This document shows, one piece after another, positions 1 through 60,569 of a stretch of DNA of 60,569 nt (the first letter of the stretch is position 1; every line of letters starts with the position of its first letter). The notes under the pieces are model-generated. The model ran no database searches and was not told the origin of the DNA. It saw only the letters and a program-made list of their open reading frames with translations. This DNA comes from Candidatus Kapaibacterium sp. Its GTDB lineage: Bacteria; Bacteroidota; Ignavibacteria; Palsa-1295. The position numbers were made by a program, and so were the translations under genes. The DNA is taken from contig JBBRNY010000003.1 of the NCBI GenBank assembly GCA_038229915.1, forward strand, positions 1-60,569, read 5' to 3'.

Positions 1-1
1 A

Positions 2-271
2 AGTATCTATCTCGGCGACTTCACCTCGAACCCAAATCCATTCAAGAATGAAACGACGCTTTCGTTTGTGTTGAATCGGATGGCATATACGACCGTTGAA
101 GTCTTTGATGTAGCCGGGCGCAAAGTCTGGGGCGACGATCACGGCTACTCGCTTGAAGCAGGCGTGCACACCGTTCATCTCGACGGCAAACTCCTCCCAA
201 GCGGCACACTCTATGCCAGAATCTCAACAGGCTTCGGCGAAGTGAAGACTGTGAAGTTGGTGAAAGAATAG
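2..271 (+). CDS. 3' end of a secreted protein with a T9SS (Por) C-terminal sorting domain; the 5' end lies outside the window
   Basis: Frame 2 is open from the window edge. Translation ...SNPNPFKNETTLSFVLNRMAYTTVEVFDVAGRKVW...GTLYARISTGFGEVKTVKLVKE fits the usual T9SS CTD pattern. A strong terminator follows at 310-342. Confidence 0.8.
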   Translation, partial: SIYLGDFTSNPNPFKNETTLSFVLNRMAYTTVEVFDVAGRKVWGDDHGYSLEAGVHTVHLDGKLLPSGTLYARISTGFGEVKTVKLVKE

Positions 272-309
272 GGGGGTAGTCTTTAGTCGTAAGTCTTTAG
301 GGAATGCGT

Positions 310-342
310 GGGGCGGTTATTAATAACTGCCCCTTTTTTTTT
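310..342 (+). terminator. Rho-independent terminator
   Basis: GGGGCGGTTAT/ATAACTGCCCC hairpin followed by a run of 9 T. Confidence 0.8.
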
Positions 343-381
343 ACGAATAATCAACTCGTTGGTATTCGTGTTCTATCGGGT

Positions 382-711
382 ATGACAGACAAGCAACACG
401 AACCGTTGACCCAAAAAGAGATCGAGCGCATAGCGCATCAAGAAGCGTCGGCGTCGATCTTTGGGTCGAACACGGCGGCAGATGACCGCGATGAAAAAGA
501 CTATCGCGAGGCGATGCAACAAAATGCGCCGTATCTGACGCTTGGTATTCAGATGGCATTCACGGTCGCGCTCGGCGCGGGCATCGGGTGGTGGCTTACC
601 GATCGGACGGGCAATTCGCTCTGGTTAGGTCTGTGCGCAGGTCTCGGCGCAGTGATGGGTTTAGGATATTTTATTCTGGTGGTGCTCCGAATGGAAAAGA
701 AAAATAAGTGA
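382..711 (+). CDS. Small two-helix membrane protein, AtpZ/AtpI-like (tentative)
   Basis: ORF 304..711 is trimmed to Met27 (ATG 382) because 310-342 is a terminator. The C-terminal half reads LGIQMAFTVALGAGIGWWLTDRTGNSLWLGLCAGLGAVMGLGYFILVVL. No ATP synthase genes are adjacent. Confidence 0.5.
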   Translation: MTDKQHEPLTQKEIERIAHQEASASIFGSNTAADDRDEKDYREAMQQNAPYLTLGIQMAFTVALGAGIGWWLTDRTGNSLWLGLCAGLGAVMGLGYFILVVLRMEKKNK

Positions 712-714
712 CCT

Positions 715-1035
715 TCAATTTCTCTTAAAATTCATTGGTTGAAATCGCGGTTGAATAGGTTTTTCGATTCGCCGCACGTCCAAAATACTTTCTAACGCTT
801 TCCGCGCTTCGATGTAGCCGCCGCTGAGGAACTCGGTGCCCGCTTCAAGTTGGATAAACAAACAATGTGTGCATCCGCGAAACCCCTGATCGGCAAGGAG
901 TGCCATCGTTGCGGCACGTTTGCATTTCGGGCAATTCTCGGGCAACCGCCGAACCCAGCCGAACTCCTTATCAAAGTATTCGCTGTCGGCAGTAAACTGA
1001 AATTTGGTCCGAGTATCAGGTCGTGGCGGTCGCAT
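715..1035 (-). CDS. Hypothetical protein with a CxxC...CxxC zinc-ribbon-like motif
   Basis: 106-aa ORF containing CPKC and CTHC pairs about 20 aa apart. I recognise no family. Confidence 0.45.
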   Translation of the reverse strand: MRPPRPDTRTKFQFTADSEYFDKEFGWVRRLPENCPKCKRAATMALLADQGFRGCTHCLFIQLEAGTEFLSGGYIEARKALESILDVRRIEKPIQPRFQPMNFKRN

Positions 1036-1201
1036 AGGTGCTTGTCAATTATAGAAGTAATATACTATTGAGACGGAGAATATTTTAGAAATTACAGATT
1101 AACTTCCTCGACGACTTTGATCCTCATATTATACCCAATAACACACTGAAACTATTATCAAGCGAGTGGGTTTGTTAGTTGTTGCACATAAAGTCTATTC
1201 T

Positions 1202-2425
1202 ATGAAAAATACGGTCATCATTGGGTTCTTGCTTATCACAGCGATTTTTACATCTTGCTCGAAAGATCCCCTTTCCCCTACATCGACACTCCAGAAGTAT
1301 GTTATCGAGTTCAATCCTGATACCTTACGAGGAAATATCTACCAAGATCTTACGGTTAAAGCCCGTGTGAATGGCTTGGAGACCGAAACACTATTCAGTT
1401 GGGATTATGGTGATGGAAGTAAGAGTATAGATACAGGTTCATCTATTACTAAACACACTTATTTCGTTGTCGGTAATTACACACTAAGTGCAAAAGCTTT
1501 TCACTATTTTACTGATACATTAATAACAGAGGGTAGCATCCCGGTGATCATTAGTGAACCCACCCCTAAAGTAATTTTCGAACCCCATACTATAGATACC
1601 GTTCTACCAATGGATATCTATGGCAAGTTGCTCAAGCCTCTCTTTTCGCGATTGCAATTTGACTATACATCTACACCGCTTCGTTTTGCTTATCATATTG
1701 TTGGCTCGGGATATGACACAACTGTTTTGTCGGATCGCGGGGATCTGTACTTTAATTTCCCAAGAGCCGGAAAGTATATTGTGAGTGCAGAAGTAACAAG
1801 AGAATCGGGAGCACTCTATGGTCGAGATACCGAAACAGTGAATGTCCGTTTTCCTGCAATAGATATTGATATGATCAGATCGTCGCCGAGAGTAAGCGTG
1901 GTGTTTAATGTTGACCCGAATTCATCTATCTATCACTCGGAAAATTTTGCGAACCCTCTTTCACTCGAATTGCCGTTCATTCATTCTGCGCCGTATGATT
2001 TCTCATGGTCTGGCGGAGACTTCGCTGCAAATTATAATGTCCATACTGTCGGCACCGGTACCTATGACGATAAGAACGAAGAAATAACAGGCTCGTTATC
2101 ATCGGATATTCAGACACTTGTTTCGTGCAAAGTCAGTGTGAACGATACGACCTATTCGAGTAGCATCGGAGGCTCTTCGAATGCAAAGTGGGGCTATACA
2201 TTCAAGAATCTAAAATTGATTTCCGTAACGAGTAAGGAGATCGTGTATGGTATCGTTGGACAAACGATGTCAGATTTTTCATCGGACCTCAATTTCGAAT
2301 TTACAAAGCATAACTTTCCTTCGGACGACCCTTGTGCTAATCCAATAACGATAGTAATAGGGCATGCTTCATCGAATCTCACGCCTCCACCAGCTCCGAA
2401 TGGCTTTGTGATCTTTTCGCGGTAG
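1202..2425 (+). CDS. PKD-domain lipoprotein
   Basis: ATG 1202 gives MKNTVIIGFLLITAIFTSCSKD (lipobox with Cys). A WDYGDGS motif typical of PKD domains is present. The gene is AT-richer than its neighbours. Confidence 0.7.
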   Translation: MKNTVIIGFLLITAIFTSCSKDPLSPTSTLQKYVIEFNPDTLRGNIYQDLTVKARVNGLETETLFSWDYGDGSKSIDTGSSITKHTYFVVGNYTLSAKAFHYFTDTLITEGSIPVIISEPTPKVIFEPHTIDTVLPMDIYGKLLKPLFSRLQFDYTSTPLRFAYHIVGSGYDTTVLSDRGDLYFNFPRAGKYIVSAEVTRESGALYGRDTETVNVRFPAIDIDMIRSSPRVSVVFNVDPNSSIYHSENFANPLSLELPFIHSAPYDFSWSGGDFAANYNVHTVGTGTYDDKNEEITGSLSSDIQTLVSCKVSVNDTTYSSSIGGSSNAKWGYTFKNLKLISVTSKEIVYGIVGQTMSDFSSDLNFEFTKHNFPSDDPCANPITIVIGHASSNLTPPPAPNGFVIFSR

Positions 2426-2429
2426 GGGA

Positions 2430-3368
2430 TTAACTTCCGCGACGTTCTCTGAAGATCACACTTGAAAACCAAAACCTGAATGCGATCAGGAGTTTGTGTG
2501 GTGTGCTAACGGTGATGCGTTTGGTGAAGACATCATATTCGGCGAGTTCGATCTTGCGGAGCAATCGGAAGTAGATCGCGTCCATAATTTGTGCGGCGAA
2601 AAGTGTGAAGCGTTCACCTTTGCCAAGACGCATACGCGCCATCTGATAATATTCACGAGCACGAGCGACCTCAAACTTCATCAGATTAATAAACGGCAAA
2701 TTGTATTTGCCATCGAGGATGTCTTGCTCGCTGACGCCAAAGCGCTCAAGGTCTTCACGAGGAATGTAGATGCGCCCCATAGCGGCATCTTTCTTGATGT
2801 CGCGAAGAATATTTGTTAGCTGTAATGCTGTGCCGAGATCGATCGCATATTCTTTGGTACTCTCAAACTTATATCCAAAAATTTCGATCGTGATGAGCCC
2901 GACGATGCTCGCAACGGCGTAGCAATACTCATTGAGTTCTGCAAACGTGTTGTAGCGATTCTTTACCAGATCCATTTCGACACCATCGATCAGTGTCAGG
3001 AAATATTGCTTCGGGATCTTGAATCGTAAAATAACTTTGTACAGATTTTTCAGGATCGGATGCTTCGAAGTACCGCCGTAACATTTCTCAACTTCGGTGC
3101 GCCACCAATCAAGACGGACTTTCTTTTTCTCAACGGTGATATCTACTTTTTGATCAATACCCGGAATATCTAACGGAAGATCTTCATCGACAAGATCATC
3201 AGTATAGCGACAAAACTCATAGACCGATTGTAATGCGATGCGCTCGTCTTTTGGCAAGAGCGAGAACGAATAAAAAAAATTACTTTTACCTTCGGATATA
3301 GGAATAGGTGGAAGCGGTTCTTCCAAAAAAATAGACTCGGCGCTATGTGTGGGTCTCGATGGATTCAT
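2430..3368 (-). CDS. hpnD: Squalene/phytoene synthase family, HpnD-like (presqualene diphosphate synthase)
   Basis: SNFFYSFSLLPKDERIALQSVYEFCRYTDDLVDE and ILRDIKKDAAMGRIYIP Asp-rich motifs. Its start lies 1 nt after the stop of the upstream paralog. Confidence 0.7.
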   Translation of the reverse strand: MNPSRPTHSAESIFLEEPLPPIPISEGKSNFFYSFSLLPKDERIALQSVYEFCRYTDDLVDEDLPLDIPGIDQKVDITVEKKKVRLDWWRTEVEKCYGGTSKHPILKNLYKVILRFKIPKQYFLTLIDGVEMDLVKNRYNTFAELNEYCYAVASIVGLITIEIFGYKFESTKEYAIDLGTALQLTNILRDIKKDAAMGRIYIPREDLERFGVSEQDILDGKYNLPFINLMKFEVARAREYYQMARMRLGKGERFTLFAAQIMDAIYFRLLRKIELAEYDVFTKRITVSTPHKLLIAFRFWFSSVIFRERRGS

Positions 3369-3369
3369 T

Positions 3370-4230
3370 TTATGATGCTCGCACCAGCATAGATTGTAAC
3401 AGCACGAATAATCGTTCTCGTTTCGTCAGAGTTGGTCTATTTTGGTAACAATTGCCGTCAATTTTGATGATCTTTTGGGTGAGCCTCCTGGCAGAATGTA
3501 CGACAGCCCGAAGCTCGAAACCAAGCCTTCCGCCAACTATTTCGGCAAGTGGGGCTCCGTGATCGATCAATGTTTCTACTCTTTGTAGCTCAAATAGCGA
3601 TAGAATGCTCAGTTTGTCAATATTCGGGCTTTCTGAAGGCGTCATCTCGAACATTTCCCAATCCTCGCTTGGGAAGTAATATCTCCCGTTTTCGAGGTCT
3701 TCTTTAATGTCTTGAATGAAATTCAGCAGTTGAAGTCCAGTGCAGATCTCATTTGATAATCCCAACAAATTTGGGTCTTTGTGCCCAAAGAGTGCGAGTA
3801 CCAATTCGCCAACAGGGTCTGCCGATCGGGCAGTGTACCACCTGAGATCATCAAATGTTTGGAAATGCACATCACCTTTGGCATCAAATTCAAATGCCTC
3901 GAGTAACTTAAAGAGTGGGGCAGTTGGCAACTGTCTCTCATCTATAGTATTACGCAACGCAATGAAGACTGGATGTTGGGGCTCTGCGCCATCGAGCATA
4001 GACTGGAGCTTGCTACGCCAATCGGCAAGCAATGCAAGCCGCTCGGCGCTTGATCTTGCGGGCAGATCAGCAAAATCATCGGCGGTCCGCATAAACGCAT
4101 AGAGTGCAAAGAAATGATGCCGCAGTGCTTTCGGAACGAGCACCGAGCCGACCGGAAAATTCTCGTAATGCGTCGCCATTCGCCGACATTCGGCATAAGC
4201 ATTTTCGAGTGAATTGGGGGTATTTGGCAT
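3370..4230 (-). CDS. hpnC: Squalene synthase family, HpnC-like (hydroxysqualene synthase)
   Basis: HYENFPVGS, FMRTADDFAD and FIQDIKEDLENGRYYFP motifs. The start is taken at ATG 4230; the ORF track extends to a TTG at 4248. Confidence 0.7.
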   Translation of the reverse strand: MPNTPNSLENAYAECRRMATHYENFPVGSVLVPKALRHHFFALYAFMRTADDFADLPARSSAERLALLADWRSKLQSMLDGAEPQHPVFIALRNTIDERQLPTAPLFKLLEAFEFDAKGDVHFQTFDDLRWYTARSADPVGELVLALFGHKDPNLLGLSNEICTGLQLLNFIQDIKEDLENGRYYFPSEDWEMFEMTPSESPNIDKLSILSLFELQRVETLIDHGAPLAEIVGGRLGFELRAVVHSARRLTQKIIKIDGNCYQNRPTLTKRERLFVLLQSMLVRAS

Positions 4231-4332
4231 TGCGAAAGATGCTAACAATCATTTATTTTATAAATGCCCGTCAATCGAGTGAGAAAGCTATAATGGCTTT
4301 CAAAGGCATTTCCTCGGAGCAAACCAAAAATC

Positions 4333-4346
4333 TCCGTATTTTTGTA
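4333..4346 (+). promoter_or_regulatory. Putative promoter element TCCGTATTTTTGTA containing a Bacteroidetes-type -7 motif (TAnnTTTG)
   Basis: TATTTTTG at 4337-4344, 53 nt upstream of the ATG at 4397. The same 14-mer recurs at 29925-29938 upstream of nuoA. Confidence 0.4.
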
Positions 4347-4396
4347 TTCTAAGTACCAGAGCAGGCACATTTTTTTACATTATAATTACAAAAGCG

Positions 4397-5206
4397 ATGA
4401 ATACTTCTATTACACGAAAACTTTCTTATTTACTTTCTTTATTCCTTATCGTTGGTCTTATGAGCTGCGGTAAAAAGAAAGATGCTGACGACGAAGCAGG
4501 CGATGCCAAAGATGGTGCAGCTACTACTGCCGTTGCCACAGTTGATATGGCTAACGGTGCAACGATCAGCGGCATGATCAAAATTGATGGTGCTGCTCCG
4601 GCAAGCAAGCCGATCTCTATGGATGCCGATCCTGTTTGTAAAGCGGCTCACTCAGCCCCAGTGATGACAGATCATTGGATCGTTGGTTCAGCAGGCGAAG
4701 TTGCTAATACTTTTGTCTATATCAAAGATGGTCTCGGTGGTGCTACCTACGCTGCTCCGACCGCAACAATGACTATCAACCAGCAGGGTTGCCAGTATGA
4801 CCCACACGTATTTGGCGTGATGGTCGGTCAGAAGATCGAGATCAAAAATTCTGATCAAACGATGCATAACATCCATGCCCATGGCGAAAAGAACGAACAG
4901 TTCAACGAAGGCCAGCCAGCTGGAACACCAGTCAAAGAGAAAGTTCTTGACAAAGAAGAAGTAATGATCCCGATCAAGTGCGACGTTCATGGTTGGATGA
5001 ATTGCTATGCTGGTGTATTAAAACATCCGTTCTTTGCTGTTAGTGGTAAAGATGGTAAGTTCGAGATCAAAGGCGTACCACCAGGAACATATACTGTTAC
5101 CGCTTGGCACGAGACACTCGACGGCAAAGGAATGTCAGTTGACCAGAAGATCACCGTTGCTGCAAAAGACAGCAAAACAGTTGACTTCTCGTTGAAGGGA
5201 CAATAA
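4397..5206 (+). CDS. Lipoprotein with a cupredoxin (type-1 copper) domain and a C-terminal carboxypeptidase-regulatory-like beta-sandwich
   Basis: Lipobox LIVGLMSCGKK. IEIKNSDQTMHNIH ... KCDVHGWM supplies His...Cys-x2-His-x2-Met ligands. The tail GKFEIKGVPPGTYTVTAWHE resembles CarboxypepD_reg domains. Confidence 0.65.
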   Translation: MNTSITRKLSYLLSLFLIVGLMSCGKKKDADDEAGDAKDGAATTAVATVDMANGATISGMIKIDGAAPASKPISMDADPVCKAAHSAPVMTDHWIVGSAGEVANTFVYIKDGLGGATYAAPTATMTINQQGCQYDPHVFGVMVGQKIEIKNSDQTMHNIHAHGEKNEQFNEGQPAGTPVKEKVLDKEEVMIPIKCDVHGWMNCYAGVLKHPFFAVSGKDGKFEIKGVPPGTYTVTAWHETLDGKGMSVDQKITVAAKDSKTVDFSLKGQ

Positions 5207-5223
5207 GATTATATTTCGTTCGT

Positions 5224-5260
5224 AAGCCCGCATTTGTGATGCGGGCTTTGTCGTTTTCTT
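5224..5260 (+). terminator. Rho-independent terminator
   Basis: AAGCCCGCAT-TTGTG-ATGCGGGCTT hairpin followed by TGTCGTTTTCTT. Confidence 0.7.
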
Positions 5261-5289
5261 CTGTTGGCTTTTATTTGATCCTATCACCG

Positions 5290-6129
5290 ATGAACTTGAG
5301 TATGAAGCGTGGAATGCAGTGGCTTTGCACAGCAACACTAGCAGTACTTCCGAGTGCTGTTGCGGCGCAAGCTGTACCGGCAAAATATCCTAATCACCAC
5401 TGGTATTCTTGGTGGATGAACATCCTGCCTGATACTGCAAGTACCTATGCCCCGAAGATCGACGCAATGTTCGATCTGATCCTGTGGCTTACCTTGATCG
5501 TCTTTCTATTAGTTGAGGGAGTGTTAATCTATTTCCTCTGGAAATACCGCTCGAAACCCGGCAGGAAAGCCCTCTATTATCATGGCAATAACCGCCTTGA
5601 AATAATATGGACGGCTATACCGGCGATGATATTAGTGTTCCTTGCTATTTTTAGCAACAGTTTATGGTCAGAGATCAGAAGCCCTGACCGTTTTCCAAAA
5701 GATGCACCGGTTATTCGTATCTCACCACGCCAGTTCCAATGGGATATTACCTATCCTGGTCCGGATGGGAAGTTTGATACACCCGATGACATCAATACGA
5801 TCAATCAGTTATATCTTGCTGTCAATGAACCTGTCCAGATAAAACTTAATGCGCAAGATGTGATCCATAGCTTTTTCGTACCGGAGTTTCGTATCAAACA
5901 AGATGCCGTACCCGGAATGCAGACAGCTGTTTGGATCAACCCGACCAAAGCCGGAGACTATGAGATAGGATGTGCTGAGCTTTGTGGGCTTGGGCATTAT
6001 CGTATGAAAGGCTATGTGCATGTGATCGCCCGCGACTCTCTTGATCGCTGGAAAATAGCACAAGCACCCGTGCCAGAGGCAGCTCCCGTAGCGGCTCCGA
6101 CAACCGATTCGTCGAAGACATCGAAATAA
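5290..6129 (+). CDS. coxB: Cytochrome c oxidase subunit II (CuA), without a fused cytochrome c domain
   Basis: CuA motif HSFFVPEF...CAELCGLGHYRM and two N-terminal TM helices. The track start at 5236 lies inside the terminator hairpin, so ATG 5290 (or 5302) is used. Confidence 0.9.
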   Translation: MNLSMKRGMQWLCTATLAVLPSAVAAQAVPAKYPNHHWYSWWMNILPDTASTYAPKIDAMFDLILWLTLIVFLLVEGVLIYFLWKYRSKPGRKALYYHGNNRLEIIWTAIPAMILVFLAIFSNSLWSEIRSPDRFPKDAPVIRISPRQFQWDITYPGPDGKFDTPDDINTINQLYLAVNEPVQIKLNAQDVIHSFFVPEFRIKQDAVPGMQTAVWINPTKAGDYEIGCAELCGLGHYRMKGYVHVIARDSLDRWKIAQAPVPEAAPVAAPTTDSSKTSK

Positions 6130-6162
6130 CTCATCACTATAGATTGTCATAAGGACCAAATA

Positions 6163-8001
6163 ATGTCAACGATTGTATTACCAAAAGAGATAAAAGGCGC
6201 ACACGATGCGCACGGACATCACGAACTGAGCTTCTGGAGAAAATATCTATTTTCGCTCGATCACAAAGTGATCGCGATCCAATTCTTATTTTTGAGCTCG
6301 TTCTTTTTATTGGTTGGTGGTTTGCTGGCGTTGGTCGTTCGCTTGCAGCTCGGTTGGCCAGATCATACCGGTTGGTTCTACAAATCAATGGCGAGTGTCT
6401 TTGGTTTGATCTTCAGCCAAAAACAGATCACCGGCGGTATCATCTTACCCGAGTTTTACAACTCGGCATTTACGATGCACGCCACGTTTATGATCTTCTT
6501 TGCGGTGATGCCATTCTTAATGGGCACATTCGCAAATTTCCTGATACCATTGCAGATCGGTGCAGGAGATATGGCTTTTCCGAGACTCAATATGGCATCG
6601 TTCTGGTTGGCATTTATTGCCGGATTGGTGATGCTCAGCGCCTTCTTCGTTCCGGGTGGTGCAGCAGGTGGCGGTTGGACGAGCTACCCGACACTCTCAG
6701 CTATACCCGAGCTATCGGGTGTGACATGGGGGCAAAATCTTTGGCTCTTTAGTTTGTTACTTTCGGGTATCTCATCATTACTTGGGGCGATCAACTATAT
6801 CACGACTGTCGTGAATATGCGTGCTCCGGGTATGTCCTGGATGCGTTTGCCACTGCCGATCTGGTCGATCTTTATCACGGCTATTCTATTATTACTTGCC
6901 GTACCAGTTCTTGGTGCCGCGCTGATCTTATTAATGTTCGATCGCACTCTTGGCACGAGCTTCTTTATCCCTCACGGCATACTTGTGGCGGGCTCGCCAC
7001 TGACAGGCCATACCGGCGGCGGACAAGTATTATTATGGCAGCATCTCTTCTGGTTCTTTGGGCATCCGGAAGTGTATATTATGATCTTGCCGGCAATGGG
7101 CTTGACCTCAGAAATTCTTTCGGTGTTCTCGCGCAAACCCATCTTCGGATACAAGGCGATGGTATTATCAATGGCCGGCATCGCATTTCTCGGCTTTATC
7201 GTATGGGGTCATCACATGTTCCAGTCGGGTATGAATCCGTTGCTCGGCACAACGTTTATGATCTCGACGATGCTCATCGCTGTTCCATCGGCTATCAAGA
7301 CATTCAATTGGCTTGGTACATTGTGGGGTGGTAATCTCCAATTTACCACATCCTTTTTCTTTGCCGTTGGGTTCGTAGCGATGTTTGTTATTGGCGGACT
7401 ATCGGGTATCTTTATGGCTTCTACACCAGTGGATATTTTTATCCATGATACCTACTTTATCGTCGGGCACATTCACTATGTACTCTTTGGCGGATCATTA
7501 TTCGCGATCTTTGCTGCGATCTATTTTTGGTTTCCAAAAATGTTTGGTCGAATGATGAGCGAACGTTGGGGCAAAGTGCATTTCTGGCTTGCATTCTTGT
7601 CGTTCAATGGCGTATTCTTTCCGATGCATATTTTAGGTATCAACGGTATGATGCGACGCATCTATGATTACACCGGCTATGCACATTTAGCGCATCTTCA
7701 ACCGATGAATGCATTTATGTCGGTGTGCGCATTTATTCTCGGATTGTCAGTTCTAATATTCCTTTTTAATTTGATCTGGAGTATCTTCAAGGGTAAAATT
7801 GCCCCGGTCAATCCATGGCATGCGAACACACTTGAATGGACAATTGCTAATCCGATCCCTCACGGTAACTTTGCCGAGATGCCACGCGTCTTCCGCGGAC
7901 CGTATGAGTATAGCGCACCCAACACACCGGGTGATGCTGATTTCTACCCGCAGAACGTACCGCCGCCGGGCTTCAGTAGTGCTGACCCAACAGCTCACTA
8001 A
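6163..8001 (+). CDS. coxA: Cytochrome c oxidase subunit I (haem-copper oxidase, A1-type signature)
   Basis: WFFGHPEVYIMILP and VWGHHMF motifs in a 612-aa polytopic membrane protein. Confidence 0.95.
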   Translation: MSTIVLPKEIKGAHDAHGHHELSFWRKYLFSLDHKVIAIQFLFLSSFFLLVGGLLALVVRLQLGWPDHTGWFYKSMASVFGLIFSQKQITGGIILPEFYNSAFTMHATFMIFFAVMPFLMGTFANFLIPLQIGAGDMAFPRLNMASFWLAFIAGLVMLSAFFVPGGAAGGGWTSYPTLSAIPELSGVTWGQNLWLFSLLLSGISSLLGAINYITTVVNMRAPGMSWMRLPLPIWSIFITAILLLLAVPVLGAALILLMFDRTLGTSFFIPHGILVAGSPLTGHTGGGQVLLWQHLFWFFGHPEVYIMILPAMGLTSEILSVFSRKPIFGYKAMVLSMAGIAFLGFIVWGHHMFQSGMNPLLGTTFMISTMLIAVPSAIKTFNWLGTLWGGNLQFTTSFFFAVGFVAMFVIGGLSGIFMASTPVDIFIHDTYFIVGHIHYVLFGGSLFAIFAAIYFWFPKMFGRMMSERWGKVHFWLAFLSFNGVFFPMHILGINGMMRRIYDYTGYAHLAHLQPMNAFMSVCAFILGLSVLIFLFNLIWSIFKGKIAPVNPWHANTLEWTIANPIPHGNFAEMPRVFRGPYEYSAPNTPGDADFYPQNVPPPGFSSADPTAH

Positions 8002-8018
8002 CACGAGTAGAGAAAAAA

Positions 8019-8042
8019 GGCGACCGGTTGGTCGCCTTTTTT
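8019..8042 (+). terminator. Rho-independent terminator
   Basis: GGCGACC-GGTT-GGTCGCC followed by TTTTTT. Confidence 0.8.
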
Positions 8043-8060
8043 ATTCATTCAATTGTAACA

Positions 8061-8318
8061 ATGAAAACAACAGCACCATACTTTACTCGCAAAGGTATTA
8101 TTTTCAAACCGGCATCAAAGATCGGGTGGCTCGTCTTGATCGCTTGCGGACTTTATGGTATCTATGCACTCTTCGAGATAGATAAAGCCTCACACTCAGG
8201 CAGCGACACCTTTATGAGTTGGTTCTTGACAATGGTAATGCTCGCCGTAGGCTATACGATCTTTGCTTATCTGATGAACGAGAAGGATAAAGACCACACC
8301 AAAGGATCAAAGAAATAA
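8061..8318 (+). CDS. Small membrane protein, unknown function
   Basis: ATG 8061 (MKTTAPYFTRKG...) with two hydrophobic helices. The track start at 8028 lies inside the terminator. Confidence 0.45.
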   Translation: MKTTAPYFTRKGIIFKPASKIGWLVLIACGLYGIYALFEIDKASHSGSDTFMSWFLTMVMLAVGYTIFAYLMNEKDKDHTKGSKK

Positions 8319-8321
8319 ATG

Positions 8322-8714
8322 TTAGTGTGTGCTGGAGCTTGCAAGACTTGAATGCTCTTTGCGTTTTATTTCATAACGGAGCATTCCGCAAAGTGAAAGT
8401 TGATACAGAGCAGCTCCGAATAAAGCAGCAAGAATTGTTGTCGGAGTCTGAAAATCAGTTGACCATAGTGCAGCAAAAAAGTAGATGCAGAAGAATATTG
8501 CCGATCTGATTTTCTCTGTTTGTAAAGAGCTTGTCTCAGCAAACGACAGCATGATCAGTTTGGGCAATGCACTCAGGAGAGCGCCTACTGCAAAGGAGAT
8601 CGAGTGCAACGGAAACCCAGGAAAAACGAATAGCGCTACCGTAAAGCCAAGAGCCTTTAGATCTGTTAAGTAATTTTGGACTTCAAATTTTTTCATAGCA
8701 GGTTTTCCTTTCAT
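8322..8714 (-). CDS. Hypothetical membrane protein
   Basis: 130-aa ORF with 3-4 hydrophobic segments. I recognise no family. Confidence 0.45.
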   Translation of the reverse strand: MKGKPAMKKFEVQNYLTDLKALGFTVALFVFPGFPLHSISFAVGALLSALPKLIMLSFAETSSLQTEKIRSAIFFCIYFFAALWSTDFQTPTTILAALFGAALYQLSLCGMLRYEIKRKEHSSLASSSTH

Positions 8715-8748
8715 TTACAAAACGAAAATAGATTTTTATAAATTCCTC

Positions 8749-10155
8749 TTACTCCCCGATGATCTTTGCGAGTTCTTTGTGTGAGATCGTCATTGCTACT
8801 TCGTGATCTATCACACCGAGTTCGAGAAGTCGGTTGATGGCTATTTGTTTTGTCTGGAGTTCTATCTCGGTGATCGAGTCGGTCTTAAAAAGATGTTTTA
8901 TCCAGCGTGTGCCTTTTTGAATATGCGTACGCTCATCAGCATTGACATAATCAAACAAGAGTCCGGTAATATCTTTTTTCTTGTAGCCCTCGCGTGATTG
9001 TTTTGCCACTTCCTGCACAATGTTTGCTTCGCCAAAAAGACAGATCTCGGCAAACGAAAACTCGGGTGGCATTTTGGTGCGGACTTTGATACCCATTAAT
9101 CTATTAGCAAGATCATACGGATCAAAACCCTTCATCTCAAGGGCTTTGAAGCCAAGTTCGGTGTGGCGTGTTTCGTCGTAGATGATGCGTGCAAGGTCGT
9201 AGTCAAACTCGAACGGCACATCGCGTATCTCATAGAGAATATTACAAAATGTTTCTATCGCATCAAGCTCGTCGCGCTGCGAGCGGATGAGGTCGAGTTG
9301 TGTTTCTTCATAATCTGTTTCATACTCGATACTCCCTTCATCGGCTTTCTTGTAATCATACGTATGCTCGAAGGTCTTGAAGCGCGGATCGCGAGTCGCA
9401 ACAAACGAGCGTTTGAATACTCCTTTGCCGCCACTGCGTAGTTCGTTTGGGGTGACAGTTTTTTCCTGCGCTCCAGTTATTCCGCCGATCGAACTCAGCA
9501 CTTGCTCGATATGCAATTGCGAAAAGACGATGTTTGAGCCGTCATAACCGCCATCAATGTATGCCTGAAGCGCTTCTTTGCCCCAGAGATACATTTCAGT
9601 ATAATCAGCAATAATATATTTGAGCAACCGAACCGTTGGCGCATCGGCAACCTGATCAGTGCTCATTAGGTGTTCGTGATACGCATTGATGAGTTGCGGC
9701 ACCAGAACTCCATAGACACCTGCAAGAAAATGTGCCGGTGATTCGGCATAGATCAATTCCGAAAAGAATTGCTCGATCTCTTCATTGCGATATTGATCGA
9801 CGATCTCGGGACTAATGCGAAGCTCGCCCAAGCGTTTTTGAAACGCCATCGCGGCTTCGGAATGATAATAGATATGTCTGCCATACTCCACCTTCACTTC
9901 AAACTCGGGCGTACCCATCGACCAACCGGCATGAGCGCGGAGGAGTAATCTTTCAAAATAAAAATATCGTTGCAACAGTTTGGCATTGAGCTCAACGCTA
10001 TAAGCTCCGCCCAAGACACGCGGGTCTTGGGGGAATCGGTATTGATCGAGACCCATACCACTACCGAGCAGATCTTTCGAGCCGGACCACATCGTATCGT
10101 TTTGTTCGTCGTTCACGTTGCTATTCACTTCGCTGCCTATTCTATTATTGTTCAT
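8749..10155 (-). CDS. Ferritin-like / di-iron-carboxylate superfamily protein (DUF455-like C-terminal half), unknown function
   Basis: Two ExxH motifs about 80 aa apart (IYDETRHTE and NADERTHIQ) with FGEANIVQE between them. The N-terminal half contains a helical H..E motif (YYHSEAA). Confidence 0.5.
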   Translation of the reverse strand: MNNNRIGSEVNSNVNDEQNDTMWSGSKDLLGSGMGLDQYRFPQDPRVLGGAYSVELNAKLLQRYFYFERLLLRAHAGWSMGTPEFEVKVEYGRHIYYHSEAAMAFQKRLGELRISPEIVDQYRNEEIEQFFSELIYAESPAHFLAGVYGVLVPQLINAYHEHLMSTDQVADAPTVRLLKYIIADYTEMYLWGKEALQAYIDGGYDGSNIVFSQLHIEQVLSSIGGITGAQEKTVTPNELRSGGKGVFKRSFVATRDPRFKTFEHTYDYKKADEGSIEYETDYEETQLDLIRSQRDELDAIETFCNILYEIRDVPFEFDYDLARIIYDETRHTELGFKALEMKGFDPYDLANRLMGIKVRTKMPPEFSFAEICLFGEANIVQEVAKQSREGYKKKDITGLLFDYVNADERTHIQKGTRWIKHLFKTDSITEIELQTKQIAINRLLELGVIDHEVAMTISHKELAKIIGE

Positions 10156-10244
10156 ATCAATATCCTACATACACAGAAACTTTCTCCGTCGCCGGAGAAT
10201 TCCACCATACGGAATATTCATCTATTATTACACAGTATCACGGC

Positions 10245-12350
10245 TTGAAGGTTTTCGGGTTACATATTATCGACTGGGGCATCATCATCATCTACGTTGC
10301 GGCACTCGTGGCGATAGGGCGCTATGCAAGGCGGAAGATCAAGAACACCTCCGATTTTTTTCAGGGTGGCAGGAGCTTCGGCAAAGTATTAACAGGTTTT
10401 TTGAATTTCGGGAATATGGTCAGTGCCGATCAAGCCGCCGGAGTGACCCGCGAGATCTACCGACAAGGTTTATCGGGCGTCTGGTTTCAAAATCTGGTGT
10501 TGTTCATTACTCCGTTCTATTGGTTTAGCTCGGTCTTACAGCGCCGTGCTCGGTATGTCGGGCCTGGTGATATTTACGAGCATCGGTTCGAGTCAAAGTT
10601 TCTTTCCGGTCTGTTCGCATTGTATTTGTTGCTCTCGGCGATCTATGGTTCATCGATCGGGTATCTCATCACCGGAAAAACAATGCAGGCGGTGATGATA
10701 AAACCCGCCATAGAATGTACAACCGAAGAGCTTCACAAAGTAGCGATGTATGGCGAGATGAAGCAGCTCGAAGCACGAGAGAGTGGCGGAAAACTTGATA
10801 ATATTGCAATCCAACGCCTCGGATATTTGCACGAACTCTCGAAACGTGGTGATATTGTATCGAGCATTTCGTACCTCGACCTGACGACGTTCTATCTCAT
10901 CTATGGTTGTATCACTGCGGCGTATATCATTATGGGTGGGTTGTTTGCCGCCGCGTTTACCGATGTGTTGCAAGGGTTTATGATCTTCTTTTTATCAACG
11001 GCACTCATTCCTGTTGGCTTGCACGCGCTCGGTGGTTTCGAGGGCTTGCACCAGCGAGTACCCGACGCGATGTTCGATCTGTTTGGGTCGAGTGTGGCCA
11101 GTAACTACACTTGGTATTTTGTGCTCACGATGGTGATCGTAAATTTGGTGGGCTTGGCGCCGAGAAATTTCACGGTTGGTGGTTCGGCGAAGGATGATTC
11201 GGCGGCTCGGATCGGGATGGTTGGCGGTGCATTCGCAAAACGATTGCTTATTATTGGGTGGGCGTTGACAGGGATGATCGCCATCGCACTCTATGGAGGT
11301 ACGCTTTCGGATGCGACCTTTATTTGGGGCACGATGACAAACGATCTCCTCGGTACAGGTTTTGTCGGGTTGATGATCGCGAGCGTACTCGCGGCAAATA
11401 TGGCGTCGAAAGCAGGATCGAGCTTGGAGTGGTCGGCGGCATTCACCAAAAATATTTTGCTTCCAATAAGACCAAACACCACGGAGCGAACACAATTACT
11501 GGTTGGGCGAATAGTTATTTTTTGTGTGCTTATTGGTGGTATTGGTTTTGCATATATTGCCGATGATATTTTTGTTGTGTTCAAATACGTATTATCTATC
11601 GGCACCGTCATAGGTCCTTCGCTGTGGCTTGTGTATTTTTGGCGAAGACTGACGACAAAAGCAGTGATCGTGCAGATGTGTTTGTCGCTGCTGGTGACGG
11701 TCGTGTTGCCGAATGTTGTGCCGATCTTTCCCTCAGTTCGCACCAGTACTGCAATGCTTGCCGAAACACGTGCGAAAAGCGAGATCATAACGGTTCGCGC
11801 AAAACAAAAAGATGTTGCCGATGGCAATGCTACGAAAACGGGGCAAGAAATTCAAAAACATATTACTGCACCTGCGATGCCGATTTACTTCGAGAAGATC
11901 GAGCGCATCGTGCCGAGCGATAGCTCTTCGGCGAGAATTGGTGTAGGGACGTTCAAAGCAGAACTCTGGTTGCTCACGCTTATTGGCTTCGACTTTGTAA
12001 ATTACTCCAAAGCAGGACTTGATACTGCGGCTTTTGCTTTTGATGTCATTTTTCCATTTATTGTTTTATTTATTGTGAGTTTGCTCACGCGTCGAAACAG
12101 CGAACAAGTGCTTCGCGAGTTTTATGCGCGTGTCCATACGCCCGCAATTGCCGATGCAACTGCCGATGCCATCGAAGTTCGTAAACGAATCGACGACCCC
12201 GAACTTGTTGAACAGAGTAAATTATTCCCGCATACGAATTGGGAATTTTGGAAGCCGACCCGAACCGATATTACAGGGTTTATACTTTGTTGGGTGGGCG
12301 TTGCGGTGATCATTCTATTATATGTTTGGATAATGAACATCGGTTCTTAA
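10245..12350 (+). CDS. Sodium:solute symporter (SSF) family transporter
   Basis: The N-terminus IIDWGIIIIYVAALVAIGRYARRKIKNTSDFFQGGRSFG is typical of SSF. About 13 hydrophobic segments. TTG start, so the start is uncertain. Confidence 0.8.
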   Translation: MKVFGLHIIDWGIIIIYVAALVAIGRYARRKIKNTSDFFQGGRSFGKVLTGFLNFGNMVSADQAAGVTREIYRQGLSGVWFQNLVLFITPFYWFSSVLQRRARYVGPGDIYEHRFESKFLSGLFALYLLLSAIYGSSIGYLITGKTMQAVMIKPAIECTTEELHKVAMYGEMKQLEARESGGKLDNIAIQRLGYLHELSKRGDIVSSISYLDLTTFYLIYGCITAAYIIMGGLFAAAFTDVLQGFMIFFLSTALIPVGLHALGGFEGLHQRVPDAMFDLFGSSVASNYTWYFVLTMVIVNLVGLAPRNFTVGGSAKDDSAARIGMVGGAFAKRLLIIGWALTGMIAIALYGGTLSDATFIWGTMTNDLLGTGFVGLMIASVLAANMASKAGSSLEWSAAFTKNILLPIRPNTTERTQLLVGRIVIFCVLIGGIGFAYIADDIFVVFKYVLSIGTVIGPSLWLVYFWRRLTTKAVIVQMCLSLLVTVVLPNVVPIFPSVRTSTAMLAETRAKSEIITVRAKQKDVADGNATKTGQEIQKHITAPAMPIYFEKIERIVPSDSSSARIGVGTFKAELWLLTLIGFDFVNYSKAGLDTAAFAFDVIFPFIVLFIVSLLTRRNSEQVLREFYARVHTPAIADATADAIEVRKRIDDPELVEQSKLFPHTNWEFWKPTRTDITGFILCWVGVAVIILLYVWIMNIGS

Positions 12351-12366
12351 CGTAATTTTTGCATCA

Positions 12367-14331
12367 GTGAATACACAATCGTTACATCCTGATAGCACGA
12401 CCACGCTCGCCGATACCGAATATTTTTTTCTTGGTAATGGCATTGTTACGGCGGCTATTCAATGGAGCCGTAATCCGGAGGCGACGCCGCTCGGTGTGTT
12501 ACTTTGGCGGCCGGATCAGTTTACGCGAAAATGGGGGACGAATCTGTTTCATCCTGAATATGGTCTCGAGCGCACGATGCTTACCATTATTATAGACGGT
12601 GTGCGCTACAGCCCGAAACACAATGAAGTATCGGTTGAGTGGAGCGAGTATGAAGGTGTACCGGTAGTAATGGCTTCATGGAAAGCAGGGGAGTTTACAG
12701 TTCAGGAAAGTTTTAATGTTGCTCCTGGTTCGTACTTGCTCACACGATGGGTCTGTGTTCGTGGCGCTGGTGAACGTAATGTGCAGATCGAAGCCGCACT
12801 CTATGCGAATCCTACTCTGTTTTCGACGTTCGGCTCGAAAGAATCGGAGTTGTATGCAGTTGGCTATGAAACAATATATCTCTGTACGAAACAAGCCGGT
12901 GCAGTATCGGAGCGGTTTCTTGTGGTCACGCCTGAGCCGTTTGAAAATATCCATTGCGAAGCGCATTTTATTTATGTGACTGGTATCGCAACGGAACGAG
13001 TTGAACTCAACACACAATTTGACCGTGAACGCGAGTATTGGAAAAAAACTACAGCGATAAAAGCGACTGGCGACATTCATCAAGAAATTTCGCAATTATT
13101 CTTTGCGACGAAGAACGGTCTACGTTCGGCGGTCGCAACCAACGGCAGATTCGATGCAAGCATTTGGCAATATGGAATGGAGTGGGGTCGGGATGCGGCA
13201 CGAGTTGCCGAAGGATTGATCTATACGGGTCAGTTTGAAATAGCAAGATCAGTTTTAAAAAACATTCTTACGGTTCTCTCAAATGATGAGGGGATGATCG
13301 CCGAAGCAAGTCGCTTTCGTGGCGGTGCAAACTCCGAACTCGATTCAAATGGACTTGTGCTCAATGCTTTAAAAACGTATGCCGATTGGACGGGTGATGT
13401 TGATTTTATTAAAGAATATTGGCAACGCATTTGCGCAATCGCTGATTATTTGTTGCGTCCTGAGTTTCTCGATGAGAACTCTCTGTTAAAGGCATCGCGT
13501 GATATTTGGGAGCGCTCACAAGTGGCAGGGATAGAGCCAGGGTATGATGTGGCACATCAAACGTTCGCTATCACGGGACTGAAAGCGGCAGCCTCGCTTT
13601 CAGAATATATCGGCGAGACAGAAAAAAACCTCGATTGGAGCAACGCCTCTCACAAGATAAAAAAATCATTTCTTTCGCATCCGACGCATTCATTTATTTC
13701 AAAGCAGGCGATCATCAAACGACGGTTGCTCGATGGGAGTGTACAAGAAAATTTACAGCTTGAAAGAAAAAAAGAAAACGATGACTTCTTCTCACGATTC
13801 GTGCCGAAGGATATGCCACTCGCAAAAAAGGGCAAGCACAAACTCACGCCAGATGTTTCGCAACTGTTTCCCATTCTGTTTGGAGTTGTTGACCCAACGT
13901 CAGCCGACGCAAAAAATACTATTGCTGAAGTTGCACAGTTGTGGTCACAAGAATGGGACGGAGGAGGGCTGGGGCGATATGATATTAGCGGAGAGCCGGA
14001 CTCGCCAGGACCATGGTCGCTGGCCACAATATTATTTGCGCAGTCGGCTATAAAATGTGGTGAGGGTCAGTGGGTAAAAAAATCAATGGAGTGGCTCGTG
14101 GCTCGTGCCGGATCGGGTGGTTCGTGGTTGGAGTTCTATGGCGAGCGTCCCACACCACCATTACCACCGGTCGGTATTCTTGTATGGAGTTGGGCTGAAT
14201 TTGCAACGCTTGTTGTTCGCGATCTGCTTCGTGCAAGAGTGGAAAATAATACTCTGGTATTAGATCCTCTGCTTGAAGGATTAACGATCAATATAAGATT
14301 TCGCGACACGATGATCGCTCACACATCATGA
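12367..14331 (+). CDS. Cytoplasmic (alpha/alpha)6 six-hairpin glycoside hydrolase, GH15-like
   Basis: WQYGMEWGRDAARVAEGLIYTGQFEIARSVL and later helical repeats. No signal peptide. GTG start 16 nt after the transporter stop. Confidence 0.6.
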   Translation: MNTQSLHPDSTTTLADTEYFFLGNGIVTAAIQWSRNPEATPLGVLLWRPDQFTRKWGTNLFHPEYGLERTMLTIIIDGVRYSPKHNEVSVEWSEYEGVPVVMASWKAGEFTVQESFNVAPGSYLLTRWVCVRGAGERNVQIEAALYANPTLFSTFGSKESELYAVGYETIYLCTKQAGAVSERFLVVTPEPFENIHCEAHFIYVTGIATERVELNTQFDREREYWKKTTAIKATGDIHQEISQLFFATKNGLRSAVATNGRFDASIWQYGMEWGRDAARVAEGLIYTGQFEIARSVLKNILTVLSNDEGMIAEASRFRGGANSELDSNGLVLNALKTYADWTGDVDFIKEYWQRICAIADYLLRPEFLDENSLLKASRDIWERSQVAGIEPGYDVAHQTFAITGLKAAASLSEYIGETEKNLDWSNASHKIKKSFLSHPTHSFISKQAIIKRRLLDGSVQENLQLERKKENDDFFSRFVPKDMPLAKKGKHKLTPDVSQLFPILFGVVDPTSADAKNTIAEVAQLWSQEWDGGGLGRYDISGEPDSPGPWSLATILFAQSAIKCGEGQWVKKSMEWLVARAGSGGSWLEFYGERPTPPLPPVGILVWSWAEFATLVVRDLLRARVENNTLVLDPLLEGLTINIRFRDTMIAHTS

Positions 14332-15287
14332 TGACGCGATATTTTTTACTGCTCATCTTTGCTATTTCTTTTTGTGCTTCATTGTCGGCACAGACGCATA
14401 CACGCCTCTACGCCTCTGCACTTGCAAGTGATGACCCTGCCGCATTTATGGGTGGTAGTTCTATTGGCGGAGGCTTATGGACCAGCGACGACGACGGAAA
14501 GAATTGGACTCATCTCGGATGGCAACATACAAAAGGATATTCGGTCGCGACAGATGATTCATCGAACGGAAATATTATTTTTTCAGCGTGTGGTAACGGT
14601 GTGATCGGCTCAAGAGATGGCGGGGTCAATTGGAGGATGCTTACCGATTGGCGCGTTGCAGAAGTGTTAGACATTTACGTTGGTACGCAGAAAAAAATTA
14701 CTATCGCTACGGCATCTGGTTTTTATTCAAGTCTTGATAGCGGCGAGCACTGGTCGACGATGAATGATGGAATGCCAGAGCCGCGATATTGCGCTCGTCT
14801 TTTTTTCTACAACAAACAACAGACGCTACTTGCGGCAACGTCCAATGGGTTGTACTCATATAGCGGTAAGGAAAAAAGTTGGAAACAAGACAAACGATAT
14901 ACGCAAAGCATTAAGGACATTGATACACTCTCCGACGGGAGTTTGCTGGTGCTCACAGAAAATGGGGCGCTCTACCGTGATGGTAAAATGATCGTCCGAC
15001 CATTAGCGAAGCGCGGACAGCTTTGGTGTTTAGCACATTCAGATACAACTATAATTATTGGCGGCGAACGCGGCGTGTTTTTTTATGGTGAGGATCACGT
15101 CTTAAAGTTACAATCGCAGTCGCCCAAGAATGCGCACTCGATACTCTGCACTGACGGAGAAATATTTATCGCATCACTTTCCGGTGGGGTCTATCGAGTT
15201 GACATTGGGGAAGAAGATCTGGAATTCACTCCGTTGGGTTTGGAAAAACTGCAAGTGTGGTCTTTGCGATCGGCGGTGATTAAGTAA
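14328..15287 (+). CDS. Secreted BNR/Asp-box beta-propeller protein
   Basis: Signal peptide MMTRYFLLLIFAISFCASLSAQ. Asp-boxes TSDDDGKNW, SRDGGVNW and SLDSGEHW. ATGA overlap with the upstream gene. Confidence 0.75.
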   Translation: MMTRYFLLLIFAISFCASLSAQTHTRLYASALASDDPAAFMGGSSIGGGLWTSDDDGKNWTHLGWQHTKGYSVATDDSSNGNIIFSACGNGVIGSRDGGVNWRMLTDWRVAEVLDIYVGTQKKITIATASGFYSSLDSGEHWSTMNDGMPEPRYCARLFFYNKQQTLLAATSNGLYSYSGKEKSWKQDKRYTQSIKDIDTLSDGSLLVLTENGALYRDGKMIVRPLAKRGQLWCLAHSDTTIIIGGERGVFFYGEDHVLKLQSQSPKNAHSILCTDGEIFIASLSGGVYRVDIGEEDLEFTPLGLEKLQVWSLRSAVIK

Positions 15288-16957
15288 TGCAATTACGCAA
15301 ATATATTGTAGTCATCATCTTGCTCGCTTGCGTGCAAGGTGTATCGTACGGTCAATCGCAAAAACTCAAACGTGAGACACTTGAAGCCATCGCCCACAAA
15401 GATTACAACCCTACTTTCTCCGCTATCGCCGCACAACTTAGGATCGGCACTGACGATACAAAAACGTATAAACAACTTGATGCAATGCTCGATCGCGAGT
15501 ATGGTGATATGTTTTGGATGTACGAATGTGCGGGTTTCTATTTTTCTTGCAAGGATATTTTACCCGATTCATACAAAGAAAAAATTCGTGAGTGTTGGAA
15601 AAAATTTACACCTTATCGTGGCGATACCGAAAATCATTTTCTGATGTATTATGGCTCGCTATTTTTAATGAGCGAAGAGTGGGACTCGCTTGACGGGAGC
15701 GAGTGGTTTATGGGGCGGAGTTCACAAGAGATCAGGTTCGAGTCGAAAGAATGGCTTGAACATTGGATCGATGAAACCGTGAAGAGCGGACAAACGGAGT
15801 TCGATTCGCCGCGCTATCTCTATTATTATATCACGCCACTGATCTTGCTTGCTGAATATAGCCGTGATACGCTCATCAAAAAGAAATCTTCGATGATGCT
15901 CGAGTGGATGTTGGCAAGCTACGGGTCGAAATATATGAATGGAAGCTATGCGGGGGCGCATTCGCGCGAGTCGAACGAGTCGGCAATCGCACCGACGAGC
16001 GGCGAAGCTACATCGTACGGCGAATATTTTTTTGAAGACTCGGTTCGGCATCTGTTGCCTGATGTTGCATTCGCGGCAATGACATCGTTTGAGATTCCAG
16101 AGGTTATTCGTCAGATAGCACGAGCGAGAAAAGCAGCGCATGAGTGCACAGAGATCGTTCGTTCTCGTCGTCGCATTCGTTTTGAAAAACCGCCCGTCAA
16201 AAAAATAAAAAAATATACGTATCTCACTAATGCCTATGCGCTGGGCTCTATCGAGGGGGGAATTGTTCAGCCTATTCAACAACGAACGTGGTCTTTGGTG
16301 CTCAATTCGTCGCAAAAGAATAATGCGATCATCGGGCTTCATCCGTATTTCTCGGCGCAAGAACTGGGTACGTTTTTTCCGGAAGAACCTGCATTTATGT
16401 TGCAGAAGATCGAAGGGGTAAAGCAAGGCTATGTGAGCGAAGACAAATGGGTTGGCGCATCGCCGTATGAAACGATCTGGCAGCGGCGCAATGAAGTGCG
16501 TTGCTCATATAACATCCCACAAGACGCCGTGAATCGCCATGTCGATCTCTTCTTTCCCGATTGGGGAAATATTATCGATTGTGATTCGACAATCTGGCGA
16601 CAGATCACGATCAACTACGATAGCGTTCATATCACACTCAATACCGAAACTGATTTTTCGCTCACGCATACACCGGGCGGATATCGAGTGCGGTTGCGAT
16701 TACAAGATAACAAAACAAGTTATTGGCTTTCGGTGATCAGTAAAAATGATTCGCGCGTGGTCAACTCCGATGCAAATATGTTCTTGGGCAAAGATGTCTA
16801 TCAAGATCAGGAGTTCGATAAGTGGCTTATTCATTCGCCATTTGTCGAATCGAAATATGGCAGTGGAATAATAAAAATACAGTATGGCGCGTCTGAGCGC
16901 ATCTTAAATTTTGTGAAAGCAACTACCGTAGAAAAGCTTACCGAGAGCGGTCGCTGA
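15287..16957 (+). CDS. Secreted hypothetical protein (possibly alpha/alpha-toroid lyase/hydrolase-like; not established)
   Basis: Signal peptide MQLRKYIVVIILLACVQGVSYGQ. TAATG overlap with the upstream gene. 556 aa with no motif I can name. Confidence 0.6.
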   Translation: MQLRKYIVVIILLACVQGVSYGQSQKLKRETLEAIAHKDYNPTFSAIAAQLRIGTDDTKTYKQLDAMLDREYGDMFWMYECAGFYFSCKDILPDSYKEKIRECWKKFTPYRGDTENHFLMYYGSLFLMSEEWDSLDGSEWFMGRSSQEIRFESKEWLEHWIDETVKSGQTEFDSPRYLYYYITPLILLAEYSRDTLIKKKSSMMLEWMLASYGSKYMNGSYAGAHSRESNESAIAPTSGEATSYGEYFFEDSVRHLLPDVAFAAMTSFEIPEVIRQIARARKAAHECTEIVRSRRRIRFEKPPVKKIKKYTYLTNAYALGSIEGGIVQPIQQRTWSLVLNSSQKNNAIIGLHPYFSAQELGTFFPEEPAFMLQKIEGVKQGYVSEDKWVGASPYETIWQRRNEVRCSYNIPQDAVNRHVDLFFPDWGNIIDCDSTIWRQITINYDSVHITLNTETDFSLTHTPGGYRVRLRLQDNKTSYWLSVISKNDSRVVNSDANMFLGKDVYQDQEFDKWLIHSPFVESKYGSGIIKIQYGASERILNFVKATTVEKLTESGR

Positions 16958-17594
16958 TCCAGGCATTTACTTTCTCGAGCATTGGCATCGACATTTTATG
17001 TCTGCCGTTGTACTCATAATACTCTGAAGTAAATCCCGAGCGCACATAAAAATCATTTGCGAAGATCGACTCCGATGTTGGCAAAATATGATCTCGTGTG
17101 CCGTGGGTGATGAGGTACTCGCTTTTGTGTGCGGGCAAGGTCCATTGTAAGATCGGTCTCGGAAAAAAACCGCTCATCGCGATCACGCCTTTTGGCTTGA
17201 GCACCCCGCGCATCGAAAGGATTTGGCACATCGCCGCGCCTTGACTGAAGCCGCCGAGAAAAAGATCGTTTTGCGAAATATTTCGCTCCTCTAATAATTG
17301 TAATATCTCAGTAGTCAGAATTTGTTCTGATTCGGCAAAATGCGCTTCGGAAAACGATTCGAGAGGATGATCATAGTCATACGGCGCGAACCACTCGAAC
17401 TCGCCTCTGGGGCTATCGTAGGTTGCTCTGATCGAGAGGATATGCAACGCAGGATCGAGCAAACCTTCGACCGAAAAGATCGTCTCGGCTTTGGCGGCGC
17501 GGCCGTGCAATAATATCAGCACCGAGGGCGCTGAATCGGTCTCGATTCGCGGCTTTCGCTCCAGATAGGGCAATATGGGCTTGGTCATAGGCAT
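16938..17594 (-). CDS. Alpha/beta hydrolase, phospholipase/carboxylesterase family
   Basis: Nucleophile elbow GFSQGAAM, ILLHGR near the N-terminus and a late His (HGTRDHILP). Confidence 0.75.
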   Translation of the reverse strand: MPMTKPILPYLERKPRIETDSAPSVLILLHGRAAKAETIFSVEGLLDPALHILSIRATYDSPRGEFEWFAPYDYDHPLESFSEAHFAESEQILTTEILQLLEERNISQNDLFLGGFSQGAAMCQILSMRGVLKPKGVIAMSGFFPRPILQWTLPAHKSEYLITHGTRDHILPTSESIFANDFYVRSGFTSEYYEYNGRHKMSMPMLEKVNAWISDRSR

Positions 17595-17676
17595 AATAGC
17601 GGAACCTGAACGAAGTCGAAACTCGTTAGGAGCGCACTCAACAATATGCGACGCATATTTGTTAAGACAAACGGTT

Positions 17677-17750
17677 GGCGGGGTAGCTCAGTCGGTTAGA
17701 GCGTCGGAATCATAATCCGTAGGTCGTGGGTTCAAATCCCTCCCCCGCTA
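17677..17750 (+). tRNA. tRNA with anticodon CAT (elongator Met, or Ile2 if lysidine-modified); CCA not encoded
   Basis: Hand-folded cloverleaf. Acceptor GGCGGGG/CCCCGCT, D stem GCTC/GAGC, anticodon loop ATCATAA, T arm GTGGG-TTCAAAT-CCCTC (one U-U mismatch), discriminator A. Confidence 0.9.
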
Positions 17751-17761
17751 CTTTTTATAAA

Positions 17762-17792
17762 AGCGAAAACAAATGTGTTTTCGCTTTTTTTA
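17762..17792 (+). terminator. Rho-independent terminator after the tRNA
   Basis: AGCGAAAAC-AAATGT-GTTTTCGCT followed by TTTTTTT. Confidence 0.8.
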
Positions 17793-17956
17793 TTCCCTAC
17801 CCTTTTTTGTCACAATTAAACCTTTTGGAACGTCTATCCTCTATAGGGCTTAATGCGTCTTGTTCGTACACCTGCGTTAAGATATTGTAAAATCGTAATT
17901 TAAAGTGATGGGTGTCTGAAACAAAAGTGCTTCTGGTGAGTTATTAGTGCATAGAG

Positions 17957-18355
17957 ATGATACAAAGACTGATCATATTGATTGTTTTACTGAGTGCGGC
18001 TTCGGTTTCGGCGCAAACGATTGCAAAGAATGAAGTTGGCGCTCATGAGGCGCATCCAAATATCCCGGTCAGTGTCGTTTCAGGGGCGCTGATAAATCCC
18101 GGATACAGCGTTATTTATCTCCAAAACAACAAGAGCTCCTCGTTCGAAATCACTTCGCCGAGATCGGACAAGGGTGAGGTTAAGCTCCAAAATGTCAATG
18201 GCGAGGATATTTGTCTCATCCATAAAGGCGTAATAAAAGAGGGCAAAAACACCTTCTCGCTGGGTAAGCGCAAGGTTGCGCGAGGAATATATTACGTGGT
18301 TTCCAAACTCTCCAGTGGCGAGCAATTCGCTGATAGGGTCGTCGTAAGCAAATAA
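17957..18355 (+). CDS. Small secreted protein with a T9SS CTD-like C-terminus
   Basis: Signal peptide MIQRLIILIVLLSAASVSAQ. The C-terminus EVKLQNVNGEDICLI...GIYYVVSKLSSGEQFADRVVVSK resembles a T9SS sorting domain. Confidence 0.6.
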   Translation: MIQRLIILIVLLSAASVSAQTIAKNEVGAHEAHPNIPVSVVSGALINPGYSVIYLQNNKSSSFEITSPRSDKGEVKLQNVNGEDICLIHKGVIKEGKNTFSLGKRKVARGIYYVVSKLSSGEQFADRVVVSK

Positions 18356-18378
18356 TTTTTTTGCATCGTTACCAACTT

Positions 18379-18506
18379 GTCATTCTGAAGGAGCTTGACA
18401 AAAACCTCAAACTGTGATTACTCTCCGCGACTGAAGAATCTCAGGCTTAGTAGAAGACATCGAGATTATTCCGTAGGAGATCCTTCGCTCATCGCTCAGG
18501 ATGACA
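18379..18506. repeat. Two inverted copies of a GTCATyCTGA...GAAGrATCTC palindromic intergenic element
   Basis: TGTCATTCTGA (18379-18389) against the reverse complement of TCAGGATGACA (18496-18506). GAAGAATCTC (18434-18443) against the reverse complement of GAGATCCTTC (18477-18486). Confidence 0.55.
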
Positions 18507-18610
18507 GTATTGAAGTTTTTTCACTTCCAGTTTCAACCTTCCAACTCTTAGCCATATCGCAACCATAATTCAAGAGTGATGTTATACCCATATCATCTCT
18601 TTTGAAATCT

Positions 18611-20605
18611 ATGAAATATTTTGCCTGTGTTTATATTTTGTTCGGTGCTTTGCTTTTCGGTGCTGAGCCGCTTCGCGCTCAGGTTTCTTCTGATGTTGTT
18701 GTGATGCTACAAGCGAGCGTGACGCAGACTCCGCCCCGGATCACTCTTCGTTGGCAGACCGATGCTTCTGCGACTTCCGTCGTCTTGGTGCGCCGCCTTG
18801 TTGGTGCCGCAAGTTGGGGCGCAAATAAGACACTCCTGAAAACCGATACGGTGTACGTTGATACCACCGTTGTCGTTGGTACCGAGTATGAATATCGTAT
18901 CACCAGAGTTGTAAAACATCCCACTGCGATCAATGCTATCGGCTATATCCGTTCCGGGATTGATGTCACAGTAGGGGATAATGCCGGTGGATGTATCTTA
19001 GTCGTTGATACAACTTATGCTGCATTTTTTAAGAATGAGTTGATACGTCTTGAACAAGATCTTCTTGCTGAAGGTAATGTGGTGACTCGTGTGAATGTCA
19101 ATGCGAACGATAGCGTACCGGCGATCAAATACCGTTTGAGCGCAATTTATAACGCCGACCCTGATAATATCAAAACATTGTTTGTCTTTGGGCACGTCCC
19201 GATTCCATATTCTGGGTTTATCAATCCCGACGGGCATCCCGATCATCTTGGCGCTTGGCCGACCGATAATTATTATGGCGAGTTTGATGGTGATTGGACT
19301 GACGCCTACATTGATACTTCAAAAGCAAGAAGACCGATCAATCATAATGTGAATGGTGACGGAAAATTCGATCAATCACAATTGCCTGATGATGTAAATC
19401 TGCAGATCGGGCGCGTTGATCTCAGCAATATGCCGAACTTCGTACTGAGCGAAAAAGAATTGCTGAAGCAATATCTCGATAAAGATCACGCCTATCGTAC
19501 TGGTGAAATGGTAATACCAGAGCGAGCGTTGATCGATGATAATTTTGGATATTTTGGTGGCGAAGCCTTTGCATCAAGTGGATGGAGAAATTTCGCACCG
19601 TTAGTCGGTAGTGATAGCATTCATGAACTTGACTGGTTCACAACACTCCCATCAACCCCGTATCTCTGGGCGTATGGTTGTGGTGGCGGATATGATAACA
19701 GTTGCAGTGGTGTAGGGACAACAGCAGATTTTGCGGCAAACGATTCTCGCGCAGTTTTTACATTGCTCTTCGGAAGTTATTTCGGCGATTGGAATTTGCA
19801 GAATAATTTCTTGCGCGCTCCTCTTTGTACATCATATGGTTTGACGTGCGCTTGGAGCGGACGCCCCTACTGGGACGTCTTTCCGATGGGAATGGGACAC
19901 TCGACGGGCGAAGTCGCGATGCTCACGACGAATAATTCAGGAACATACGTTGCGAACTATGCAAACTATTGGGTTCATGTTGAGTTGATGGGCGACCCGA
20001 CACTTCGTTTGCGTCCATTCGCTGCGCCGAAATCAGTGTCGGCCAGCATTCCCGCAGAAAAAAACAGTGTTATGATTGACTGGCAGGGTACTTCCGGTGT
20101 GGATAATTATAATGTCTATCGAGCATCAGTCAAAGAAAATCATTTTGTGCTCTTGAATTCCACTCCGATCGTTGGTACTAACTATGTTGATTGGCATCCG
20201 ATCGCTGACTCAGCAATTTATCTTGTGCGCGGAGTACGCAGCGAAATCACCAAGTCCGGGAATTATCTTAATCTTTCACACGGTGCATTTGTCACGGTGC
20301 AAAGTGGTTTGAAAGATGCCGTACATCAAAGCGGCTCCGCCTCTTCGAATAAACTGTCGGTTATCTATCCTGTGACCGGGACTATCGCGACGGTGATGCT
20401 TGATCTGCAAGATGCTGGGCGCATTACTCTTGAGATAGTTGATCTGCAAGGGCGCACAGTCGAAGCTCTCGCAAATGATTACTATAGTAACGGCGCACAC
20501 CAGTTCGATTGGAATTTTGCGCAGTATGCTAACGGGCTGTACTTTGTTCGGATGACGGGCGCTATAGAGCCACTCTCATCAAAGATCTTAGTTCGGAAAT
20601 TTTAA
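18611..20605 (+). CDS. Large secreted T9SS cargo protein; the central region may be C25/clan-CD-peptidase-like (weak)
   Basis: Signal peptide MKYFACVYILFGALLFGAEPLRAQ. C-terminal CTD ...GRITLEIVDLQGRTVEALAN...NGLYFVRMTGAIEPLSSKILVRKF. LFVFGHVPIPYSG, LQIGRVDLSNMP and YGCGGGYDNSCSG segments. Confidence 0.75.
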   Translation: MKYFACVYILFGALLFGAEPLRAQVSSDVVVMLQASVTQTPPRITLRWQTDASATSVVLVRRLVGAASWGANKTLLKTDTVYVDTTVVVGTEYEYRITRVVKHPTAINAIGYIRSGIDVTVGDNAGGCILVVDTTYAAFFKNELIRLEQDLLAEGNVVTRVNVNANDSVPAIKYRLSAIYNADPDNIKTLFVFGHVPIPYSGFINPDGHPDHLGAWPTDNYYGEFDGDWTDAYIDTSKARRPINHNVNGDGKFDQSQLPDDVNLQIGRVDLSNMPNFVLSEKELLKQYLDKDHAYRTGEMVIPERALIDDNFGYFGGEAFASSGWRNFAPLVGSDSIHELDWFTTLPSTPYLWAYGCGGGYDNSCSGVGTTADFAANDSRAVFTLLFGSYFGDWNLQNNFLRAPLCTSYGLTCAWSGRPYWDVFPMGMGHSTGEVAMLTTNNSGTYVANYANYWVHVELMGDPTLRLRPFAAPKSVSASIPAEKNSVMIDWQGTSGVDNYNVYRASVKENHFVLLNSTPIVGTNYVDWHPIADSAIYLVRGVRSEITKSGNYLNLSHGAFVTVQSGLKDAVHQSGSASSNKLSVIYPVTGTIATVMLDLQDAGRITLEIVDLQGRTVEALANDYYSNGAHQFDWNFAQYANGLYFVRMTGAIEPLSSKILVRKF

Positions 20606-20626
20606 GAGAATCATTTGATAAGAATA

Positions 20627-20662
20627 AAATGCCTCGGTACAAATTTGTATCGAGGCATTTTT
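20627..20662 (+). terminator. Rho-independent terminator
   Basis: Long near-perfect palindrome AAATGCCTCGGTACAAA/TTTGTATCGAGGCATTT ending in TTTTT. Confidence 0.8.
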
Positions 20663-20699
20663 GAATATATTATTGGAAAATCTTGTTTATTGCATTCCT

Positions 20700-22100
20700 A
20701 TGAAAATATTTTTTATCGGTATTTGTGGTACGGCGATGGGCAATGGCGCGCTACTTTTGCGCGAGTTGGGTTATGATGTCGCCGGTTCGGACGAGAGTAT
20801 CTATCCGCCAATGTCGGACTTGCTTGCTGCCAGCGGCATCACGATCTATAACGGTTACGATGCCAAGCATATCGAAACAGCACAGGCTGATCTGGTCGTG
20901 ATCGGGAATGCAATGAGCCGTGGCAACGTCGAAGTAGAATATACGCTTGCCAAACGCATCGAATATATCTCTCTTGCCGAATTGCTGAAGCGGTTTGTGA
21001 TCAAAGGTAAAGAATCTATCGTGGTTACTGGTACACACGGCAAGACGACGACCTCATCGCTGGCGGCATATACATTCGAAGTCGGTGGCAAAGAGCCGAC
21101 GTTCTTGATCGGTGGCGTGCCGGAAAATTTCTCTCGCGGTTATCAAGCAAGACCTAACAGTAATATTGTTATTTTAGAAGGTGATGAGTATGACACCGCT
21201 TTTTTTGATAAACGCTCGAAGTTTTTACATTATCTCCCGACGACACTCATTATCAATAATATCGAATTTGATCATGCCGATATTTTTTCATCGCTCGATG
21301 AGATCAAACTTTCATTTAAGCGATGTACCTTGCAAGTGCCAAGCAATGGAGTAATTATCGCTAATGGCGATGACGTAAATGTGCGCGAAGTGATTGCAGG
21401 TTCTATCGCACCGGTCATTACGGTTGGTCTTTCGAATAAGTGTGCGGTTCGCGCCGAGAATATTCGATATGGTGAATCTTCGACAACCTTTGATCTGCTC
21501 TATGACGGGAAAGATCTTGGCACGATAGAGCTTGCGCTGCTTGGCGAATTCAATGTTAGGAATGCACTGGCGGTGATCGTTGCGGCAATGCAACATCAGA
21601 TTCCGCTTGCGAAGATACAGCTTGCACTTGTATCGTTCAAAAATGTGAAGCGCCGTCTTGAATATAAAGGTGAGTTTGGTGGCGTAAAAGTCTATGACGA
21701 CTTCGCGCATCATCCAACGGCGATCGCGGGTACACTTCGCGCCCTGCGCGCGAAGCACCCGAGCGAACGGCTGATCGCGATCTTCGAACCGCGGTCGAAC
21801 ACTACCCGTAGAAATATTTTTCAAAAAGAATTGGCAACCTGTTTTGCCGATGCCGATGTCGTCTTTATTTCACAGATAGCCCGTTTGCATTTGCTTGCAG
21901 AAAACGAACGACTTAATACTGAACAAGTAATGAACGACCTCCGCGCTGATGGTAAAGAAGCATTCTATCTCGAAGACGCGAATGCGATCACCGATACCGT
22001 CGCCGAAATAGCAAAACCCGGTGACGTGATCATCGTAATGTCAAATGGAAGTTTTGGCGGAATACATCCGATGCTGAAAGAAAAATTGTCGAAAGGGTAG
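20700..22100 (+). CDS. mpl: UDP-N-acetylmuramate:L-alanyl-gamma-D-glutamyl-meso-DAP ligase (murein peptide ligase)
   Basis: MKIFFIGICGTAMGNGALLLRELGYDVAGSDESIYPPMSDLL is the typical Mpl N-terminus. GTHGKTTT P-loop. The track start at 20661 lies in the terminator. Confidence 0.85.
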   Translation: MKIFFIGICGTAMGNGALLLRELGYDVAGSDESIYPPMSDLLAASGITIYNGYDAKHIETAQADLVVIGNAMSRGNVEVEYTLAKRIEYISLAELLKRFVIKGKESIVVTGTHGKTTTSSLAAYTFEVGGKEPTFLIGGVPENFSRGYQARPNSNIVILEGDEYDTAFFDKRSKFLHYLPTTLIINNIEFDHADIFSSLDEIKLSFKRCTLQVPSNGVIIANGDDVNVREVIAGSIAPVITVGLSNKCAVRAENIRYGESSTTFDLLYDGKDLGTIELALLGEFNVRNALAVIVAAMQHQIPLAKIQLALVSFKNVKRRLEYKGEFGGVKVYDDFAHHPTAIAGTLRALRAKHPSERLIAIFEPRSNTTRRNIFQKELATCFADADVVFISQIARLHLLAENERLNTEQVMNDLRADGKEAFYLEDANAITDTVAEIAKPGDVIIVMSNGSFGGIHPMLKEKLSKG

Positions 22101-22113
22101 ATGCTTCGCGAGC

Positions 22114-23079
22114 TCAGGATATTTTTGAAATACTGTTGATCACTATCTCGGGTGTAATATCGACCATACACTTAAAATGTCCTTTTGGGCAATGATCGGA
22201 GCCAATGGTTGTACAGGGGCGGCAGGAGAGAGTCGTGTTCTCGATAACTATAGCATTTTTTGATCGTGGCATAAAACCAAACTCGCGGACTGTCGGGCCG
22301 AATATTGAAATAGTTTTTACACCGACCGCGGCTGCGAGATGCATTAAGCCTGAGTCGTTGGTGATAGCAAGTTCGCACGACGCAAGACGTGCCGGCATTT
22401 CTTCGAGAGTGAACGCTCCGCAAAAATTTGTTGCCTGCTGAGGCGAAAATTCTTTTACGATAGAATCGCCAAGGGCTTTTTCATCTTGTGAGCCGTGAAC
22501 TTCAATGGTGTAACCATCTTTTATCAGTGAGCCCGCAACGGCGACGAAATATTCCGGAAGCCAACGTTTATTCCAATGCTTTGCCCCTGGGATGATCGCA
22601 ACTTTCTTTTCTTGTTCGATAGTGGTCTTGATCGCGGGAGCATTTCCCTCATCTTTAACGCCGAGGTCTCTCGCGGTTTCAAAATAACGACCGACTGCAT
22701 CCGGCGTATTTTTAAGAAGATTAATTTTGAAGTTTACCAATAACCATCTTCTGAATGATCTTTTTTGGATAATATCAATCTCCGCGTGAGGTAATATGCG
22801 TAATACTTTTGATCGGAGATTGCTATGGAGATCAAGTACGAACTCATAATGATTTTCGGCAAGCTCTTGTCGGAGTTCGGCTATGTCCTCGGTGTCGGTA
22901 TCAAAAGCGATCACTTCATCGACAAAACCGAAGAGCCACGCAAGATCGGCATATTCTTTTTTGACAAGAAGATCAATGCGCGCACCTGTATAGCGCTTGC
23001 GGAGCGCTTCGAGCAAGGGGATCGTCAGAACAAGATCCCCGAGCGAACTCAGGCGTATGATCAGAATATGCGGTTGCAT
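22114..23079 (-). CDS. Glycosyltransferase family 9 (heptosyltransferase-like)
   Basis: ILIIRLSSLGDLVLTIPLLEALRKRY N-terminus and C-terminal NDSGLMHLAAAVG motif. Confidence 0.85.
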   Translation of the reverse strand: MQPHILIIRLSSLGDLVLTIPLLEALRKRYTGARIDLLVKKEYADLAWLFGFVDEVIAFDTDTEDIAELRQELAENHYEFVLDLHSNLRSKVLRILPHAEIDIIQKRSFRRWLLVNFKINLLKNTPDAVGRYFETARDLGVKDEGNAPAIKTTIEQEKKVAIIPGAKHWNKRWLPEYFVAVAGSLIKDGYTIEVHGSQDEKALGDSIVKEFSPQQATNFCGAFTLEEMPARLASCELAITNDSGLMHLAAAVGVKTISIFGPTVREFGFMPRSKNAIVIENTTLSCRPCTTIGSDHCPKGHFKCMVDITPEIVINSISKIS

Positions 23080-23129
23080 TTTTTATGGGTCAGTCGTGTT
23101 TGATACACCCTAATACGAAGATACGAACA

Positions 23130-24665
23130 ATGAACAAGGCACAAACGCTCAAAGAGTTACAGGCATCGAACTACGAAGTACTTCCGATCAAGGAAGAAGT
23201 ACGCCGAAATCTTATTCAAAAACTCCGCGACAAAGAGGAGTTGTTCCCGGGAATCTTGGGCTATGACGAAACGGTGATCCCTCAGGTCATCAACGCGTTG
23301 CTCGCAAAGCATGATATGATCTTACTCGGGCTTCGTGGGCAAGCAAAGACGCGCTTGGCGAGAAGTTTGGTGAATCTACTTGATGAGTGGACGCCGATCA
23401 TTGCCGGAAGTGAAGTGATGGATAATCCGTTCGCGCCGATCTCCTATCACGGCAGAAATGTTCTGAAAGAACGTGGCGGCGACACGCCGATCGAATGGAT
23501 ACACCGTAGCGAACGCTACAGCGAAAAATTGGCAACACCGGATGTGACGATCGCCGATCTGATCGGTGATATTGATCCGCTCAAAGCGGCGGCAGAGCGT
23601 TTGCATTATTCGCACGAAGGGGCTATTCACTTCGGTATTGCACCGCGTACAAATCGTGGAATTTTTGCGATCAACGAACTCCCTGATCTTCAACCAAGAA
23701 TCCAGGTAGGCTTGTTTAATATTCTCGAGGAGCGAGATATCCAAATACGTGGATTCAAAGTTCGTATTCCGCTTGATGCATTGATGATCTTCACCGCGAA
23801 CCCCGAAGATTATACCAATCGCGGAAATATTATTACGCCGCTGAAAGATCGTATCGCTTCGCAGATCATTACGCACTATCCGCTTGATATTGAAAATGCG
23901 ATCGCCATCACCCAGCAAGAAGCCTGGACGAATCGTTGGGATAGTGAAGAGGGGCTCGTTATTCCGTATTATTTTAAAGAGATCATCGAGCAGATCGCTA
24001 TCGAAGCGCGAAGCTCCGATTGGGTTGACCAAAAATCGGGTGTGTCGGCACGCTTGAGCACGAGCGCCATGGAGACATTGATCTCGAATGCCGAGCGGCG
24101 CGCCATTGCTTGTGGTGACGTTATTATCGCGCCACGCATTACCGATCTTGCGGCGGTCATTACGGGTATTACCGGTAAAGTCGAGTTGGTATTCGAAGGT
24201 GAAGAAGAGGGCATCGCGACGGTTGCTAAAGCATTGATCGGGCGAGCAGTAAAAACAATTTTCAGAAAATATTTTCCTGATCCGCTCGCAAAAGCAAAAC
24301 GCCCTAACGGACAAAACGCCCCAGCCGAGCGCACCGACTATGATGATATTCTCGCATGGTTTGCCAGCGGCAATAGTCTGGCACTGACCGATACGATGAG
24401 CTTTGATACTTATACCCACGAGCTTTCGCGAGTGCCGAAGCTCAAAGAATTTGCGGCAAAGCATATCTCTATTCCCGAAGCTGATCGTTTTTCGCTTGCA
24501 TCGGCTATGGAGTTTGTGTTAGAAGGTCTCCATCAACACTCGAAGATCGCGAAAGCCGAAGTATTCGGCACACCGGCAGTGAGTTATGGCGATATGATCG
24601 GCTCGATCTTCGCCGGAGATTTTGATGTCGATGAGGATGACGAAGGATTTGAAGAAGATCTGTAA
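23130..24665 (+). CDS. AAA+ ATPase, Mg-chelatase subunit I / MoxR-like
   Basis: GLRGQAKT Walker A-like motif, GIFAINELPDL Walker B region, FTANPEDYTNRGNIITPLKDR. Start taken at ATG 23130. Confidence 0.75.
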   Translation: MNKAQTLKELQASNYEVLPIKEEVRRNLIQKLRDKEELFPGILGYDETVIPQVINALLAKHDMILLGLRGQAKTRLARSLVNLLDEWTPIIAGSEVMDNPFAPISYHGRNVLKERGGDTPIEWIHRSERYSEKLATPDVTIADLIGDIDPLKAAAERLHYSHEGAIHFGIAPRTNRGIFAINELPDLQPRIQVGLFNILEERDIQIRGFKVRIPLDALMIFTANPEDYTNRGNIITPLKDRIASQIITHYPLDIENAIAITQQEAWTNRWDSEEGLVIPYYFKEIIEQIAIEARSSDWVDQKSGVSARLSTSAMETLISNAERRAIACGDVIIAPRITDLAAVITGITGKVELVFEGEEEGIATVAKALIGRAVKTIFRKYFPDPLAKAKRPNGQNAPAERTDYDDILAWFASGNSLALTDTMSFDTYTHELSRVPKLKEFAAKHISIPEADRFSLASAMEFVLEGLHQHSKIAKAEVFGTPAVSYGDMIGSIFAGDFDVDEDDEGFEEDL

Positions 24666-25072
24666 TGTCAAAAGAACTCGAACATCCCGTCATTCTTTTT
24701 GATGGCGTTTGTAATTTTTGCGATGCCTCGGTGAATTTTATTATTGACCACGATCCGAAATTACATTTTAAATTTACAGCGCAACAACTTGATGCAGGAC
24801 AGGATATTCTTCGTAAGAATGGGCTCGACCCCGCGAAGCTTGATACACTTGTGCTCTGGGAAGATGGGAAGGTCTATACACGCTCGACAGCTGCACTCCG
24901 CATTGCGAAGCAATTGAGCGGTGGATGGAAATTGTTTTACGTATTTATTATTATCCCGCGCCCGATACGCGATGTGTTTTACAATTTATTTGCAAAGTAT
25001 CGCTATAAACTATTTGGCAAAAAAGAAGCCTGCCGAGTCCCGACCGCAGCCGAGCGTGCACGCTTTATTTAG
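24665..25072 (+). CDS. Thiol-disulfide oxidoreductase, DCC family (DUF393)
   Basis: ILFDGVCNFCDASVNFII motif. TAATG overlap with the AAA+ gene. Confidence 0.8.
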   Translation: MSKELEHPVILFDGVCNFCDASVNFIIDHDPKLHFKFTAQQLDAGQDILRKNGLDPAKLDTLVLWEDGKVYTRSTAALRIAKQLSGGWKLFYVFIIIPRPIRDVFYNLFAKYRYKLFGKKEACRVPTAAERARFI

Positions 25073-26438
25073 CGACGACAAATTTTACGAGCTTCGATAT
25101 TCCGTCCTGAGTAAAAACTAATTCATAACTTCCTGACACCAGTGAGCGAAGATCGATCGTCGTTTGAGTGATCGGCGGTGTTGATACAAAAACCTGCTCC
25201 GACACTGCATTACCGCTAATAGTATTAATACGAATACTAATTGGTTTGTCAGAAAACGATCTGCTCTCAATATTGAGTGTTCGAGTACTTGGGTTCGGAA
25301 ATAGTTGAACGGCGAAAGAATTATCGTTTGTGTTATTCGGAATGCTCTGCGTGGCAGAGTCGAGCATTGAATAGGGAATAGCAACAAATTTTGGTCGGTA
25401 ACAATCGGCGTTCAGCCGCTCTGTCCATACACTTACTCTGCACGTCGAGTCGTTGCCATTGACATTATATCCGATCGAGATCGAATCGTTGTATATTTCG
25501 GGATGAGGCATTGCATTATAGGTGACGAGATACTCGCCTTTCCATTTATCTTCGATGGTGTATAGTAGCTGCTCACCAACAAACGGACCCGTCGGTGTCG
25601 TTGCTCGGTATGCGTATAGATGCCTTCCACCACCGGGAGTTAGAAATCCATTTTCTTGCGAAAAGATATAATAGGTACCATGATGTTTCACAACACCATA
25701 CGCCGCGCCCATCGCAAAGTTTGAAATTTTGTTTGCTTGTATAGGATCGTTCGACCACGAAGTGCCATTGAAGAATTCCCAGCCGCCGAGCAGATGATCG
25801 AGTGTAAATCTTGCGACATACGGCTCGAAGACGATCCAATTTGCGCGAACGCCATAAGAATAATAATACCCCGAGGCAGAATCATACAAAATGCTAACCC
25901 CAAAATTAATTTTTGCAAAATCGGGGAGTGCAGTAATACTCAATAATTTCAGATCAGGATAATGCAACTTTGCCACGTAATTTCCGAGCGAGGCTATCGA
26001 CGCATCGTTTTTGATCTTACCGAGAAAAATATAGACAGTATCAGCTTTCACGAAACCGTCGTTTGGCCAGTACAATGTCGTGTCGCTCCACGGATAATCA
26101 CGAAAGAATGTACGTTGCACACCCGTTTGGGATGAGTCAAGAAGTGTGTGAAACTCGTTGCCACTTTGTACCATCACGGCATTTCGAACTTGGAACAGAC
26201 ACGGGAGTGTCGTATCGGATTTGCGGACATCAACGAGGTAGCTATCGCCAAAAAGCCAGAGGCGTCTGCCATCGGGTAGCGGCATCGAGATCGAGCCATC
26301 GCCTGCGGTCCATCCGCCGCTATCTCGACGAAGAAGTTGTGTGTATAGCTCATCTCGGTCTGTCAACTGAGCAATTACTGTTAGCGGTGCTAGACAGAAA
26401 ATGATGACGGCGATGATCTTCGTTAGATGTGTATTCAT
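25065..26438 (-). CDS. Secreted T9SS cargo protein, possibly glycoside-hydrolase-like (DUF4185-like; weak)
   Basis: Signal peptide MNTHLTKIIAVIIFCLAPLTVIAQ. DGRRLWLFGDSYL motif. C-terminal CTD VQLFPNPSTRTLNIES...GSYELVFTQDGISKLVKFVVAK. Confidence 0.7.
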   Translation of the reverse strand: MNTHLTKIIAVIIFCLAPLTVIAQLTDRDELYTQLLRRDSGGWTAGDGSISMPLPDGRRLWLFGDSYLVDVRKSDTTLPCLFQVRNAVMVQSGNEFHTLLDSSQTGVQRTFFRDYPWSDTTLYWPNDGFVKADTVYIFLGKIKNDASIASLGNYVAKLHYPDLKLLSITALPDFAKINFGVSILYDSASGYYYSYGVRANWIVFEPYVARFTLDHLLGGWEFFNGTSWSNDPIQANKISNFAMGAAYGVVKHHGTYYIFSQENGFLTPGGGRHLYAYRATTPTGPFVGEQLLYTIEDKWKGEYLVTYNAMPHPEIYNDSISIGYNVNGNDSTCRVSVWTERLNADCYRPKFVAIPYSMLDSATQSIPNNTNDNSFAVQLFPNPSTRTLNIESRSFSDKPISIRINTISGNAVSEQVFVSTPPITQTTIDLRSLVSGSYELVFTQDGISKLVKFVVAK

Positions 26439-26547
26439 TTGTTCAAATGATCCTATCGAACACAAACACTTGTAGTTGCAAGATAGTGTTTCATCGCCTA
26501 AATTACGAATTTATAATTTGATGGCTGAAATTCATTAGTTTTGCAGT

Positions 26548-28209
26548 ATGAAGTTGCCACAAGCATTTACACCGAAGCTATTTGATACTTTTCGAAATGG
26601 ATATTCCAAGAAGGCTTTTCTAAACGATCTTGTTGCCGGTTTGATCGTAGGGGCAGTTGCTCTTCCGTTAGCTATTGCTTTTGGTGTCGCAAGCGGGGTG
26701 ACTCCTGAAAAGGGACTCATCACGACGATCATTGCCGGGTTTGTTTGCTCGATGCTAAGCGGAAGTCGAGTTCAGATCAGTGGTCCGACCGGTGCGTTTA
26801 TTATTGTGATTTATGGTATTGTTCAAAAATTTGGTCTTCTTGGTCTGACCGTCACGACGATTCTTGCTGGAGTCATCGTTATCATTATGGGACTTGCAAA
26901 GTTTGGAAACGTTATCAAGTTTATTCCGGCGCCGGTAATCACAGGGTTTACCAGCGGAACGGCTCTTATAATTTTTTCTCTTCAGATAAAAGATCTCCTG
27001 GGTTTACAGTTGAGCTCGCTCCCCGCAGAGTTTATTGAAAAATGGGCAGTGTACTCTCAACATTTTTTTTCGGCAAATCTATATGCCGTCGCGATTGCAG
27101 CTGCTACGATAGGTATCGTGATCTATTTCCCGAGAATCACTAAAAAACTTCCTTCGCCGTTTGTTGCGTTGATCTTAATGACTGTTGTCGTTCAGATATT
27201 TAACCTGCCTGTTGAAACGATCGGCTCGAAGTTCGGAACACTTTCGAGTGCTCTTCCTACTCCGGTAATGCCTGATATTACATTTGCAATGATTCGCGAG
27301 CTATTTCCATCGATCATCACCATTGCACTATTGATCTCTATCGTATCGCTCCTGTCGGCAGTTGTTGCTGATGGTATGCTTGGTACGAAACATCGTTCGA
27401 ATATGGAGCTCATCGCACAAGGCACTTCAAATATTTTTTCGGGAATACTCGGCGGGATCCCTTCGACCGGTGCTATAGCCAGAACAACCACCAATATCAG
27501 AAATGGTGGAAGAACACCGGTTGCCGGTATTGTTCACGCGCTATTCCTTTTAGTCGTGTTGGTCTCGATTGGTCGTTTTACATCAATGATACCAATGTCT
27601 GTGATGGCAGCGATACTGGTGATCGTCAGTTACAATATGAGTCAATGGAGAACATTTCGATCAATGCTGAGGTCGCCGAGGAGCGATCAGATCATTCTAT
27701 TAACGACGTTTTTTTTAACGGTGTTTGTTTCTCTTTCTGTTGCGATCGAGGTCGGTGTTGTACTTGCAGCACTGCTGTTTATGAAAACAATGGCCGAAGT
27801 GACGAATGTTAATATCGTTACAAAAAATATTAATGATGACGATGCCGACGATGGCATCACGCACCATTATGATCTTCCTGAAGGTGTTGAACTCTATGAG
27901 ATCAATGGTCCGTTCTTCTTCGGTGCGGCTGAAAAATTTACCGAAACCATCCGCTCTACCGGCAAACTTCCGAAGATCCTACTCCTAAGAATGCGAAACG
28001 TCCCGGCGATCGATGCTACTGGTTTAATAGTCTTAGAGGGGATACATAAAGAATTGATCTCTTCAGGAGGAATGCTTATCATCGCTGATATTCACTCCCA
28101 ACCATATCTTACGTTAAAAACCTCCGGTTTACTTGCGAAGATCGGCGACGGAAATATTTTTACTAATATGAATGATGCTTTGGCTCGGATACAAGTTCTT
28201 TCTGACTAA
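26548..28209 (+). CDS. SulP-family anion permease with a C-terminal STAS domain
   Basis: DLVAGLIVGAVALPLAIAFGVASG N-terminal motif. Polytopic. The C-terminal YEINGPFFFGAAEKF...LRMRNVPAIDATG is STAS-like. Confidence 0.9.
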   Translation: MKLPQAFTPKLFDTFRNGYSKKAFLNDLVAGLIVGAVALPLAIAFGVASGVTPEKGLITTIIAGFVCSMLSGSRVQISGPTGAFIIVIYGIVQKFGLLGLTVTTILAGVIVIIMGLAKFGNVIKFIPAPVITGFTSGTALIIFSLQIKDLLGLQLSSLPAEFIEKWAVYSQHFFSANLYAVAIAAATIGIVIYFPRITKKLPSPFVALILMTVVVQIFNLPVETIGSKFGTLSSALPTPVMPDITFAMIRELFPSIITIALLISIVSLLSAVVADGMLGTKHRSNMELIAQGTSNIFSGILGGIPSTGAIARTTTNIRNGGRTPVAGIVHALFLLVVLVSIGRFTSMIPMSVMAAILVIVSYNMSQWRTFRSMLRSPRSDQIILLTTFFLTVFVSLSVAIEVGVVLAALLFMKTMAEVTNVNIVTKNINDDDADDGITHHYDLPEGVELYEINGPFFFGAAEKFTETIRSTGKLPKILLLRMRNVPAIDATGLIVLEGIHKELISSGGMLIIADIHSQPYLTLKTSGLLAKIGDGNIFTNMNDALARIQVLSD

Positions 28210-28255
28210 ACCGCAACTCTAAAAACATTGTTGTGTGCCTGATAAATCTATCTCT

Positions 28256-29332
28256 ATGCCACTGCGACAACTGATTCTGCTTACTCTTATCTTGCTATCA
28301 TTCTCGACAGCATTCTCTCAACAAAATGACAGTCTTACGCAATTGCACCGGACGCATTATTATACCGGCAAGCCGATCCGCGAGTTCTCGGATGTGACGG
28401 TGAAGGTGACTGTCAAGAATATGAATTACTCGAGCAACGCGCCGGCAGTTTTTGGGGGCAAACCATACATCGGTACGACGAAAGATCTGGTGTTGGTTAT
28501 CGGCGATATGAGCATTGATGGCGGCTATTCACTTAAAGGTTCTATCGAATCAGCGCCATTTATAAATAACCGATTTATGATCGCAGGGTCAACGGCGAAT
28601 ACGATCTTCGCGTATGACCGCGTTTCAGAAAAAATTCTTTGGAAGTACAAAACCAAAGGCGCAGTAAATACTTCGCCACTTCTTATTGGTGCGTTGGTGT
28701 ATGTTGGTTGTGCCGATGGCAAGCTCTATGCACTTGATACACTCGGCAAATTGAAATGGTCGTATGATCTGAAATCTCCGGTGGCATCGCCGTCGTTCGA
28801 TGACAGTGTTCTATATGTCGGCTCCTCGGGTGGCACGTCGGCTGCGCTGAATGCACTCAGTGGGAAAGAAATTTGGAAGTCATCGCTTGCTGGTCGGACA
28901 CCGGTTGTCGGGCCGACGCTGATCTATTGTATCAATCGAAATGGTGCGGTAATAGCTCTTGACAAAAAGACGGGCGAAGAGCGGTGGCGTTATGATGAGT
29001 ATGCTTCGAGCCGAGCGTTCGAACTTGCGCTTTCGCCGACCGCGCTCGTGTATGCTTGCGATGCTACTATCGGAGTAATTGATCCGTTAACAGGCAAGAA
29101 ATTATGGGGCACTGGTTTTAAGCGTCCCATCTGCGGTTCGCCGATGATCGTCGGGAATGTTCTCTATGTTCCGTGCTCCGATTGGAATCTCTACGGGTAT
29201 GATCTTAGCACCAGTATCGAGATCACCAAAGCAGATATTGGTTTTGCGCCTTACGGAACGCCGGCGTTCGGCGATGGAAAAATATTTTATCCGAGCAAGC
29301 AGGTACTCTATACCTTCGAGCCAAAAGAATAA
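28256..29332 (+). CDS. PQQ-like beta-propeller repeat protein (BamB-like)
   Basis: Signal peptide, then repeated GxxYVGxxDGKLYALD..GKxxW motifs. Confidence 0.75.
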   Translation: MPLRQLILLTLILLSFSTAFSQQNDSLTQLHRTHYYTGKPIREFSDVTVKVTVKNMNYSSNAPAVFGGKPYIGTTKDLVLVIGDMSIDGGYSLKGSIESAPFINNRFMIAGSTANTIFAYDRVSEKILWKYKTKGAVNTSPLLIGALVYVGCADGKLYALDTLGKLKWSYDLKSPVASPSFDDSVLYVGSSGGTSAALNALSGKEIWKSSLAGRTPVVGPTLIYCINRNGAVIALDKKTGEERWRYDEYASSRAFELALSPTALVYACDATIGVIDPLTGKKLWGTGFKRPICGSPMIVGNVLYVPCSDWNLYGYDLSTSIEITKADIGFAPYGTPAFGDGKIFYPSKQVLYTFEPKE

Positions 29333-29338
29333 TTAGTA

Positions 29339-29884
29339 ATGAGTTTTGAACAATTCGATATAGATCTGCTCCGAGCGATCAATGTTGATCGTCTCAAGTC
29401 GCTCGACGGAGTATTTATATTCATTACCAATTCCGGCCCGATCATTGCCGGGCTTATCCCACTTGGTTTTATATTATATGGTCTGTTTGCTAAGCGTAAA
29501 GACATTCGTGGTTATGGATATGTCATCGCCGCATCGTATCTCTTGTCGGTGATCATTTCCAATACTCTTAAATACGTTGTCGCTCGTCCTCGACCATTCA
29601 CTATTTATCCGTACATAGAAAAACTTTCGAGCGGCGGAAGCGGGTCATTTCCTTCGGGGCATACTTCAGATGCGTTTTCGGTGGCGATGGCCGTGAGTTT
29701 GCTCTTTCCGAAACGGTCGGTGGTGATACCGATGCTTTTGTGGGCAATGCTTGTCGGTTATTCACGAATGGATCTCGGTGTGCATTACCCGAGCGACGTG
29801 CTCGGTGGGGTAGTTATCGGGGCTGGAGCGGCGTATTGTTGCTGGATTTTCTGGAAAAAGAAAATGAGCCGCGGTAGTGTCTGA
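29339..29884 (+). CDS. PAP2-family phosphatase
   Basis: KYVVARPRPF, SFPSGHTS and SRMDLGVHYPSDV are the three PAP2 motifs. Confidence 0.9.
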   Translation: MSFEQFDIDLLRAINVDRLKSLDGVFIFITNSGPIIAGLIPLGFILYGLFAKRKDIRGYGYVIAASYLLSVIISNTLKYVVARPRPFTIYPYIEKLSSGGSGSFPSGHTSDAFSVAMAVSLLFPKRSVVIPMLLWAMLVGYSRMDLGVHYPSDVLGGVVIGAGAAYCCWIFWKKKMSRGSV

Positions 29885-29924
29885 ATCTTCCGGAGTGCCA
29901 AATCGTAAGATAGGGAGCGATAAA

Positions 29925-29938
29925 TCCGTATTTTTGTA
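29925..29938 (+). promoter_or_regulatory. Putative promoter element TCCGTATTTTTGTA (TAnnTTTG -7 motif) upstream of nuoA
   Basis: TATTTTTG at 29929-29936, 24 nt before the nuoA ATG. The 14-mer is identical to 4333-4346. Confidence 0.4.
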
Positions 29939-29959
29939 GAGACCGTATAGATAAAGCTG

Positions 29960-30313
29960 ATGTCAAACTACATACCGTTATTCTTAATGCTGGTCATTGC
30001 CTTCATATTTGGGGCGGTGATGGCGAATTTTTCGAAGTGGATCGGTCCTAAAAAGCCGAACAAAGAGAAGCTCTCGACTTATGAGTCAGGGATGCAGCCT
30101 ATTGGCTCGACGCGTGACCGAATCTCGATCAAATACTATACGGTTGCGATGCTCTTTATCATTTTCGATATAGAAATCGTGTTTTTATATCCGTGGGCAG
30201 TGACCTTCGATAAGATCGGAGTCTTTGCGCTCGGTGAGATGTTTTTATTTATCGCATTATTGTTTATTGGTTACATTTACATCCTGAAAAAAGGGGCACT
30301 TCAGTGGGATTAA
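29960..30313 (+). CDS. nuoA: NADH-quinone oxidoreductase subunit A
   Basis: 117 aa with three TM helices. YESGM and [15 protein letters not shown] motifs. Confidence 0.9.
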
Positions 30314-30873
30314 ACGATTCGGTTCAACAAGAAGGTTTTATTACGACTCAGCTTGATTCGTTGGTGAATTGGGCACGTAAAAATGCGGTGTGGCCTATGC
30401 CGCTTGGTATTTCGTGCTGTGCTATCGAGATGATGGCGTTCGCCGGTCCGCGATATGATGTGTCGCGTTTCGGCAGTGAAGTGTTTCGTTTTTCGCCGAG
30501 ACAATCTGATCTGCTGATCGTTGCAGGTACGGTCACCTACAAGATGGCAAAAGTGGTGAAGAAAATTTACGATCAAATGCCGGAGCCGAAGTATGTGATC
30601 GCGATGGGCGCATGCTCATCGAGCGGCGGTATTTATCGGACGTATTCGGTGGTGCAGGGTATCAATCAGTTTATCCCTGTTGATGTGTATGTCGCCGGTT
30701 GCCCGCCGCGCCCCGACTCGGTTATCAAAGCATTGATGGAAATACAAGATATGATCTCCGGCGATAAGCCGTTCGCCCGAGGCACGATCATCGGTAGCCC
30801 CGACCCGATCTACGATATTGCTCTTCCGCCGCACGGCGAGTTAGTCAAGTCAACGCTGAATCAAGTCGCGTAA
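30304..30873 (+). CDS. nuoB: NADH-quinone oxidoreductase subunit B
   Basis: [19 protein letters not shown] and VAGCPPRP (N2 cluster cysteines). GTG start overlapping nuoA by 10 nt. Confidence 0.95.
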
Positions 30874-30890
30874 AAAAACGATGTTTAAGT

Positions 30891-30923
30891 AAAAAAGCCT
30901 CGGAGATACTCCGAGGCTTTTTT
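30891..30923. terminator. Bidirectional rho-independent terminator between nuoB and the convergent peroxidase gene
   Basis: AAAAAAGCCTCGGA-GATAC-TCCGAGGCTTTTTT. Confidence 0.85.
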
Positions 30924-30945
30924 ATTTGGAATACAAATCACGTCG

Positions 30946-32133
30946 TTACTTCCAAGGGTTTGAAAAATTGGAGTTCGAGGCGAACTTGGAATCGGTGAGG
31001 GTATTCAGGAATGCAGCGATGTCTTGAATGTCCTGATCGCTCAGATTGAGCTTGCGTACATTTTTATCGTGTACCGTTGCCGATGACCCACCACTATTAT
31101 AATGTGCAATTACTTGCTCAAGCTTTGTAAAACGACCGTCATGCATATACGGTGCGCTCAGGGCGACATTGCGTAGTGTCGGGACTTTGAATTTGAAACG
31201 ATCTTCTGGTTTTTTACTGACCTTGAACAGTCCTTGGTCTTGATCAGTCGGTACTAAACCGTTATTGTGGAATTGCCCGTCAGTAAAGTTATATCCCGAA
31301 TGGCAGGAGATACAATTTCCTTTTGCAGAATCACGAAAGAGATCGAAGCCGCGTTGTGCGCTTGCGCTGATAGCGGTTTTATCACCTTTGTTAAAGGCAT
31401 CAAATGGCGACTCGGTACTAATAAAGGTGCGCTCGAACGAGGCGATCGCTTTGACGATGCGATCAAGCGAAAATTTTGCATCACCATACGCATTGACGAG
31501 CATTGATGTATACTCGGCTTTGTGCGCTTGGATAATGCGATCAAACAATAGCGTCGTATCATTGCCGCCATGCTCCCATCCATAACCACTCGGCGCAGTA
31601 TCTCTTGGGTTGTTTGCAAAATTATTTCCCATTTCGACGGGGCTGAACATCGGTGCCGGCACGTGCGCTTCGAGCGTCTTAAATTTGCCGTCCCAAGTGA
31701 AAAACGTATTATAGGCGACGTTGGTCAAGCCGGGTGCATTCCGAGTACCGGTCTTGTGTTGAAAGCCGGTGCTAAATGCATCCTTATCCGAAAATCCTCT
31801 CCCTGCATCGTGACAAGAGCCGCAGGATACGCCCACCAAACCATCGTTCGGACTTTTTGATGGTACTGCCATATTCTCATCATAAAACAAATGCCGCCCG
31901 AGCTCGACTCTGTCTGTGGTGACGGGGTTATCGCCAGGGACGAACATTACCGGAAGATCGGTCGGGATCGTACCCAGTGGCTGAGTAGTAGGAGGTTTAA
32001 TAACTGGGGGATCGACTGTTGCGACGTCATCTTTTTTGCACGATGACAATAGCCCTGCAGACAGGGCAAGCGCCAAAACAAGCACGTTGCGCGATACTGC
32101 GTTTCGTATTGGGAGTCTCAGTTGTAATTTCAT
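30946..32133 (-). CDS. Di-haem cytochrome c peroxidase (CCP/MauG family) lipoprotein
   Basis: Lipobox LLSSCKKDD. Two CxxCH motifs (CGSCHD and CISCHS). PTLRNVALSAPYMHDG motif. Confidence 0.9.
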   Translation of the reverse strand: MKLQLRLPIRNAVSRNVLVLALALSAGLLSSCKKDDVATVDPPVIKPPTTQPLGTIPTDLPVMFVPGDNPVTTDRVELGRHLFYDENMAVPSKSPNDGLVGVSCGSCHDAGRGFSDKDAFSTGFQHKTGTRNAPGLTNVAYNTFFTWDGKFKTLEAHVPAPMFSPVEMGNNFANNPRDTAPSGYGWEHGGNDTTLLFDRIIQAHKAEYTSMLVNAYGDAKFSLDRIVKAIASFERTFISTESPFDAFNKGDKTAISASAQRGFDLFRDSAKGNCISCHSGYNFTDGQFHNNGLVPTDQDQGLFKVSKKPEDRFKFKVPTLRNVALSAPYMHDGRFTKLEQVIAHYNSGGSSATVHDKNVRKLNLSDQDIQDIAAFLNTLTDSKFASNSNFSNPWK

Positions 32134-32356
32134 AGCCGAAGTTATGAGGATGATAAATGATGCTTTTTACACAAAAAACGCCAGCCACTCAATTGCTATA
32201 CATCTGTCCATATACAAGAAACCCCTAAGGGGGGCAAAAGTTACAAAAAATCTTGAAAATAGATGGGGATTTGTTAGTGACCGGTGAAAAAACGTAGTTT
32301 TTGATAGGCCCGATAGGGCAAATAAGCTCTATTTGGAATTGTTGGTCATACCGAAC

Positions 32357-33100
32357 ATGAATTCTAAGCCGTTAACTGTGGTTATTCACGCTATGAATAT
32401 GCAATTGTTTTCTATGTTGTTTAATAATCGAGTGAACTCAGGAAAACAAAGGAATATCTTTAAAGCATATTTCCTATTTTGTTGTGTGACCATAATGTTA
32501 GCAGTCCAGTTCGTTGGTTGTTCTAAACCTGCAAAGCGGAGTGATAGTGTTCCTCTTAGTGATAGTATCCTTCTTAATAAGTCTATTAATCTTGATTATA
32601 TTTCCGATGTTTGCCGCACTGATTCCGCCATCGTTAGACTAAAATCTGTTGGCTTGCAGTATGAATTTCGCGATGAAAGTGATAAGGTTTTAAGTAGGGT
32701 AATTCCAAAACTTACCGTTCACTTAGGAAAAGTGTTGGCTGTAAAAGATGTAAAAATGTTTTGTTTTGACTCCGGTGATTTTTATCTTAAGCTCAATAGA
32801 ATTGCTGATAAATATGGAGTTAGTGGCAAATATATTGATCTGTACTACTATATCAAAGGTGGTCTTTCAAATGAGGAGATATACAAGGGGGGAGATGCTT
32901 TTGATTCACTTTCTCATGGGGAATGTCCTTGCATGAGATTTGATGGAGCTAACGGACTTCCCAACCGCGTTTCGGGTTTTTACTTTTTTGGTTTATATTC
33001 AATTACACTATCTTCTTTGAATGACACTATCATTTACATGTTTACTCGAAACGATCATTCTCTTAAGATGGACCGTGAAATGTTGAAGGATTTGAAATAG
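32357..33100 (+). CDS. Hypothetical lipoprotein in an AT-rich islet
   Basis: Lipobox-like MLAVQFVGCSKP. The start is uncertain (ATGs at 32357, 32396, 32402 and 32417). I recognise no family. Confidence 0.5.
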   Translation: MNSKPLTVVIHAMNMQLFSMLFNNRVNSGKQRNIFKAYFLFCCVTIMLAVQFVGCSKPAKRSDSVPLSDSILLNKSINLDYISDVCRTDSAIVRLKSVGLQYEFRDESDKVLSRVIPKLTVHLGKVLAVKDVKMFCFDSGDFYLKLNRIADKYGVSGKYIDLYYYIKGGLSNEEIYKGGDAFDSLSHGECPCMRFDGANGLPNRVSGFYFFGLYSITLSSLNDTIIYMFTRNDHSLKMDREMLKDLK

Positions 33101-33258
33101 TACAAAGTGAAAGCAGCGGTGTGATTTCTTTTCCCAACCTCTTCCGCTTGTTGCTTTGATTCTAAGGGATATTTACATTCAATTAACTCGTTAGCACATT
33201 TGATTGAACCCAGAATTAAGTTGGGTGATTCTACCATTCTCAAGCAATATAGACACCG

Positions 33259-33447
33259 ATGAACTTTAAGAAATTTACCCTCGAATTTAAACTGCTATTC
33301 TGCGCAGAGCTACTCCTCCTGTCCATACTACTCTATTCATCAATATTTAAGTTGATGTCTCCACCAGTACAGTTTTCTTTAATCGGTTTATATATGCTTA
33401 TTGCTTTAAGGTTATTGATACTGAAACAAAAAGCAAGAAAGAGATAA
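33259..33447 (+). CDS. Possible small two-TM membrane protein
   Basis: 62-aa ORF with two hydrophobic stretches and a basic C-terminus KQKARKR. Very AT-rich and could be spurious. Confidence 0.3.
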   Translation: MNFKKFTLEFKLLFCAELLLLSILLYSSIFKLMSPPVQFSLIGLYMLIALRLLILKQKARKR

Positions 33448-33522
33448 ATGCAGCTATTGCTTCCGGCTGATTTTGCGAATTTCCTTGCACATTCTGGGTT
33501 GATTTATTGTTAAGGTGCGACT

Positions 33523-34020
33523 ATGTTTACATTCGATCAACTCACGACCAATTTGCCCGGCTTTTCGTTTGAGCCGGTTGATATCAATGGTACGCCTTGT
33601 GCTCTGCTTGATCGCGAGCACCTCGTTGCCGTTGCCAAGCTCTTGAAAGAGCAGTACGGGTTTACTCATTTTATTGATACCGTCGGTATCGACCGCTTCG
33701 AGCGCAAGATGCGCTTCGAGGTGACCTATAATCTCCGTAACCCCACGACGCTCGAACGCCTATTCTTGAAAGTACGATGCGACGAGCGCGACCCGCACAT
33801 CCCCAGTGTCGTAAGCATTTGGACGGGCGCAAACTGGAACGAGCGCGAAGTCTATGATATGATCGGCGTCGTCTTTGACGGGCATCCCGATCTGCGCCGA
33901 ATGTATATGCCCGATGATTATGCTTATTATCCGCTGAGAAAAGATTATCCGCTGACCGGCATCGAGGGTGCGATCCCACTGCCGACCGATGAGTATGTTG
34001 CAAAAATGAATTTGAATTGA
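33523..34020 (+). CDS. nuoC: NADH-quinone oxidoreductase subunit C
   Basis: WTGANWNEREVYDMIGVVFDGHPDLRRMYMPDDY matches the NuoC (30-kDa subunit) signature. Confidence 0.9.
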   Translation: MFTFDQLTTNLPGFSFEPVDINGTPCALLDREHLVAVAKLLKEQYGFTHFIDTVGIDRFERKMRFEVTYNLRNPTTLERLFLKVRCDERDPHIPSVVSIWTGANWNEREVYDMIGVVFDGHPDLRRMYMPDDYAYYPLRKDYPLTGIEGAIPLPTDEYVAKMNLN

Positions 34021-34021
34021 T

Positions 34022-35296
34022 ATGATCTCTGAAGAAAGCTACCACCCGTCGCAAGCGCCGAAACAAAAGATCATCGAAGCGCTAATGTCGAAAGATACGA
34101 GCGTTGTGCTCGATGAAGATTCGCTCGACCATGAAATGATCTTGAATATGGGACCACAGCATCCGGCGACGCACGGCGTGCTTCGCGTGGTGCTCCGTCT
34201 CGATGGCGAAATGGTTATCAGTGCCGAAAGCGAACTCGGCTACTTGCACCGCGGCTACGAAAAGCTTGCGGAGAATATGACCTATCACGAATTTATTCCG
34301 CATACCGATAGGCTCGATTATATTTCGCCGATCGCCAATAACGTAGCCTACGTGATGGCAGTCGAAAAGCTGATGAATATCGAGGTGCCTCGCCGCGCAC
34401 AGATCATCCGCACGCTCTGCTGTGAGCTTGCCCGTATCAGCTCGCACTTGCTTGCCGGTGGTGCACTTGGTATGGACGTTGGTTCGCTGACGGTGTTCGT
34501 GTGGGCTCTTCGCGAACGCGAAAATCTCTATGACATTTTTGATCTGCTGACCGGTGCCCGATTCACGGTAAGTTATATGCGTATCGGCGGTGTTGCGCAA
34601 GATATTACGCCGGATTGTATTACGATGATCCGCAAATTTTTGAAAGGCTTGCCCGAAGCTACCGGCGAGATCGCAAAGATGTTGCATAAGAATCGCATCT
34701 TCATCGAACGCTGCGAAAGTATCGGCATTATGCCCGCCGATGAAGCACTTGATCTTGGTTGGACAGGTCCGAACCTTCGCGCATCAGGTATTGCACACGA
34801 CTTGCGACGCGACCAGCCATATCTTATTTATCCTGAGCTTGATTTTAATGTCATCACTCGCACCGAAGGCGATGTGCTGGCGCGTTACTTCGTCCGTTTT
34901 GATGAGGTGGTCGAGAGCACCAAAATTTGTTTGCAATGTCTCGATCTCTTGGATCGTGAGCCTGGTCCGGTACTTGCAAACGATGCGAAACACGTCTTGC
35001 CAAAAAAAGATGAGGTCTATTCTTCGATGGAAGATTTGATCAACGATTTTATGCTCATCAATTTCGGACAGAACCCACCGAAGGGCGAAAGTTATTTTTC
35101 GATCGAAGGCTCGAAAGGTGAGTTGGGTTGGTATCTTGCATCTGATGGGACGGGTACCCCGTGGCGCAGTAAGATACGCTCGCCAAGTTTTGTCAATCTT
35201 CAAGGGCTCTCACGTTTGCTTGAAGGTGCGATGATCTCCGATGTCGTCGCCATCATCGGCTCGCTCGACCCAATTATGGGCGAAGCGGATAAATAA
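34022..35296 (+). CDS. nuoD: NADH-quinone oxidoreductase subunit D
   Basis: LNMGPQHPATHGVLR and GYLHRGYEKL, with C-terminal IIGSLDPIMGEADK. The start lies 1 nt after the nuoC stop. Confidence 0.95.
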   Translation: MISEESYHPSQAPKQKIIEALMSKDTSVVLDEDSLDHEMILNMGPQHPATHGVLRVVLRLDGEMVISAESELGYLHRGYEKLAENMTYHEFIPHTDRLDYISPIANNVAYVMAVEKLMNIEVPRRAQIIRTLCCELARISSHLLAGGALGMDVGSLTVFVWALRERENLYDIFDLLTGARFTVSYMRIGGVAQDITPDCITMIRKFLKGLPEATGEIAKMLHKNRIFIERCESIGIMPADEALDLGWTGPNLRASGIAHDLRRDQPYLIYPELDFNVITRTEGDVLARYFVRFDEVVESTKICLQCLDLLDREPGPVLANDAKHVLPKKDEVYSSMEDLINDFMLINFGQNPPKGESYFSIEGSKGELGWYLASDGTGTPWRSKIRSPSFVNLQGLSRLLEGAMISDVVAIIGSLDPIMGEADK

Positions 35297-35321
35297 ACTA
35301 TAAAATGTTTAGCAGTGAAAT

Positions 35322-35358
35322 GAAGCTCCATTCGATTTTCGGATGGAGCTTCTTTGTT
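35322..35358 (+). terminator. Rho-independent terminator after nuoD
   Basis: GAAGCTCCAT-(11-nt loop)-ATGGAGCTTC followed by TTTGTT. Confidence 0.75.
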
Positions 35359-35408
35359 ACAAGACGAAGAATTGTTCGTAGAATAGCTATAAGAAGGAAC
35401 AGAACAAT

Positions 35409-35627
35409 ATGAAACAGGAAAAGATAAACATTGTAGGGATGCATTGCAACGGCTGTGTCAAGAGCGTCACGAATGCACTGAATAAAGTTGATGGTGTGAC
35501 AAGCGTCGAGGTTTCATTGGCTGATGAACGGGCTGTTGTTCAGTACGATGAAACGAAGGCAACCCCCGAACAACTAAACAATGCCGTGACCGAAGCAGGG
35601 TATCAAGTGGTTGAGAATGTCTGGTAA
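35409..35627 (+). CDS. copZ: Heavy-metal-associated copper chaperone
   Basis: 72 aa with GMHCNGCV (MxCxxC) and an HMA fold pattern. Confidence 0.85.
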   Translation: MKQEKINIVGMHCNGCVKSVTNALNKVDGVTSVEVSLADERAVVQYDETKATPEQLNNAVTEAGYQVVENVW

Positions 35628-37854
35628 TCCCGTTATCTCACCGAGTATTGAAGACCGATTTTTAGTCGAGGGGATGGACTGTGCGTCGTGCGTAAGTCGC
35701 ATCGAAACGACGATAAAAAAGCTTCCGGGTATCGAATCGGCATCAGTGAATCTCGCAACAGGTGAAGCGTGTGTGCTCTATCAACCAGAGCAGATCGGGT
35801 CGCAGAGCATTAAAGATGCTGTTGATCGTATCGGATATCATGCCGTTGATCTTCCGGCAACCCAAGAATCATTCGCCGCACTGGAAGTCAAACGTGCAAG
35901 CGATCATAAAAAAAGATTACGAGAATTTTATGTTGCCCTTACATTAACACTTCCGATCTTCGTGATCGAAATGTTTATGATCGAGTTTGCGGGAGTACGG
36001 TATCTTGAACTTGTTCTCGCAACGCCCGTCGTGTTTTGGTCAGGCGCACAATTTTTTATCGGAGCCTACAAAGCCGCTCGTGCTAAGACGGCGGAGATGA
36101 ATACGCTCGTCGCGCTTTCGACGGCATCGGCATATATTTTTAGCGTCATCGTTACTTTTTATCCTGCGCTGTTCTCTCAGCACGGCGAACATGCAACCGT
36201 GTATTTCGAAGCCGCAACCGTTATTATCACGCTTATTCTTTTAGGGCGATTGATGGAGCAACGCGCCAAAGGAAAAGCTTCCGAGGCAATGCGTTCGTTA
36301 CTTAAAACGCAGGCAACGACTGCGACGATCATCGTTAATAATTTGGCGCAAATTGTGGCGATCGAAAATGTGAAGATCGGCGATATTATTCGCGTTAATG
36401 CCGGAGAAAAAATACCCGTCGATGGTGTCATCACTTCGGGTACTGCAAACATTGACGAATCAATGATGACCGGCGAGTCGCAACCTCAGTCGCGCGAAAG
36501 CGGCAACGAAGTGATCGGCTCGACCAATCTTATTAGTGGAAGTATCGAATATCGTGCGACTCGCGTCGGCGAGAATACTGTTCTTCGTCAGATCGTTCGT
36601 CTTGTCGAAAAAGCACAAGGCTCGAAGGCTCCGATAGCGCGGCTTGCTGATGTGATCAGCGGATATTTTGTCCAAGCTGTTCTCGCCATCGCAATTATTT
36701 CGGGCATCGTATGGTATTTTGTTGGTCCCGAACCACATCTAAATTTTGCGCTACTTATTTTCGTCTCGGTGCTGATCATTGCTTGTCCGTGCGCCCTTGG
36801 GCTTGCGACGCCTACGGCGATACTCGTCGCGACCGGAAGAGCCGGAGAACGGGGTATCCTCATTAAAAATGGTGAAGCACTTGAGAATGCTCACAAACTC
36901 GACACGATCATTCTTGATAAAACAGGGACCATCACGACTGGTGTGCCTGTGCTTGAGCGAATCATTGTCGAAAATGGCTTTGACGAAAATACTGTGCTCT
37001 CGCTTGCCGCATCAGTCGAGCTCAAGTCATCGCATCCGCTTGCAAAAGCAATTGTCAGAAATGCCGAAGAGAAAAAACTCTCAGTTGCTACTGCCGAACA
37101 ATTTGCAATGACTGAAGGCAAGGGGATATCAGCGACGGTCAAAAATAAAAAACTTCTGCTCGGAAATTTCGAATTTCTCAAGAGCAATGAAATTATAACC
37201 GAGCAACATCGAAAGCAATATGACGCATTAACACTTGGCGGAGCTTCTGTGATCTTGATGAGCATTGATGCTCAGTTTGCGGGATGGTTGGTCATCGAGC
37301 ATTCAATTCGCGAGTCCGTCGCAAAAGCAGTCGCGTCGCTCAAAGCTTTGGGACTTGAAGTAGTGATGCTTACCGGAGATAATGAAGATTCGGCACGTGA
37401 GATCGCATCGCGTGTTGGCATTACTAATGTACTTGCGAATGTATTGCCTTATCAAAAAGCAGAACACGTCAGGTTGCTTCAGCAGTCAGGAAAAAAAGTT
37501 GGGATGGTTGGCGACGGTATCAATGATGCACCCGCACTTGCACAAGCTGATGTCGGTTTTGCGATCGGTAGTGGGACAGATGTTGCGATCGAAGCAAGTG
37601 ACATTACACTCATTCGCGGTGATCTTGGTGGTGTCGTTGAAGCGATCGAATTGTCAAAAAAGACAATGCGCATCATTAAACAAAATCTTTTTTCAAGTTT
37701 TCTCTACAATTCACTTGGCATTCCTATCGCGGCGGGATTATTATTCCCGGTGTTTGGATTACTCCTCAACCCGATGATCGGATCTGCGGCAATGGCTCTA
37801 AGCGATGTTAGTGTGATCTTAAATAGTCTTCGGTTGAAGAAATTTAGAGCGTAA
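35617..37854 (+). CDS. copA: Copper-translocating P1B-type ATPase
   Basis: N-terminal HMA motif GMDCASCV, transmembrane CPC (IACPCALGLATP), DKTGTIT and GDGINDAP. ATG 35617 overlaps the end of copZ. Confidence 0.95.
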   Translation: MSGNPVISPSIEDRFLVEGMDCASCVSRIETTIKKLPGIESASVNLATGEACVLYQPEQIGSQSIKDAVDRIGYHAVDLPATQESFAALEVKRASDHKKRLREFYVALTLTLPIFVIEMFMIEFAGVRYLELVLATPVVFWSGAQFFIGAYKAARAKTAEMNTLVALSTASAYIFSVIVTFYPALFSQHGEHATVYFEAATVIITLILLGRLMEQRAKGKASEAMRSLLKTQATTATIIVNNLAQIVAIENVKIGDIIRVNAGEKIPVDGVITSGTANIDESMMTGESQPQSRESGNEVIGSTNLISGSIEYRATRVGENTVLRQIVRLVEKAQGSKAPIARLADVISGYFVQAVLAIAIISGIVWYFVGPEPHLNFALLIFVSVLIIACPCALGLATPTAILVATGRAGERGILIKNGEALENAHKLDTIILDKTGTITTGVPVLERIIVENGFDENTVLSLAASVELKSSHPLAKAIVRNAEEKKLSVATAEQFAMTEGKGISATVKNKKLLLGNFEFLKSNEIITEQHRKQYDALTLGGASVILMSIDAQFAGWLVIEHSIRESVAKAVASLKALGLEVVMLTGDNEDSAREIASRVGITNVLANVLPYQKAEHVRLLQQSGKKVGMVGDGINDAPALAQADVGFAIGSGTDVAIEASDITLIRGDLGGVVEAIELSKKTMRIIKQNLFSSFLYNSLGIPIAAGLLFPVFGLLLNPMIGSAAMALSDVSVILNSLRLKKFRA

Positions 37855-37903
37855 ATTATTCGAACAAGTATTGTAGTTTTGGAGTATGATATTGTTTGGC
37901 AAT

Positions 37904-37933
37904 AAAAAAGGCGACTTTGGGTCGCCTTTTTTT
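37904..37933. terminator. Bidirectional terminator between copA and sdhD
   Basis: AAAAAAGGCGAC-TTTGG-GTCGCCTTTTTTT. Confidence 0.85.
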
Positions 37934-37950
37934 ATTGATGCAATATTCTT

Positions 37951-38337
37951 TTACGGCTTCAATGGGTCAAACGTGAACACTGTATTATATCCGATGCCTA
38001 AGAAAATAAAGGCGAGGATGACGAGTGTTCCGATGAGGGTATAGCTGAGCCAAGGTTTAAGTTTGAAGTCGCGAATGACATTCCAACAACCTTGCACACC
38101 ATGATACATTCCTATCGTAATAAAAGCGAGGTACATACCTTTGAATACGGGGTTGCTCAGTCTTGCGGCTGTTGAACCGTAATCGTGCCCGCTCGATGGC
38201 TCGTAGTGCATCATAATATAATGCCCAACCGTCAGCACGACTAATGCCAAGCCGGTGATACGTTGCCACATCCAAGCGCTGGCGCCGGATTTCTTGCCTC
38301 TTGCGTAGGAGCGAAGATGTTTTGTTTCTTTATCCAT
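37951..38337 (-). CDS. sdhD: Succinate dehydrogenase hydrophobic membrane anchor subunit
   Basis: 128 aa with three TM helices. WMWQRITGLALVVLTVGHYIMMH and MYHGVQGCWNVIRDF. Directly downstream of sdhC. Confidence 0.7.
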   Translation of the reverse strand: MDKETKHLRSYARGKKSGASAWMWQRITGLALVVLTVGHYIMMHYEPSSGHDYGSTAARLSNPVFKGMYLAFITIGMYHGVQGCWNVIRDFKLKPWLSYTLIGTLVILAFIFLGIGYNTVFTFDPLKP

Positions 38338-38349
38338 GGTCGTAACGCT

Positions 38350-38766
38350 TTAGAGAATTGGATGACCGAAAAGTTCGGTCTGAAAGATTAGGATGAACAT
38401 CAAGAGCACGACTGCAATACCCACAGTCCATACTGCTTTGAGCAATGATTTCTGATACTTTGCACCGCTACCGAGATCAACAACAGCGATACGAATACCA
38501 TTGAACGCATGCCACATTACCAACAAACCAAGCAACCACTCGGCAAGTTTGAACGGTGGGGTGGTGAAGGTTTTCATTTCTGCGGCGAACGCGGCGTTGC
38601 CTTTGGTCAGGGATGAAAGTGCCCAAATATGAACGAAGAGATAGACCGTGAGCCCAATGCCGGTGATACGATGCAATAAGAATGCCCACGAACCGCCGTT
38701 ACGTTTGTATTTCATCATGATCCGAGACCATGACCCGATCGGCTCTCTATTTGGAATATATGCCAT
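38350..38766 (-). CDS. sdhC: Succinate dehydrogenase cytochrome b556 subunit
   Basis: WAFLLHRITGIGLTVYLFVHI and WHAFNGIRIAVVDLG (H..G.R....D) motifs. Three TM helices. Confidence 0.8.
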   Translation of the reverse strand: MAYIPNREPIGSWSRIMMKYKRNGGSWAFLLHRITGIGLTVYLFVHIWALSSLTKGNAAFAAEMKTFTTPPFKLAEWLLGLLVMWHAFNGIRIAVVDLGSGAKYQKSLLKAVWTVGIAVVLLMFILIFQTELFGHPIL

Positions 38767-38862
38767 TTCGTTGGAAAGTAATTTCTACAAATTTACGACA
38801 TTGGCGAGCCTAAAACAGGAATTTGGGGAATAGTGACTATTGACCAATGAGAGGATCATCTA

Positions 38863-39720
38863 TTATTTCACACGTAATGTCGTCAGCAAACAGCCTACCA
38901 ATGCCAGCGATGCGCCAAGGATAATATTTGCGGCAAATAGGATGACGATGTTTTCTTGGCTGATCGCGCCGAGCGATAGTTCGGGGGCGATGCGCGGCAA
39001 TGCAAATTCGTGAAGCGAGAACACCGCACCTGCGGCGGCGAGACCGCCGATAATACCGGATGCCATACCTTCAAGACAATACGGCAAGATGATCGTCCGA
39101 CGTGCGGCGCCGAGCATCGACATTGCTTTGATCGTGTCGCGTCGCGACTCCATCGCCAGTCGGGCAAGACTGCCGGCGAGAGCTATCGAGACCAACAATA
39201 AAAAACCACCAAGTGAATATGTCAGTGTCAGCAGAGTTTTCTTTTTTGCTTCGAGTGAAGTTAGTGTTTTTCCGTCGAAAATAACCTCCTTGATGCCTTC
39301 TCTGGTTTTGAGTGCCGAAATAATTTCTGCGGCACGACGGGTGCTCAGTGATAAAAACGTCATTCGCATTCCGGCAGGAAGCGGGTTGTAGCCCACTACC
39401 TTTTCCAGATCTTCGCTTGAATAGGAAGTGTATTCGTGAAGCGCTTCTTCTTTCGAAATAAATTTTTTGGTCGTGATGTCCGAGAAAGACCTCACGATCT
39501 GCTGATACATCACTTCAGCAGAATCTGAATGTATCGTCGGATCGAAGTATGCTTCGATAGGAAGTTTGCTGCGGTAGTCTTCGAGACTTTCGGAAGTGCG
39601 AACCGAGAGCAATGCGAAAATCCCCACCAGCGCCAACGAGATCGCGATCACCGTTGCTGTCAGGATCGAGAGCATCGGTGTCCGACGCATTGCCGCAAGT
39701 GCTTCGCGAATTATGAGCAT
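38863..39720 (-). CDS. ftsX: Cell-division permease-like protein FtsX
   Basis: N-terminus IREALAAMRRTPMLSILTATVIAISLALVG, a periplasmic loop, then three C-terminal TM helices. Confidence 0.8.
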   Translation of the reverse strand: MLIIREALAAMRRTPMLSILTATVIAISLALVGIFALLSVRTSESLEDYRSKLPIEAYFDPTIHSDSAEVMYQQIVRSFSDITTKKFISKEEALHEYTSYSSEDLEKVVGYNPLPAGMRMTFLSLSTRRAAEIISALKTREGIKEVIFDGKTLTSLEAKKKTLLTLTYSLGGFLLLVSIALAGSLARLAMESRRDTIKAMSMLGAARRTIILPYCLEGMASGIIGGLAAAGAVFSLHEFALPRIAPELSLGAISQENIVILFAANIILGASLALVGCLLTTLRVK

Positions 39721-39741
39721 TATTCTTCCTAAAAAAAATTG

Positions 39742-40518
39742 CTAAAAATTTGTCTTCCAGCCGTCACGAAGCTTCGAGAGGAATTCGTGATTGGTCAGGT
39801 CATAATGCAATGGGCTTACGGTGATCTTGTTGTGCTCGATGGCAATGTCATCGGACTCCTCGTTGGAGTCAACAATATGATAGGTCCCTCGAAGCCAGTA
39901 GTATGGGCGTTCGTGTGGGTCGAGTCGGCGTTCGAACGTATCATCCCAATATGAATTGCCTTGACGTGTATAGACCATTCCTTGAATTTGCTCAGGCGGA
40001 AGAGCGGGGCAATTTACATTCAGGAGTGTCCCTTTGGGTAAGCCTTGCTCGGCGACATACGGCGCAAAGCGTTTGATAAAATCAGCTGCGCCCGAAAAAT
40101 CAGCACCCTCGTGGTAGCTTGCAAGAGAAACCGCGATAGCCGGAACACCGAGAACGGTTGCTTCAGTAGCGGCACTGACGGTGCCCGAATAAATAATATT
40201 CACGGCGGTATTACGACCGTGATTGATACCACTGACCACAAGATCGGGTTGCGGCAAGCCTTTCTCACGTAGAAACGTACTCAGCCCGAGCTTCACACAA
40301 TCGGCGGGAGTGCCATCGACGGCAAAACCGAAGAACTCGTCGTTTTTTTGGATCTCGCTTACTCGCAGTGGCAACGTCATTGTCAGCGCATGACCCACCG
40401 CAGACTGCTCGCCGAGCGGAGCCATCACGATCACATCGGCAACTTCTTTGAGCGCACCAACCAATGCGGCGATACCGCGAGCATTGATGCCATCGTCATT
40501 CGTAACAAGGATATTCAT
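39742..40518 (-). CDS. surE: 5'/3'-nucleotidase SurE
   Basis: MNILVTNDDGI N-terminus and SGINHGRN motif. Confidence 0.95.
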   Translation of the reverse strand: MNILVTNDDGINARGIAALVGALKEVADVIVMAPLGEQSAVGHALTMTLPLRVSEIQKNDEFFGFAVDGTPADCVKLGLSTFLREKGLPQPDLVVSGINHGRNTAVNIIYSGTVSAATEATVLGVPAIAVSLASYHEGADFSGAADFIKRFAPYVAEQGLPKGTLLNVNCPALPPEQIQGMVYTRQGNSYWDDTFERRLDPHERPYYWLRGTYHIVDSNEESDDIAIEHNKITVSPLHYDLTNHEFLSKLRDGWKTNF

Positions 40519-40653
40519 AAGAATACAAAAATACGAGATATTATGATACTATAAACAAGTATGGTTTATTCATAACAAATAAAATGAACTTCCGAAAAGA
40601 AAATTTCGTAGGTAATAGAGCATCTTTTCACCCTTTAGCATAAAACTACAAAT

Positions 40654-40827
40654 ATGAAAAACAGCACAGTTCTCTTTCGCCTTTTCGCACTACTTGCGCT
40701 TGGTTCGATGCCCGGTTGCCAACTCATCGGAGATATTTTCAAAGCCGGTGCGGTGTTTGGTATCTTGATCGTCGTTGCTATTATCGGGCTCATTATGTTT
40801 ATTGTAAGCAAGATGGGTAAGAAATAA
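40654..40827 (+). CDS. 57-aa lipoprotein / single-TM membrane protein, absent from the ORF track (below 60 aa)
   Basis: My own translation is MKNSTVLFRLFALLALGSMPGCQLIGDIFKAGAVFGILIVVAIIGLIMFIVSKMGKK, with lipobox SMPGC, one TM helix and a basic end. Confidence 0.55.
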   Translation: MKNSTVLFRLFALLALGSMPGCQLIGDIFKAGAVFGILIVVAIIGLIMFIVSKMGKK

Positions 40828-40853
40828 AAATCAGCTTATAAAAAAAAAGTTCA

Positions 40854-41405
40854 ATGAAAACAATTCTTGTATTTGTAACGACGCTCGATGGCAAAGTCAC
40901 GAAGTGGTTTGATCCGCATATATGGCAATGGTCGTCGAAAGAAGACCAAGCCTACTTTAAGCAGATCTGGAAAGACTACAAGCTCTTTATTATGGGCAGT
41001 GGTACGTTCAACTTCGACCCCGTGAAGCCGAACCCGGATTATCTTTTGACGATCATGACCCACGAGCCTGAGAAATACGAACAATATGTCACGAAAGGGC
41101 AGGTTGAATTCACGAGCGAGAGCGCCAAAGAAATTTCAGAACGCTTTAAAAAACAGGGGTATGAAACGATGGTCGTCGTGGGTGGACCTCACATCGCAAC
41201 GGCATTCCTCAAAGAACAACTGATCGATGAAGTTTGGCTGACGCTCGAACCAAAAATTTTCGGCACCGGCGGCAACTTCGTCATCGAAGAGCCACTCGAC
41301 GTCAACCTAAAACAACTCAGCTGCGAAAAAGTAAACGAACAGGGGACGATGATCACGAAGTATGCGGTGGTGAAAAAAGAAATGGCTCACCCTAATGTCT
41401 TATGA
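40854..41405 (+). CDS. Dihydrofolate-reductase-like / RibD C-terminal domain family protein
   Basis: MKTILVFVTTLDGKV and VVVGGPHIATAFLKEQLIDEVWLTLEPKIFGTG. Confidence 0.75.
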   Translation: MKTILVFVTTLDGKVTKWFDPHIWQWSSKEDQAYFKQIWKDYKLFIMGSGTFNFDPVKPNPDYLLTIMTHEPEKYEQYVTKGQVEFTSESAKEISERFKKQGYETMVVVGGPHIATAFLKEQLIDEVWLTLEPKIFGTGGNFVIEEPLDVNLKQLSCEKVNEQGTMITKYAVVKKEMAHPNVL

Positions 41406-41880
41406 TGAGTGTGAGAATACTTTTATTACGATCTAATATAATGTATAAAAAGTATATTCCTGTACGAAAAGAGGAAGTATCTATATTTGCCTCTTGCGAT
41501 GTAAGTGTGTAAGTGCATTCTAAATGGCGCCCCAAGTAGTCAAATATTTCAATTCTTTCAAGATCTGCAAAGCTTTTATTCAACAAAGTAACTTTACTGT
41601 CTGCTGGATTGGGAAACAGTGAATAAACCCGTTTATTAAACTGATAGTTATAGTCATCAGAATTAAGCCTATTATTAATTAATGAATCAAACAGTATCGT
41701 ACGTTTTTCAACACACACTAATGAGTCTTGGCATCCAAAATCAACAGTATCTATATTGGGCTTCGTCGATTTCTGATTTCTAACGAGATATACTTCTTTA
41801 CTAAAGGTCTGAGAGTATCCGACAGTGCAGACAAAAAAAGACTGAATAAGTAACGGAATAAAAATAATTTTATACCACAT
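41392..41880 (-). CDS. Small secreted protein with a T9SS C-terminal sorting domain (AT-rich operon, gene 3)
   Basis: Signal peptide MWYKIIFIPLLIQSFFVCTVGYSQ. CTD YSLFPNPADSKVTLL...IEIFDYLGRHL...GIYFLYIILD...LTLIIRH. The start lies 2 nt after the upstream stop. Confidence 0.7.
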   Translation of the reverse strand: MWYKIIFIPLLIQSFFVCTVGYSQTFSKEVYLVRNQKSTKPNIDTVDFGCQDSLVCVEKRTILFDSLINNRLNSDDYNYQFNKRVYSLFPNPADSKVTLLNKSFADLERIEIFDYLGRHLECTYTLTSQEANIDTSSFRTGIYFLYIILDRNKSILTLIIRH

Positions 41881-41882
41881 TA

Positions 41883-43196
41883 TTAACGACCATCCAAATA
41901 TGGAATAATTGCATTAGAAAGCTCATCATAAAGACTGTTCGAGTAACCACTTGATATCATGCGAATTTTCCTTTCTCTATCAATTAGGATGAAAGTTGGA
42001 TACCCATGAATTCCTATGGACTTAAGTTTTTCTTTTTCTATCGAGTATATGGGATAAGTAATGGTATCTCTCATACTAGCAGCTTGAATTTCCTTGAAGT
42101 TATCTTGTGGGTTAATTCCTACAATTGATAACCCTCTATCGCCAAAAGTTCTCTGCAACTTCTTCAAAGCTGGTATTGCTAAATGACAAGGCATACACGA
42201 ATTATAGGAAAAATCAAGCAAAATGACAGATTTAGGAAGATCATAAATTGTAAGTTCACTATTATTGGAGGAAGTAATTGTAATGTGGGGAAAATATTTG
42301 TTGTTGTAATCGAAAATCTCGGCATTTTTCTCAATATTTTTGGGAGTCGCTACAGGTGCCCCGAATTTGGTAGTATACATATATAAGGTATCATCAAAGA
42401 TTTTTTGTATATTTCGTGGGAATTCTGATTCATGAAAATACTTAAGGATTGCTATCGTTTTCATTGTGTCTTTTTCTACAAAAGTATAATTCTCCTCCCG
42501 AAGTAATATTTGCTCAGTTGTATCAAAGTAGTTTAGTGCCTTGCCACCTGAAAGAATTTTATTCCCATTCTCATCTAATGCGCCTATAAAGGCAATTTTT
42601 ACTTGAACACTATCCTTGCTTTTTAACGAATATCTATACCGTATCCCATTGATAATAGTATCATTTAACCGTAAATCGTGCTCGGTTGTTTTTCCTTTTT
42701 GCCGTAACAAAGAATAGACAAGCGGTTGAGATTCAAAATAGGTCTTTAATTCTTCCCAGCTCGATTCTTCAGTAAAAATCATGTTCTTTTTATCTTGGAT
42801 GCTATAAAATTTATGCCCATCAAAAAGTGAAATAGATATTCCTTTATGATTGATACCTTCGCTACGAACTAAAAATTTATAGCTTGCCGAATCAATTTGT
42901 TGAAAAATTATCTTGACTTTAAAAATGAAATCCTCCAATTTATACAGAGGATGACTGGTCACTTCAACCTCAATTTCGCCGCTATATAATGAATAGGTGG
43001 GTAACTTGGCATAGGTGAACACCTCTTTTTTAGAAGTAACGGAACCTGCTTTTAGGGGGTGAAATAGAAAAAAAAACAAAGCAAATGTCAAACAAAGTGA
43101 GATAGACTTTAATACAGAAATATCTCTTGGCAGAGAATAAAAAAAATTTCTGCCAAGAAATAAATAATAATTGTATTTAGATGTTTCTGGAGCCAT
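41883..43196 (-). CDS. TlpA/ResA-like thioredoxin-fold thiol:disulfide oxidoreductase with a ~290-aa N-terminal domain of unknown function (gene 2)
   Basis: VILLDFSYNSCMPCHLAIPALKKL (CxxC) and GYPTFILID. N-terminal membrane anchor. TAATG overlap with gene 1. Confidence 0.75.
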   Translation of the reverse strand: MAPETSKYNYYLFLGRNFFYSLPRDISVLKSISLCLTFALFFFLFHPLKAGSVTSKKEVFTYAKLPTYSLYSGEIEVEVTSHPLYKLEDFIFKVKIIFQQIDSASYKFLVRSEGINHKGISISLFDGHKFYSIQDKKNMIFTEESSWEELKTYFESQPLVYSLLRQKGKTTEHDLRLNDTIINGIRYRYSLKSKDSVQVKIAFIGALDENGNKILSGGKALNYFDTTEQILLREENYTFVEKDTMKTIAILKYFHESEFPRNIQKIFDDTLYMYTTKFGAPVATPKNIEKNAEIFDYNNKYFPHITITSSNNSELTIYDLPKSVILLDFSYNSCMPCHLAIPALKKLQRTFGDRGLSIVGINPQDNFKEIQAASMRDTITYPIYSIEKEKLKSIGIHGYPTFILIDRERKIRMISSGYSNSLYDELSNAIIPYLDGR

Positions 43197-43741
43197 TATT
43201 GGTATAGTGTTCCATTGTAATATACCTTGTCGGATGTCAAGAAAAGATTACCTTGGTACACTGAACTTCCGAACCCTGTAATTTCACAATTATAACAGCC
43301 ATCACAGCATGCTCTAACAACTGGTATTGTCTGTGTTACATAGACATTGCATTGGCCTGTCTGAGTTTGCCCCTCTGCATTTTTACATATACAAGTAAAT
43401 GGCCCAGTAGATCCTCCTCCAGCAATTACTGAAGGGTTACTTGAAGTGTCGAATGGTATTTGCCAATTCGTATGTCCATTATTGTTTAGTGTAACTGAGT
43501 TGGAATTATAGCTTGCCGGATTCATGAAAAACATAAATCCAGTATCGTTTGAAGGGGTTACGGTTGATGTTGTGACTCGAACACTACCATTCCCACTATC
43601 AATCAGAAGCATTTGAACTACAGTTGTATGACCGGGCAGGTATGACCTAAATGTATAACTTGTTACAGTTGCACTTGCTTGAGTATAGAGTGCTGTTAAA
43701 AGTAACAAACACAATGCGAAGTAAACAGAAATTGTCTTCAT
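43196..43741 (-). CDS. Secreted Cys-rich protein of unknown function (gene 1)
   Basis: Signal peptide MKTISVYFALCLLLLTALYTQASA. Eight Cys within about 40 aa near the C-terminus (CICKNAEGQTQTGQCNVYVTQTIPVVRACCDGCYNC). Confidence 0.65.
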   Translation of the reverse strand: MKTISVYFALCLLLLTALYTQASATVTSYTFRSYLPGHTTVVQMLLIDSGNGSVRVTTSTVTPSNDTGFMFFMNPASYNSNSVTLNNNGHTNWQIPFDTSSNPSVIAGGGSTGPFTCICKNAEGQTQTGQCNVYVTQTIPVVRACCDGCYNCEITGFGSSVYQGNLFLTSDKVYYNGTLYQ

Positions 43742-43790
43742 GACCTTCTCCTTATTAGGATGATGAACAAATAAATATGATTTTATTTGA

Positions 43791-43838
43791 TAGGCCTATC
43801 TTGCAATAGGCCTATCTTGCAATAGGCCTATCTTGCAA
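43791..43838. repeat. Three perfect tandem copies of the 16-bp unit TAGGCCTATCTTGCAA, each containing the 10-bp palindrome ATAGGCCTAT; operator-like
   Basis: Read directly. The copies are at 43791-43806, 43807-43822 and 43823-43838, which is 50-97 nt upstream of the start codon at 43741 (minus strand). Confidence 0.9.
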
Positions 43839-43885
43839 TTTAAGAAAGTATTAGTTTTTGTCTAAAGTTCCTTGAAAAAATATTT

Positions 43886-44890
43886 TTACCCCTGCACCGC
43901 CGTTACTGCGATCATTGCTACGATGTCATCAATATTTGCACCGCGGCTGAGGTCGTTCATTGGTTTTGCTAAGCCTTGGAGGATCGGTCCGATGGCTTGC
44001 CCCATTCCGAGGCGTTCGGCCATTTTATAGCCGATGTTACCGCTGTCGAGATTCGGAAAAATAAAAACGTTTGCATTGCCTTCGACCGGGCTACCGCTTG
44101 CTTTTCTTGCGGCGACCGATGGCACGAACGCCGCGTCGAATTGTAACTCGCCGTCGATGATAAGATCATATTCGCGTTCACGTACGATCTCGGTTGCAAG
44201 CGTAACACGTTTGGTCGAGTCGGTCGAGGCACTACCTTTGGTCGAGAACGATAGCATCGCAACACGAGGGATATTGCCCGTGAGTTGTTTATAGGTCTGT
44301 GCCGTCGAGATCGCAATATCAGCAAGCTGATGTGCATCAGGTTCGGGAATAACGGCGCAATCAGCAAATGCAAATGTCATCGGCTCTTTGCGAAACTCCC
44401 CCAAACTTGGGAAATCGAGCAAGAACATACTCGAAAGCGACCGAACACTTTGCGCAAGCCCAATGCCGTGAAGCGCGGCGCGAATAACCGATGCTGTGGT
44501 CGAAAGCGAACCTGCCACTATCCCATCGAAGAGGCCGCTATGGACAAGCAATGCGCCGAAGAGCAGAGGATCGTTATGCACTTCACTACGGGCGGAGTCA
44601 GGATCAGAAATTTTTGATTTACGGCTCTCGTAATATTGCGAAACAAGAACATCGGTCTCGGCAAAAGTCTCAGCCGACCAGATGGGTATATCAAGAAGCG
44701 ATGGCGCAACACGAGAAATTTGTTCTTTGATGGCTTCGGGGTCACCGACAAATTCGACACGCGCAATTTTGTGTGCGATCACCATTTCAGCCGCGTGAAG
44801 GATGCGCTCATCGGTTGCATCACCGAGCAGAATTTTTTTATTGAGCGCTCGTGCTCGCGCGCCAATTTTCTCGATCGAAAGTGTTGACAT
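43886..44890 (-). CDS. pta: Phosphate acetyltransferase (short form)
   Basis: 334 aa. ILLGDATDERILHAA N-terminus, FADCAVIPEP, GNANVFIFPNLDSGNIGYK and DLSRGANIDDIV. Confidence 0.8.
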   Translation of the reverse strand: MSTLSIEKIGARARALNKKILLGDATDERILHAAEMVIAHKIARVEFVGDPEAIKEQISRVAPSLLDIPIWSAETFAETDVLVSQYYESRKSKISDPDSARSEVHNDPLLFGALLVHSGLFDGIVAGSLSTTASVIRAALHGIGLAQSVRSLSSMFLLDFPSLGEFRKEPMTFAFADCAVIPEPDAHQLADIAISTAQTYKQLTGNIPRVAMLSFSTKGSASTDSTKRVTLATEIVREREYDLIIDGELQFDAAFVPSVAARKASGSPVEGNANVFIFPNLDSGNIGYKMAERLGMGQAIGPILQGLAKPMNDLSRGANIDDIVAMIAVTAVQG

Positions 44891-44898
44891 AAAAAAGT

Positions 44899-47025
44899 TT
44901 ATTTATACAAGATAACGTTTTCGATCTGATCGTCGAGTTGTGTCTTATCGATCTGCTCATTACTCTTCACGGTTTTGCCCCAGATCGTATAACGAGTATT
45001 GAGGTGCGGCGTTGGGCAATGGGTAATAAACCATTGCGAGCCTTCGGTATCTTTGCCCGATGATGCCATACCAACAATACCTTCGGTGTCATATTGTGCG
45101 GGGCTGATCTCGGTCCGGATAATATAACCCGGTCCGCCATATCCCGAGCCGGTGTTGTCGCCAGTCTGTATCACAAAATTCGGGACAACACGGTGGACAT
45201 AGCAATTTGCAAAGAAATTTATTTTTGCAAGTTTGAGAATATTTAGCACTGATAACGGCGCATCATACGAAAGCAATTTAATATAATAGAAGCCATACTT
45301 CGTCGGCACGAGTAATGTGTCGGGTGCGGTCTCGAGCATTTTCCAATCGATCGGTTCGTGCTTGTACACGACCGTAAGTTTCTTTTCATCCTTCACGCCG
45401 AGACTATCGAGCGTTTTGAATGCTTCGGTTGCGAGTTGGGTGTTGCCGTACTCGGTTGCGGCTTTTTTGTAGATCGCTTTGATCTTCTCACGAAACTCAG
45501 CTTGCGTAGGCTTCAGTGTTTGGATAGTGCCGAGAACGGAGACCATTTGGTCGGCATAGCGGGCGGTGTTATATTTATCGAGATAGCGAAGTAAATATTC
45601 TTCTGCCTCGGTTTTGAATGAATCAACCGCAACTCCGGGTTCTTGCAAAAGTTCGAGCGTCAGCCCGACGACTTGAATCAGATCGGTTTGATCGGCGGTG
45701 CGAATAAGTATATGGCGATACGCCGAAGCGAAATGAAATTTTTCGAGCGCATTGCGATAATTACTATCAGTTTGTGTCAACTTCCATTGTCCATGCAAAC
45801 CTTCGAGTGCAAAAAGCGTCTGGGTCGAGACAGCTTGAAAGTATCGGCGCAAGAGTGTGATCATCGCAGTCGTATCGCGATAATTGCCGAGTGCCTGGCA
45901 GGTATAAATATCAACGGCGCGATCACGATTTGAAAAATATTCGGCGATGTCATTTGATGAAAGTGCATCATTACCGAAACGGGCAACCGGTATCATCGTC
46001 GAAGCACGAACGGCGATCGGATAGGCATCGTACTGATTTCCTTGAGGATTGAACCCCGCAAGCCAATCGCGTACCGTCACAGAATCTGCCGAAGATACTT
46101 TTCCCTGCGCGAGCATATTATCAACCATCGTAAGTGCGGCAAGAGCTGGATGAATGGTGCGGACATCTTCGGTCGTTGATTCGAGCACGGCTTTCTTGAC
46201 CGACTCAAAAATAGTTGAGGAAAAATAGGGGAGCTTGGTGATCGCGTTAAATAAATTTACCCGAACGCGCCACTCGAGTTCGCTTTTGATAGCACCGATC
46301 AGCAAACGCCCGGCTTCGATGTCGTGAATTTGGCCGAGTGCGGTCGCGGCAAACATTCGTGATTCGGGGGAGCCTTGATCGCTCAAGAATTCTTTGATAA
46401 CATCGAGATGCCGCGAGAGCAGTGCCGAGTCGGCGGTGCGCGATAGCCCATAGACGGCATGCCAACGGACGATAGGGTCAGGGTTTGCCTCAAGTTGTTT
46501 TGCGATGTTAATGAGATCGTCATTCAATAATTTGCGAAGCCCGAGTTCGGTCAGAGCATACGCAACAGGTTTGGGATACGCTACTGCTGACTTCGTGAGG
46601 TAGTCGGTGCAAACAGTGACCTCACTTTTCGGTGTGCATCTTGCAAGAGCAATGAAGTGCTCTTGATTCGGAAAAATATCCGTTGCATCGGCTACGGCTT
46701 TGTAGCTTTTTGTATTGGCTCCGAGCACACCAAGCGAAAAGACGATGGCGTCGGAGACCGGCTCGCGCTTTTCGCTGGCGAGCCGTTTGATTAAGAGTGG
46801 TCGTGCGGCACTATCGCCAATGTTGCCGAGCGCAACAGCGGCGCGCCAAGCGATCTTCTCGTTCGGCGACGAAATATATTTCGCGATCTCATCAATGCCG
46901 GTGCGCTTGTCTTGCAGTTCGATGATCGTTTTTTCTTCTTTCGAGAACTTCACACCTTGGGCTGAGAGCGGGAGGCTATATCCGATGCAAAGAATGAAGA
47001 ATAAAATTTGTAGTTGTTTGTTCAT
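44899..47025 (-). CDS. Secreted HEAT/ARM-repeat protein fused to a C-terminal cyclophilin-type peptidyl-prolyl isomerase
   Basis: Signal peptide. Repeated helical AVALGNIGD / ATALGQI motifs. C-terminal HRVVPNFVIQTGDNTGSGYGGPGY...GMASSGKDTEGSQWFIT. Confidence 0.8.
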   Translation of the reverse strand: MNKQLQILFFILCIGYSLPLSAQGVKFSKEEKTIIELQDKRTGIDEIAKYISSPNEKIAWRAAVALGNIGDSAARPLLIKRLASEKREPVSDAIVFSLGVLGANTKSYKAVADATDIFPNQEHFIALARCTPKSEVTVCTDYLTKSAVAYPKPVAYALTELGLRKLLNDDLINIAKQLEANPDPIVRWHAVYGLSRTADSALLSRHLDVIKEFLSDQGSPESRMFAATALGQIHDIEAGRLLIGAIKSELEWRVRVNLFNAITKLPYFSSTIFESVKKAVLESTTEDVRTIHPALAALTMVDNMLAQGKVSSADSVTVRDWLAGFNPQGNQYDAYPIAVRASTMIPVARFGNDALSSNDIAEYFSNRDRAVDIYTCQALGNYRDTTAMITLLRRYFQAVSTQTLFALEGLHGQWKLTQTDSNYRNALEKFHFASAYRHILIRTADQTDLIQVVGLTLELLQEPGVAVDSFKTEAEEYLLRYLDKYNTARYADQMVSVLGTIQTLKPTQAEFREKIKAIYKKAATEYGNTQLATEAFKTLDSLGVKDEKKLTVVYKHEPIDWKMLETAPDTLLVPTKYGFYYIKLLSYDAPLSVLNILKLAKINFFANCYVHRVVPNFVIQTGDNTGSGYGGPGYIIRTEISPAQYDTEGIVGMASSGKDTEGSQWFITHCPTPHLNTRYTIWGKTVKSNEQIDKTQLDDQIENVILYK

Positions 47026-47250
47026 AAAACTGTGCTTATAATACTGTTATAATTATTTTCTTTTTTGAGCCGACTCAAGTCGGCTCTACTGTTGTTTTTT
47101 TTGATGATGCCGTAGTTCATCCTTACAATAACACGCAGAGAATGTACTTTTGTATCTCCCTTAGCAACATTTTTTTCAAAATAGTTGATATTCTTTTCAA
47201 AAAAGTGTTATTTCGGACGTTCGCATCATTTATTCTATCGTTGAAATCTT

Positions 47251-48303
47251 ATGCGCGTAGCACTACTGGCAAACATCAAACCTGAAGGTCTTGACATCTG
47301 GAACAGAACTCCGGACGGCAAAGACGACGACACATTTGCCGAATGGGATACGTTCGAAACCATTGATGCTGTTCGCGCGGCGCTCGAGTCGCACCCCGAT
47401 GTTGAGTGTGAGATCGTCGAGGCTTTACCCGAAAAAGCATTGCCACGATTGATGGTACGTGCTTATGACATCGTCTTTAATCTTGCCGAAGGTCTGCGCG
47501 GCGCCGACCGCGAGGCGCAATTCCCGGCGGTGCTCGAAATGCTCGGCATTCCCTATACGGGCTCTGGTCCGTTCACTCTTGCGGCGGCACTTGACAAAGC
47601 ACGCACCAAAGAAATTCTTGCTTATCACGGTGTGCCGGTCGGGAGATTCGCCACGACAACCGATGCAACTACCTCATTAGAAAAACTACTACCCGGGCTT
47701 GAGTATCCTGTGGTCGTGAAGCCGACATCGGAAGGCTCGTCGAAAGGCGTAAAGAATTCTTCGTTTGTAAAAAATGATCAGGAGCTTCGCGCCGAGATAG
47801 CTCGTATTATAAAAGAATACGGGCAACGTGCTATCGTCGAAGAATTTTTATCGGGGAAAGAATTTACGGTTGCTGTGCTGGGCAATGGTGCGGAGGCGCG
47901 AGTACTGCCGATAGTCGAGATCAAACTTGGCGAACTTCCGCCCGAAGCAAACGGTATTTATTCGTATGAAGCGAAGTGGGTCTATGATACGACCGAGCAT
48001 CCGCTCGATATTTTTTCGTGTCCTGCCGATCTGCCCGATGAAGTAACCAAAGATATTTCCGAGACCGTGCTTGCCGGATATAATGCGCTCGGCTGTCGCG
48101 ATTGGTCGCGTATTGATGTTCGTCTTGATAGCAACGGCAAAGCAAACATCATCGAGATCAACCCGCTCCCAGGTATTCTTCCAAACCCCGAAGACAACTC
48201 CTGCTTCCCCAAAGCCGCAAGAACCGCGGGAATGAATTACAACCAAACAATGCTCGCCGTTTTGAGGGCTGGGTGTGGGAGGTATGGGATTGAGTTATTG
48301 TAA
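47251..48303 (+). CDS. ATP-grasp ligase, D-alanine--D-alanine ligase family (paralog 1)
   Basis: MRVALLAN, LEMLGIPYTGSG, YPVVVKPTSEGSSKGV, AIVEEFLSGKEFTVAVLG and IIEINPLPG. Confidence 0.8.
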   Translation: MRVALLANIKPEGLDIWNRTPDGKDDDTFAEWDTFETIDAVRAALESHPDVECEIVEALPEKALPRLMVRAYDIVFNLAEGLRGADREAQFPAVLEMLGIPYTGSGPFTLAAALDKARTKEILAYHGVPVGRFATTTDATTSLEKLLPGLEYPVVVKPTSEGSSKGVKNSSFVKNDQELRAEIARIIKEYGQRAIVEEFLSGKEFTVAVLGNGAEARVLPIVEIKLGELPPEANGIYSYEAKWVYDTTEHPLDIFSCPADLPDEVTKDISETVLAGYNALGCRDWSRIDVRLDSNGKANIIEINPLPGILPNPEDNSCFPKAARTAGMNYNQTMLAVLRAGCGRYGIELL

Positions 48304-49456
48304 ATTTTTCTTAACACTCACGTTTATATTGTTACACGGGTTGTCCTGTCTAACTGGCTATGCATTTGACTTGAAAGCAGGGAAATTAATCCCGAAACAA
48401 CCGATAACTCTCTACCCATTTGATTACAATTACACAGATAGTCTCAAAGGCACAACCTTGAAGCTTGTTGATGCAGTCAAGTATCATGGTGCGTTGCGGA
48501 AGCAGTTTCCTAACGAAAACGTACAGAAGTATATTGACAAGGAAATGACTGTACTATCTATAAAAAAGAAAAAAGACACGAAGGGGGACATATACTTCCT
48601 TACGACATTGAGGATGAACGATAGTAAAGAAAAATTGCAATTGAGAATTCATGAAGATGATTTCTACTGTTTTTTCTATTCCATAACTGATCTCAGTAGA
48701 GTGAAAAAAAAGTGGATTGGGAAAAAGTTATGGACAAACGGAACATATACAAGTTTTTTAAAATCAGATGAGAAAAACATAAACTATATGTTTACGCCTT
48801 TCACTGTTTCTGACATTGCTTTTTCAGAACGTGATCTTCCAACAACAATACAATATGTTTTTATAGGGACGACAGCGGAAGGTGACACCATAAAAATAAA
48901 TTGTTCTCCCTATAAAATTGGTGACCCTGGGATTGGTATTGATTTTGCCTTCGGATTAAACCTGCTCGAGAAAGAGCCAAATGATATTTGGAATACATCG
49001 CCACAAAACATAGATGACTTTCTCGGATTTAACTTGACACTTGGTATGCAAGATGTGATGAAAGCTATTCAAGAAAAAGGGCTGCAACCAAGAGATGTGG
49101 CAATAATGGATTCTATAAGTAAAAATGAATTTAAATTTGGGCTATTTGCTGTCGATAGCTTTAAAATCGCAGGAATCGGTACATTCAATTCGAATTTTTA
49201 TTTTTATGATAGTAAATTTGATTTTATACACATCAATATCGGTTCAGAATTTAAGGGGACTGAGTATAACGATCTCCTTAGAAAATTAACTACACAGTTC
49301 GGGGAAGTTACAGACCACTATACTTTGAATGATCCGTTTTCTCAGAAACAGACGCGGATGGATGTGTGGGCTTTCTACTCCCCGGGGCAGATCCGAACGA
49401 AATCAATCCTTTTGCAAAAAATTAACGGACATATTCGATTGATTATACACGGATAA
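48284..49456 (+). CDS. Hypothetical secreted or lipoprotein, AT-rich insert between the two ATP-grasp genes
   Basis: ATG 48284 gives MGLSYCKFFLTLTFILLHGLSCLTGYA. Its start overlaps the 3' end of the upstream gene. No recognisable family. Confidence 0.55.
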   Translation: MGLSYCKFFLTLTFILLHGLSCLTGYAFDLKAGKLIPKQPITLYPFDYNYTDSLKGTTLKLVDAVKYHGALRKQFPNENVQKYIDKEMTVLSIKKKKDTKGDIYFLTTLRMNDSKEKLQLRIHEDDFYCFFYSITDLSRVKKKWIGKKLWTNGTYTSFLKSDEKNINYMFTPFTVSDIAFSERDLPTTIQYVFIGTTAEGDTIKINCSPYKIGDPGIGIDFAFGLNLLEKEPNDIWNTSPQNIDDFLGFNLTLGMQDVMKAIQEKGLQPRDVAIMDSISKNEFKFGLFAVDSFKIAGIGTFNSNFYFYDSKFDFIHINIGSEFKGTEYNDLLRKLTTQFGEVTDHYTLNDPFSQKQTRMDVWAFYSPGQIRTKSILLQKINGHIRLIIHG

Positions 49457-49533
49457 TTATATTCTTTAACCAAATTCGCTCTTTTGGTGCTTCTTGGCAT
49501 TTCTCCTGAAAAAGATTTGTTAGAAGGCGCGCT

Positions 49534-50592
49534 ATGCGAATTGCACTTATATATAACGAGCCGAAGCACACCGAGCCTGATGACCATTGGTTGTCGAAAT
49601 CGGGTACGGAGCTGTCGCAGACATTCCGCGACGCTTCGGAGTTTGGCGTGCTTGAGGAGATCGAACATATTGCCGCCGCGCTTCGCGAGGGCAGTCATAC
49701 GGTCACGATCTTTTCGGTAGATGATGATGTCGAGCGTCTGGTGAGTTTTCTTGAGAACGACCGCCCCGAGGCGATCTTTAATTTATGCGAGTCGGTGCTT
49801 GGTCGTGCCGATCTCGAAATGTGTATCGCCGGTGTGTTCGATCTTTTTGGTATTCCGTTTACCGGTGCGGGCACGATGGGTCTTGGTATTGCGCTCAACA
49901 AAGCGATCTCGAAAGCGATCTTCGCCGCGAATCATATCCCGACTCCGGCATTCGAAGCTTATGAAGTAGGCGAAACGCCGACTGATGATATTTCGCTGAA
50001 CTATCCGCTGATCGTAAAGCCGCTTCGCGAAGATGCGAGTATTGGTATTGATAATAATTCGATCGTCAGCAATTTTGCCGCATTGTGCGAACGCGTCGAG
50101 TTCGTGCATCTCGAATTCAAACAGCCGGCACTTGTTGAAGAATTTATTGATGGCAGAGAGTTGAATGTTGCCGTGATTGCAACCGACGACGGAAGTTTTA
50201 AGACATTGCCGATCTCTGAGATCACGTTTGATGCGTTGCCGCCCGGCAATCCGCGTATCGTGAGTTACGAAGCGAAGTGGGTCGAGGAATCACCGCTCTA
50301 CAAAACGACCGTCCCGAAATGTCCGGCTGTGCTTGATGAAGAAATTGCGATTCGTGCAAGAGCCATCGCGCTCAAAGCAGCGAACACTGTCGGTCTGCGC
50401 GACTATGGTCGCATCGATATGCGCCTTCGCGATGACGGCGCACTCTTCGTGCTCGAAGCCAACCCCAACCCCGACATCTCGCAAGACGCCGGCTTTATGC
50501 GCGCCTGCTTTACCAGCGGGCTAACGCATTCGCAAGCTATCAATCTCATAGCCTCGCAAGCCCAGAAGAGAATTTTACCCACCAAGAAATAA
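49534..50592 (+). CDS. ATP-grasp ligase, D-alanine--D-alanine ligase family (paralog 2)
   Basis: MRIALIYN, FDLFGIPFTGAG, YPLIVKPLREDASIGI, ALVEEFIDGRELNVAVI and VLEANPNPD. Confidence 0.8.
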   Translation: MRIALIYNEPKHTEPDDHWLSKSGTELSQTFRDASEFGVLEEIEHIAAALREGSHTVTIFSVDDDVERLVSFLENDRPEAIFNLCESVLGRADLEMCIAGVFDLFGIPFTGAGTMGLGIALNKAISKAIFAANHIPTPAFEAYEVGETPTDDISLNYPLIVKPLREDASIGIDNNSIVSNFAALCERVEFVHLEFKQPALVEEFIDGRELNVAVIATDDGSFKTLPISEITFDALPPGNPRIVSYEAKWVEESPLYKTTVPKCPAVLDEEIAIRARAIALKAANTVGLRDYGRIDMRLRDDGALFVLEANPNPDISQDAGFMRACFTSGLTHSQAINLIASQAQKRILPTKK

Positions 50593-50750
50593 TTTGTAAC
50601 GTTTGTTTGCCGTTTGTCTTCCAATGCAATTATTCTTTTAAATTTATTCAGATCAGAAAATAATTTTGCTTTTTGTTTACACTTATCAACAGAAAAATTG
50701 TAAATAAAAAGTTTTTTCATTTTAAATTTGGAAAATTGATTTTAATTTCG

Positions 50751-50758
50751 TATTTTTG
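50751..50758 (+). promoter_or_regulatory. TAnnTTTG-type -7 promoter motif (TATTTTTG) upstream of the GNAT gene
   Basis: TCGTATTTTTGTT lies in a 224-nt AT-rich gap, about 60 nt upstream of the start at 50817/50820. Confidence 0.35.
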
Positions 50759-50816
50759 TTGATAGATGAAGAACAATTCACGAATTATTCTTTGTGTAAT
50801 TGTCTTTTAAACTATT

Positions 50817-51335
50817 GTGATGCACTTTGCATCGAATAGTACAGCGAAAGAACGAATGACGAGAACAGTTGAACAACGTGATCGTAGTGAGATTATTCAG
50901 ATCGTTCGAGCCACCGGTAACTTCAACGAAGAAGAGATCGCGATCGCTGCTGAGCTCATTGACATCTACTTGAACCAACCCGAGCAACGCGACTACTACG
51001 CATTCGTCGAAGACGATGGCGGTAAGGTCGCCGGATTTTTGATCGTAGGACCAACGCCTGCAACGACCGGTACATTTGATATGTATTGGATCGCTTCGCA
51101 TCCGGACTTTTACGGTAAAGGAATTTCGCAAACGCTCGATCGGTTCGCCGAAACATTTGTGAGAGAACGCGGAGGATATTTGCTGATCGCCGAAACGAGC
51201 AGTCAACCATCTTACGAACGTACCCGAGCATTCTATAAGAAGCAAGGTTACGCCGTCGTCTCGCAGATCACCGATTATTACAAACCCGGTGACGACTTAG
51301 TCGTCTTTGGCAAACGAGTAGATACTTTATTATAG
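50817..51335 (+). CDS. GNAT-family N-acetyltransferase (small, 172 aa)
   Basis: VAGFLIVGP...YWIASHPDFYGKGISQTL...RAFYKKQGY is a typical GNAT core. Start ambiguous (GTG 50817, ATG 50820 or ATG 50856). Confidence 0.8.
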   Translation: MMHFASNSTAKERMTRTVEQRDRSEIIQIVRATGNFNEEEIAIAAELIDIYLNQPEQRDYYAFVEDDGGKVAGFLIVGPTPATTGTFDMYWIASHPDFYGKGISQTLDRFAETFVRERGGYLLIAETSSQPSYERTRAFYKKQGYAVVSQITDYYKPGDDLVVFGKRVDTLL

Positions 51336-51447
51336 TATGAAGTGTGAACGCAGATTGTGGGTAAGTCCATAATTGTTCATTCACCTTCATAAATCACCAG
51401 CCGTGTCTTCCGAGATGTCGGGGGCAATGGCAAAATAGAAAGCATAT

Positions 51448-52584
51448 ATGGAATATTGGCAGCAGCTGTTGCGTGACAGCATTGAAACAAAAGAACAGTT
51501 GGTCGAGCGTTTTGGTGTGAAAGCCGAAGTAGCCGATGAACTCAATCAGTTCTTCCAGACACGCATTAACCCTTACTATCTCTCGCTCATTCGCTATAAA
51601 GGCGATCCGATCTGGCTCCAAGCAGTGCCCGACGAACTCGAGCTATCCGATATTGATGCACCCGACGATCCGTTGAATGAAGACGCGATGAGTCCGGTAC
51701 CATCAATAACACATCGTTATCCCGACCGAGTATTGTTTCTCGTGACAAGCCAGTGCTCGATGTACTGCCGTTTTTGTACGCGCAAACGCAAAGTAGGTGA
51801 TTCGTCGAAGATCTCGATGAAGTACATCCAAGAAGGGTTAGACTATATAGCTGCGCATCCTGAAGTTCGCGACGTTATCCTTTCCGGAGGCGATCCGCTG
51901 ACTCTTACTGATTTTATGCTCGAGAAGGTCTTAAAGGGTCTTCGCGAGATCCCGCACGTCGAGATCATCCGTCTCGGCACTAAGATTCCGTGCGTTCTGC
52001 CTCAGCGCGTGACGCCGAAATTGTGTGAGATGATCAAAAAGTATCATCCTATCTACGTAAACACCCATTTTAACCATCCGTGGGAATGTACCCCCGAGGC
52101 AAAACAGGCTTGCGAGATGCTCGCAGATGCCGGTTGCCCGGTCGGAAACCAGATGGTATTAATGAAGGGCGTGAATGACGACGCTATGGTCGTGAAGGAA
52201 TTGATGCAGAAATTGCTCGCAATGCGAGTTCGTCCCTACTATATATATCAAGCTGATATTACTAAGGGCGCGAACCACTTCCGTACCCCTGTTCGGGTCG
52301 GCTTGGAGATCATGGACAAGCTTCGCGGCTGGACCAGCGGCTTGGCAATTCCACACTATGTAATAGATGCCCCCGGTGGCGGCGGCAAGATACCGATCTT
52401 GCCAAATTACGTCGTTAGCCATGACGAAAATACGTGGGTGCTTCGTAATTATAAGTATGACATCTATACATACCCGGATGTCGTCGAGGAGAAACCATCA
52501 CTTCCGGCAAAACGCAAGCCAATTCGTTCGCCAAGAAAGAAGAAGGTTTTTGCTGAAAAAGTATCACGAGATGAGGGAAAATAG
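51448..52584 (+). CDS. kamA: Lysine 2,3-aminomutase (KamA-family radical SAM / PLP enzyme)
   Basis: CSMYCRFCTRK radical-SAM motif, INPYYLSLI, THRYPDRVLFL, RPYYIYQADIT and VIDAPGGGGK (PLP lysine). Confidence 0.9.
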   Translation: MEYWQQLLRDSIETKEQLVERFGVKAEVADELNQFFQTRINPYYLSLIRYKGDPIWLQAVPDELELSDIDAPDDPLNEDAMSPVPSITHRYPDRVLFLVTSQCSMYCRFCTRKRKVGDSSKISMKYIQEGLDYIAAHPEVRDVILSGGDPLTLTDFMLEKVLKGLREIPHVEIIRLGTKIPCVLPQRVTPKLCEMIKKYHPIYVNTHFNHPWECTPEAKQACEMLADAGCPVGNQMVLMKGVNDDAMVVKELMQKLLAMRVRPYYIYQADITKGANHFRTPVRVGLEIMDKLRGWTSGLAIPHYVIDAPGGGGKIPILPNYVVSHDENTWVLRNYKYDIYTYPDVVEEKPSLPAKRKPIRSPRKKKVFAEKVSRDEGK

Positions 52585-52646
52585 GCCGTCTTTTTATCGA
52601 GAAATATGGCTGTAAGTGTAACAATAGTATTCAATACCAACCAAAG

Positions 52647-52675
52647 CGACTCCCACCCCGGAGTCGTTTTTTTTT
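52647..52675 (+). terminator. Rho-independent terminator after kamA
   Basis: CGACTCC-(loop)-GGAGTCG followed by a run of 9 T. Confidence 0.8.
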
Positions 52676-52958
52676 GATTATCTCCCAAGACTAAAAAAAT
52701 AATTAATTCTGAGTAAAGTATTGATTTGCAATCACTTATAGAAATTCTCTCTTTATGTGAGTATTATTTTTTAGACTTTTTCTTGGAAATTTAAAAGTAT
52801 TGTAGTATATTTACACAACTTAATACCCCCATTGGGGGGAAGCCGTGTGTTTTCGATGCCAAAATTATTTATTTTGGCGATGACCATGTGGCGAGCAAAA
52901 TTTTTTTTGAAAAACAAGTCGCATTTACACTAACTTCTTAATAATAGAGGCAATATCT

Positions 52959-55900
52959 ATGAGACGTATTACATACATCGTTTTAGCAGTACTCTTTGTA
53001 GTGCTCGTCAACACTTCATTGTTTGCTCAGGGCGCATCTCGCACATTTGGTGCAGGTCGTTTGCAGCTCGATGACGGCGCGAACAACTTCGTATATATGA
53101 CAACCAAGACTGGTACGCTCGGTATTGATAATACCGGTGCTGTCATTCCTGGCGTGCAAACATTCCCGAGCAATTGCGCTCTTCTCGACCTCTCTTCGGT
53201 AACGAAGGGTTTCTTGCCTCCGAGAATGCTCACTGCGCAGGAAATGAATATCTGCGGCGGTACACCAAACGAAGGTCTCGTTGTGTACAACCTCAGCACT
53301 CATACATTAGACGTGTATAATGGTAGCGGCTGGGCACCTGTCGGTGGCGGCTGGTCTCTCTTCGGTAACTCACTCACCGTTGGTGGTGGTACTGGAGCCG
53401 GACAAAACTACATTGGTACAAACAATGCTACAGATTTTGTGATCGCTACGAATGTCGGAGCTCCTGGCTCTGGTGTTGGTGAGCGTATTCGTGTCACATC
53501 TACTGGCAATGTAAACATTGCTGGTATCAATGGTGTCTCGAACATCACTGCTTCTTCACTCGGTGGTGCGCCTCTTTTAGCTCCGCCTTTGAACTTGCCA
53601 ACTGATGGGCTTATCATTGGTAAGAATGCAGGTGATCTTTATAAATATGATGTTGCGACCGTTGTAGGTGCAGTTGCTTGGTTACGTACCGGCAACACCA
53701 TTCTCGACGTTAACAACAAACTTGGTACGATCAATGACGTTGCTATCAATATCGTTACGAACGATGCTACTCGTGTAACGATTGGCAACTCAGCCGCTGC
53801 AAACGCAGTAACCGTTACGGGTAACGCACTCATTAATGGCAATGCTGCTGTAACTGGCACATTCACTTCGGCAGGTAACTCGACTGTCGGCACAAACGGA
53901 GCTACAACCAATTCATTTGGTAATACTGGCGCTTCAGTCAATGCTATCGGTAACGGCATTGGTGCTCAGAACACTGTGGGTAACGGCGGCGGTGCTACAA
54001 GTAATACTATTGGTACCAATGCCGCATCTAATAACTTTGGCAATGGTGCTACCAATAACAACTTTGGTAATGTCGCAGTAATGAATCAATTCGGTACTGG
54101 CGCAACAACCAACAATATTGGTACTTCGGGTACATCAACGAACACTGTTCTTGGTACAACGAATATCAATACTACTGGCAATAGTGCTACATCTATCGGA
54201 AGCACAGCAACCGGCGGCGCAGTAACGATCGCTACTTCGAATCCTAATCCTCTTACATTGAATGTTGGTGCAACGACGAACAATCTCGTCTTGAACAACA
54301 TCCTTCAGGATAATAATGCTGTTAATTTATTGATGCTCACTGGCGTCAATAGTGGTAATACTCGCACACGTGCAATTGGTACGCTGATCGCAGCAAATGA
54401 AGGTCTTGTACTTGATCTCTCGAACCCAGCTTTGCCAACTGTAAAGCTCGGAAGTTCGGCGCTTGACCCGGTTAATGCTTTCCTTACAAATCGTACCGTC
54501 AGTCTTGGTGCGAATCTCTTGAACTTCAATAATAATGGTAACGTCACGTTTGCTAGCCTTAATGGTGCGAACAACGCGATTAACCTCAACAACTTCAGCG
54601 CAACAGCTAACACAAACATTGGCTTCGACGCAGTTGGAAATAACGTAGCTATCCAAGGTCGTACAACGAATGTTGGTACTTTGAGCGCTGCTCAGGCTAT
54701 CAATATCGGTACTGGCGGTGGTAATACCACTATCGGTCTTGCTCCTGGAAGCACGAACAACATTAATGGTACGAACAACACGATGACAGCAACAGGTACT
54801 AACTTGTTGACTGCACCGACCAACACGATCAACGGTACTACACAGAATAATGTGACTGCACCGACGAACGTGATCACTGGTAACACGTTGAACAACATCA
54901 CTTCAACCACAGAAAACCGTGTTTCAGGACCTACCAATATCAATACAACAACAGCAAACACAACTACCATCGGTAACGGTGGCGCAGTTGCTTCAAACAC
55001 TGTTGTCAATGTTGGTACAGCTGGTGGTAATTTGACTCTCAATAACATCGTTAACGACAACACCATCACCAACATCCTCGTGCAGACGGGTGCCGCTGGT
55101 TCTGGTAACGTTCGTTATCGCACACTTGCATCGCTCATCGCAGCTAATCAAGGTTTGATCCTTGATAACAGTACGCCAACTCCGACCGTAAGACTCGGTA
55201 GCGCAGCTGGTGACCCAGTCAATCCGTTCTTAGTAAATCGCACTGTTTCTCTCGGTGGTCAGTCATTGTTCATCAATGATGGCAACTCGGGCACACAGTT
55301 GGCTCAGTTCAACGGCGCTGGTGATGTGATCAACTTGAACACATTGACAACAGGTACAACAACGATCGGTAGCTCAACAGCAACCGCAACAAATATCAAC
55401 GGACCTACCAATATCAATAACGCTGTTAACTCGAATACCCAGATCAACACTGGCGGTTCTTCGGGAACAGTAACAATTGGTAACGCCGCTGCTGGTACCG
55501 TTCAGCTCACTTCGGGTACTGCAGTAAATGCAAACTCACCGAACAACACGTTGACTGCAACAACAACAAACTTGTTGACTGCACCAACTAACACTTTAAC
55601 TGGTGCTACGACCAATAACGTTAATGCACCGACCAATAACATGGGTGCTACATTGTTGAACAACATCAACAGTGCTACGGAAAACCGTTTAACGGGACCT
55701 ACCAATATCAACACTACTGCGAACAACTTGACAACGATCGGTCAGAATGCTGGTACAGCTTCTACGACTGTTATCAATGTCGGTACAGCAGGTGGAAACT
55801 TGACGTTGAACAACATCGTCCGTGATAACTTTTCTATCAGCTTGCTCACGACTACCGGTATCGGTTCTCCTGCATCTGGTAACGTTCGTTATCGCCAGCT

Positions 55901-58900
55901 TGCAACGCTCATCGCTGCTGACCAAGGTTTGATCCTTGATAACAGCACTGCAACGCCGACCGTAAGACTCGGTAGCGCAGGCGGTGACCCAGTCAATCCA
56001 TTCGCTGCTAATCGCACCGTTTCTTTGGCTAATAACCAATTGATCTTTAATGATAACGCTGCTGTCGGATTTGTTACTCTTAACGGTAATACCGATGCAG
56101 TCAATATCAACACCACAACTGCTGGTACGACAACGATCGGTAGCTCAACCGCTACTGCTACAAATATCAACGGACCGACCAACATCAATAACGCTGTTAA
56201 CTCGAACACTCAGATCAACACTGGTGGTAGCTCGGGTTCAGTAACTGTTGGTACGACATCTGCTGGTACCGTTGCTCTTACTTCAGGTACAGCCGTTAAC
56301 GTCAATATTCTTGGACCATCAGCGACCAACATCAACACTGGTACTGCTACTGGCGACGTTAATCTCGGTAACACTGGCTTAGGACCGAACATCAATATGT
56401 CGGTTAACGCTGCTCGTAATATCACGATGCAGAATATCCAAACCGATATTGCTCCTACACAATGGTTGACATTGAATGCTGCTAACCAGGTTAAAGTAAC
56501 TTCGCTCGCGAACATCGCAGAGCAGGGCGTAAGCTACCAGCTTGAAGCAAGCGGTACTCGCTTCCGTCTCGGCGGTATCACTTCTACTCAGGTGCCGTTC
56601 ACTGTTAATGATCGTTTCATTAATATGGACGCTCGCAACTTGTTCTTCACACGTAATGGTGGTGCGAACAACGTTATGCAGCTCACTGGTGGTGCAACTG
56701 GCGGCGTAGATATTACTGCTCCGACGAACATCAATACTGCAAATAATCTTAACACAGCTATCGGTACTGTTGCTGGTGCTGGCGGATCAACGACCATCAA
56801 CGGTCGTCCGCTCAACCTCAATAACGGCGGCGGCGCTAATGGCGTAACCAACATCGGTAATACCGTTGGTGGTATCACCGTCACTGGTCGTTCGACATAC
56901 AGTGCTTCTAGCCCGATCAACCTCACCGGAACTGACGGTACCTCTAACCAGGTAATGCGTTCGAACGGTCTTGGTGCTACTCCGAGCTGGTTCACACTCA
57001 CAACCGATGCTACTTTGCTCGGTGATGGTGTCGGAACTTCATTCGGTATCGACCTCAACCACTCAAATACCTGGAACGTCTCGCAGACATTTGGCGACAA
57101 CGTAGGTATTGATAACTTCACTGTCAACACAGGTGTCGGCGGCGGAACTGCAACGATCAATCTTCAGGGCGGCGGAAATCTCGTCCTCAATAACATCGCT
57201 AACGACAACACAACGACCAACATCTTGACTATCAGTGGTGCTGGTTCGGGTAACGTTCGTTATCGCACACTTGCTTCGTTGATCAATGCCGATCAAGGTA
57301 CACAGCTTGTTACGATCGCTGGAGTTCCTACCGTATTGCTCGGTGGTGCTACTAACGTGATCAACCCATTGACAAGCACACGTTTTGTGAACTTGACCAA
57401 TCAGGTCTTGAACTTCACAAACGCGGCTGGTGCAAATAATCTTGTCCAACTCGACGGTAATGCAGGCTCTGTAGCTGTTAATGGTACACTTACCTCAACA
57501 GGCAACACGACTCTTGCAACCAACGCTGCTACGACCAACACATTTGGTAATAACGCTGCAACGTCTAACTCGATCGGTACTTCAGCGGTCACCAATAACT
57601 TTGGTAACAGCGCTGTTGCTTCAACAACAACCAATAACATCGGTAATTCGAATGCTGCTGGTGGTACGACCATCAACAATATCGGTCGCCCAGTTGCTGG
57701 CGGTTTCTCAACTACCAATATCGGTGATATTGCTGGCGCAGGTTCTGCTATCAATGTTCTTGGTGTTACAAGTATCAACACAACCTTTGCGGCTACTACC
57801 ACGATCGGCAATACAGGTGCCGGTGGTAATGTCACGATTGCAAGTGCTAATACTATCGCACTCAATGGTACAACCAACATCAACACTGGTGCCTACAAAT
57901 TGACATCTGTCGGTGATGGTGCTACTGCTAACCAACAGCTTCGCGTTAATGGCGTTGCTGACGCTATTGTCGGTAACACACTCGGTGCTAACCCAACCGT
58001 ATGGGATCTCGTCGTCACTGGCGATCAGGTCACAACTGGTATCGCGAAATTCGGCGGTTCACTTTGGATCGACGGCGTAAGCGCTACTCACCAGATCAAT
58101 GCTAACGCTCCGTTGAACATCGTTACTACGGGCGGTAACTTGGGCTTGACGGCTTCGGGTTCGATCAACTTCAATTCGAACATCGGTACAAGCATCGTTC
58201 CGAGCGTTAACAACTCGTTCGATCTTGGTTCTGCTGCTAATCGTTGGAACAACTTGTTCGTAACGACTATCAACTTGCCACTCGGTACTTATCCTTCAGG
58301 ATCAGTCTTGTTTGCTAACGCTGCAGGTCAGATCGCTGCTGATAATCCAAGCTTCTTCTATAGCAACACACTCAAACGCCTCGGTATCGGAAACAACGCT
58401 CCGACTCAGGCTCTTGACGTAACTGGTAATGGTAACTTCAGCGGTTCACTCGCAGTTGGTACTACAGTGACTGCTGGTAGTTCAGTTGGCGCAGGTTCAT
58501 CAGTAACTGCTGGAACATTCATGACGGCAGGAACAAGCATTGCTGCAGGAACAACTATCACAGCTGGAACAGGAATCACATCTAACTCTGGTAACATCGT
58601 TGCAACAGCTGGTCAGGTAAACGCAGGAACAAGTATGACTGCTGGTACCACGATCAACGCAGGTGGTGCGATCACAGCTGGATCAACACTCGCAGCAGGA
58701 ACTTCAATCACTGCTGGTACATCGATTGCAGCTGGAACGACACTTACCGCAGGTACAGGTTTAACTGTAACCTCAGGTGGTGCAACGATCAACGGTTTCG
58801 CAGCTTCAGCAGATGCATTCCTCGTTACTGTTCCAACGGCCGCTGGTGGTGATCTTCACACACGTACCGTTGCTTCACTTCCATTTATTGGTGGTAGTGG

Positions 58901-60536
58901 TACACTGAATACTATCGCAATGTTTACACCGAACGGTACAACAATTGGTAATTCACCATTGACTGTATCAGGTGGTGTTAATGTCGCTGGCTCAGGTTCA
59001 TTGACAGCAGGTACATCACTTGCCGCAGGAACAACCGTAGCCGCTGGTACATCTATCGGTGCTGGAACATTTATCACTGCAGGCACAACGATCGCTGCTG
59101 GAACAGGTATCACATCTGCTTCAGGTAACATCGTTGCAACAGCTGGTCAGGTAAACGCAGGAACAAGTATGACTGCTGGTACCACGATCAACGCAGGTGG
59201 TGCGATCACAGCTGGATCAACACTCGCAGCCGGAACAACGGTTACTGCAGGTACATCAATCTCAGCAGGAACAACAATCACCGCTGGTACAGGTTTGACT
59301 GTTACCGCAGGTGGTGCGAACATCAACGGATTAGCACAGAATAATGCTCTCGTTGACCTCGTCGTTGCTCCTTCAACAACAGGTGGCGTACTTGCCACTC
59401 GCTCTGTTGCTTCACTCGGTTTCATTACTGGAGCTGGTACACTTAACACGATCCCAATGTTCACACCAACAGGTACTTCACTCGGTAACTCACCGTTGAC
59501 AGTCGTAGGTGTTAATGTCACTGGTTCTGGTTCATTGAACGCAGGTACATCAGTTGGCGCAGGTACATCTGTAACTGCTGGAACATTCATCACTGCAGGC
59601 ACAACGATTGCTGCTGGAACAGGTATCACATCTGCTTCAGGTAACATCGTTGCAACAGCTGGTCAAGTAAATGCAGGTACAAGCGTATCGGCTGCTACTA
59701 CGGTCGCTGCTGGAACTTCAATCACTGCTGGTACATCGATTGCAGCAGGAACAACACTCACCGCAGGTACAGGCTTAACGGTCACTGCAGGTGGTGCGAA
59801 CATCAACGGCTTAGTGCAGAATAATGCACTCGTTGACCTCGTAGTTGCTCCTTCAACAACAGGTGGTGCACTTGCAACTCGCTCTGTTGCTTCACTTGGT
59901 ATCTTATCAGGTAGTGGTACATTGAACACCATTGCAATGTTCACTCCATCAGGTACACAAGTTGGTAATTCACCATTGACAGTATCTGGTGCAGATGTAT
60001 CTGGATCTGGCAAATTGACTGCTGCAACTTCAGTTAACGCGGGTACTACTGTAAACGCAGCAACTACAGTCGCTGCTGGTACAAATATCACTGCTGTTAC
60101 AACTATCGCTGCGGGTACAGCGATCACTGCTGGTACAACAGTCGGTGCTGTAACTACAGTAACTGGCGGTACAGGAGTTATCGCAACTACTGGCGCTATT
60201 AACGCAACTGGTGGTACGATCCAAACCAATAGTGTTAACCGCATTGACAATAACGGTGTTGTTCATGCAACAGGTTTCACAGCTTCTTACACAGCACAGG
60301 GTGCTAACTACGGAGCTCTTGTTACTGATTACTTCATCCGCTCAACTGCTGGTGGAATTACGATCACACTTCCTGCTGCTACAACAGGTCAGATCATCGT
60401 AGTGAAGAACTCAGCTGCTGCTGCTGTTAGCGTAACAGCCGCAACGATCGACGGCGCTGCTCCTGTAGCGAATAACCTCAATGCTGGTGTCACACGTACC
60501 TACGTCTTTGATGGCGCAGGTTGGTGGAGCTACTAA
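52959..60536 (+). CDS. Giant (2525 aa) secreted repetitive fibre/adhesin-like protein
   Basis: One uninterrupted 7578-nt ORF. Signal peptide MRRITYIVLAVLFVVLVNTSLFAQ. Asn/Thr/Gly/Ala-rich with several classes of tandem modules. Tail-fibre-like segment DLGSAANRWNNLFV. Distinct C-terminal ~95-aa domain, and no T9SS CTD. Confidence 0.9.
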   Translation: MRRITYIVLAVLFVVLVNTSLFAQGASRTFGAGRLQLDDGANNFVYMTTKTGTLGIDNTGAVIPGVQTFPSNCALLDLSSVTKGFLPPRMLTAQEMNICGGTPNEGLVVYNLSTHTLDVYNGSGWAPVGGGWSLFGNSLTVGGGTGAGQNYIGTNNATDFVIATNVGAPGSGVGERIRVTSTGNVNIAGINGVSNITASSLGGAPLLAPPLNLPTDGLIIGKNAGDLYKYDVATVVGAVAWLRTGNTILDVNNKLGTINDVAINIVTNDATRVTIGNSAAANAVTVTGNALINGNAAVTGTFTSAGNSTVGTNGATTNSFGNTGASVNAIGNGIGAQNTVGNGGGATSNTIGTNAASNNFGNGATNNNFGNVAVMNQFGTGATTNNIGTSGTSTNTVLGTTNINTTGNSATSIGSTATGGAVTIATSNPNPLTLNVGATTNNLVLNNILQDNNAVNLLMLTGVNSGNTRTRAIGTLIAANEGLVLDLSNPALPTVKLGSSALDPVNAFLTNRTVSLGANLLNFNNNGNVTFASLNGANNAINLNNFSATANTNIGFDAVGNNVAIQGRTTNVGTLSAAQAINIGTGGGNTTIGLAPGSTNNINGTNNTMTATGTNLLTAPTNTINGTTQNNVTAPTNVITGNTLNNITSTTENRVSGPTNINTTTANTTTIGNGGAVASNTVVNVGTAGGNLTLNNIVNDNTITNILVQTGAAGSGNVRYRTLASLIAANQGLILDNSTPTPTVRLGSAAGDPVNPFLVNRTVSLGGQSLFINDGNSGTQLAQFNGAGDVINLNTLTTGTTTIGSSTATATNINGPTNINNAVNSNTQINTGGSSGTVTIGNAAAGTVQLTSGTAVNANSPNNTLTATTTNLLTAPTNTLTGATTNNVNAPTNNMGATLLNNINSATENRLTGPTNINTTANNLTTIGQNAGTASTTVINVGTAGGNLTLNNIVRDNFSISLLTTTGIGSPASGNVRYRQLATLIAADQGLILDNSTATPTVRLGSAGGDPVNPFAANRTVSLANNQLIFNDNAAVGFVTLNGNTDAVNINTTTAGTTTIGSSTATATNINGPTNINNAVNSNTQINTGGSSGSVTVGTTSAGTVALTSGTAVNVNILGPSATNINTGTATGDVNLGNTGLGPNINMSVNAARNITMQNIQTDIAPTQWLTLNAANQVKVTSLANIAEQGVSYQLEASGTRFRLGGITSTQVPFTVNDRFINMDARNLFFTRNGGANNVMQLTGGATGGVDITAPTNINTANNLNTAIGTVAGAGGSTTINGRPLNLNNGGGANGVTNIGNTVGGITVTGRSTYSASSPINLTGTDGTSNQVMRSNGLGATPSWFTLTTDATLLGDGVGTSFGIDLNHSNTWNVSQTFGDNVGIDNFTVNTGVGGGTATINLQGGGNLVLNNIANDNTTTNILTISGAGSGNVRYRTLASLINADQGTQLVTIAGVPTVLLGGATNVINPLTSTRFVNLTNQVLNFTNAAGANNLVQLDGNAGSVAVNGTLTSTGNTTLATNAATTNTFGNNAATSNSIGTSAVTNNFGNSAVASTTTNNIGNSNAAGGTTINNIGRPVAGGFSTTNIGDIAGAGSAINVLGVTSINTTFAATTTIGNTGAGGNVTIASANTIALNGTTNINTGAYKLTSVGDGATANQQLRVNGVADAIVGNTLGANPTVWDLVVTGDQVTTGIAKFGGSLWIDGVSATHQINANAPLNIVTTGGNLGLTASGSINFNSNIGTSIVPSVNNSFDLGSAANRWNNLFVTTINLPLGTYPSGSVLFANAAGQIAADNPSFFYSNTLKRLGIGNNAPTQALDVTGNGNFSGSLAVGTTVTAGSSVGAGSSVTAGTFMTAGTSIAAGTTITAGTGITSNSGNIVATAGQVNAGTSMTAGTTINAGGAITAGSTLAAGTSITAGTSIAAGTTLTAGTGLTVTSGGATINGFAASADAFLVTVPTAAGGDLHTRTVASLPFIGGSGTLNTIAMFTPNGTTIGNSPLTVSGGVNVAGSGSLTAGTSLAAGTTVAAGTSIGAGTFITAGTTIAAGTGITSASGNIVATAGQVNAGTSMTAGTTINAGGAITAGSTLAAGTTVTAGTSISAGTTITAGTGLTVTAGGANINGLAQNNALVDLVVAPSTTGGVLATRSVASLGFITGAGTLNTIPMFTPTGTSLGNSPLTVVGVNVTGSGSLNAGTSVGAGTSVTAGTFITAGTTIAAGTGITSASGNIVATAGQVNAGTSVSAATTVAAGTSITAGTSIAAGTTLTAGTGLTVTAGGANINGLVQNNALVDLVVAPSTTGGALATRSVASLGILSGSGTLNTIAMFTPSGTQVGNSPLTVSGADVSGSGKLTAATSVNAGTTVNAATTVAAGTNITAVTTIAAGTAITAGTTVGAVTTVTGGTGVIATTGAINATGGTIQTNSVNRIDNNGVVHATGFTASYTAQGANYGALVTDYFIRSTAGGITITLPAATTGQIIVVKNSAAAAVSVTAATIDGAAPVANNLNAGVTRTYVFDGAGWWSY
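54300..57420 (+). repeat. Four copies of a ~250-aa protein module inside the giant gene
   Basis: The core GGNLxLNNIxxDN...GSGNVRYRxLAxLIxAxQGLxLD...PTVxLGS...DPVNPF..NRTVSL recurs around nt 54355, 55104, 55878 and 57249 (spacings 749, 774 and 1371 nt). Confidence 0.85.
58425..60200 (+). repeat. 3.5 tandem copies of a 160-188-aa module built from AGTxxx hexapeptide runs inside the giant gene
   Basis: Modules start near 58425, 58988, 59522 and 60002. A 107-nt stretch at 58590-58696 is identical to 59124-59230. Confidence 0.9.
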
Positions 60537-60569
60537 GCCCCAAACGTATTTCAAAAAAAACCCCGCTCA

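Follow-up and report, generated by a model that had tools for sequence, protein, structure and literature searches.

Four neighbouring genes in a 60,569-nucleotide stretch of DNA from Candidatus Kapaibacterium sp. (hereafter, the window) encode two Ddl-type ATP-grasp ligases (AG1 and AG2), a small GNAT acyltransferase and a KamA-family lysine 2,3-aminomutase. They are the window's one copy of a widespread, uncharacterised operon that probably builds a cytoplasmic small molecule on beta-lysine, by means of two amide ligations and an N-acetylation, and that would thus make a beta-lysine amide not previously characterised. We found no paper on this operon in the literature. An initial annotation had already proposed that the genes might lead to an amide product derived from beta-lysine. 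The three points on which it had made the proposal depend lend it support: the four families do co-occur across phyla, in two gene orders, the ligase pair does not behave as bona fide cell-wall Ddl enzymes, and the aminomutase does not, by HMM score, group with EpmB.

In the window, the genes are found in the order AG1, inserted ORF, AG2, GNAT and KamA (47251-52584, Table 1), with the four enzymes on one strand within 5.3 kb and all five reading frames where that annotation had placed them. The AT-rich inserted ORF and the two gaps, of 224 nt and 112 nt, that it had recorded are likewise present.

Table 1. Features of the four-gene locus, in window positions
Feature	Position	Strand	Description
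Upstream intergenic region	47026..47250	+	common to divergent HEAT-repeat/cyclophilin gene
GC-rich hairpin	47067-47086	+	consensus match only
Sigma-70-like site	47101-47129	+	consensus match only
AG1, Ddl-type ATP-grasp carboxylate-amine ligase	47251..48303	+	350 aa; Pfam Dala_Dala_lig_C 2.9e-39
Inserted ORF	48284..49456 (start 48275/48284)	+	390 aa; signal-peptide-like N-terminus
AG2, second Ddl-type ATP-grasp ligase	49534..50592	+	352 aa; Dala_Dala_lig_C 2e-25
Small GNAT acyltransferase	50856..51335 (ORF opens 50817)	+	Pfam Acetyltransf_1/7
CCGTG-hairpin-GCAATGG element	51401..51430	+	conserved; 18-47 nt upstream of kamA start codon
KamA-family radical-SAM, PLP-dependent lysine 2,3-aminomutase	51448..52584	+	378 aa; Pfam Radical_SAM + LAM_C
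Intrinsic-terminator-like hairpin	52643..52670	+	11-pair stem, then T run; 3' of kamA

Conservation of the gene set

The order AG1-AG2-GNAT-KamA is kept in 57 of the 63 genome loci that have enough downstream sequence to be informative, and of the 80 metagenome loci with the length needed to reveal the four-gene set, most contain it. The intact operon was found in more than 100 genomes and metagenome contigs, with labels spanning six or more phyla; record titles of loci with all four families name Kapabacteria, Ignavibacteriota, Kryptonia-type Bacteroidota, Desulfuromonadales, Acidobacteriota, Aminicenantes and Planctomycetota. The families are co-oriented, their reading frames often overlapping or nearly abutting, and the flanks are unrelated housekeeping genes that differ between lineages. 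A second order, KamA-AG1-AG2-GNAT, is seen in Desulfovibrionales and Woeseia, the loci being those of Desulfovibrio mangrovi, the contig with the 2R7H protein (see below), Woeseia and one further genome (3.7 Mb).

The early caution that the linkage might be one of proximity only is not borne out by these counts, and, judged from gene order, the four genes form an operon, an arrangement far beyond chance. The gaps of 77-263 nt and the inserted ORF that separate the genes in the window, which make co-transcription here something that we infer, could suggest that in this genome they lie side by side by chance and are functionally uncoupled, but conservation of the set in so many loci, in two orders and between unrelated flanks, effectively refutes this reading.

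The aminomutase

KamA passes the NCBIfam KamA-family model TIGR00238 (294.8 bits, cut-off 199.2) and matches PDB 2A5H at E = 1e-120. The retention of lysine-specific residues, previously noted from the translation, was verified in this alignment, in which D293 and D330 of lysine 2,3-aminomutase (LAM) correspond to D270 and D307 of the window protein. Of 68 operon-linked KamAs, 67-68 retain the CxxxCxxC motif, R134, D293, D330 and K337, and because these active-site residues are conserved, KamA would, with high confidence, convert L-lysine to beta-lysine (3,6-diaminohexanoate). Its score on the NCBIfam AblA model is 467, under the equivalog cut-off of 525, and on the EpmB model 225, far under the cut-off of 369; the LAM_C match covers profile positions 1-56 of 127, the distal half being absent. 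KamA scores as AblA-like, not EpmB-like.

The option, also raised initially, of an EpmB-type enzyme serving EF-P beta-lysylation does not agree with these scores; a search of the window and of 83 loci found no efp, and the window holds no epmA either, as had been observed. More broadly, we consider it quite improbable that an ATP-grasp ligase beta-lysylates EF-P or another protein, or adds beta-lysine to a peptidoglycan stem peptide. Minimal KamA-AG1 pairs, present at three loci, do mirror the logic of EpmB/EpmA, in which beta-lysine from an aminomutase is attached by a dedicated ligase, but the ligase here is an ATP-grasp enzyme, EpmA being a LysRS paralogue, KamA falls outside the EpmB clade by HMM score, and neither efp nor epmA was found beside these pairs or in the examined loci. 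KamA alternates in the operon with a deoxyhypusine-synthase homologue, these being the two enzyme families known to feed the lysine modifications of EF-P and IF5A; however, the neighbouring genes include none for a conserved candidate acceptor protein, and in Desulfuromonas acetoxidans a 2010 survey already reported a separate yjeK-efp cluster (PMC2821294). With regard to the cell wall, in none of the lineages examined is the operon linked to mur or dcw genes, although Ddl relatives are known to act on peptidoglycan precursors.

The paired ATP-grasp ligases

That AG1 and AG2 are paralogous, as recognised earlier, is confirmed by their 34% identity over 342 residues (E = 2e-51), and the motifs then listed, YP(V/L)(V/I)VKP, EEF..G.E..VAV and E(I/A)NP, were all found in the pair. 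The best PDB match of AG1 by phmmer is DdlB (2.8e-36), and its AF2 model (pLDDT 79.7) has DdlB and DdlA as top Foldseek matches, with TM 0.73-0.84; AG1 is thus predicted to have the Ddl fold. It has more than 7800 homologues and is the module member kept in every variant examined. Both ligases share with Ddl and VanA the fold and the ATP, Mg and acyl-phosphate catalytic residues, DdlB K97, K144, E180, E187, K215, R255, D257, E270 and N272 being essentially invariant (63-64 of 64 AG1 and 69 of 69 AG2 sequences). Homology shows both to be ligases; their substrates we infer.

The two proteins do not behave as bona fide cell-wall Ddl: they lie below the cut-offs (~243-246) of two NCBIfam Ddl subfamily models (193 bits for AG1, 133 bits for AG2), carry Trp in place of DdlB Y216 (63/64 AG1, 69/69 AG2) and sit with a GNAT and KamA. 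They also differ from Ddl in two insertions, one of ~15 residues at the N-terminus and one of 4 residues ahead of the S281 loop, and their genes are paired in this operon, not placed with mur or dcw genes. Family-wide, AG2 departs from AG1 at four DdlB positions, with Ala at S150, Asp at G276, Ala or Ser at S281 and Gly at L282, so that its predicted second-substrate loop differs from that of AG1.

The small acyltransferase

Of the 172-aa GNAT initially described, the reading frame (50817-51335) stands but the length does not: translation most likely begins with the ATG at 50856 to give a protein of 159 aa, because homologues are ~155-160 aa long and align only from ORF residue 11-16. Its NCBIfam matches are weak ones of RimI, STAT and PRK03624 type, with no AblB-type model among them, and by this profile the enzyme is not an AblB. 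It matches PDB 2R7H (E = 1.8e-25), the homologue encoded by the four-gene cluster of a Desulfovibrio relative; a sigma-54 activator-KamA-AG-AG-GNAT cluster contains a protein with 99% identity to 2R7H. Unlike the window protein, 2R7H has a solved structure, though characterised by its depositors' name only, 'putative D-alanine N-acetyltransferase of GNAT family', a label apparently prompted by the Ddl-like genes beside it; a literature search found no functional study of it.

A GNAT beside a LAM/AblA-type aminomutase with its lysine-binding and catalytic residues kept recalls AblA/AblB (YodP/KamA in Bacillus), and AblA is the model closest to KamA. Nevertheless, it is very improbable that KamA and the GNAT make the osmolyte N-epsilon-acetyl-beta-lysine, with the ligases accessory or unrelated. 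The GNAT is of a different family and smaller (AblB is considerably larger, according to the initial annotation), KamA scores too low for the AblA equivalog and has no distal half of LAM_C, and two Ddl-type ligases are obligatory partners, whose linkage to the GNAT is at least as tightly conserved as that of KamA and which stay in 13 loci with no kamA nearby. A survey separating LAM/AblA from YjeK scored acetyltransferase genes beside ablA in Desulfuromonas acetoxidans as ablB (PMC2821294), in favour of the osmolyte, although these may or may not belong to the present operon.

Operon variants and the proposed product

In those 13 loci (6 genome and 7 metagenome), AG1-AG2(-GNAT) follows genes for a DHS-like protein, an agmatinase and a pyruvoyl arginine decarboxylase, and no kamA was found in the contig stretch examined. 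The labelled members are Deltaproteobacteria or Thermodesulfobacteriota, and their AG1 is 55-62% identical to that of KamA-type loci. The polyamine genes precede AG1-AG2-GNAT-methyltransferase on the same strand, successive genes overlapping by 4 bp at one locus; the DHS-like gene scores 434.6 bits on NF002006 (cut-off 434), the agmatinase passes TIGR01230 and the decarboxylase NF009064. The conserved core is AG1(-AG2)-GNAT, paired in a minority of loci with polyamine-type genes and not with KamA, so the ligases may not be strictly beta-lysine-specific, and beta-lysine may be just one building block among several amines or acids, or no direct ligase substrate. In addition, GNAT::Hist_deacetyl (HDAC-type deacetylase) fusions adjoin the operon at seven loci; no deacetylase was seen near it in the window genome.

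These variants give some weight to an unlikely alternative, namely that AG1, AG2 and the GNAT form a polyamine-type tailoring system that acylates primary amino groups on cationic amines generally, with beta-lysine or a derivative, decarboxylated or other, as the amine in most lineages and an aminoacyl- or acyl-polyamine-like conjugate, not a beta-lysyl peptide, as product. The HDAC family, fused here to GNAT, includes acetylpolyamine amidohydrolases, and in AG2 the invariant Asp for G276 and the loss of S281 would fit a carboxylate-free cationic second substrate; AG1, however, retains a Ser at the S281 position, a residue that in Ddl contributes to holding the second amino acid by its carboxylate. 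Gene clusters with a DHS homologue, agmatinase and arginine decarboxylase, like those ahead of the module, have been shown to make homospermidine (PMC13625781), but this context is that of a minority of loci, restricted by label and so perhaps the result of one evolutionary event, and no polyamine gene is present in the Kapabacteria, Ignavibacteria or Desulfovibrio operons.

In the pathway to a beta-lysine amide that we favour, AG1 and AG2 would each form one amide bond, via an acyl-phosphate intermediate, and the GNAT would acetylate (or otherwise acylate) one free amino group. The acyl group may cap the final product or be a transient protecting group, the latter role being suggested by the GNAT::HDAC-type fusions found beside the operon in other lineages. 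The expected product is N-acylated and contains beta-lysine, as a di- or tri-(pseudo)peptide or a polyamine-like conjugate; as the operon encodes neither an exporter nor a signal peptide, it is probably intracellular, and it might act, for example, as a compatible solute, polycation analogue or nitrogen-rich reserve. The nearest precedent for such a logic would be Ngg/AsnO, which makes N-acetylglutaminylglutamine amide, an N-acetylated dipeptide-type compatible solute, by GNAT action and ATP-grasp ligation. Ngg is, however, a single bifunctional protein of a different ATP-grasp subfamily that acts on glutamine and needs the AsnO amidotransferase, and the present operon shows none of these features.

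Inserted and regulatory elements

The inserted ORF (GC ~0.40 versus ~0.46) has no Pfam or NCBIfam match, matches only itself among 1.84 billion representative proteins and is present at none of the 83 loci searched with it. These searches mark it as a lineage-specific orphan of this genome, outside the conserved system and with no conserved role.

The upstream intergenic region has no Rfam match. Downstream, the terminator-like hairpin is the probable end of the operon. The CCGTG-hairpin-GCAATGG element ahead of kamA, also without a match in Rfam, is specific to Kapabacteria-type loci and occurs as a single copy in the window; in its stem, three of the four scored pairs still pair despite changes on both sides.

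Organization of the locus

The genes for two paralogous Ddl-type ATP-grasp ligases (AG1 and AG2), a small GNAT acetyltransferase and a lysine 2,3-aminomutase homologue (KamA) lie, together with an inserted ORF, on the forward strand of the window. The initial annotation described these five ORFs at 47251-52584 accurately, the single adjustment being the start of the GNAT, which is probably the ATG at 50856, giving a protein of 159 aa. Genes for a HEAT-repeat/cyclophilin protein and a phosphotransacetylase are found upstream of AG1, divergent from it. The remaining part of the window is ordinary chromosome, encoding cytochrome oxidase, NADH dehydrogenase subunits, a Mur ligase and type IX sorting-tail proteins; no ddl-type gene besides AG1 and AG2 was found among the window ORFs scanned, and those homologues that are named carry the labels Candidatus Kapabacteria, Ignavibacteriota or Bacteroidota.

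Features of the window and of related loci; positions are those of the window unless a locus around a homologue (L-number; genome or metagenome contig) is named
Feature	Position	Strand	Description
Tandem squalene/phytoene-synthase paralogues (two)	2430-4248	-	
Large ORFs (four)	12367-16957, 18602-20605	+	654, 319, 556, 667 aa; no Pfam match
AT-rich block	41000-44000		GC 0.33-0.39 versus ~0.46
GC-rich 8-bp hairpin and T-rich run	47067-47086	+	divergent intergenic region, 5' of the predicted AG1 promoter
AG1	47251-48303	+	350 aa; Pfam Dala_Dala_lig_C, 2.9e-39
Inserted ORF	48275/48284-49456	+	393/390 aa; no family match
AG2	49534-50592	+	352 aa; Pfam Dala_Dala_lig_C, 2e-25
GNAT	50817-51335	+	172 aa as ORF; Acetyltransf_1/7
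CCGTG-[hairpin]-GCAATGG element	51401-51430	+	18-47 nt 5' of the kamA start codon
KamA homologue	51448-52584	+	378 aa; Radical_SAM and LAM_C
Terminator-like hairpin, strong	52643-52670	+	3' of kamA
2525-aa ORF	52959-60536	+	directly past the operon terminator; zero Pfam domains
AG2 position in L001	L001 11173-12228		
GNAT::Hist_deacetyl fusion	L084 8629-10386		
GNAT::Hist_deacetyl fusion	L086 6268-8004		
GNAT::Hist_deacetyl fusion	L078 7963-9690	-	
Sigma-54 enhancer-binding protein	L084 2857-4293		
Sigma-54 enhancer-binding protein	L087 3874-5310		

A four-gene operon found in two gene orders

From an alignment of AG1 homologues, 80 loci were fetched from contigs of one genome per species and searched by tblastn with the window proteins. 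AG2, GNAT and KamA follow in the same order and on the same strand in 57 of the 63 loci having at least 3.6 kb 3' of AG1, and the genes of the operon often abut or overlap (e.g., L002). The record titles, which serve here as phylum labels and of which some, in the case of MAGs, may be binning errors, name Kapabacteria, Ignavibacteriota (among them Ignavibacterium, Melioribacter and Stygiobacter), Kryptonia-type Bacteroidota, Desulfuromonadales/Geobacteraceae, Acidobacteriota, Aminicenantes, Planctomycetota, Auribacterota and Nitrospinota. A scan of metagenome contigs, seeded by one divergent AG1 sequence, again recovered mostly the order AG1-AG2-GNAT-KamA. More than 100 loci, whose labels cover at least six phyla, were found to contain the operon, and Melioribacter, Stygiobacter and Desulfovibrio mangrovi are among its cultured carriers. 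In L001, a 3.58-Mb contig, numerous stop codons interrupt the reading frame at the AG2 position and kamA is split as well; either the operon has decayed in that genome or the long-read assembly carries indel errors.

A search with the window GNAT yielded just close, uninformatively named relatives, and it was the re-query with the sequence of 2R7H, the PDB structure of a putatively named GNAT homologue, that exposed a second gene order. Four more clusters were obtained, from Desulfovibrio mangrovi (L084), Woeseia (L085), a genome of 3.7 Mb (L086) and the contig L087, the last of which encodes a protein 99% identical to the query. The order is KamA-AG-AG-GNAT in L084, L086 and L087, and a single ligase gene was called in L085. 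When these clusters are compared with the window by BLASTP, the first ligase is of the AG1 type (36-38% identity) and the second of the AG2 type (30%), with the GNAT and KamA being 33-41% and 47-51% identical, respectively. That the four families stay together through this rearrangement, and in unrelated surroundings, argues strongly for a joint function. The genes had initially been regarded as linked by proximity only; their conserved order and its rearranged counterpart show that they form an operon, and chance adjacency is refuted.

Clustering of the flanking ORFs of 83 loci revealed no further shared partner (transporter, peptidase, amidotransferase), just lineage-specific housekeeping synteny; the operon neighbours are RecG, GpsA and PlsY in Ignavibacteria, and HEAT-PPIase and pta in Kapabacteria. 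In L084 and L087, both Desulfovibrionales-type, a gene for a sigma-54 enhancer-binding protein lies directly 5' of kamA and co-oriented with it, the L084 protein showing a weak match to a response-regulator receiver domain. The presence of this activator suggests signal-dependent control of the operon in these two loci. No description of the operon was found in the full-text literature searched, a body of text outside which the amidoligase survey of Iyer et al. 2009 falls, and the NCBI protein names for these families are generic only.

Polyamine-linked and minimal variants

In another arrangement, the ligase module stands behind polyamine-type genes instead of KamA. The order in these DHS-type loci is a deoxyhypusine synthase (DHS) homologue, agmatinase, pyruvoyl arginine decarboxylase, AG1, AG2, (GNAT) and a SAM methyltransferase, and it occurs in six loci from genomes and seven from metagenomes (including L041, L059, L062, L074, L076, L082, L089, L104, L109, L116, L123 and L151), with kamA absent within the stretch examined. 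In L062, each gene overlaps the next by 4 bp, and the taxon labels, where given, are Deltaproteobacteria or Thermodesulfobacteriota. The DHS homologue scores 434.6 bits on NF002006, named 'deoxyhypusine synthase' (cut-off 434), and lower on the SpeY-type model. Homospermidine has been shown to be made from agmatine by clusters that combine a DHS homologue (SpeY) with an agmatinase homologue and an arginine decarboxylase (2026; PMC13625781). The AG1 proteins of DHS-type and KamA-type loci are 55-62% identical. Minimal KamA-AG1 pairs were also found (L069, L096, L167), with no efp adjoining them in the two checked, L096 and L167. AG1, with thousands of database homologues, is the module member kept in every variant.

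KamA, a predicted lysine-type aminomutase

The window KamA matches LAM from Clostridium subterminale (PDB 2A5H) with E = 1e-120. The cysteines C103, C107 and C110 (CxxxCxxC), R112 (equivalent to R134) and K314 (equivalent to the PLP lysine K337) are present, and the CxxxCxxC motif, R134 and K337 are invariant in all 68 operon-linked KamAs. In LAM, Asp293 and Asp330 bind the epsilon-ammonium group of lysine; in glutamate 2,3-aminomutase they are replaced by Lys and Asn, as Ruzicka and Frey are said to have reported in 2007. Their equivalents in the window are D270 and D307, in agreement with the initial annotation, which had noted that the lysine-specific residues are retained, and both are kept in 67 of the 68 proteins. 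In the NCBIfam comparison, KamA passes the KamA-family model TIGR00238 (294.8; cut-off 199.2) and stays below the cut-offs of the AblA equivalog TIGR03820 (467.4; cut-off 525.4), of the glutamate (428.5; cut-off 650) and arginine (342.4; cut-off 600) 2,3-aminomutase models and of EpmB TIGR03821 (224.7; cut-off 369.3), this last score being far below the AblA-type one. The LAM_C match covers profile positions 1-56 of 127, i.e., the proximal half, and the protein ends in a Lys/Arg-rich tail. Because of the conserved residues and these scores, KamA is, at the sequence level, a LAM-type, lysine-specific aminomutase, neither a canonical AblA nor an EpmB.

These results bear on the proposal, raised in the initial annotation, that KamA might serve the beta-lysylation of EF-P. 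Besides the score below the EpmB cut-off, tblastn with E. coli EF-P gave no match in the window or in 83 loci. More generally, modification of EF-P or of another protein, or of peptidoglycan, lacks any genomic support, there being no linkage to efp, epmA, mur or dcw genes. A published survey places the YjeK/EpmB clade apart from LAM, and reports for Desulfuromonas acetoxidans a yjeK-efp cluster plus ablA genes adjoining acetyltransferases (PMC2821294).

Two ligases with distinct predicted substrate sites

AG1 and AG2 are 34% identical to each other. The Ddl-type ATP-grasp fold, with its N-terminal, central and C-terminal domains, is present according to Pfam for both proteins and to the AlphaFold2 model of AG1 (pLDDT 79.7), which superposes over its full length on DdlB/DdlA in Foldseek (TM 0.73-0.84) and whose low-confidence regions include two family-specific insertions (residues 15-28 and 310-315). 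In E. coli DdlB numbering, which agrees with the PDB alignment over residues 49-303, K97, K144, E180, E187, K215, R255, D257, E270 and N272 are invariant in 69 AG2 sequences and kept in 63-64 of 64 AG1 sequences, the K215 equivalent being Arg in one AG1. The equivalents of DdlB E15 and H63, where the alignment is ambiguous, were left out of this comparison.

In Ddl enzymes, Tyr216 of the omega-loop belongs to the Ser150-Tyr216-Glu15 triad, and the second-substrate loop comprises G276...S281-L282. Position 216 is Trp in 63 of the 64 AG1 and in all 69 AG2 proteins. AG1 keeps S150, G276 and S281, with Cys at position 282; in AG2, S150 is replaced by Ala, G276 by an invariant Asp and S281-L282 by Ala/Ser-Gly, position 281 being Ala in 46/69. 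Both ligases score below the cut-offs of the Ddl models NF002378 (AG1 192.8, AG2 132.7; cut-off 243) and TIGR01205 (164 and 114; cut-off 245.65). As the catalytic set is kept, the residues at Y216 and in the loop are changed and the scores lie below the cut-offs, AG1 and AG2 can be taken as catalytically competent carboxylate-amine ligases of the Ddl lineage, with two different, predicted non-Ddl substrate sites. The genomic context, with GNAT and KamA and never with mur or dcw genes, argues against D-Ala-D-Ala synthesis for peptidoglycan by these enzymes.

The acetyltransferase and a GNAT-deacetylase fusion of other loci

The window GNAT matches 2R7H with E = 1.8e-25 and has the usual acetyl-CoA fold. 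Its NCBIfam matches are all weak (rimI, 30 bits; STAT, 19; PRK03624, 19), and no AblB-type model is among them in the release used, which may hold none. A plain AblA/AblB osmolyte pathway, in which KamA and the acetyltransferase would suffice, is improbable, given a GNAT with no AblB-type match and ligases that are conserved at least as well as KamA. The weak matches include streptothricin/nourseothricin acetyltransferases (E ~1e-3 to 1e-2, a lead only), which transfer an acetyl group to the beta-amino group of a beta-lysine moiety.

L084, L085 and L086 also encode, beside the cluster, a Hist_deacetyl-family protein of 498-585 aa, which in L084 and L086 is fused to a GNAT domain. The fusion protein has ~580 aa, with the GNAT domain at its N-terminus and the Hist_deacetyl domain at its C-terminus, and adjoins the operon in both gene orders, as it also lies beside the AG1-first operons of L078, L091, L093, L119 and L121; no NCBIfam model matched it.

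Proposed pathway

To our knowledge, three fates of beta-lysine are recognised in prokaryotes, alongside lysine fermentation: the osmolyte N-epsilon-acetyl-beta-lysine, the beta-lysylation of EF-P and a few actinomycete antibiotics. The operon would add a fourth, ligase-dependent fate. KamA would supply beta-lysine, which AG1 would use, as such or as an N-acetyl derivative, as either the acid or the amine partner, and AG2 would add a second amide. In AG2, Asp276, with the frequent change of Ser281 to Ala, would suit a cationic nucleophile without a carboxylate. The GNAT would acetylate one amino group, either as a final cap or as a protecting group removed by the HDAC-type partner where this is present. 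Since the operon has neither an exporter nor a secretion signal, the product is probably cytoplasmic, and the fact that polyamine genes can alternate with KamA suggests that it serves as a polycation-like compound or as a compatible solute. The operon logic resembles that of the AblAB, EpmAB and Ngg pathways, and the parts belong to known enzyme families.

On balance, we favour as the product a ligase-dependent, beta-lysine-containing small amide. This reading overlaps with that of a broader polyamine-tailoring module, which we hold to be rather improbable. That either KamA or polyamine genes can stand beside this ligase module is a hint that beta-lysine and polyamine-type metabolites may be connected in a way not yet recognised. 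A further reading, plausible though less likely than not, is that AG1-AG2-GNAT is a portable tailoring module, which would turn cationic building blocks into N-acetylated amide conjugates of a hitherto undescribed family, these conjugates being widespread in anaerobic and sediment bacteria. In most lineages the building block would be beta-lysine from KamA; in some loci labelled Deltaproteobacteria/Thermodesulfobacteriota it would be an agmatine- or homospermidine-type polyamine, made through the DHS-like, agmatinase and arginine decarboxylase genes. The products would serve as polyamine surrogates or compatible solutes, regulated in some lineages by an acetylation/deacetylation cycle that involves the GNAT::HDAC fusions and by sigma-54 control. 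The proposal of a beta-lysine-containing amide is directly testable, with four genes, a solved structure of a GNAT homologue (2R7H) and genetically tractable sulfate reducers as carriers.

Inserted ORF and upstream element of kamA

The inserted ORF, in its 390-aa form, has a signal-peptide-like N-terminus, overlaps the AG1 stop by 20 nt and has a GC content of ~0.40. A search of 1.84 billion representative proteins matched it to itself alone, and none of the other loci contains it. Exact-sequence look-ups of this ORF and of KamA gave no entry. Being without homologues and missing elsewhere, it was rejected as a component of the system. The gaps between AG1 and AG2 are also enlarged in the related Kapabacteria loci L008 and L009, so that insertions are tolerated at this junction.

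The CCGTG-hairpin-GCAATGG element is also found 5' of kamA in the Kapabacteria-type loci L001, L004-L009 and L070, with the stem pairing kept through two-sided changes in three of four scored pairs and the flanking motifs invariant; it is missing where the gap between GNAT and kamA is short, e.g., in Ignavibacteria. The element could act as a cis-regulatory RNA or serve as a binding site for a protein. A riboswitch or leader RNA was rejected: up to E = 1, Rfam gave no match in the window region, nor was there a match at the gathering threshold in seven diverse loci.

Other features of the window

A GC-rich hairpin followed by a T-rich run precedes AG1. Past the terminator-like hairpin at the other end begins the 2525-aa ORF, pieces of whose homologue sit 3' of kamA in L004 and L005. 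Farther upstream are two tandem squalene/phytoene-synthase paralogues and four large ORFs. The AT-rich block encodes a type IX sorting-tail protein, a thioredoxin/AhpC-like protein and an ORF without domains, and may be acquired DNA.

What the first reader, a model, noticed from the sequence alone, without database searches (positions are those of the whole stretch)
52959..60536. 2525-aa modular fibre-like surface protein with no recognisable anchoring or T9SS signal
This single 7.6-kb ORF has the following architecture:
- a signal peptide;
- a ~100-aa head containing GFLPPRMLTAQEMN...GLVVYN...LDVYNGSGW;
- a long Asn/Thr/Gly/Ala-rich stretch of short NxxG/NTxG repeats resembling trimeric-adhesin head repeats;
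- four ~250-aa modules with the conserved core GGNLxLNNI..DN...GSGNVRYR.LA.LI.A.QGL.LD...PTV.LGS..DPVNPF..NRTVSL;
- a central segment reminiscent of phage tail-fibre proteins (GTDGTSNQVMRSNGLGATPSW and DLGSAANRWNNLFV);
- 3.5 modules built from strict hexapeptide AGTxxx runs, each ending in ATRSVASLG..G.GTLNTI.MFTP.GT..GNSPLTV;
- a distinct ~95-aa C-terminal domain (ITITLPAATTGQIIVVKN...IDGAAP...TRTYVFDGAGWWSY).

Other exported proteins in this window carry a T9SS CTD, but this one does not. No LPXTG, autotransporter barrel or phage genes are visible. How it is exported, anchored and assembled, and what it binds, are all open questions. The window ends 33 nt after the stop codon, so downstream partners cannot be seen.
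Basis: partly seen in the sequence, partly recalled or inferred. Interest (0 to 1): 0.7.

Follow-up and report, generated by a model that had tools for sequence, protein, structure and literature searches.

The report
Phage-fibre-like giant surface protein, Kapaibacterium
This 2525-residue gene of an uncultured Kapaibacterium (Bacteroidota) most likely encodes an exported surface fibre assembled from phage tail-fibre-type parts, resembling the fibre family of predatory Bdellovibrio, and how it crosses the outer membrane is still unknown.

Summary
The exception is the stalk module, which occurs five times, not four.

- **Origin.** It is not a prophage gene. In Candidatus Kapaibacterium genomes the orthologue always follows the same housekeeping genes. 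It is followed by a two-component system or by paralogous fibre genes, never by phage genes.
- **N-terminal head.** It belongs to Pfam PF26696 (PTL_trimer).
- **C-terminal domain.** The last 100 residues fold, at pLDDT 92.7, into the beta-sandwich of phage T4 gp9/gp10, CBA120 tailspike adaptors and depolymerase C-termini.
- **AGTxxx runs.** They have a strict period of 6 and pass the Pfam Hexapep threshold.
- **Stalk module.** The ~115-aa module is rare: 123 of 1.84 billion representative proteins.
- **Anchors tested and absent.** There is no T9SS C-terminal domain, although three other ORFs in the window have one. There is also no autotransporter barrel and no S74 chaperone.
- **Family pattern.** Relatives share the signal peptide (ending AQ) and a short N-terminal motif, but carry at least three different C-terminal domains.

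Best reading: a Sec-exported, probably trimeric fibre adhesin, anchored at its N-terminus, with a swappable C-terminal tip. The closest known kind is the Bdellovibrio MAT fibres. The export route and the ligand remain open. It is a new variant of a known kind, of moderate interest.

The parts
52643..52670 (+). Terminator-like hairpin after the upstream lysine-2,3-aminomutase-like gene. It suggests the fibre gene has its own transcription start in the 374-nt spacer.
   Evidence: 11-bp stem followed by a T run; sequence seen
52959..53027 (+). Sec signal peptide, aa 1-23, with predicted cleavage ...SLFA|Q. Gln at +1 fits the Bacteroidetes 'Q-rule'.
   Evidence: By inspection. A23 and Q24 are invariant in 15 family members. 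Q-rule: PMC5837995, PMC10653852.
53028..53153 (+). N-terminal motif, aa 24-65 (RTFGAGRLQLDDG...FVYMT...TLGID). It is predicted as three short beta-strands and is shared, weakly, by paralogues that have other C-termini. This is the candidate cell-proximal attachment element.
   Evidence: (strands at positions 10-14, 20-24 and 29-33 of the modelled fragment, which starts at aa 25; low pLDDT)
53154..53348 (+). Head domain, aa 66-130 = Pfam PF26696 (PTL_trimer). It contains the protein's only two Cys (C73, C99), which appear and disappear together in relatives and so probably form a disulfide.
   Evidence: all 120 best hits of the head profile carry PF26696
53349..54248 (+). Conserved proximal stalk (aa 131-290, WSLFGN..., AWLRTGN...), then an N/T/G/A-rich stretch (aa 291-430) without a strict period.
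54249..54593 (+). Stalk module copy 1 (aa 431-545).
   Evidence: E 9.5e-46
54996..55343 (+). Stalk module copy 2 (aa 680-795).
   Evidence: E 8e-53
55764..56114 (+). Stalk module copy 3 (aa 936-1052).
   Evidence: E 6e-52
56382..56738 (+). Stalk module copy 4, a divergent subtype (aa 1142-1260; ...PTQWLTLNAANQVKV...EQGVSY...RFRLGG...NDRFINM).
   Evidence: E 4.8e-34; this subtype is the common one in homologues
56928..56990 (+). Motif GTDGTSNQVMRSNGLGATPSW (aa 1324-1344). A similar motif is repeated many times in orthologue P0008.
57144..57485 (+). Stalk module copy 5 (aa 1396-1509).
   Evidence: E 5.9e-44
57876..58442 (+). Tail-fibre-like connector (aa 1640-1828) with DLGSAANRWNNLFV (aa 1755-1768) and RLGIGNNAPTQALDVTG (aa 1807-1823).
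   Evidence: (one weak hit to a phage putative tail fibre, E 1e-3); related motifs in P0009 and P0013
58443..60233 (+). Three full repeats plus one partial repeat (aa 1829-2425). Each is a period-6 AGTxxx run of roughly 70-110 aa (interrupted by a short SNSGNIVAT-type insert) followed by a ~60-aa connector (...ATRSVASLG..GTLNTI.MFTP.GT.GNSPLTV).
   Evidence: (Hexapep 34.5 bits against a cut-off of 27)
60234..60533 (+). C-terminal beta-sandwich domain (aa 2426-2525) with the phage gp9/gp10 / tailspike-adaptor / depolymerase C-terminal fold. This is the candidate distal tip.
   Evidence: (pLDDT 92.7)

Best explanation
The gene encodes a chromosomal, Sec-exported, probably homotrimeric cell-surface fibre (an adhesin or recognition fibre) of a Candidatus Kapaibacterium species. 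It is assembled from phage tail-fibre-type building blocks.

Proposed sequence of events:
1. The signal peptide is cut at A23|Q24 in the periplasm. This is inferred from the sequence and its conservation.
2. The N-terminal ~40-aa motif plus the disulfide-containing PTL_trimer head nucleate trimerisation. They hold the fibre at the cell surface through a partner that is still unknown. This is inferred, because the N-terminal part is the constant part of the family.
3. The stalk spaces the ends apart. It comprises five copies of a rare ~115-aa module, N/T/G-rich linkers and 3.5 hexapeptide beta-helix modules. Its length changes easily by repeat gain and loss: orthologues range from 210 to 2525 aa.
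4. The C-terminal gp9/gp10-like beta-sandwich is the distal, exchangeable tip that contacts the ligand, which could be a glycan or a protein on another cell or surface. This is inferred, because C-termini are the variable part in relatives, as in phage fibres and in Bdellovibrio MAT fibres.

Passage across the outer membrane does not use a recognisable T9SS C-terminal domain, autotransporter barrel or TPS domain. It remains unexplained.
For: **A real, conserved cellular gene.**
- The same position after PTA_PTB, HEAT-cyclophilin, two Ddl-like ATP-grasp genes, GNAT and a LAM-like radical-SAM gene is seen in the contigs of P0002 (L001), P0004 (L002/L003), P0005 and P0010. The gene is also found directly after the LAM-like gene in L004-L007, L011, L012, L014 and L017.
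- GC content matches the flanks.
- No phage genes lie upstream in the window or downstream in the orthologous loci.

**Exported.**
- The signal peptide has an invariant A|Q in 15 family members. The Q-rule literature is PMC5837995.
- The only two Cys are paired in the head and co-vary.

**Phage-fibre parts.**
- The head is PF26696 PTL_trimer. The domain is also present at the C-terminus of a cyanophage protein and in 735-kb phages. It is repeated in an S74-terminated 'tail fiber domain-containing protein' (P0013).
- The C-terminal model (pLDDT 92.7) matches only phage structural proteins at the top of the PDB list: Solidus gp83 at E 4.4e-5 and TMq 0.69, KP1 baseplate, CBA120 TSP4 and T4 gp9. 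It also matches 295 viral models at E<=1e-3.
- Profile against PDB sequences gives E 0.0027. Two sequence relatives pass the PF07880 cut-off.

**Constant N-terminus, variable C-terminus.**
- At least three C-terminal types sit on proteins that share the stalk module.
- Paralogue arrays have the same N-motif but different tips, including K1-lyase_C.
- A 210-aa orthologue retains only the signal peptide, the N-motif and the C-terminal domain.

**Analogue.** Bdellovibrio MAT fibres have a signal peptide, then a conserved ~130-aa beta-rich N-domain, then a trimeric fibre, then variable tips. They are surface located (PMC10769870).
Against: - Trimerisation was not tested. Only monomer predictions were possible, and the head model was poor (pLDDT 57.6).
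- Orientation is an inference. In T4 gp10 and CBA120 TSP4 the gp9/gp10-type domain is a docking module rather than a receptor-binding tip, and in a cyanophage the PTL-like domain is C-terminal. The reverse orientation is therefore possible.
- No outer-membrane export or anchoring mechanism is identified.
- There are no expression or localisation data.
- Conservation of the N-motif across paralogues is weak (33 % mean column identity, including the signal peptide).
- Homology of the N-domain to the MAT N-domain was not tested.
Confidence: 0.55

Rival explanations
1. It is the same kind of fibre but in the opposite orientation. The C-terminal gp9/gp10-like domain docks the fibre onto a cell-surface partner, as gp10 and TSP4 adaptor domains dock onto other proteins. 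The N-terminal PTL_trimer head is then the distal ligand-binding knob, as in trimeric autotransporter adhesins.
For: - The best-characterised relatives of the C-terminal fold are docking or adaptor modules: T4 gp9/gp10 and the CBA120 TSP4 N-terminus.
- The PTL-like domain sits at the extreme C-terminus, the usual tip position, of Leptolyngbya phage Lbo-JY46 gp257.
- Short PTL_trimer proteins combine it with collagen repeats or Fib_succ_major domains.
Against: - C-terminal domains are the variable element among proteins sharing the stalk module, and among tandem paralogues. The signal-proximal motif is the shared one.
- The closest structural match (Solidus gp83) has the domain at its C-terminus, away from the particle-binding N-terminus.
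- A co-translationally exported N-terminus as the distal end would need a C-terminal anchor, and none is recognisable.
Confidence: 0.2
2. It is T9SS cargo (for example a SprB-like gliding or adhesion filament) whose C-terminal beta-sandwich is an unrecognised third type of T9SS sorting domain.
For: - The organism clearly uses T9SS: three ORFs in the window have Por_Secre_tail.
- The C-terminal domain is a ~100-aa beta-sandwich at the very C-terminus, the position and size of a T9SS C-terminal domain.
- In Ignavibacteria relatives, a small FlgD_ig/Por_Secre_tail protein lies directly upstream of the giant genes.
Against: - There is no hit to type-A or type-B C-terminal domain models, even at permissive E-values.
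- No T9SS C-terminal domain structure appears among the Foldseek PDB matches, whereas the eight best and the ninth are phage proteins (rank 8 is the E. coli StcE beta-sandwich). Known T9SS C-terminal domains are 3+4 seven-strand Ig-like sandwiches (PMC11285876), while the model has about ten strands.
- Relatives with the same stalk carry unrelated C-termini, which is unexpected for a sorting signal.
- The same domain is abundant as small stand-alone, phage-like proteins.
Confidence: 0.1
3. It is an S-layer or sheath-type structural envelope protein, as NCBI's name for orthologue P0002 ('S-layer family protein') suggests, rather than a discrete adhesin fibre.
For: - The name given by a source.
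- The protein is very large, Thr/Asn/Gly/Ala-rich, acid-poor and exported.
- The chromosomal position is conserved.
Against: - The name is an automatic annotation. No NCBIfam or Pfam S-layer model matches.
- Orthologue length varies from 210 to 2525 aa and the C-termini vary. This fits variable fibres, not a lattice-forming unit.
- The end domains are of phage-fibre type.
Confidence: 0.07
4. It is a tail fibre of a prophage, tailocin or extracellular contractile injection system.
For: - The end domains are phage-type.
- There is a weak hit of aa 1721-1795 to a Roseobacter phage putative tail fibre.
Against: - It has a Sec signal peptide, which particle-assembled fibres lack.
- The flanks are housekeeping genes in the window and in all orthologous loci. 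No phage or contractile-injection genes lie within 10 kb.
- No PHROG family matches.
- GC content equals the flanks.
Confidence: 0.03

Closest known systems
Bdellovibrio bacteriovorus MAT (mosaic adhesive trimer) fibre family, e.g. Bd2133, Bd3182 (PMC10769870)
   Same: - Chromosomal genes, not prophage genes.
- A signal peptide is followed directly by a conserved beta-rich N-terminal domain shared by all paralogues.
- A long repetitive fibre uses phage tail-fibre-like elements.
- The C-terminal tip domains are diverse and exchangeable.
- The family is multi-gene.
- The surface-anchoring partner is unknown in both cases.
   Different: - Homology of the N-domains was not tested. Ours is PF26696 PTL_trimer plus a short motif.
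- There is no S74 chaperone-protease here.
- The stalk uses a rare ~115-aa module and strict hexapeptide runs.
- The protein is 2-3 times longer.
- The host is a T9SS-bearing Bacteroidota lineage with no known predatory lifestyle.
- No structural or localisation data exist.
Phage gp9/gp10-type beta-sandwich domains: T4 gp9/gp10 (PF07880, PDB 1QEX), CBA120 TSP4 N-terminal domains (7REJ/7RFO/7RFV), Acinetobacter phage Solidus gp83 depolymerase C-terminus (24QJ)
   Same: - The fold of the last 100 residues matches: Foldseek E 4.4e-5 to 1.1e-2, TMq 0.49-0.69.
- The shared sequence pattern is DY.I......V.LP.A...G....IK......V.V.......IDG.......G......DG..W.
- The profile of the domain aligns to these chains.
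   Different: - The window sequence itself does not reach the PF07880 threshold.
- Here the domain ends a Sec-exported cellular protein instead of being part of a virion.
- Its role (docking or binding) is unknown.
Pfam PF26696 (PTL_trimer) proteins of Bacteroidota and 'tail fiber domain-containing proteins' ending in Peptidase_S74 (e.g. P0013)
   Same: The head motif is shared: KGFLPPRMT.AQ....P.EGL.VYN......L.VYNG..W. Orthologues and all 120 best hits of the head profile carry PF26696.
   Different: - Most PF26696 proteins found here are short (about 90-305 aa), or they repeat the domain.
- Here there is a single copy directly after a signal peptide, at the start of a 2500-aa stalk.
- The meaning of the family name and any experimental basis for it could not be checked, because the model is absent from the local Pfam copy.
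Trimeric autotransporter adhesins (YadA, BadA) and T9SS filament adhesins (SprB)
   Same: They are also giant, repetitive, low-complexity surface fibres of Gram-negative bacteria. Some relatives (P0006, P0010) contain YadA-head-like NTAVG... repeats.
   Different: There is no YadA-type beta-barrel anchor, no Hep_Hag/HIM repeats and no type-A or type-B T9SS C-terminal domain.

Membership tests
Pfam PF26696 (PTL_trimer), N-terminal head | Sequence match to the family model | tested here: met
   The test is indirect, because the model is not in the local Pfam copy and the window protein's own precomputed annotation is hidden.
- Orthologues P0002-P0006, P0008, P0009, P0011, P0012 and P0014 carry PF26696, for most of them as their only Pfam domain.
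- A profile of the head region (A2) retrieves 313 proteins, and all 120 listed carry PF26696. They include 89-107-aa proteins that are little more than this domain.
Pfam PF26696 (PTL_trimer), N-terminal head | Trimeric assembly, as implied by the family name | not testable with these tools
   Only monomer prediction is offered. The monomer model of aa 25-189 is poor (pLDDT 57.6) and gave no significant fold match.
Phage gp9/gp10-type domain (Pfam PF07880 T4_gp9_10_N), C-terminal domain | Sequence match above the Pfam gathering score | tested here: not met
   - No PF07880 hit for the last 108 or 275 aa.
- Two small sequence relatives of the domain do pass: P0076 at 25.7 bits and P0128 at 25.1 bits, against a cut-off of 25.
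- The domain profile aligns to gp10 and TSP4 chains only at E 0.11-0.19, and to the Solidus depolymerase at E 0.0027.
Phage gp9/gp10-type domain (Pfam PF07880 T4_gp9_10_N), C-terminal domain | Same fold | tested here: met
   - AF2 model pLDDT 92.7, pTM 0.81.
- Foldseek against PDB: 24QJ E 4.4e-5 TMq 0.69, 9F4A E 4.2e-4, 7REJ E 3.5e-3, 1QEX E 1.1e-2.
- 295 viral models at E<=1e-3, including 'Baseplate structural protein Gp9/Gp10'.
Bdellovibrio MAT fibre family | A signal peptide followed directly by a conserved beta-rich N-terminal domain common to the paralogues | tested here: met
   (shared signal peptide ending AQ plus N-motif in 15 proteins; head conserved at 45-72 % identity in orthologues). 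The MAT feature is taken from PMC10769870.
Bdellovibrio MAT fibre family | The N-terminal domain is homologous to the MAT N-terminal domain | not tested
The pattern-limited genome scan with the head profile returned no Bdellovibrio locus, but it is not sensitive enough to count as a test.
Bdellovibrio MAT fibre family | Variable C-terminal tip domains on a common fibre scaffold, with or without an S74 chaperone | tested here: met
   At least three C-terminal types sit on proteins that share the stalk module. Tandem paralogues carry gp9/10-like, K1-lyase_C or Gly-rich ends. There is no S74 in the window protein.
Bdellovibrio MAT fibre family | Trimeric fibre located on the cell surface | not testable with these tools
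   This needs multimer prediction, electron microscopy or fractionation.
T9SS cargo | C-terminal sorting domain of type A (PF18962/TIGR04183) or type B (TIGR04131) | tested here: not met
   - No hit in Pfam at E<=10 on the last 108 aa, or at E<=1 on the last 275 aa.
- No NCBIfam hit at E<=1.
- Positive controls in the same window pass.
- No T9SS C-terminal domain structure appears among the listed fold matches.
Trimeric autotransporter adhesin (type Vc) | C-terminal YadA-like beta-barrel anchor, and Hep_Hag/HIM head or neck repeats | tested here: not met
   No such Pfam or NCBIfam hits on the whole protein or on ten overlapping pieces. The C-terminus is a soluble beta-sandwich.
Phage or prophage tail fibre | Encoded among virion structural genes, with no secretion signal | tested here: not met
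   Housekeeping neighbours and conserved synteny. A signal peptide is present. There are no PHROG matches.
Hexapeptide-repeat (left-handed beta-helix) proteins, Pfam PF00132 | Tandem hexapeptide repeats matching the model above threshold | tested here: met
   aa 2001-2280: E 1.4e-8, 34.5 bits against a cut-off of 27, and period 6. This concerns the repeat type only. The acyltransferase families are not matched (LpxD model 26 bits against a cut-off of 207).
S-layer protein (the name NCBI gives to orthologue P0002) | A match to a curated S-layer model, or lattice formation | tested here: not met
   No NCBIfam or Pfam S-layer or SLH model matches. Lattice formation is not testable here.

The most novel reading that the evidence does not exclude
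Kapaibacterium and related Ignavibacteria-like lineages maintain a repertoire of phage-derived recognition fibres with swappable tips, analogous to MAT fibres. These reach the cell surface by a route that depends on the shared N-terminal motif and is independent of the T9SS C-terminal domain. That would be a new outer-membrane export or anchoring pathway in Bacteroidota. The fibres would mediate specific cell-cell contact with prey, host algae or cyanobacteria, or kin in these uncultured bacteria.
Probability: 0.15. Interest if true: 0.7.

Novelty: new variant of a known kind. Interest (0 to 1): 0.4.

Why it matters
If the reading is right, domesticated phage tail-fibre modules on Sec-exported cellular fibres are not peculiar to predatory Bdellovibrio. 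The same design principle is a constant N-terminus, a length-variable stalk and exchangeable tips. It would also operate in an uncultured, widespread Bacteroidota lineage.

The finding also gives a concrete example of large surface proteins in a T9SS-bearing organism that lack any known T9SS signal. This makes the question of what else carries proteins across the Bacteroidota outer membrane addressable with a defined cargo family.

In practical terms:
- It supplies a rare new stalk domain (about 123 representative proteins worldwide).
- It gives a confident model for a very common phage 'tip/adaptor' sandwich.
- It warns that composition filters hide domain hits in such proteins.

Tried and rejected
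- **Whole-protein scans.** Pfam, NCBIfam, PHROGs and PDB sequence searches gave nothing. This is partly an artefact. HMMER's bias filter suppressed even the self-derived C-terminal profile on the full-length ORF until --max was used. I therefore rescanned in pieces.
- **Exact-sequence lookup.** It found no other contig carrying this protein, so the window's own downstream DNA cannot be recovered. The nearest relative, L004, also breaks inside the gene.
- **Prophage origin.** Rejected on synteny, the signal peptide, GC content and the absence of PHROG hits.
- **Head structure.** The AF2 monomer model of the head was too poor to use (pLDDT 57.6), and its fold search gave nothing below E 0.47.
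- **PDB sequence searches of other regions.** The tail-fibre-like connector, a hexapeptide module, the central region and the stalk-module profile gave nothing significant. The best hit was the LbH protein CcmN at E 0.17.
- **tblastn of the C-terminal domain against 50,697 phage genomes.** No match, although structure and profile searches link it to phages.
- **Hypervariability.** I considered that the gene is hypervariable relative to its flanks. Against L004 the flanks are 82-87 % and the gene 67-78 % nt identical, so it diverges only moderately faster. I do not claim diversifying selection.
- **Literature.** Searches for PF26696/PTL_trimer and for Kapabacteria biology gave nothing useful on function.


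Full report
**1. The observation**

The window contains one uninterrupted ORF from ATG 52959 to the stop at 60534-60536, 2525 codons. The window is a complete contig of 60,569 nt that ends 33 nt after the stop.

The product is 57 % Thr+Gly+Asn+Ala, almost free of charged residues, and has only two cysteines.

Piecewise BLASTP of the protein against itself shows internal repeats far beyond chance. Stalk modules 2 and 3 share 62-74 % identity (E as low as 3e-55). The C-terminal modules share 61-78 %.

Two corrections are needed:
- An HMM built from the module cores finds five copies of a ~115-aa core, not four: aa 431-545, 680-795, 936-1052, 1142-1260 and 1396-1509. The fourth is a divergent subtype, and it is the commoner subtype in relatives.
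- The N/T/G-rich 'NxxG' stretches have no strict periodicity and match no adhesin-head model.

The AGTxxx runs do have a strict period of 6. Of 43 spacings, 33 equal 6, and autocorrelation peaks at lags 6, 12 and 18. One piece passes the Pfam Hexapep threshold, 34.5 bits against 27.

**2. Organism and genomic setting**

The upstream lysine-2,3-aminomutase-like protein is 94-96 % identical to those of several Candidatus Kapaibacterium MAGs and 99 % identical to that of JANYDV010000131.1. Three other ORFs in the window carry a bona fide T9SS type-A C-terminal domain (Por_Secre_tail above cut-off). The organism is therefore a T9SS-bearing member of the Bacteroidota/Ignavibacteria group.

In the contigs of P0002, P0004, P0005 and P0010, the orthologous gene follows the same block: PTA_PTB, HEAT-cyclophilin, two Ddl-like ATP-grasp genes, GNAT and LAM-like radical SAM. 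Further Kapaibacterium loci also have it directly after the LAM-like gene. More distant Ignavibacteria loci have the LAM-like gene but no fibre gene there.

GC content equals that of the flanks. A terminator-like hairpin separates the gene from the upstream gene.

The window's own downstream DNA is unobtainable, but orthologous loci show what follows:
- An OmpR-type two-component system and HPr kinase follow in L005 and L006, and a two-component system follows in the P0005 and P0010 contigs.
- A tandem array of four to seven further fibre-like genes follows in L001 and L002/L003.

Phage structural genes never follow.

**3. The end domains can be placed**

*Head.* Orthologues carry Pfam PF26696, named PTL_trimer in the tool output, for most of them as their only annotated domain. 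A profile of aa 25-189 retrieves 313 proteins. All 120 listed carry PF26696, including proteins of 89-107 aa that are hardly more than this domain. They come mostly from Bacteroidota (Chitinophagales, Saprospiraceae, Bacteroidales), sometimes fused to collagen repeats or Fib_succ_major domains.

The same motif is repeated about a dozen times in an alphaproteobacterial 'tail fiber domain-containing protein' that ends in a Peptidase_S74 chaperone (P0013). It also occurs at the C-terminus of Leptolyngbya phage Lbo-JY46 gp257 and in 735-kb uncultured phages.

The two cysteines lie in this head and are present or absent together in relatives, which suggests a disulfide and hence an extracytoplasmic location. 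The local Pfam copy lacks PF26696, so membership is shown indirectly. I could not read the family's description.

*C-terminal domain.* A 12-sequence profile of the last ~100 aa finds 495 relatives. The best are small (90-175 aa) stand-alone proteins, two of which pass PF07880 (T4_gp9_10_N).

With a 128-sequence alignment, AlphaFold2 gives a confident model (pLDDT 92.7, pTM 0.81). In the PDB its nine best matches are all phage structural proteins except StcE:
- Acinetobacter phage Solidus gp83 depolymerase C-terminus (E 4.4e-5, TMq 0.69)
- A Klebsiella phage baseplate chain
- 6O38
- A Pseudomonas phage capsid spike
- The CBA120 TSP4 N-terminal adaptor region
- T4 gp9

Against predicted viral structures there are 295 matches at E<=1e-3, including tail-fibre-like, collagen-repeat and gp9/gp10 proteins. 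The profile also aligns directly to the depolymerase (E 0.0027), to gp10 and to TSP4 chains.

No T9SS C-terminal domain appears among the matches. Known T9SS C-terminal domains are seven-strand Ig-like sandwiches (PMC11285876), whereas the model has about ten strands.

**4. The stalk**

The ~115-aa module has no Pfam, PHROG or PDB relative. A profile search of 1.84 billion representative proteins finds only 123 carriers, 94 of them at E<=1e-10, with up to 17 copies per protein. It is a rare, lineage-restricted repeat.

The hexapeptide runs resemble left-handed beta-helix repeats. Whether each chain forms its own LbH or three chains intertwine cannot be decided here.

The 'tail-fibre' motifs of the central segment have only weak outside support: one tblastn hit at E 1e-3 to a Roseobacter phage putative tail fibre. 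Similar motifs recur in relatives.

Orthologue length ranges from 210 aa to 1360, 1473, 1687, 1819, more than 2361 and 2525 aa. The 210-aa form, in L011, has only the signal peptide, the N-motif and the C-terminal domain. The stalk is therefore expendable and plastic while the ends persist.

**5. Family logic**

Proteins sharing the stalk module fall into at least three C-terminal types:
- The gp9/10-like type, as here.
- A type ending in '...INYMIINP'.
- A type ending in '...SYIKLTR..'.

The tandem paralogues in L001 and L002 add K1-lyase_C and Gly-rich ends. In contrast, 15 members align at the N-terminus. They share a signal peptide ending invariably in A|Q, then a short strand motif (h.h.DG ... 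Y.h.LP). The AQ junction fits the Bacteroidetes Q-rule for signal-peptidase-I substrates (PMC5837995, PMC10653852), although that rule was not reported for the whole FCB group.

A constant N-terminus with variable C-termini is the architecture of phage tail fibres. It is also the architecture of the Bdellovibrio MAT family: signal peptide, conserved ~130-aa beta-rich N-domain, trimeric fibre, diverse tips, surface located, anchoring partner unknown (PMC10769870).

**6. Mechanism proposed**

- *Shown.* The sequence has a Sec-type signal peptide that is conserved across the family. The gene is chromosomal, conserved and non-phage. The end domains are of phage-fibre type. There is no T9SS, TAA or S74 feature.
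- *Inferred.* The signal peptide is cleaved at A23|Q24. The head and N-motif trimerise and are retained at the cell surface. The stalk acts as a spacer of adjustable length. The C-terminal sandwich is the distal, exchangeable binding tip.
- *Unknown.* The outer-membrane passage, the anchoring partner and the ligand.

The main alternative keeps the same object but reverses its polarity, because gp9/gp10-type domains are docking modules in T4 and CBA120. Less likely alternatives are:
- A cryptic T9SS signal.
- An S-layer role. This is NCBI's automatic name for P0002, and no model supports it.
- A tailocin or contractile-injection fibre.

**7. Novelty and verdict**

The finding is genuine and largely correctly described, but it is less of an orphan than it looked. 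It is a member of a small, previously undescribed family (as far as the searched literature shows) that re-uses known phage-fibre end domains. It follows the design of a known kind of cellular fibre, the MAT family.

I rate it a new variant of a known kind and of moderate interest (0.4). What would raise it is evidence that the shared N-terminal motif defines a new surface-export or anchoring route in a T9SS organism, or that the tips mediate specific cell-cell recognition.

Noticed in passing
window 47251-52584 (+): This is a conserved block: two D-Ala-D-Ala-ligase-like ATP-grasp genes, a GNAT acetyltransferase (50817-51335) and a lysine-2,3-aminomutase-like radical-SAM gene (51448-52584). 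It is syntenic across Kapaibacterium contigs, and the LAM-like gene has relatives in Ignavibacteria. From general knowledge, LAM + GNAT is the ablA/ablB pair that makes the osmolyte N-epsilon-acetyl-beta-lysine. The two ATP-grasp ligases might extend it to a peptide-like product.
   Followed up: partly
window 48275-49456 (+): A 393-aa ORF with a hydrophobic N-terminus and no Pfam match lies between the two ATP-grasp genes. It is absent from the nearest relative L004 (an alignment gap of 1.2 kb) and from the called genes of L001 and L002.
   Followed up: partly
L011 11518-12147 (Kapaibacterium JBBQGG010000012.1): At the orthologous position there is a 210-aa 'mini-fibre'. It has the signal peptide, the N-terminal motif and the gp9/10-like C-terminal domain, with no head core and no stalk. 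It could be a natural deletion or a collapsed assembly.
   Followed up: partly
L001 15508-25064; L002 15834-25268: Tandem arrays of 4-7 smaller fibre-like genes (250-761 aa) lie downstream of the orthologue. Each has a signal peptide ending AQ and the N-motif. Their C-termini differ: gp9/10-like, three consecutive K1-lyase_C genes, or a Gly-rich domain.
   Followed up: partly
L085 3171-3722; L086 9423-9977: In Ignavibacteria-type relatives the giant genes form tandem arrays after tsf-pyrH-frr-queC. They are immediately preceded by a ~184-aa protein with FlgD_ig and a (weak) Por_Secre_tail domain. This is a possible T9SS-delivered partner. It is unrelated to the window's small C-terminal-domain-bearing ORF 41392-41880.
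   Followed up: partly
window 18602-20605 (+), 25065-26465 (-), 41392-41880 (-): Three ORFs carry a T9SS type-A C-terminal sorting domain above the Pfam cut-off. They confirm that the organism secretes by T9SS.
   Followed up: yes
window 52959-60536 (method note): HMMER's composition-bias filter hid a true domain hit: the protein's own C-terminal profile was not reported on the full-length ORF until --max was used. Null results from whole-protein scans of such low-complexity giants are therefore unreliable.
   Followed up: yes
L084 5041-6183 (Leptolyngbya phage Lbo-JY46 gp257); LR756501.1 395052-395210: A PTL_trimer-like domain (41 % identical to aa 70-125 of the fibre) forms the extreme C-terminus of a 380-aa cyanophage protein. 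It also occurs in 735-kb uncultured phages, so the head domain circulates between phages and bacteria.
   Followed up: partly
window 52826-52839: A short perfect hairpin, CCCCC-ATT-GGGGG(G), lies in the 374-nt spacer upstream of the fibre gene. Its function is unknown.
   Followed up: no
L005 (CAYOJJ010000011.1) and L078 (CALRIY020000025.1): Contigs with clear Kapaibacterium or Bacteroidota synteny are deposited under the names 'uncultured Alphaproteobacteria bacterium' and 'Synechococcus sp. UW140'. These are probably binning or labelling errors in the public records.
   Followed up: no
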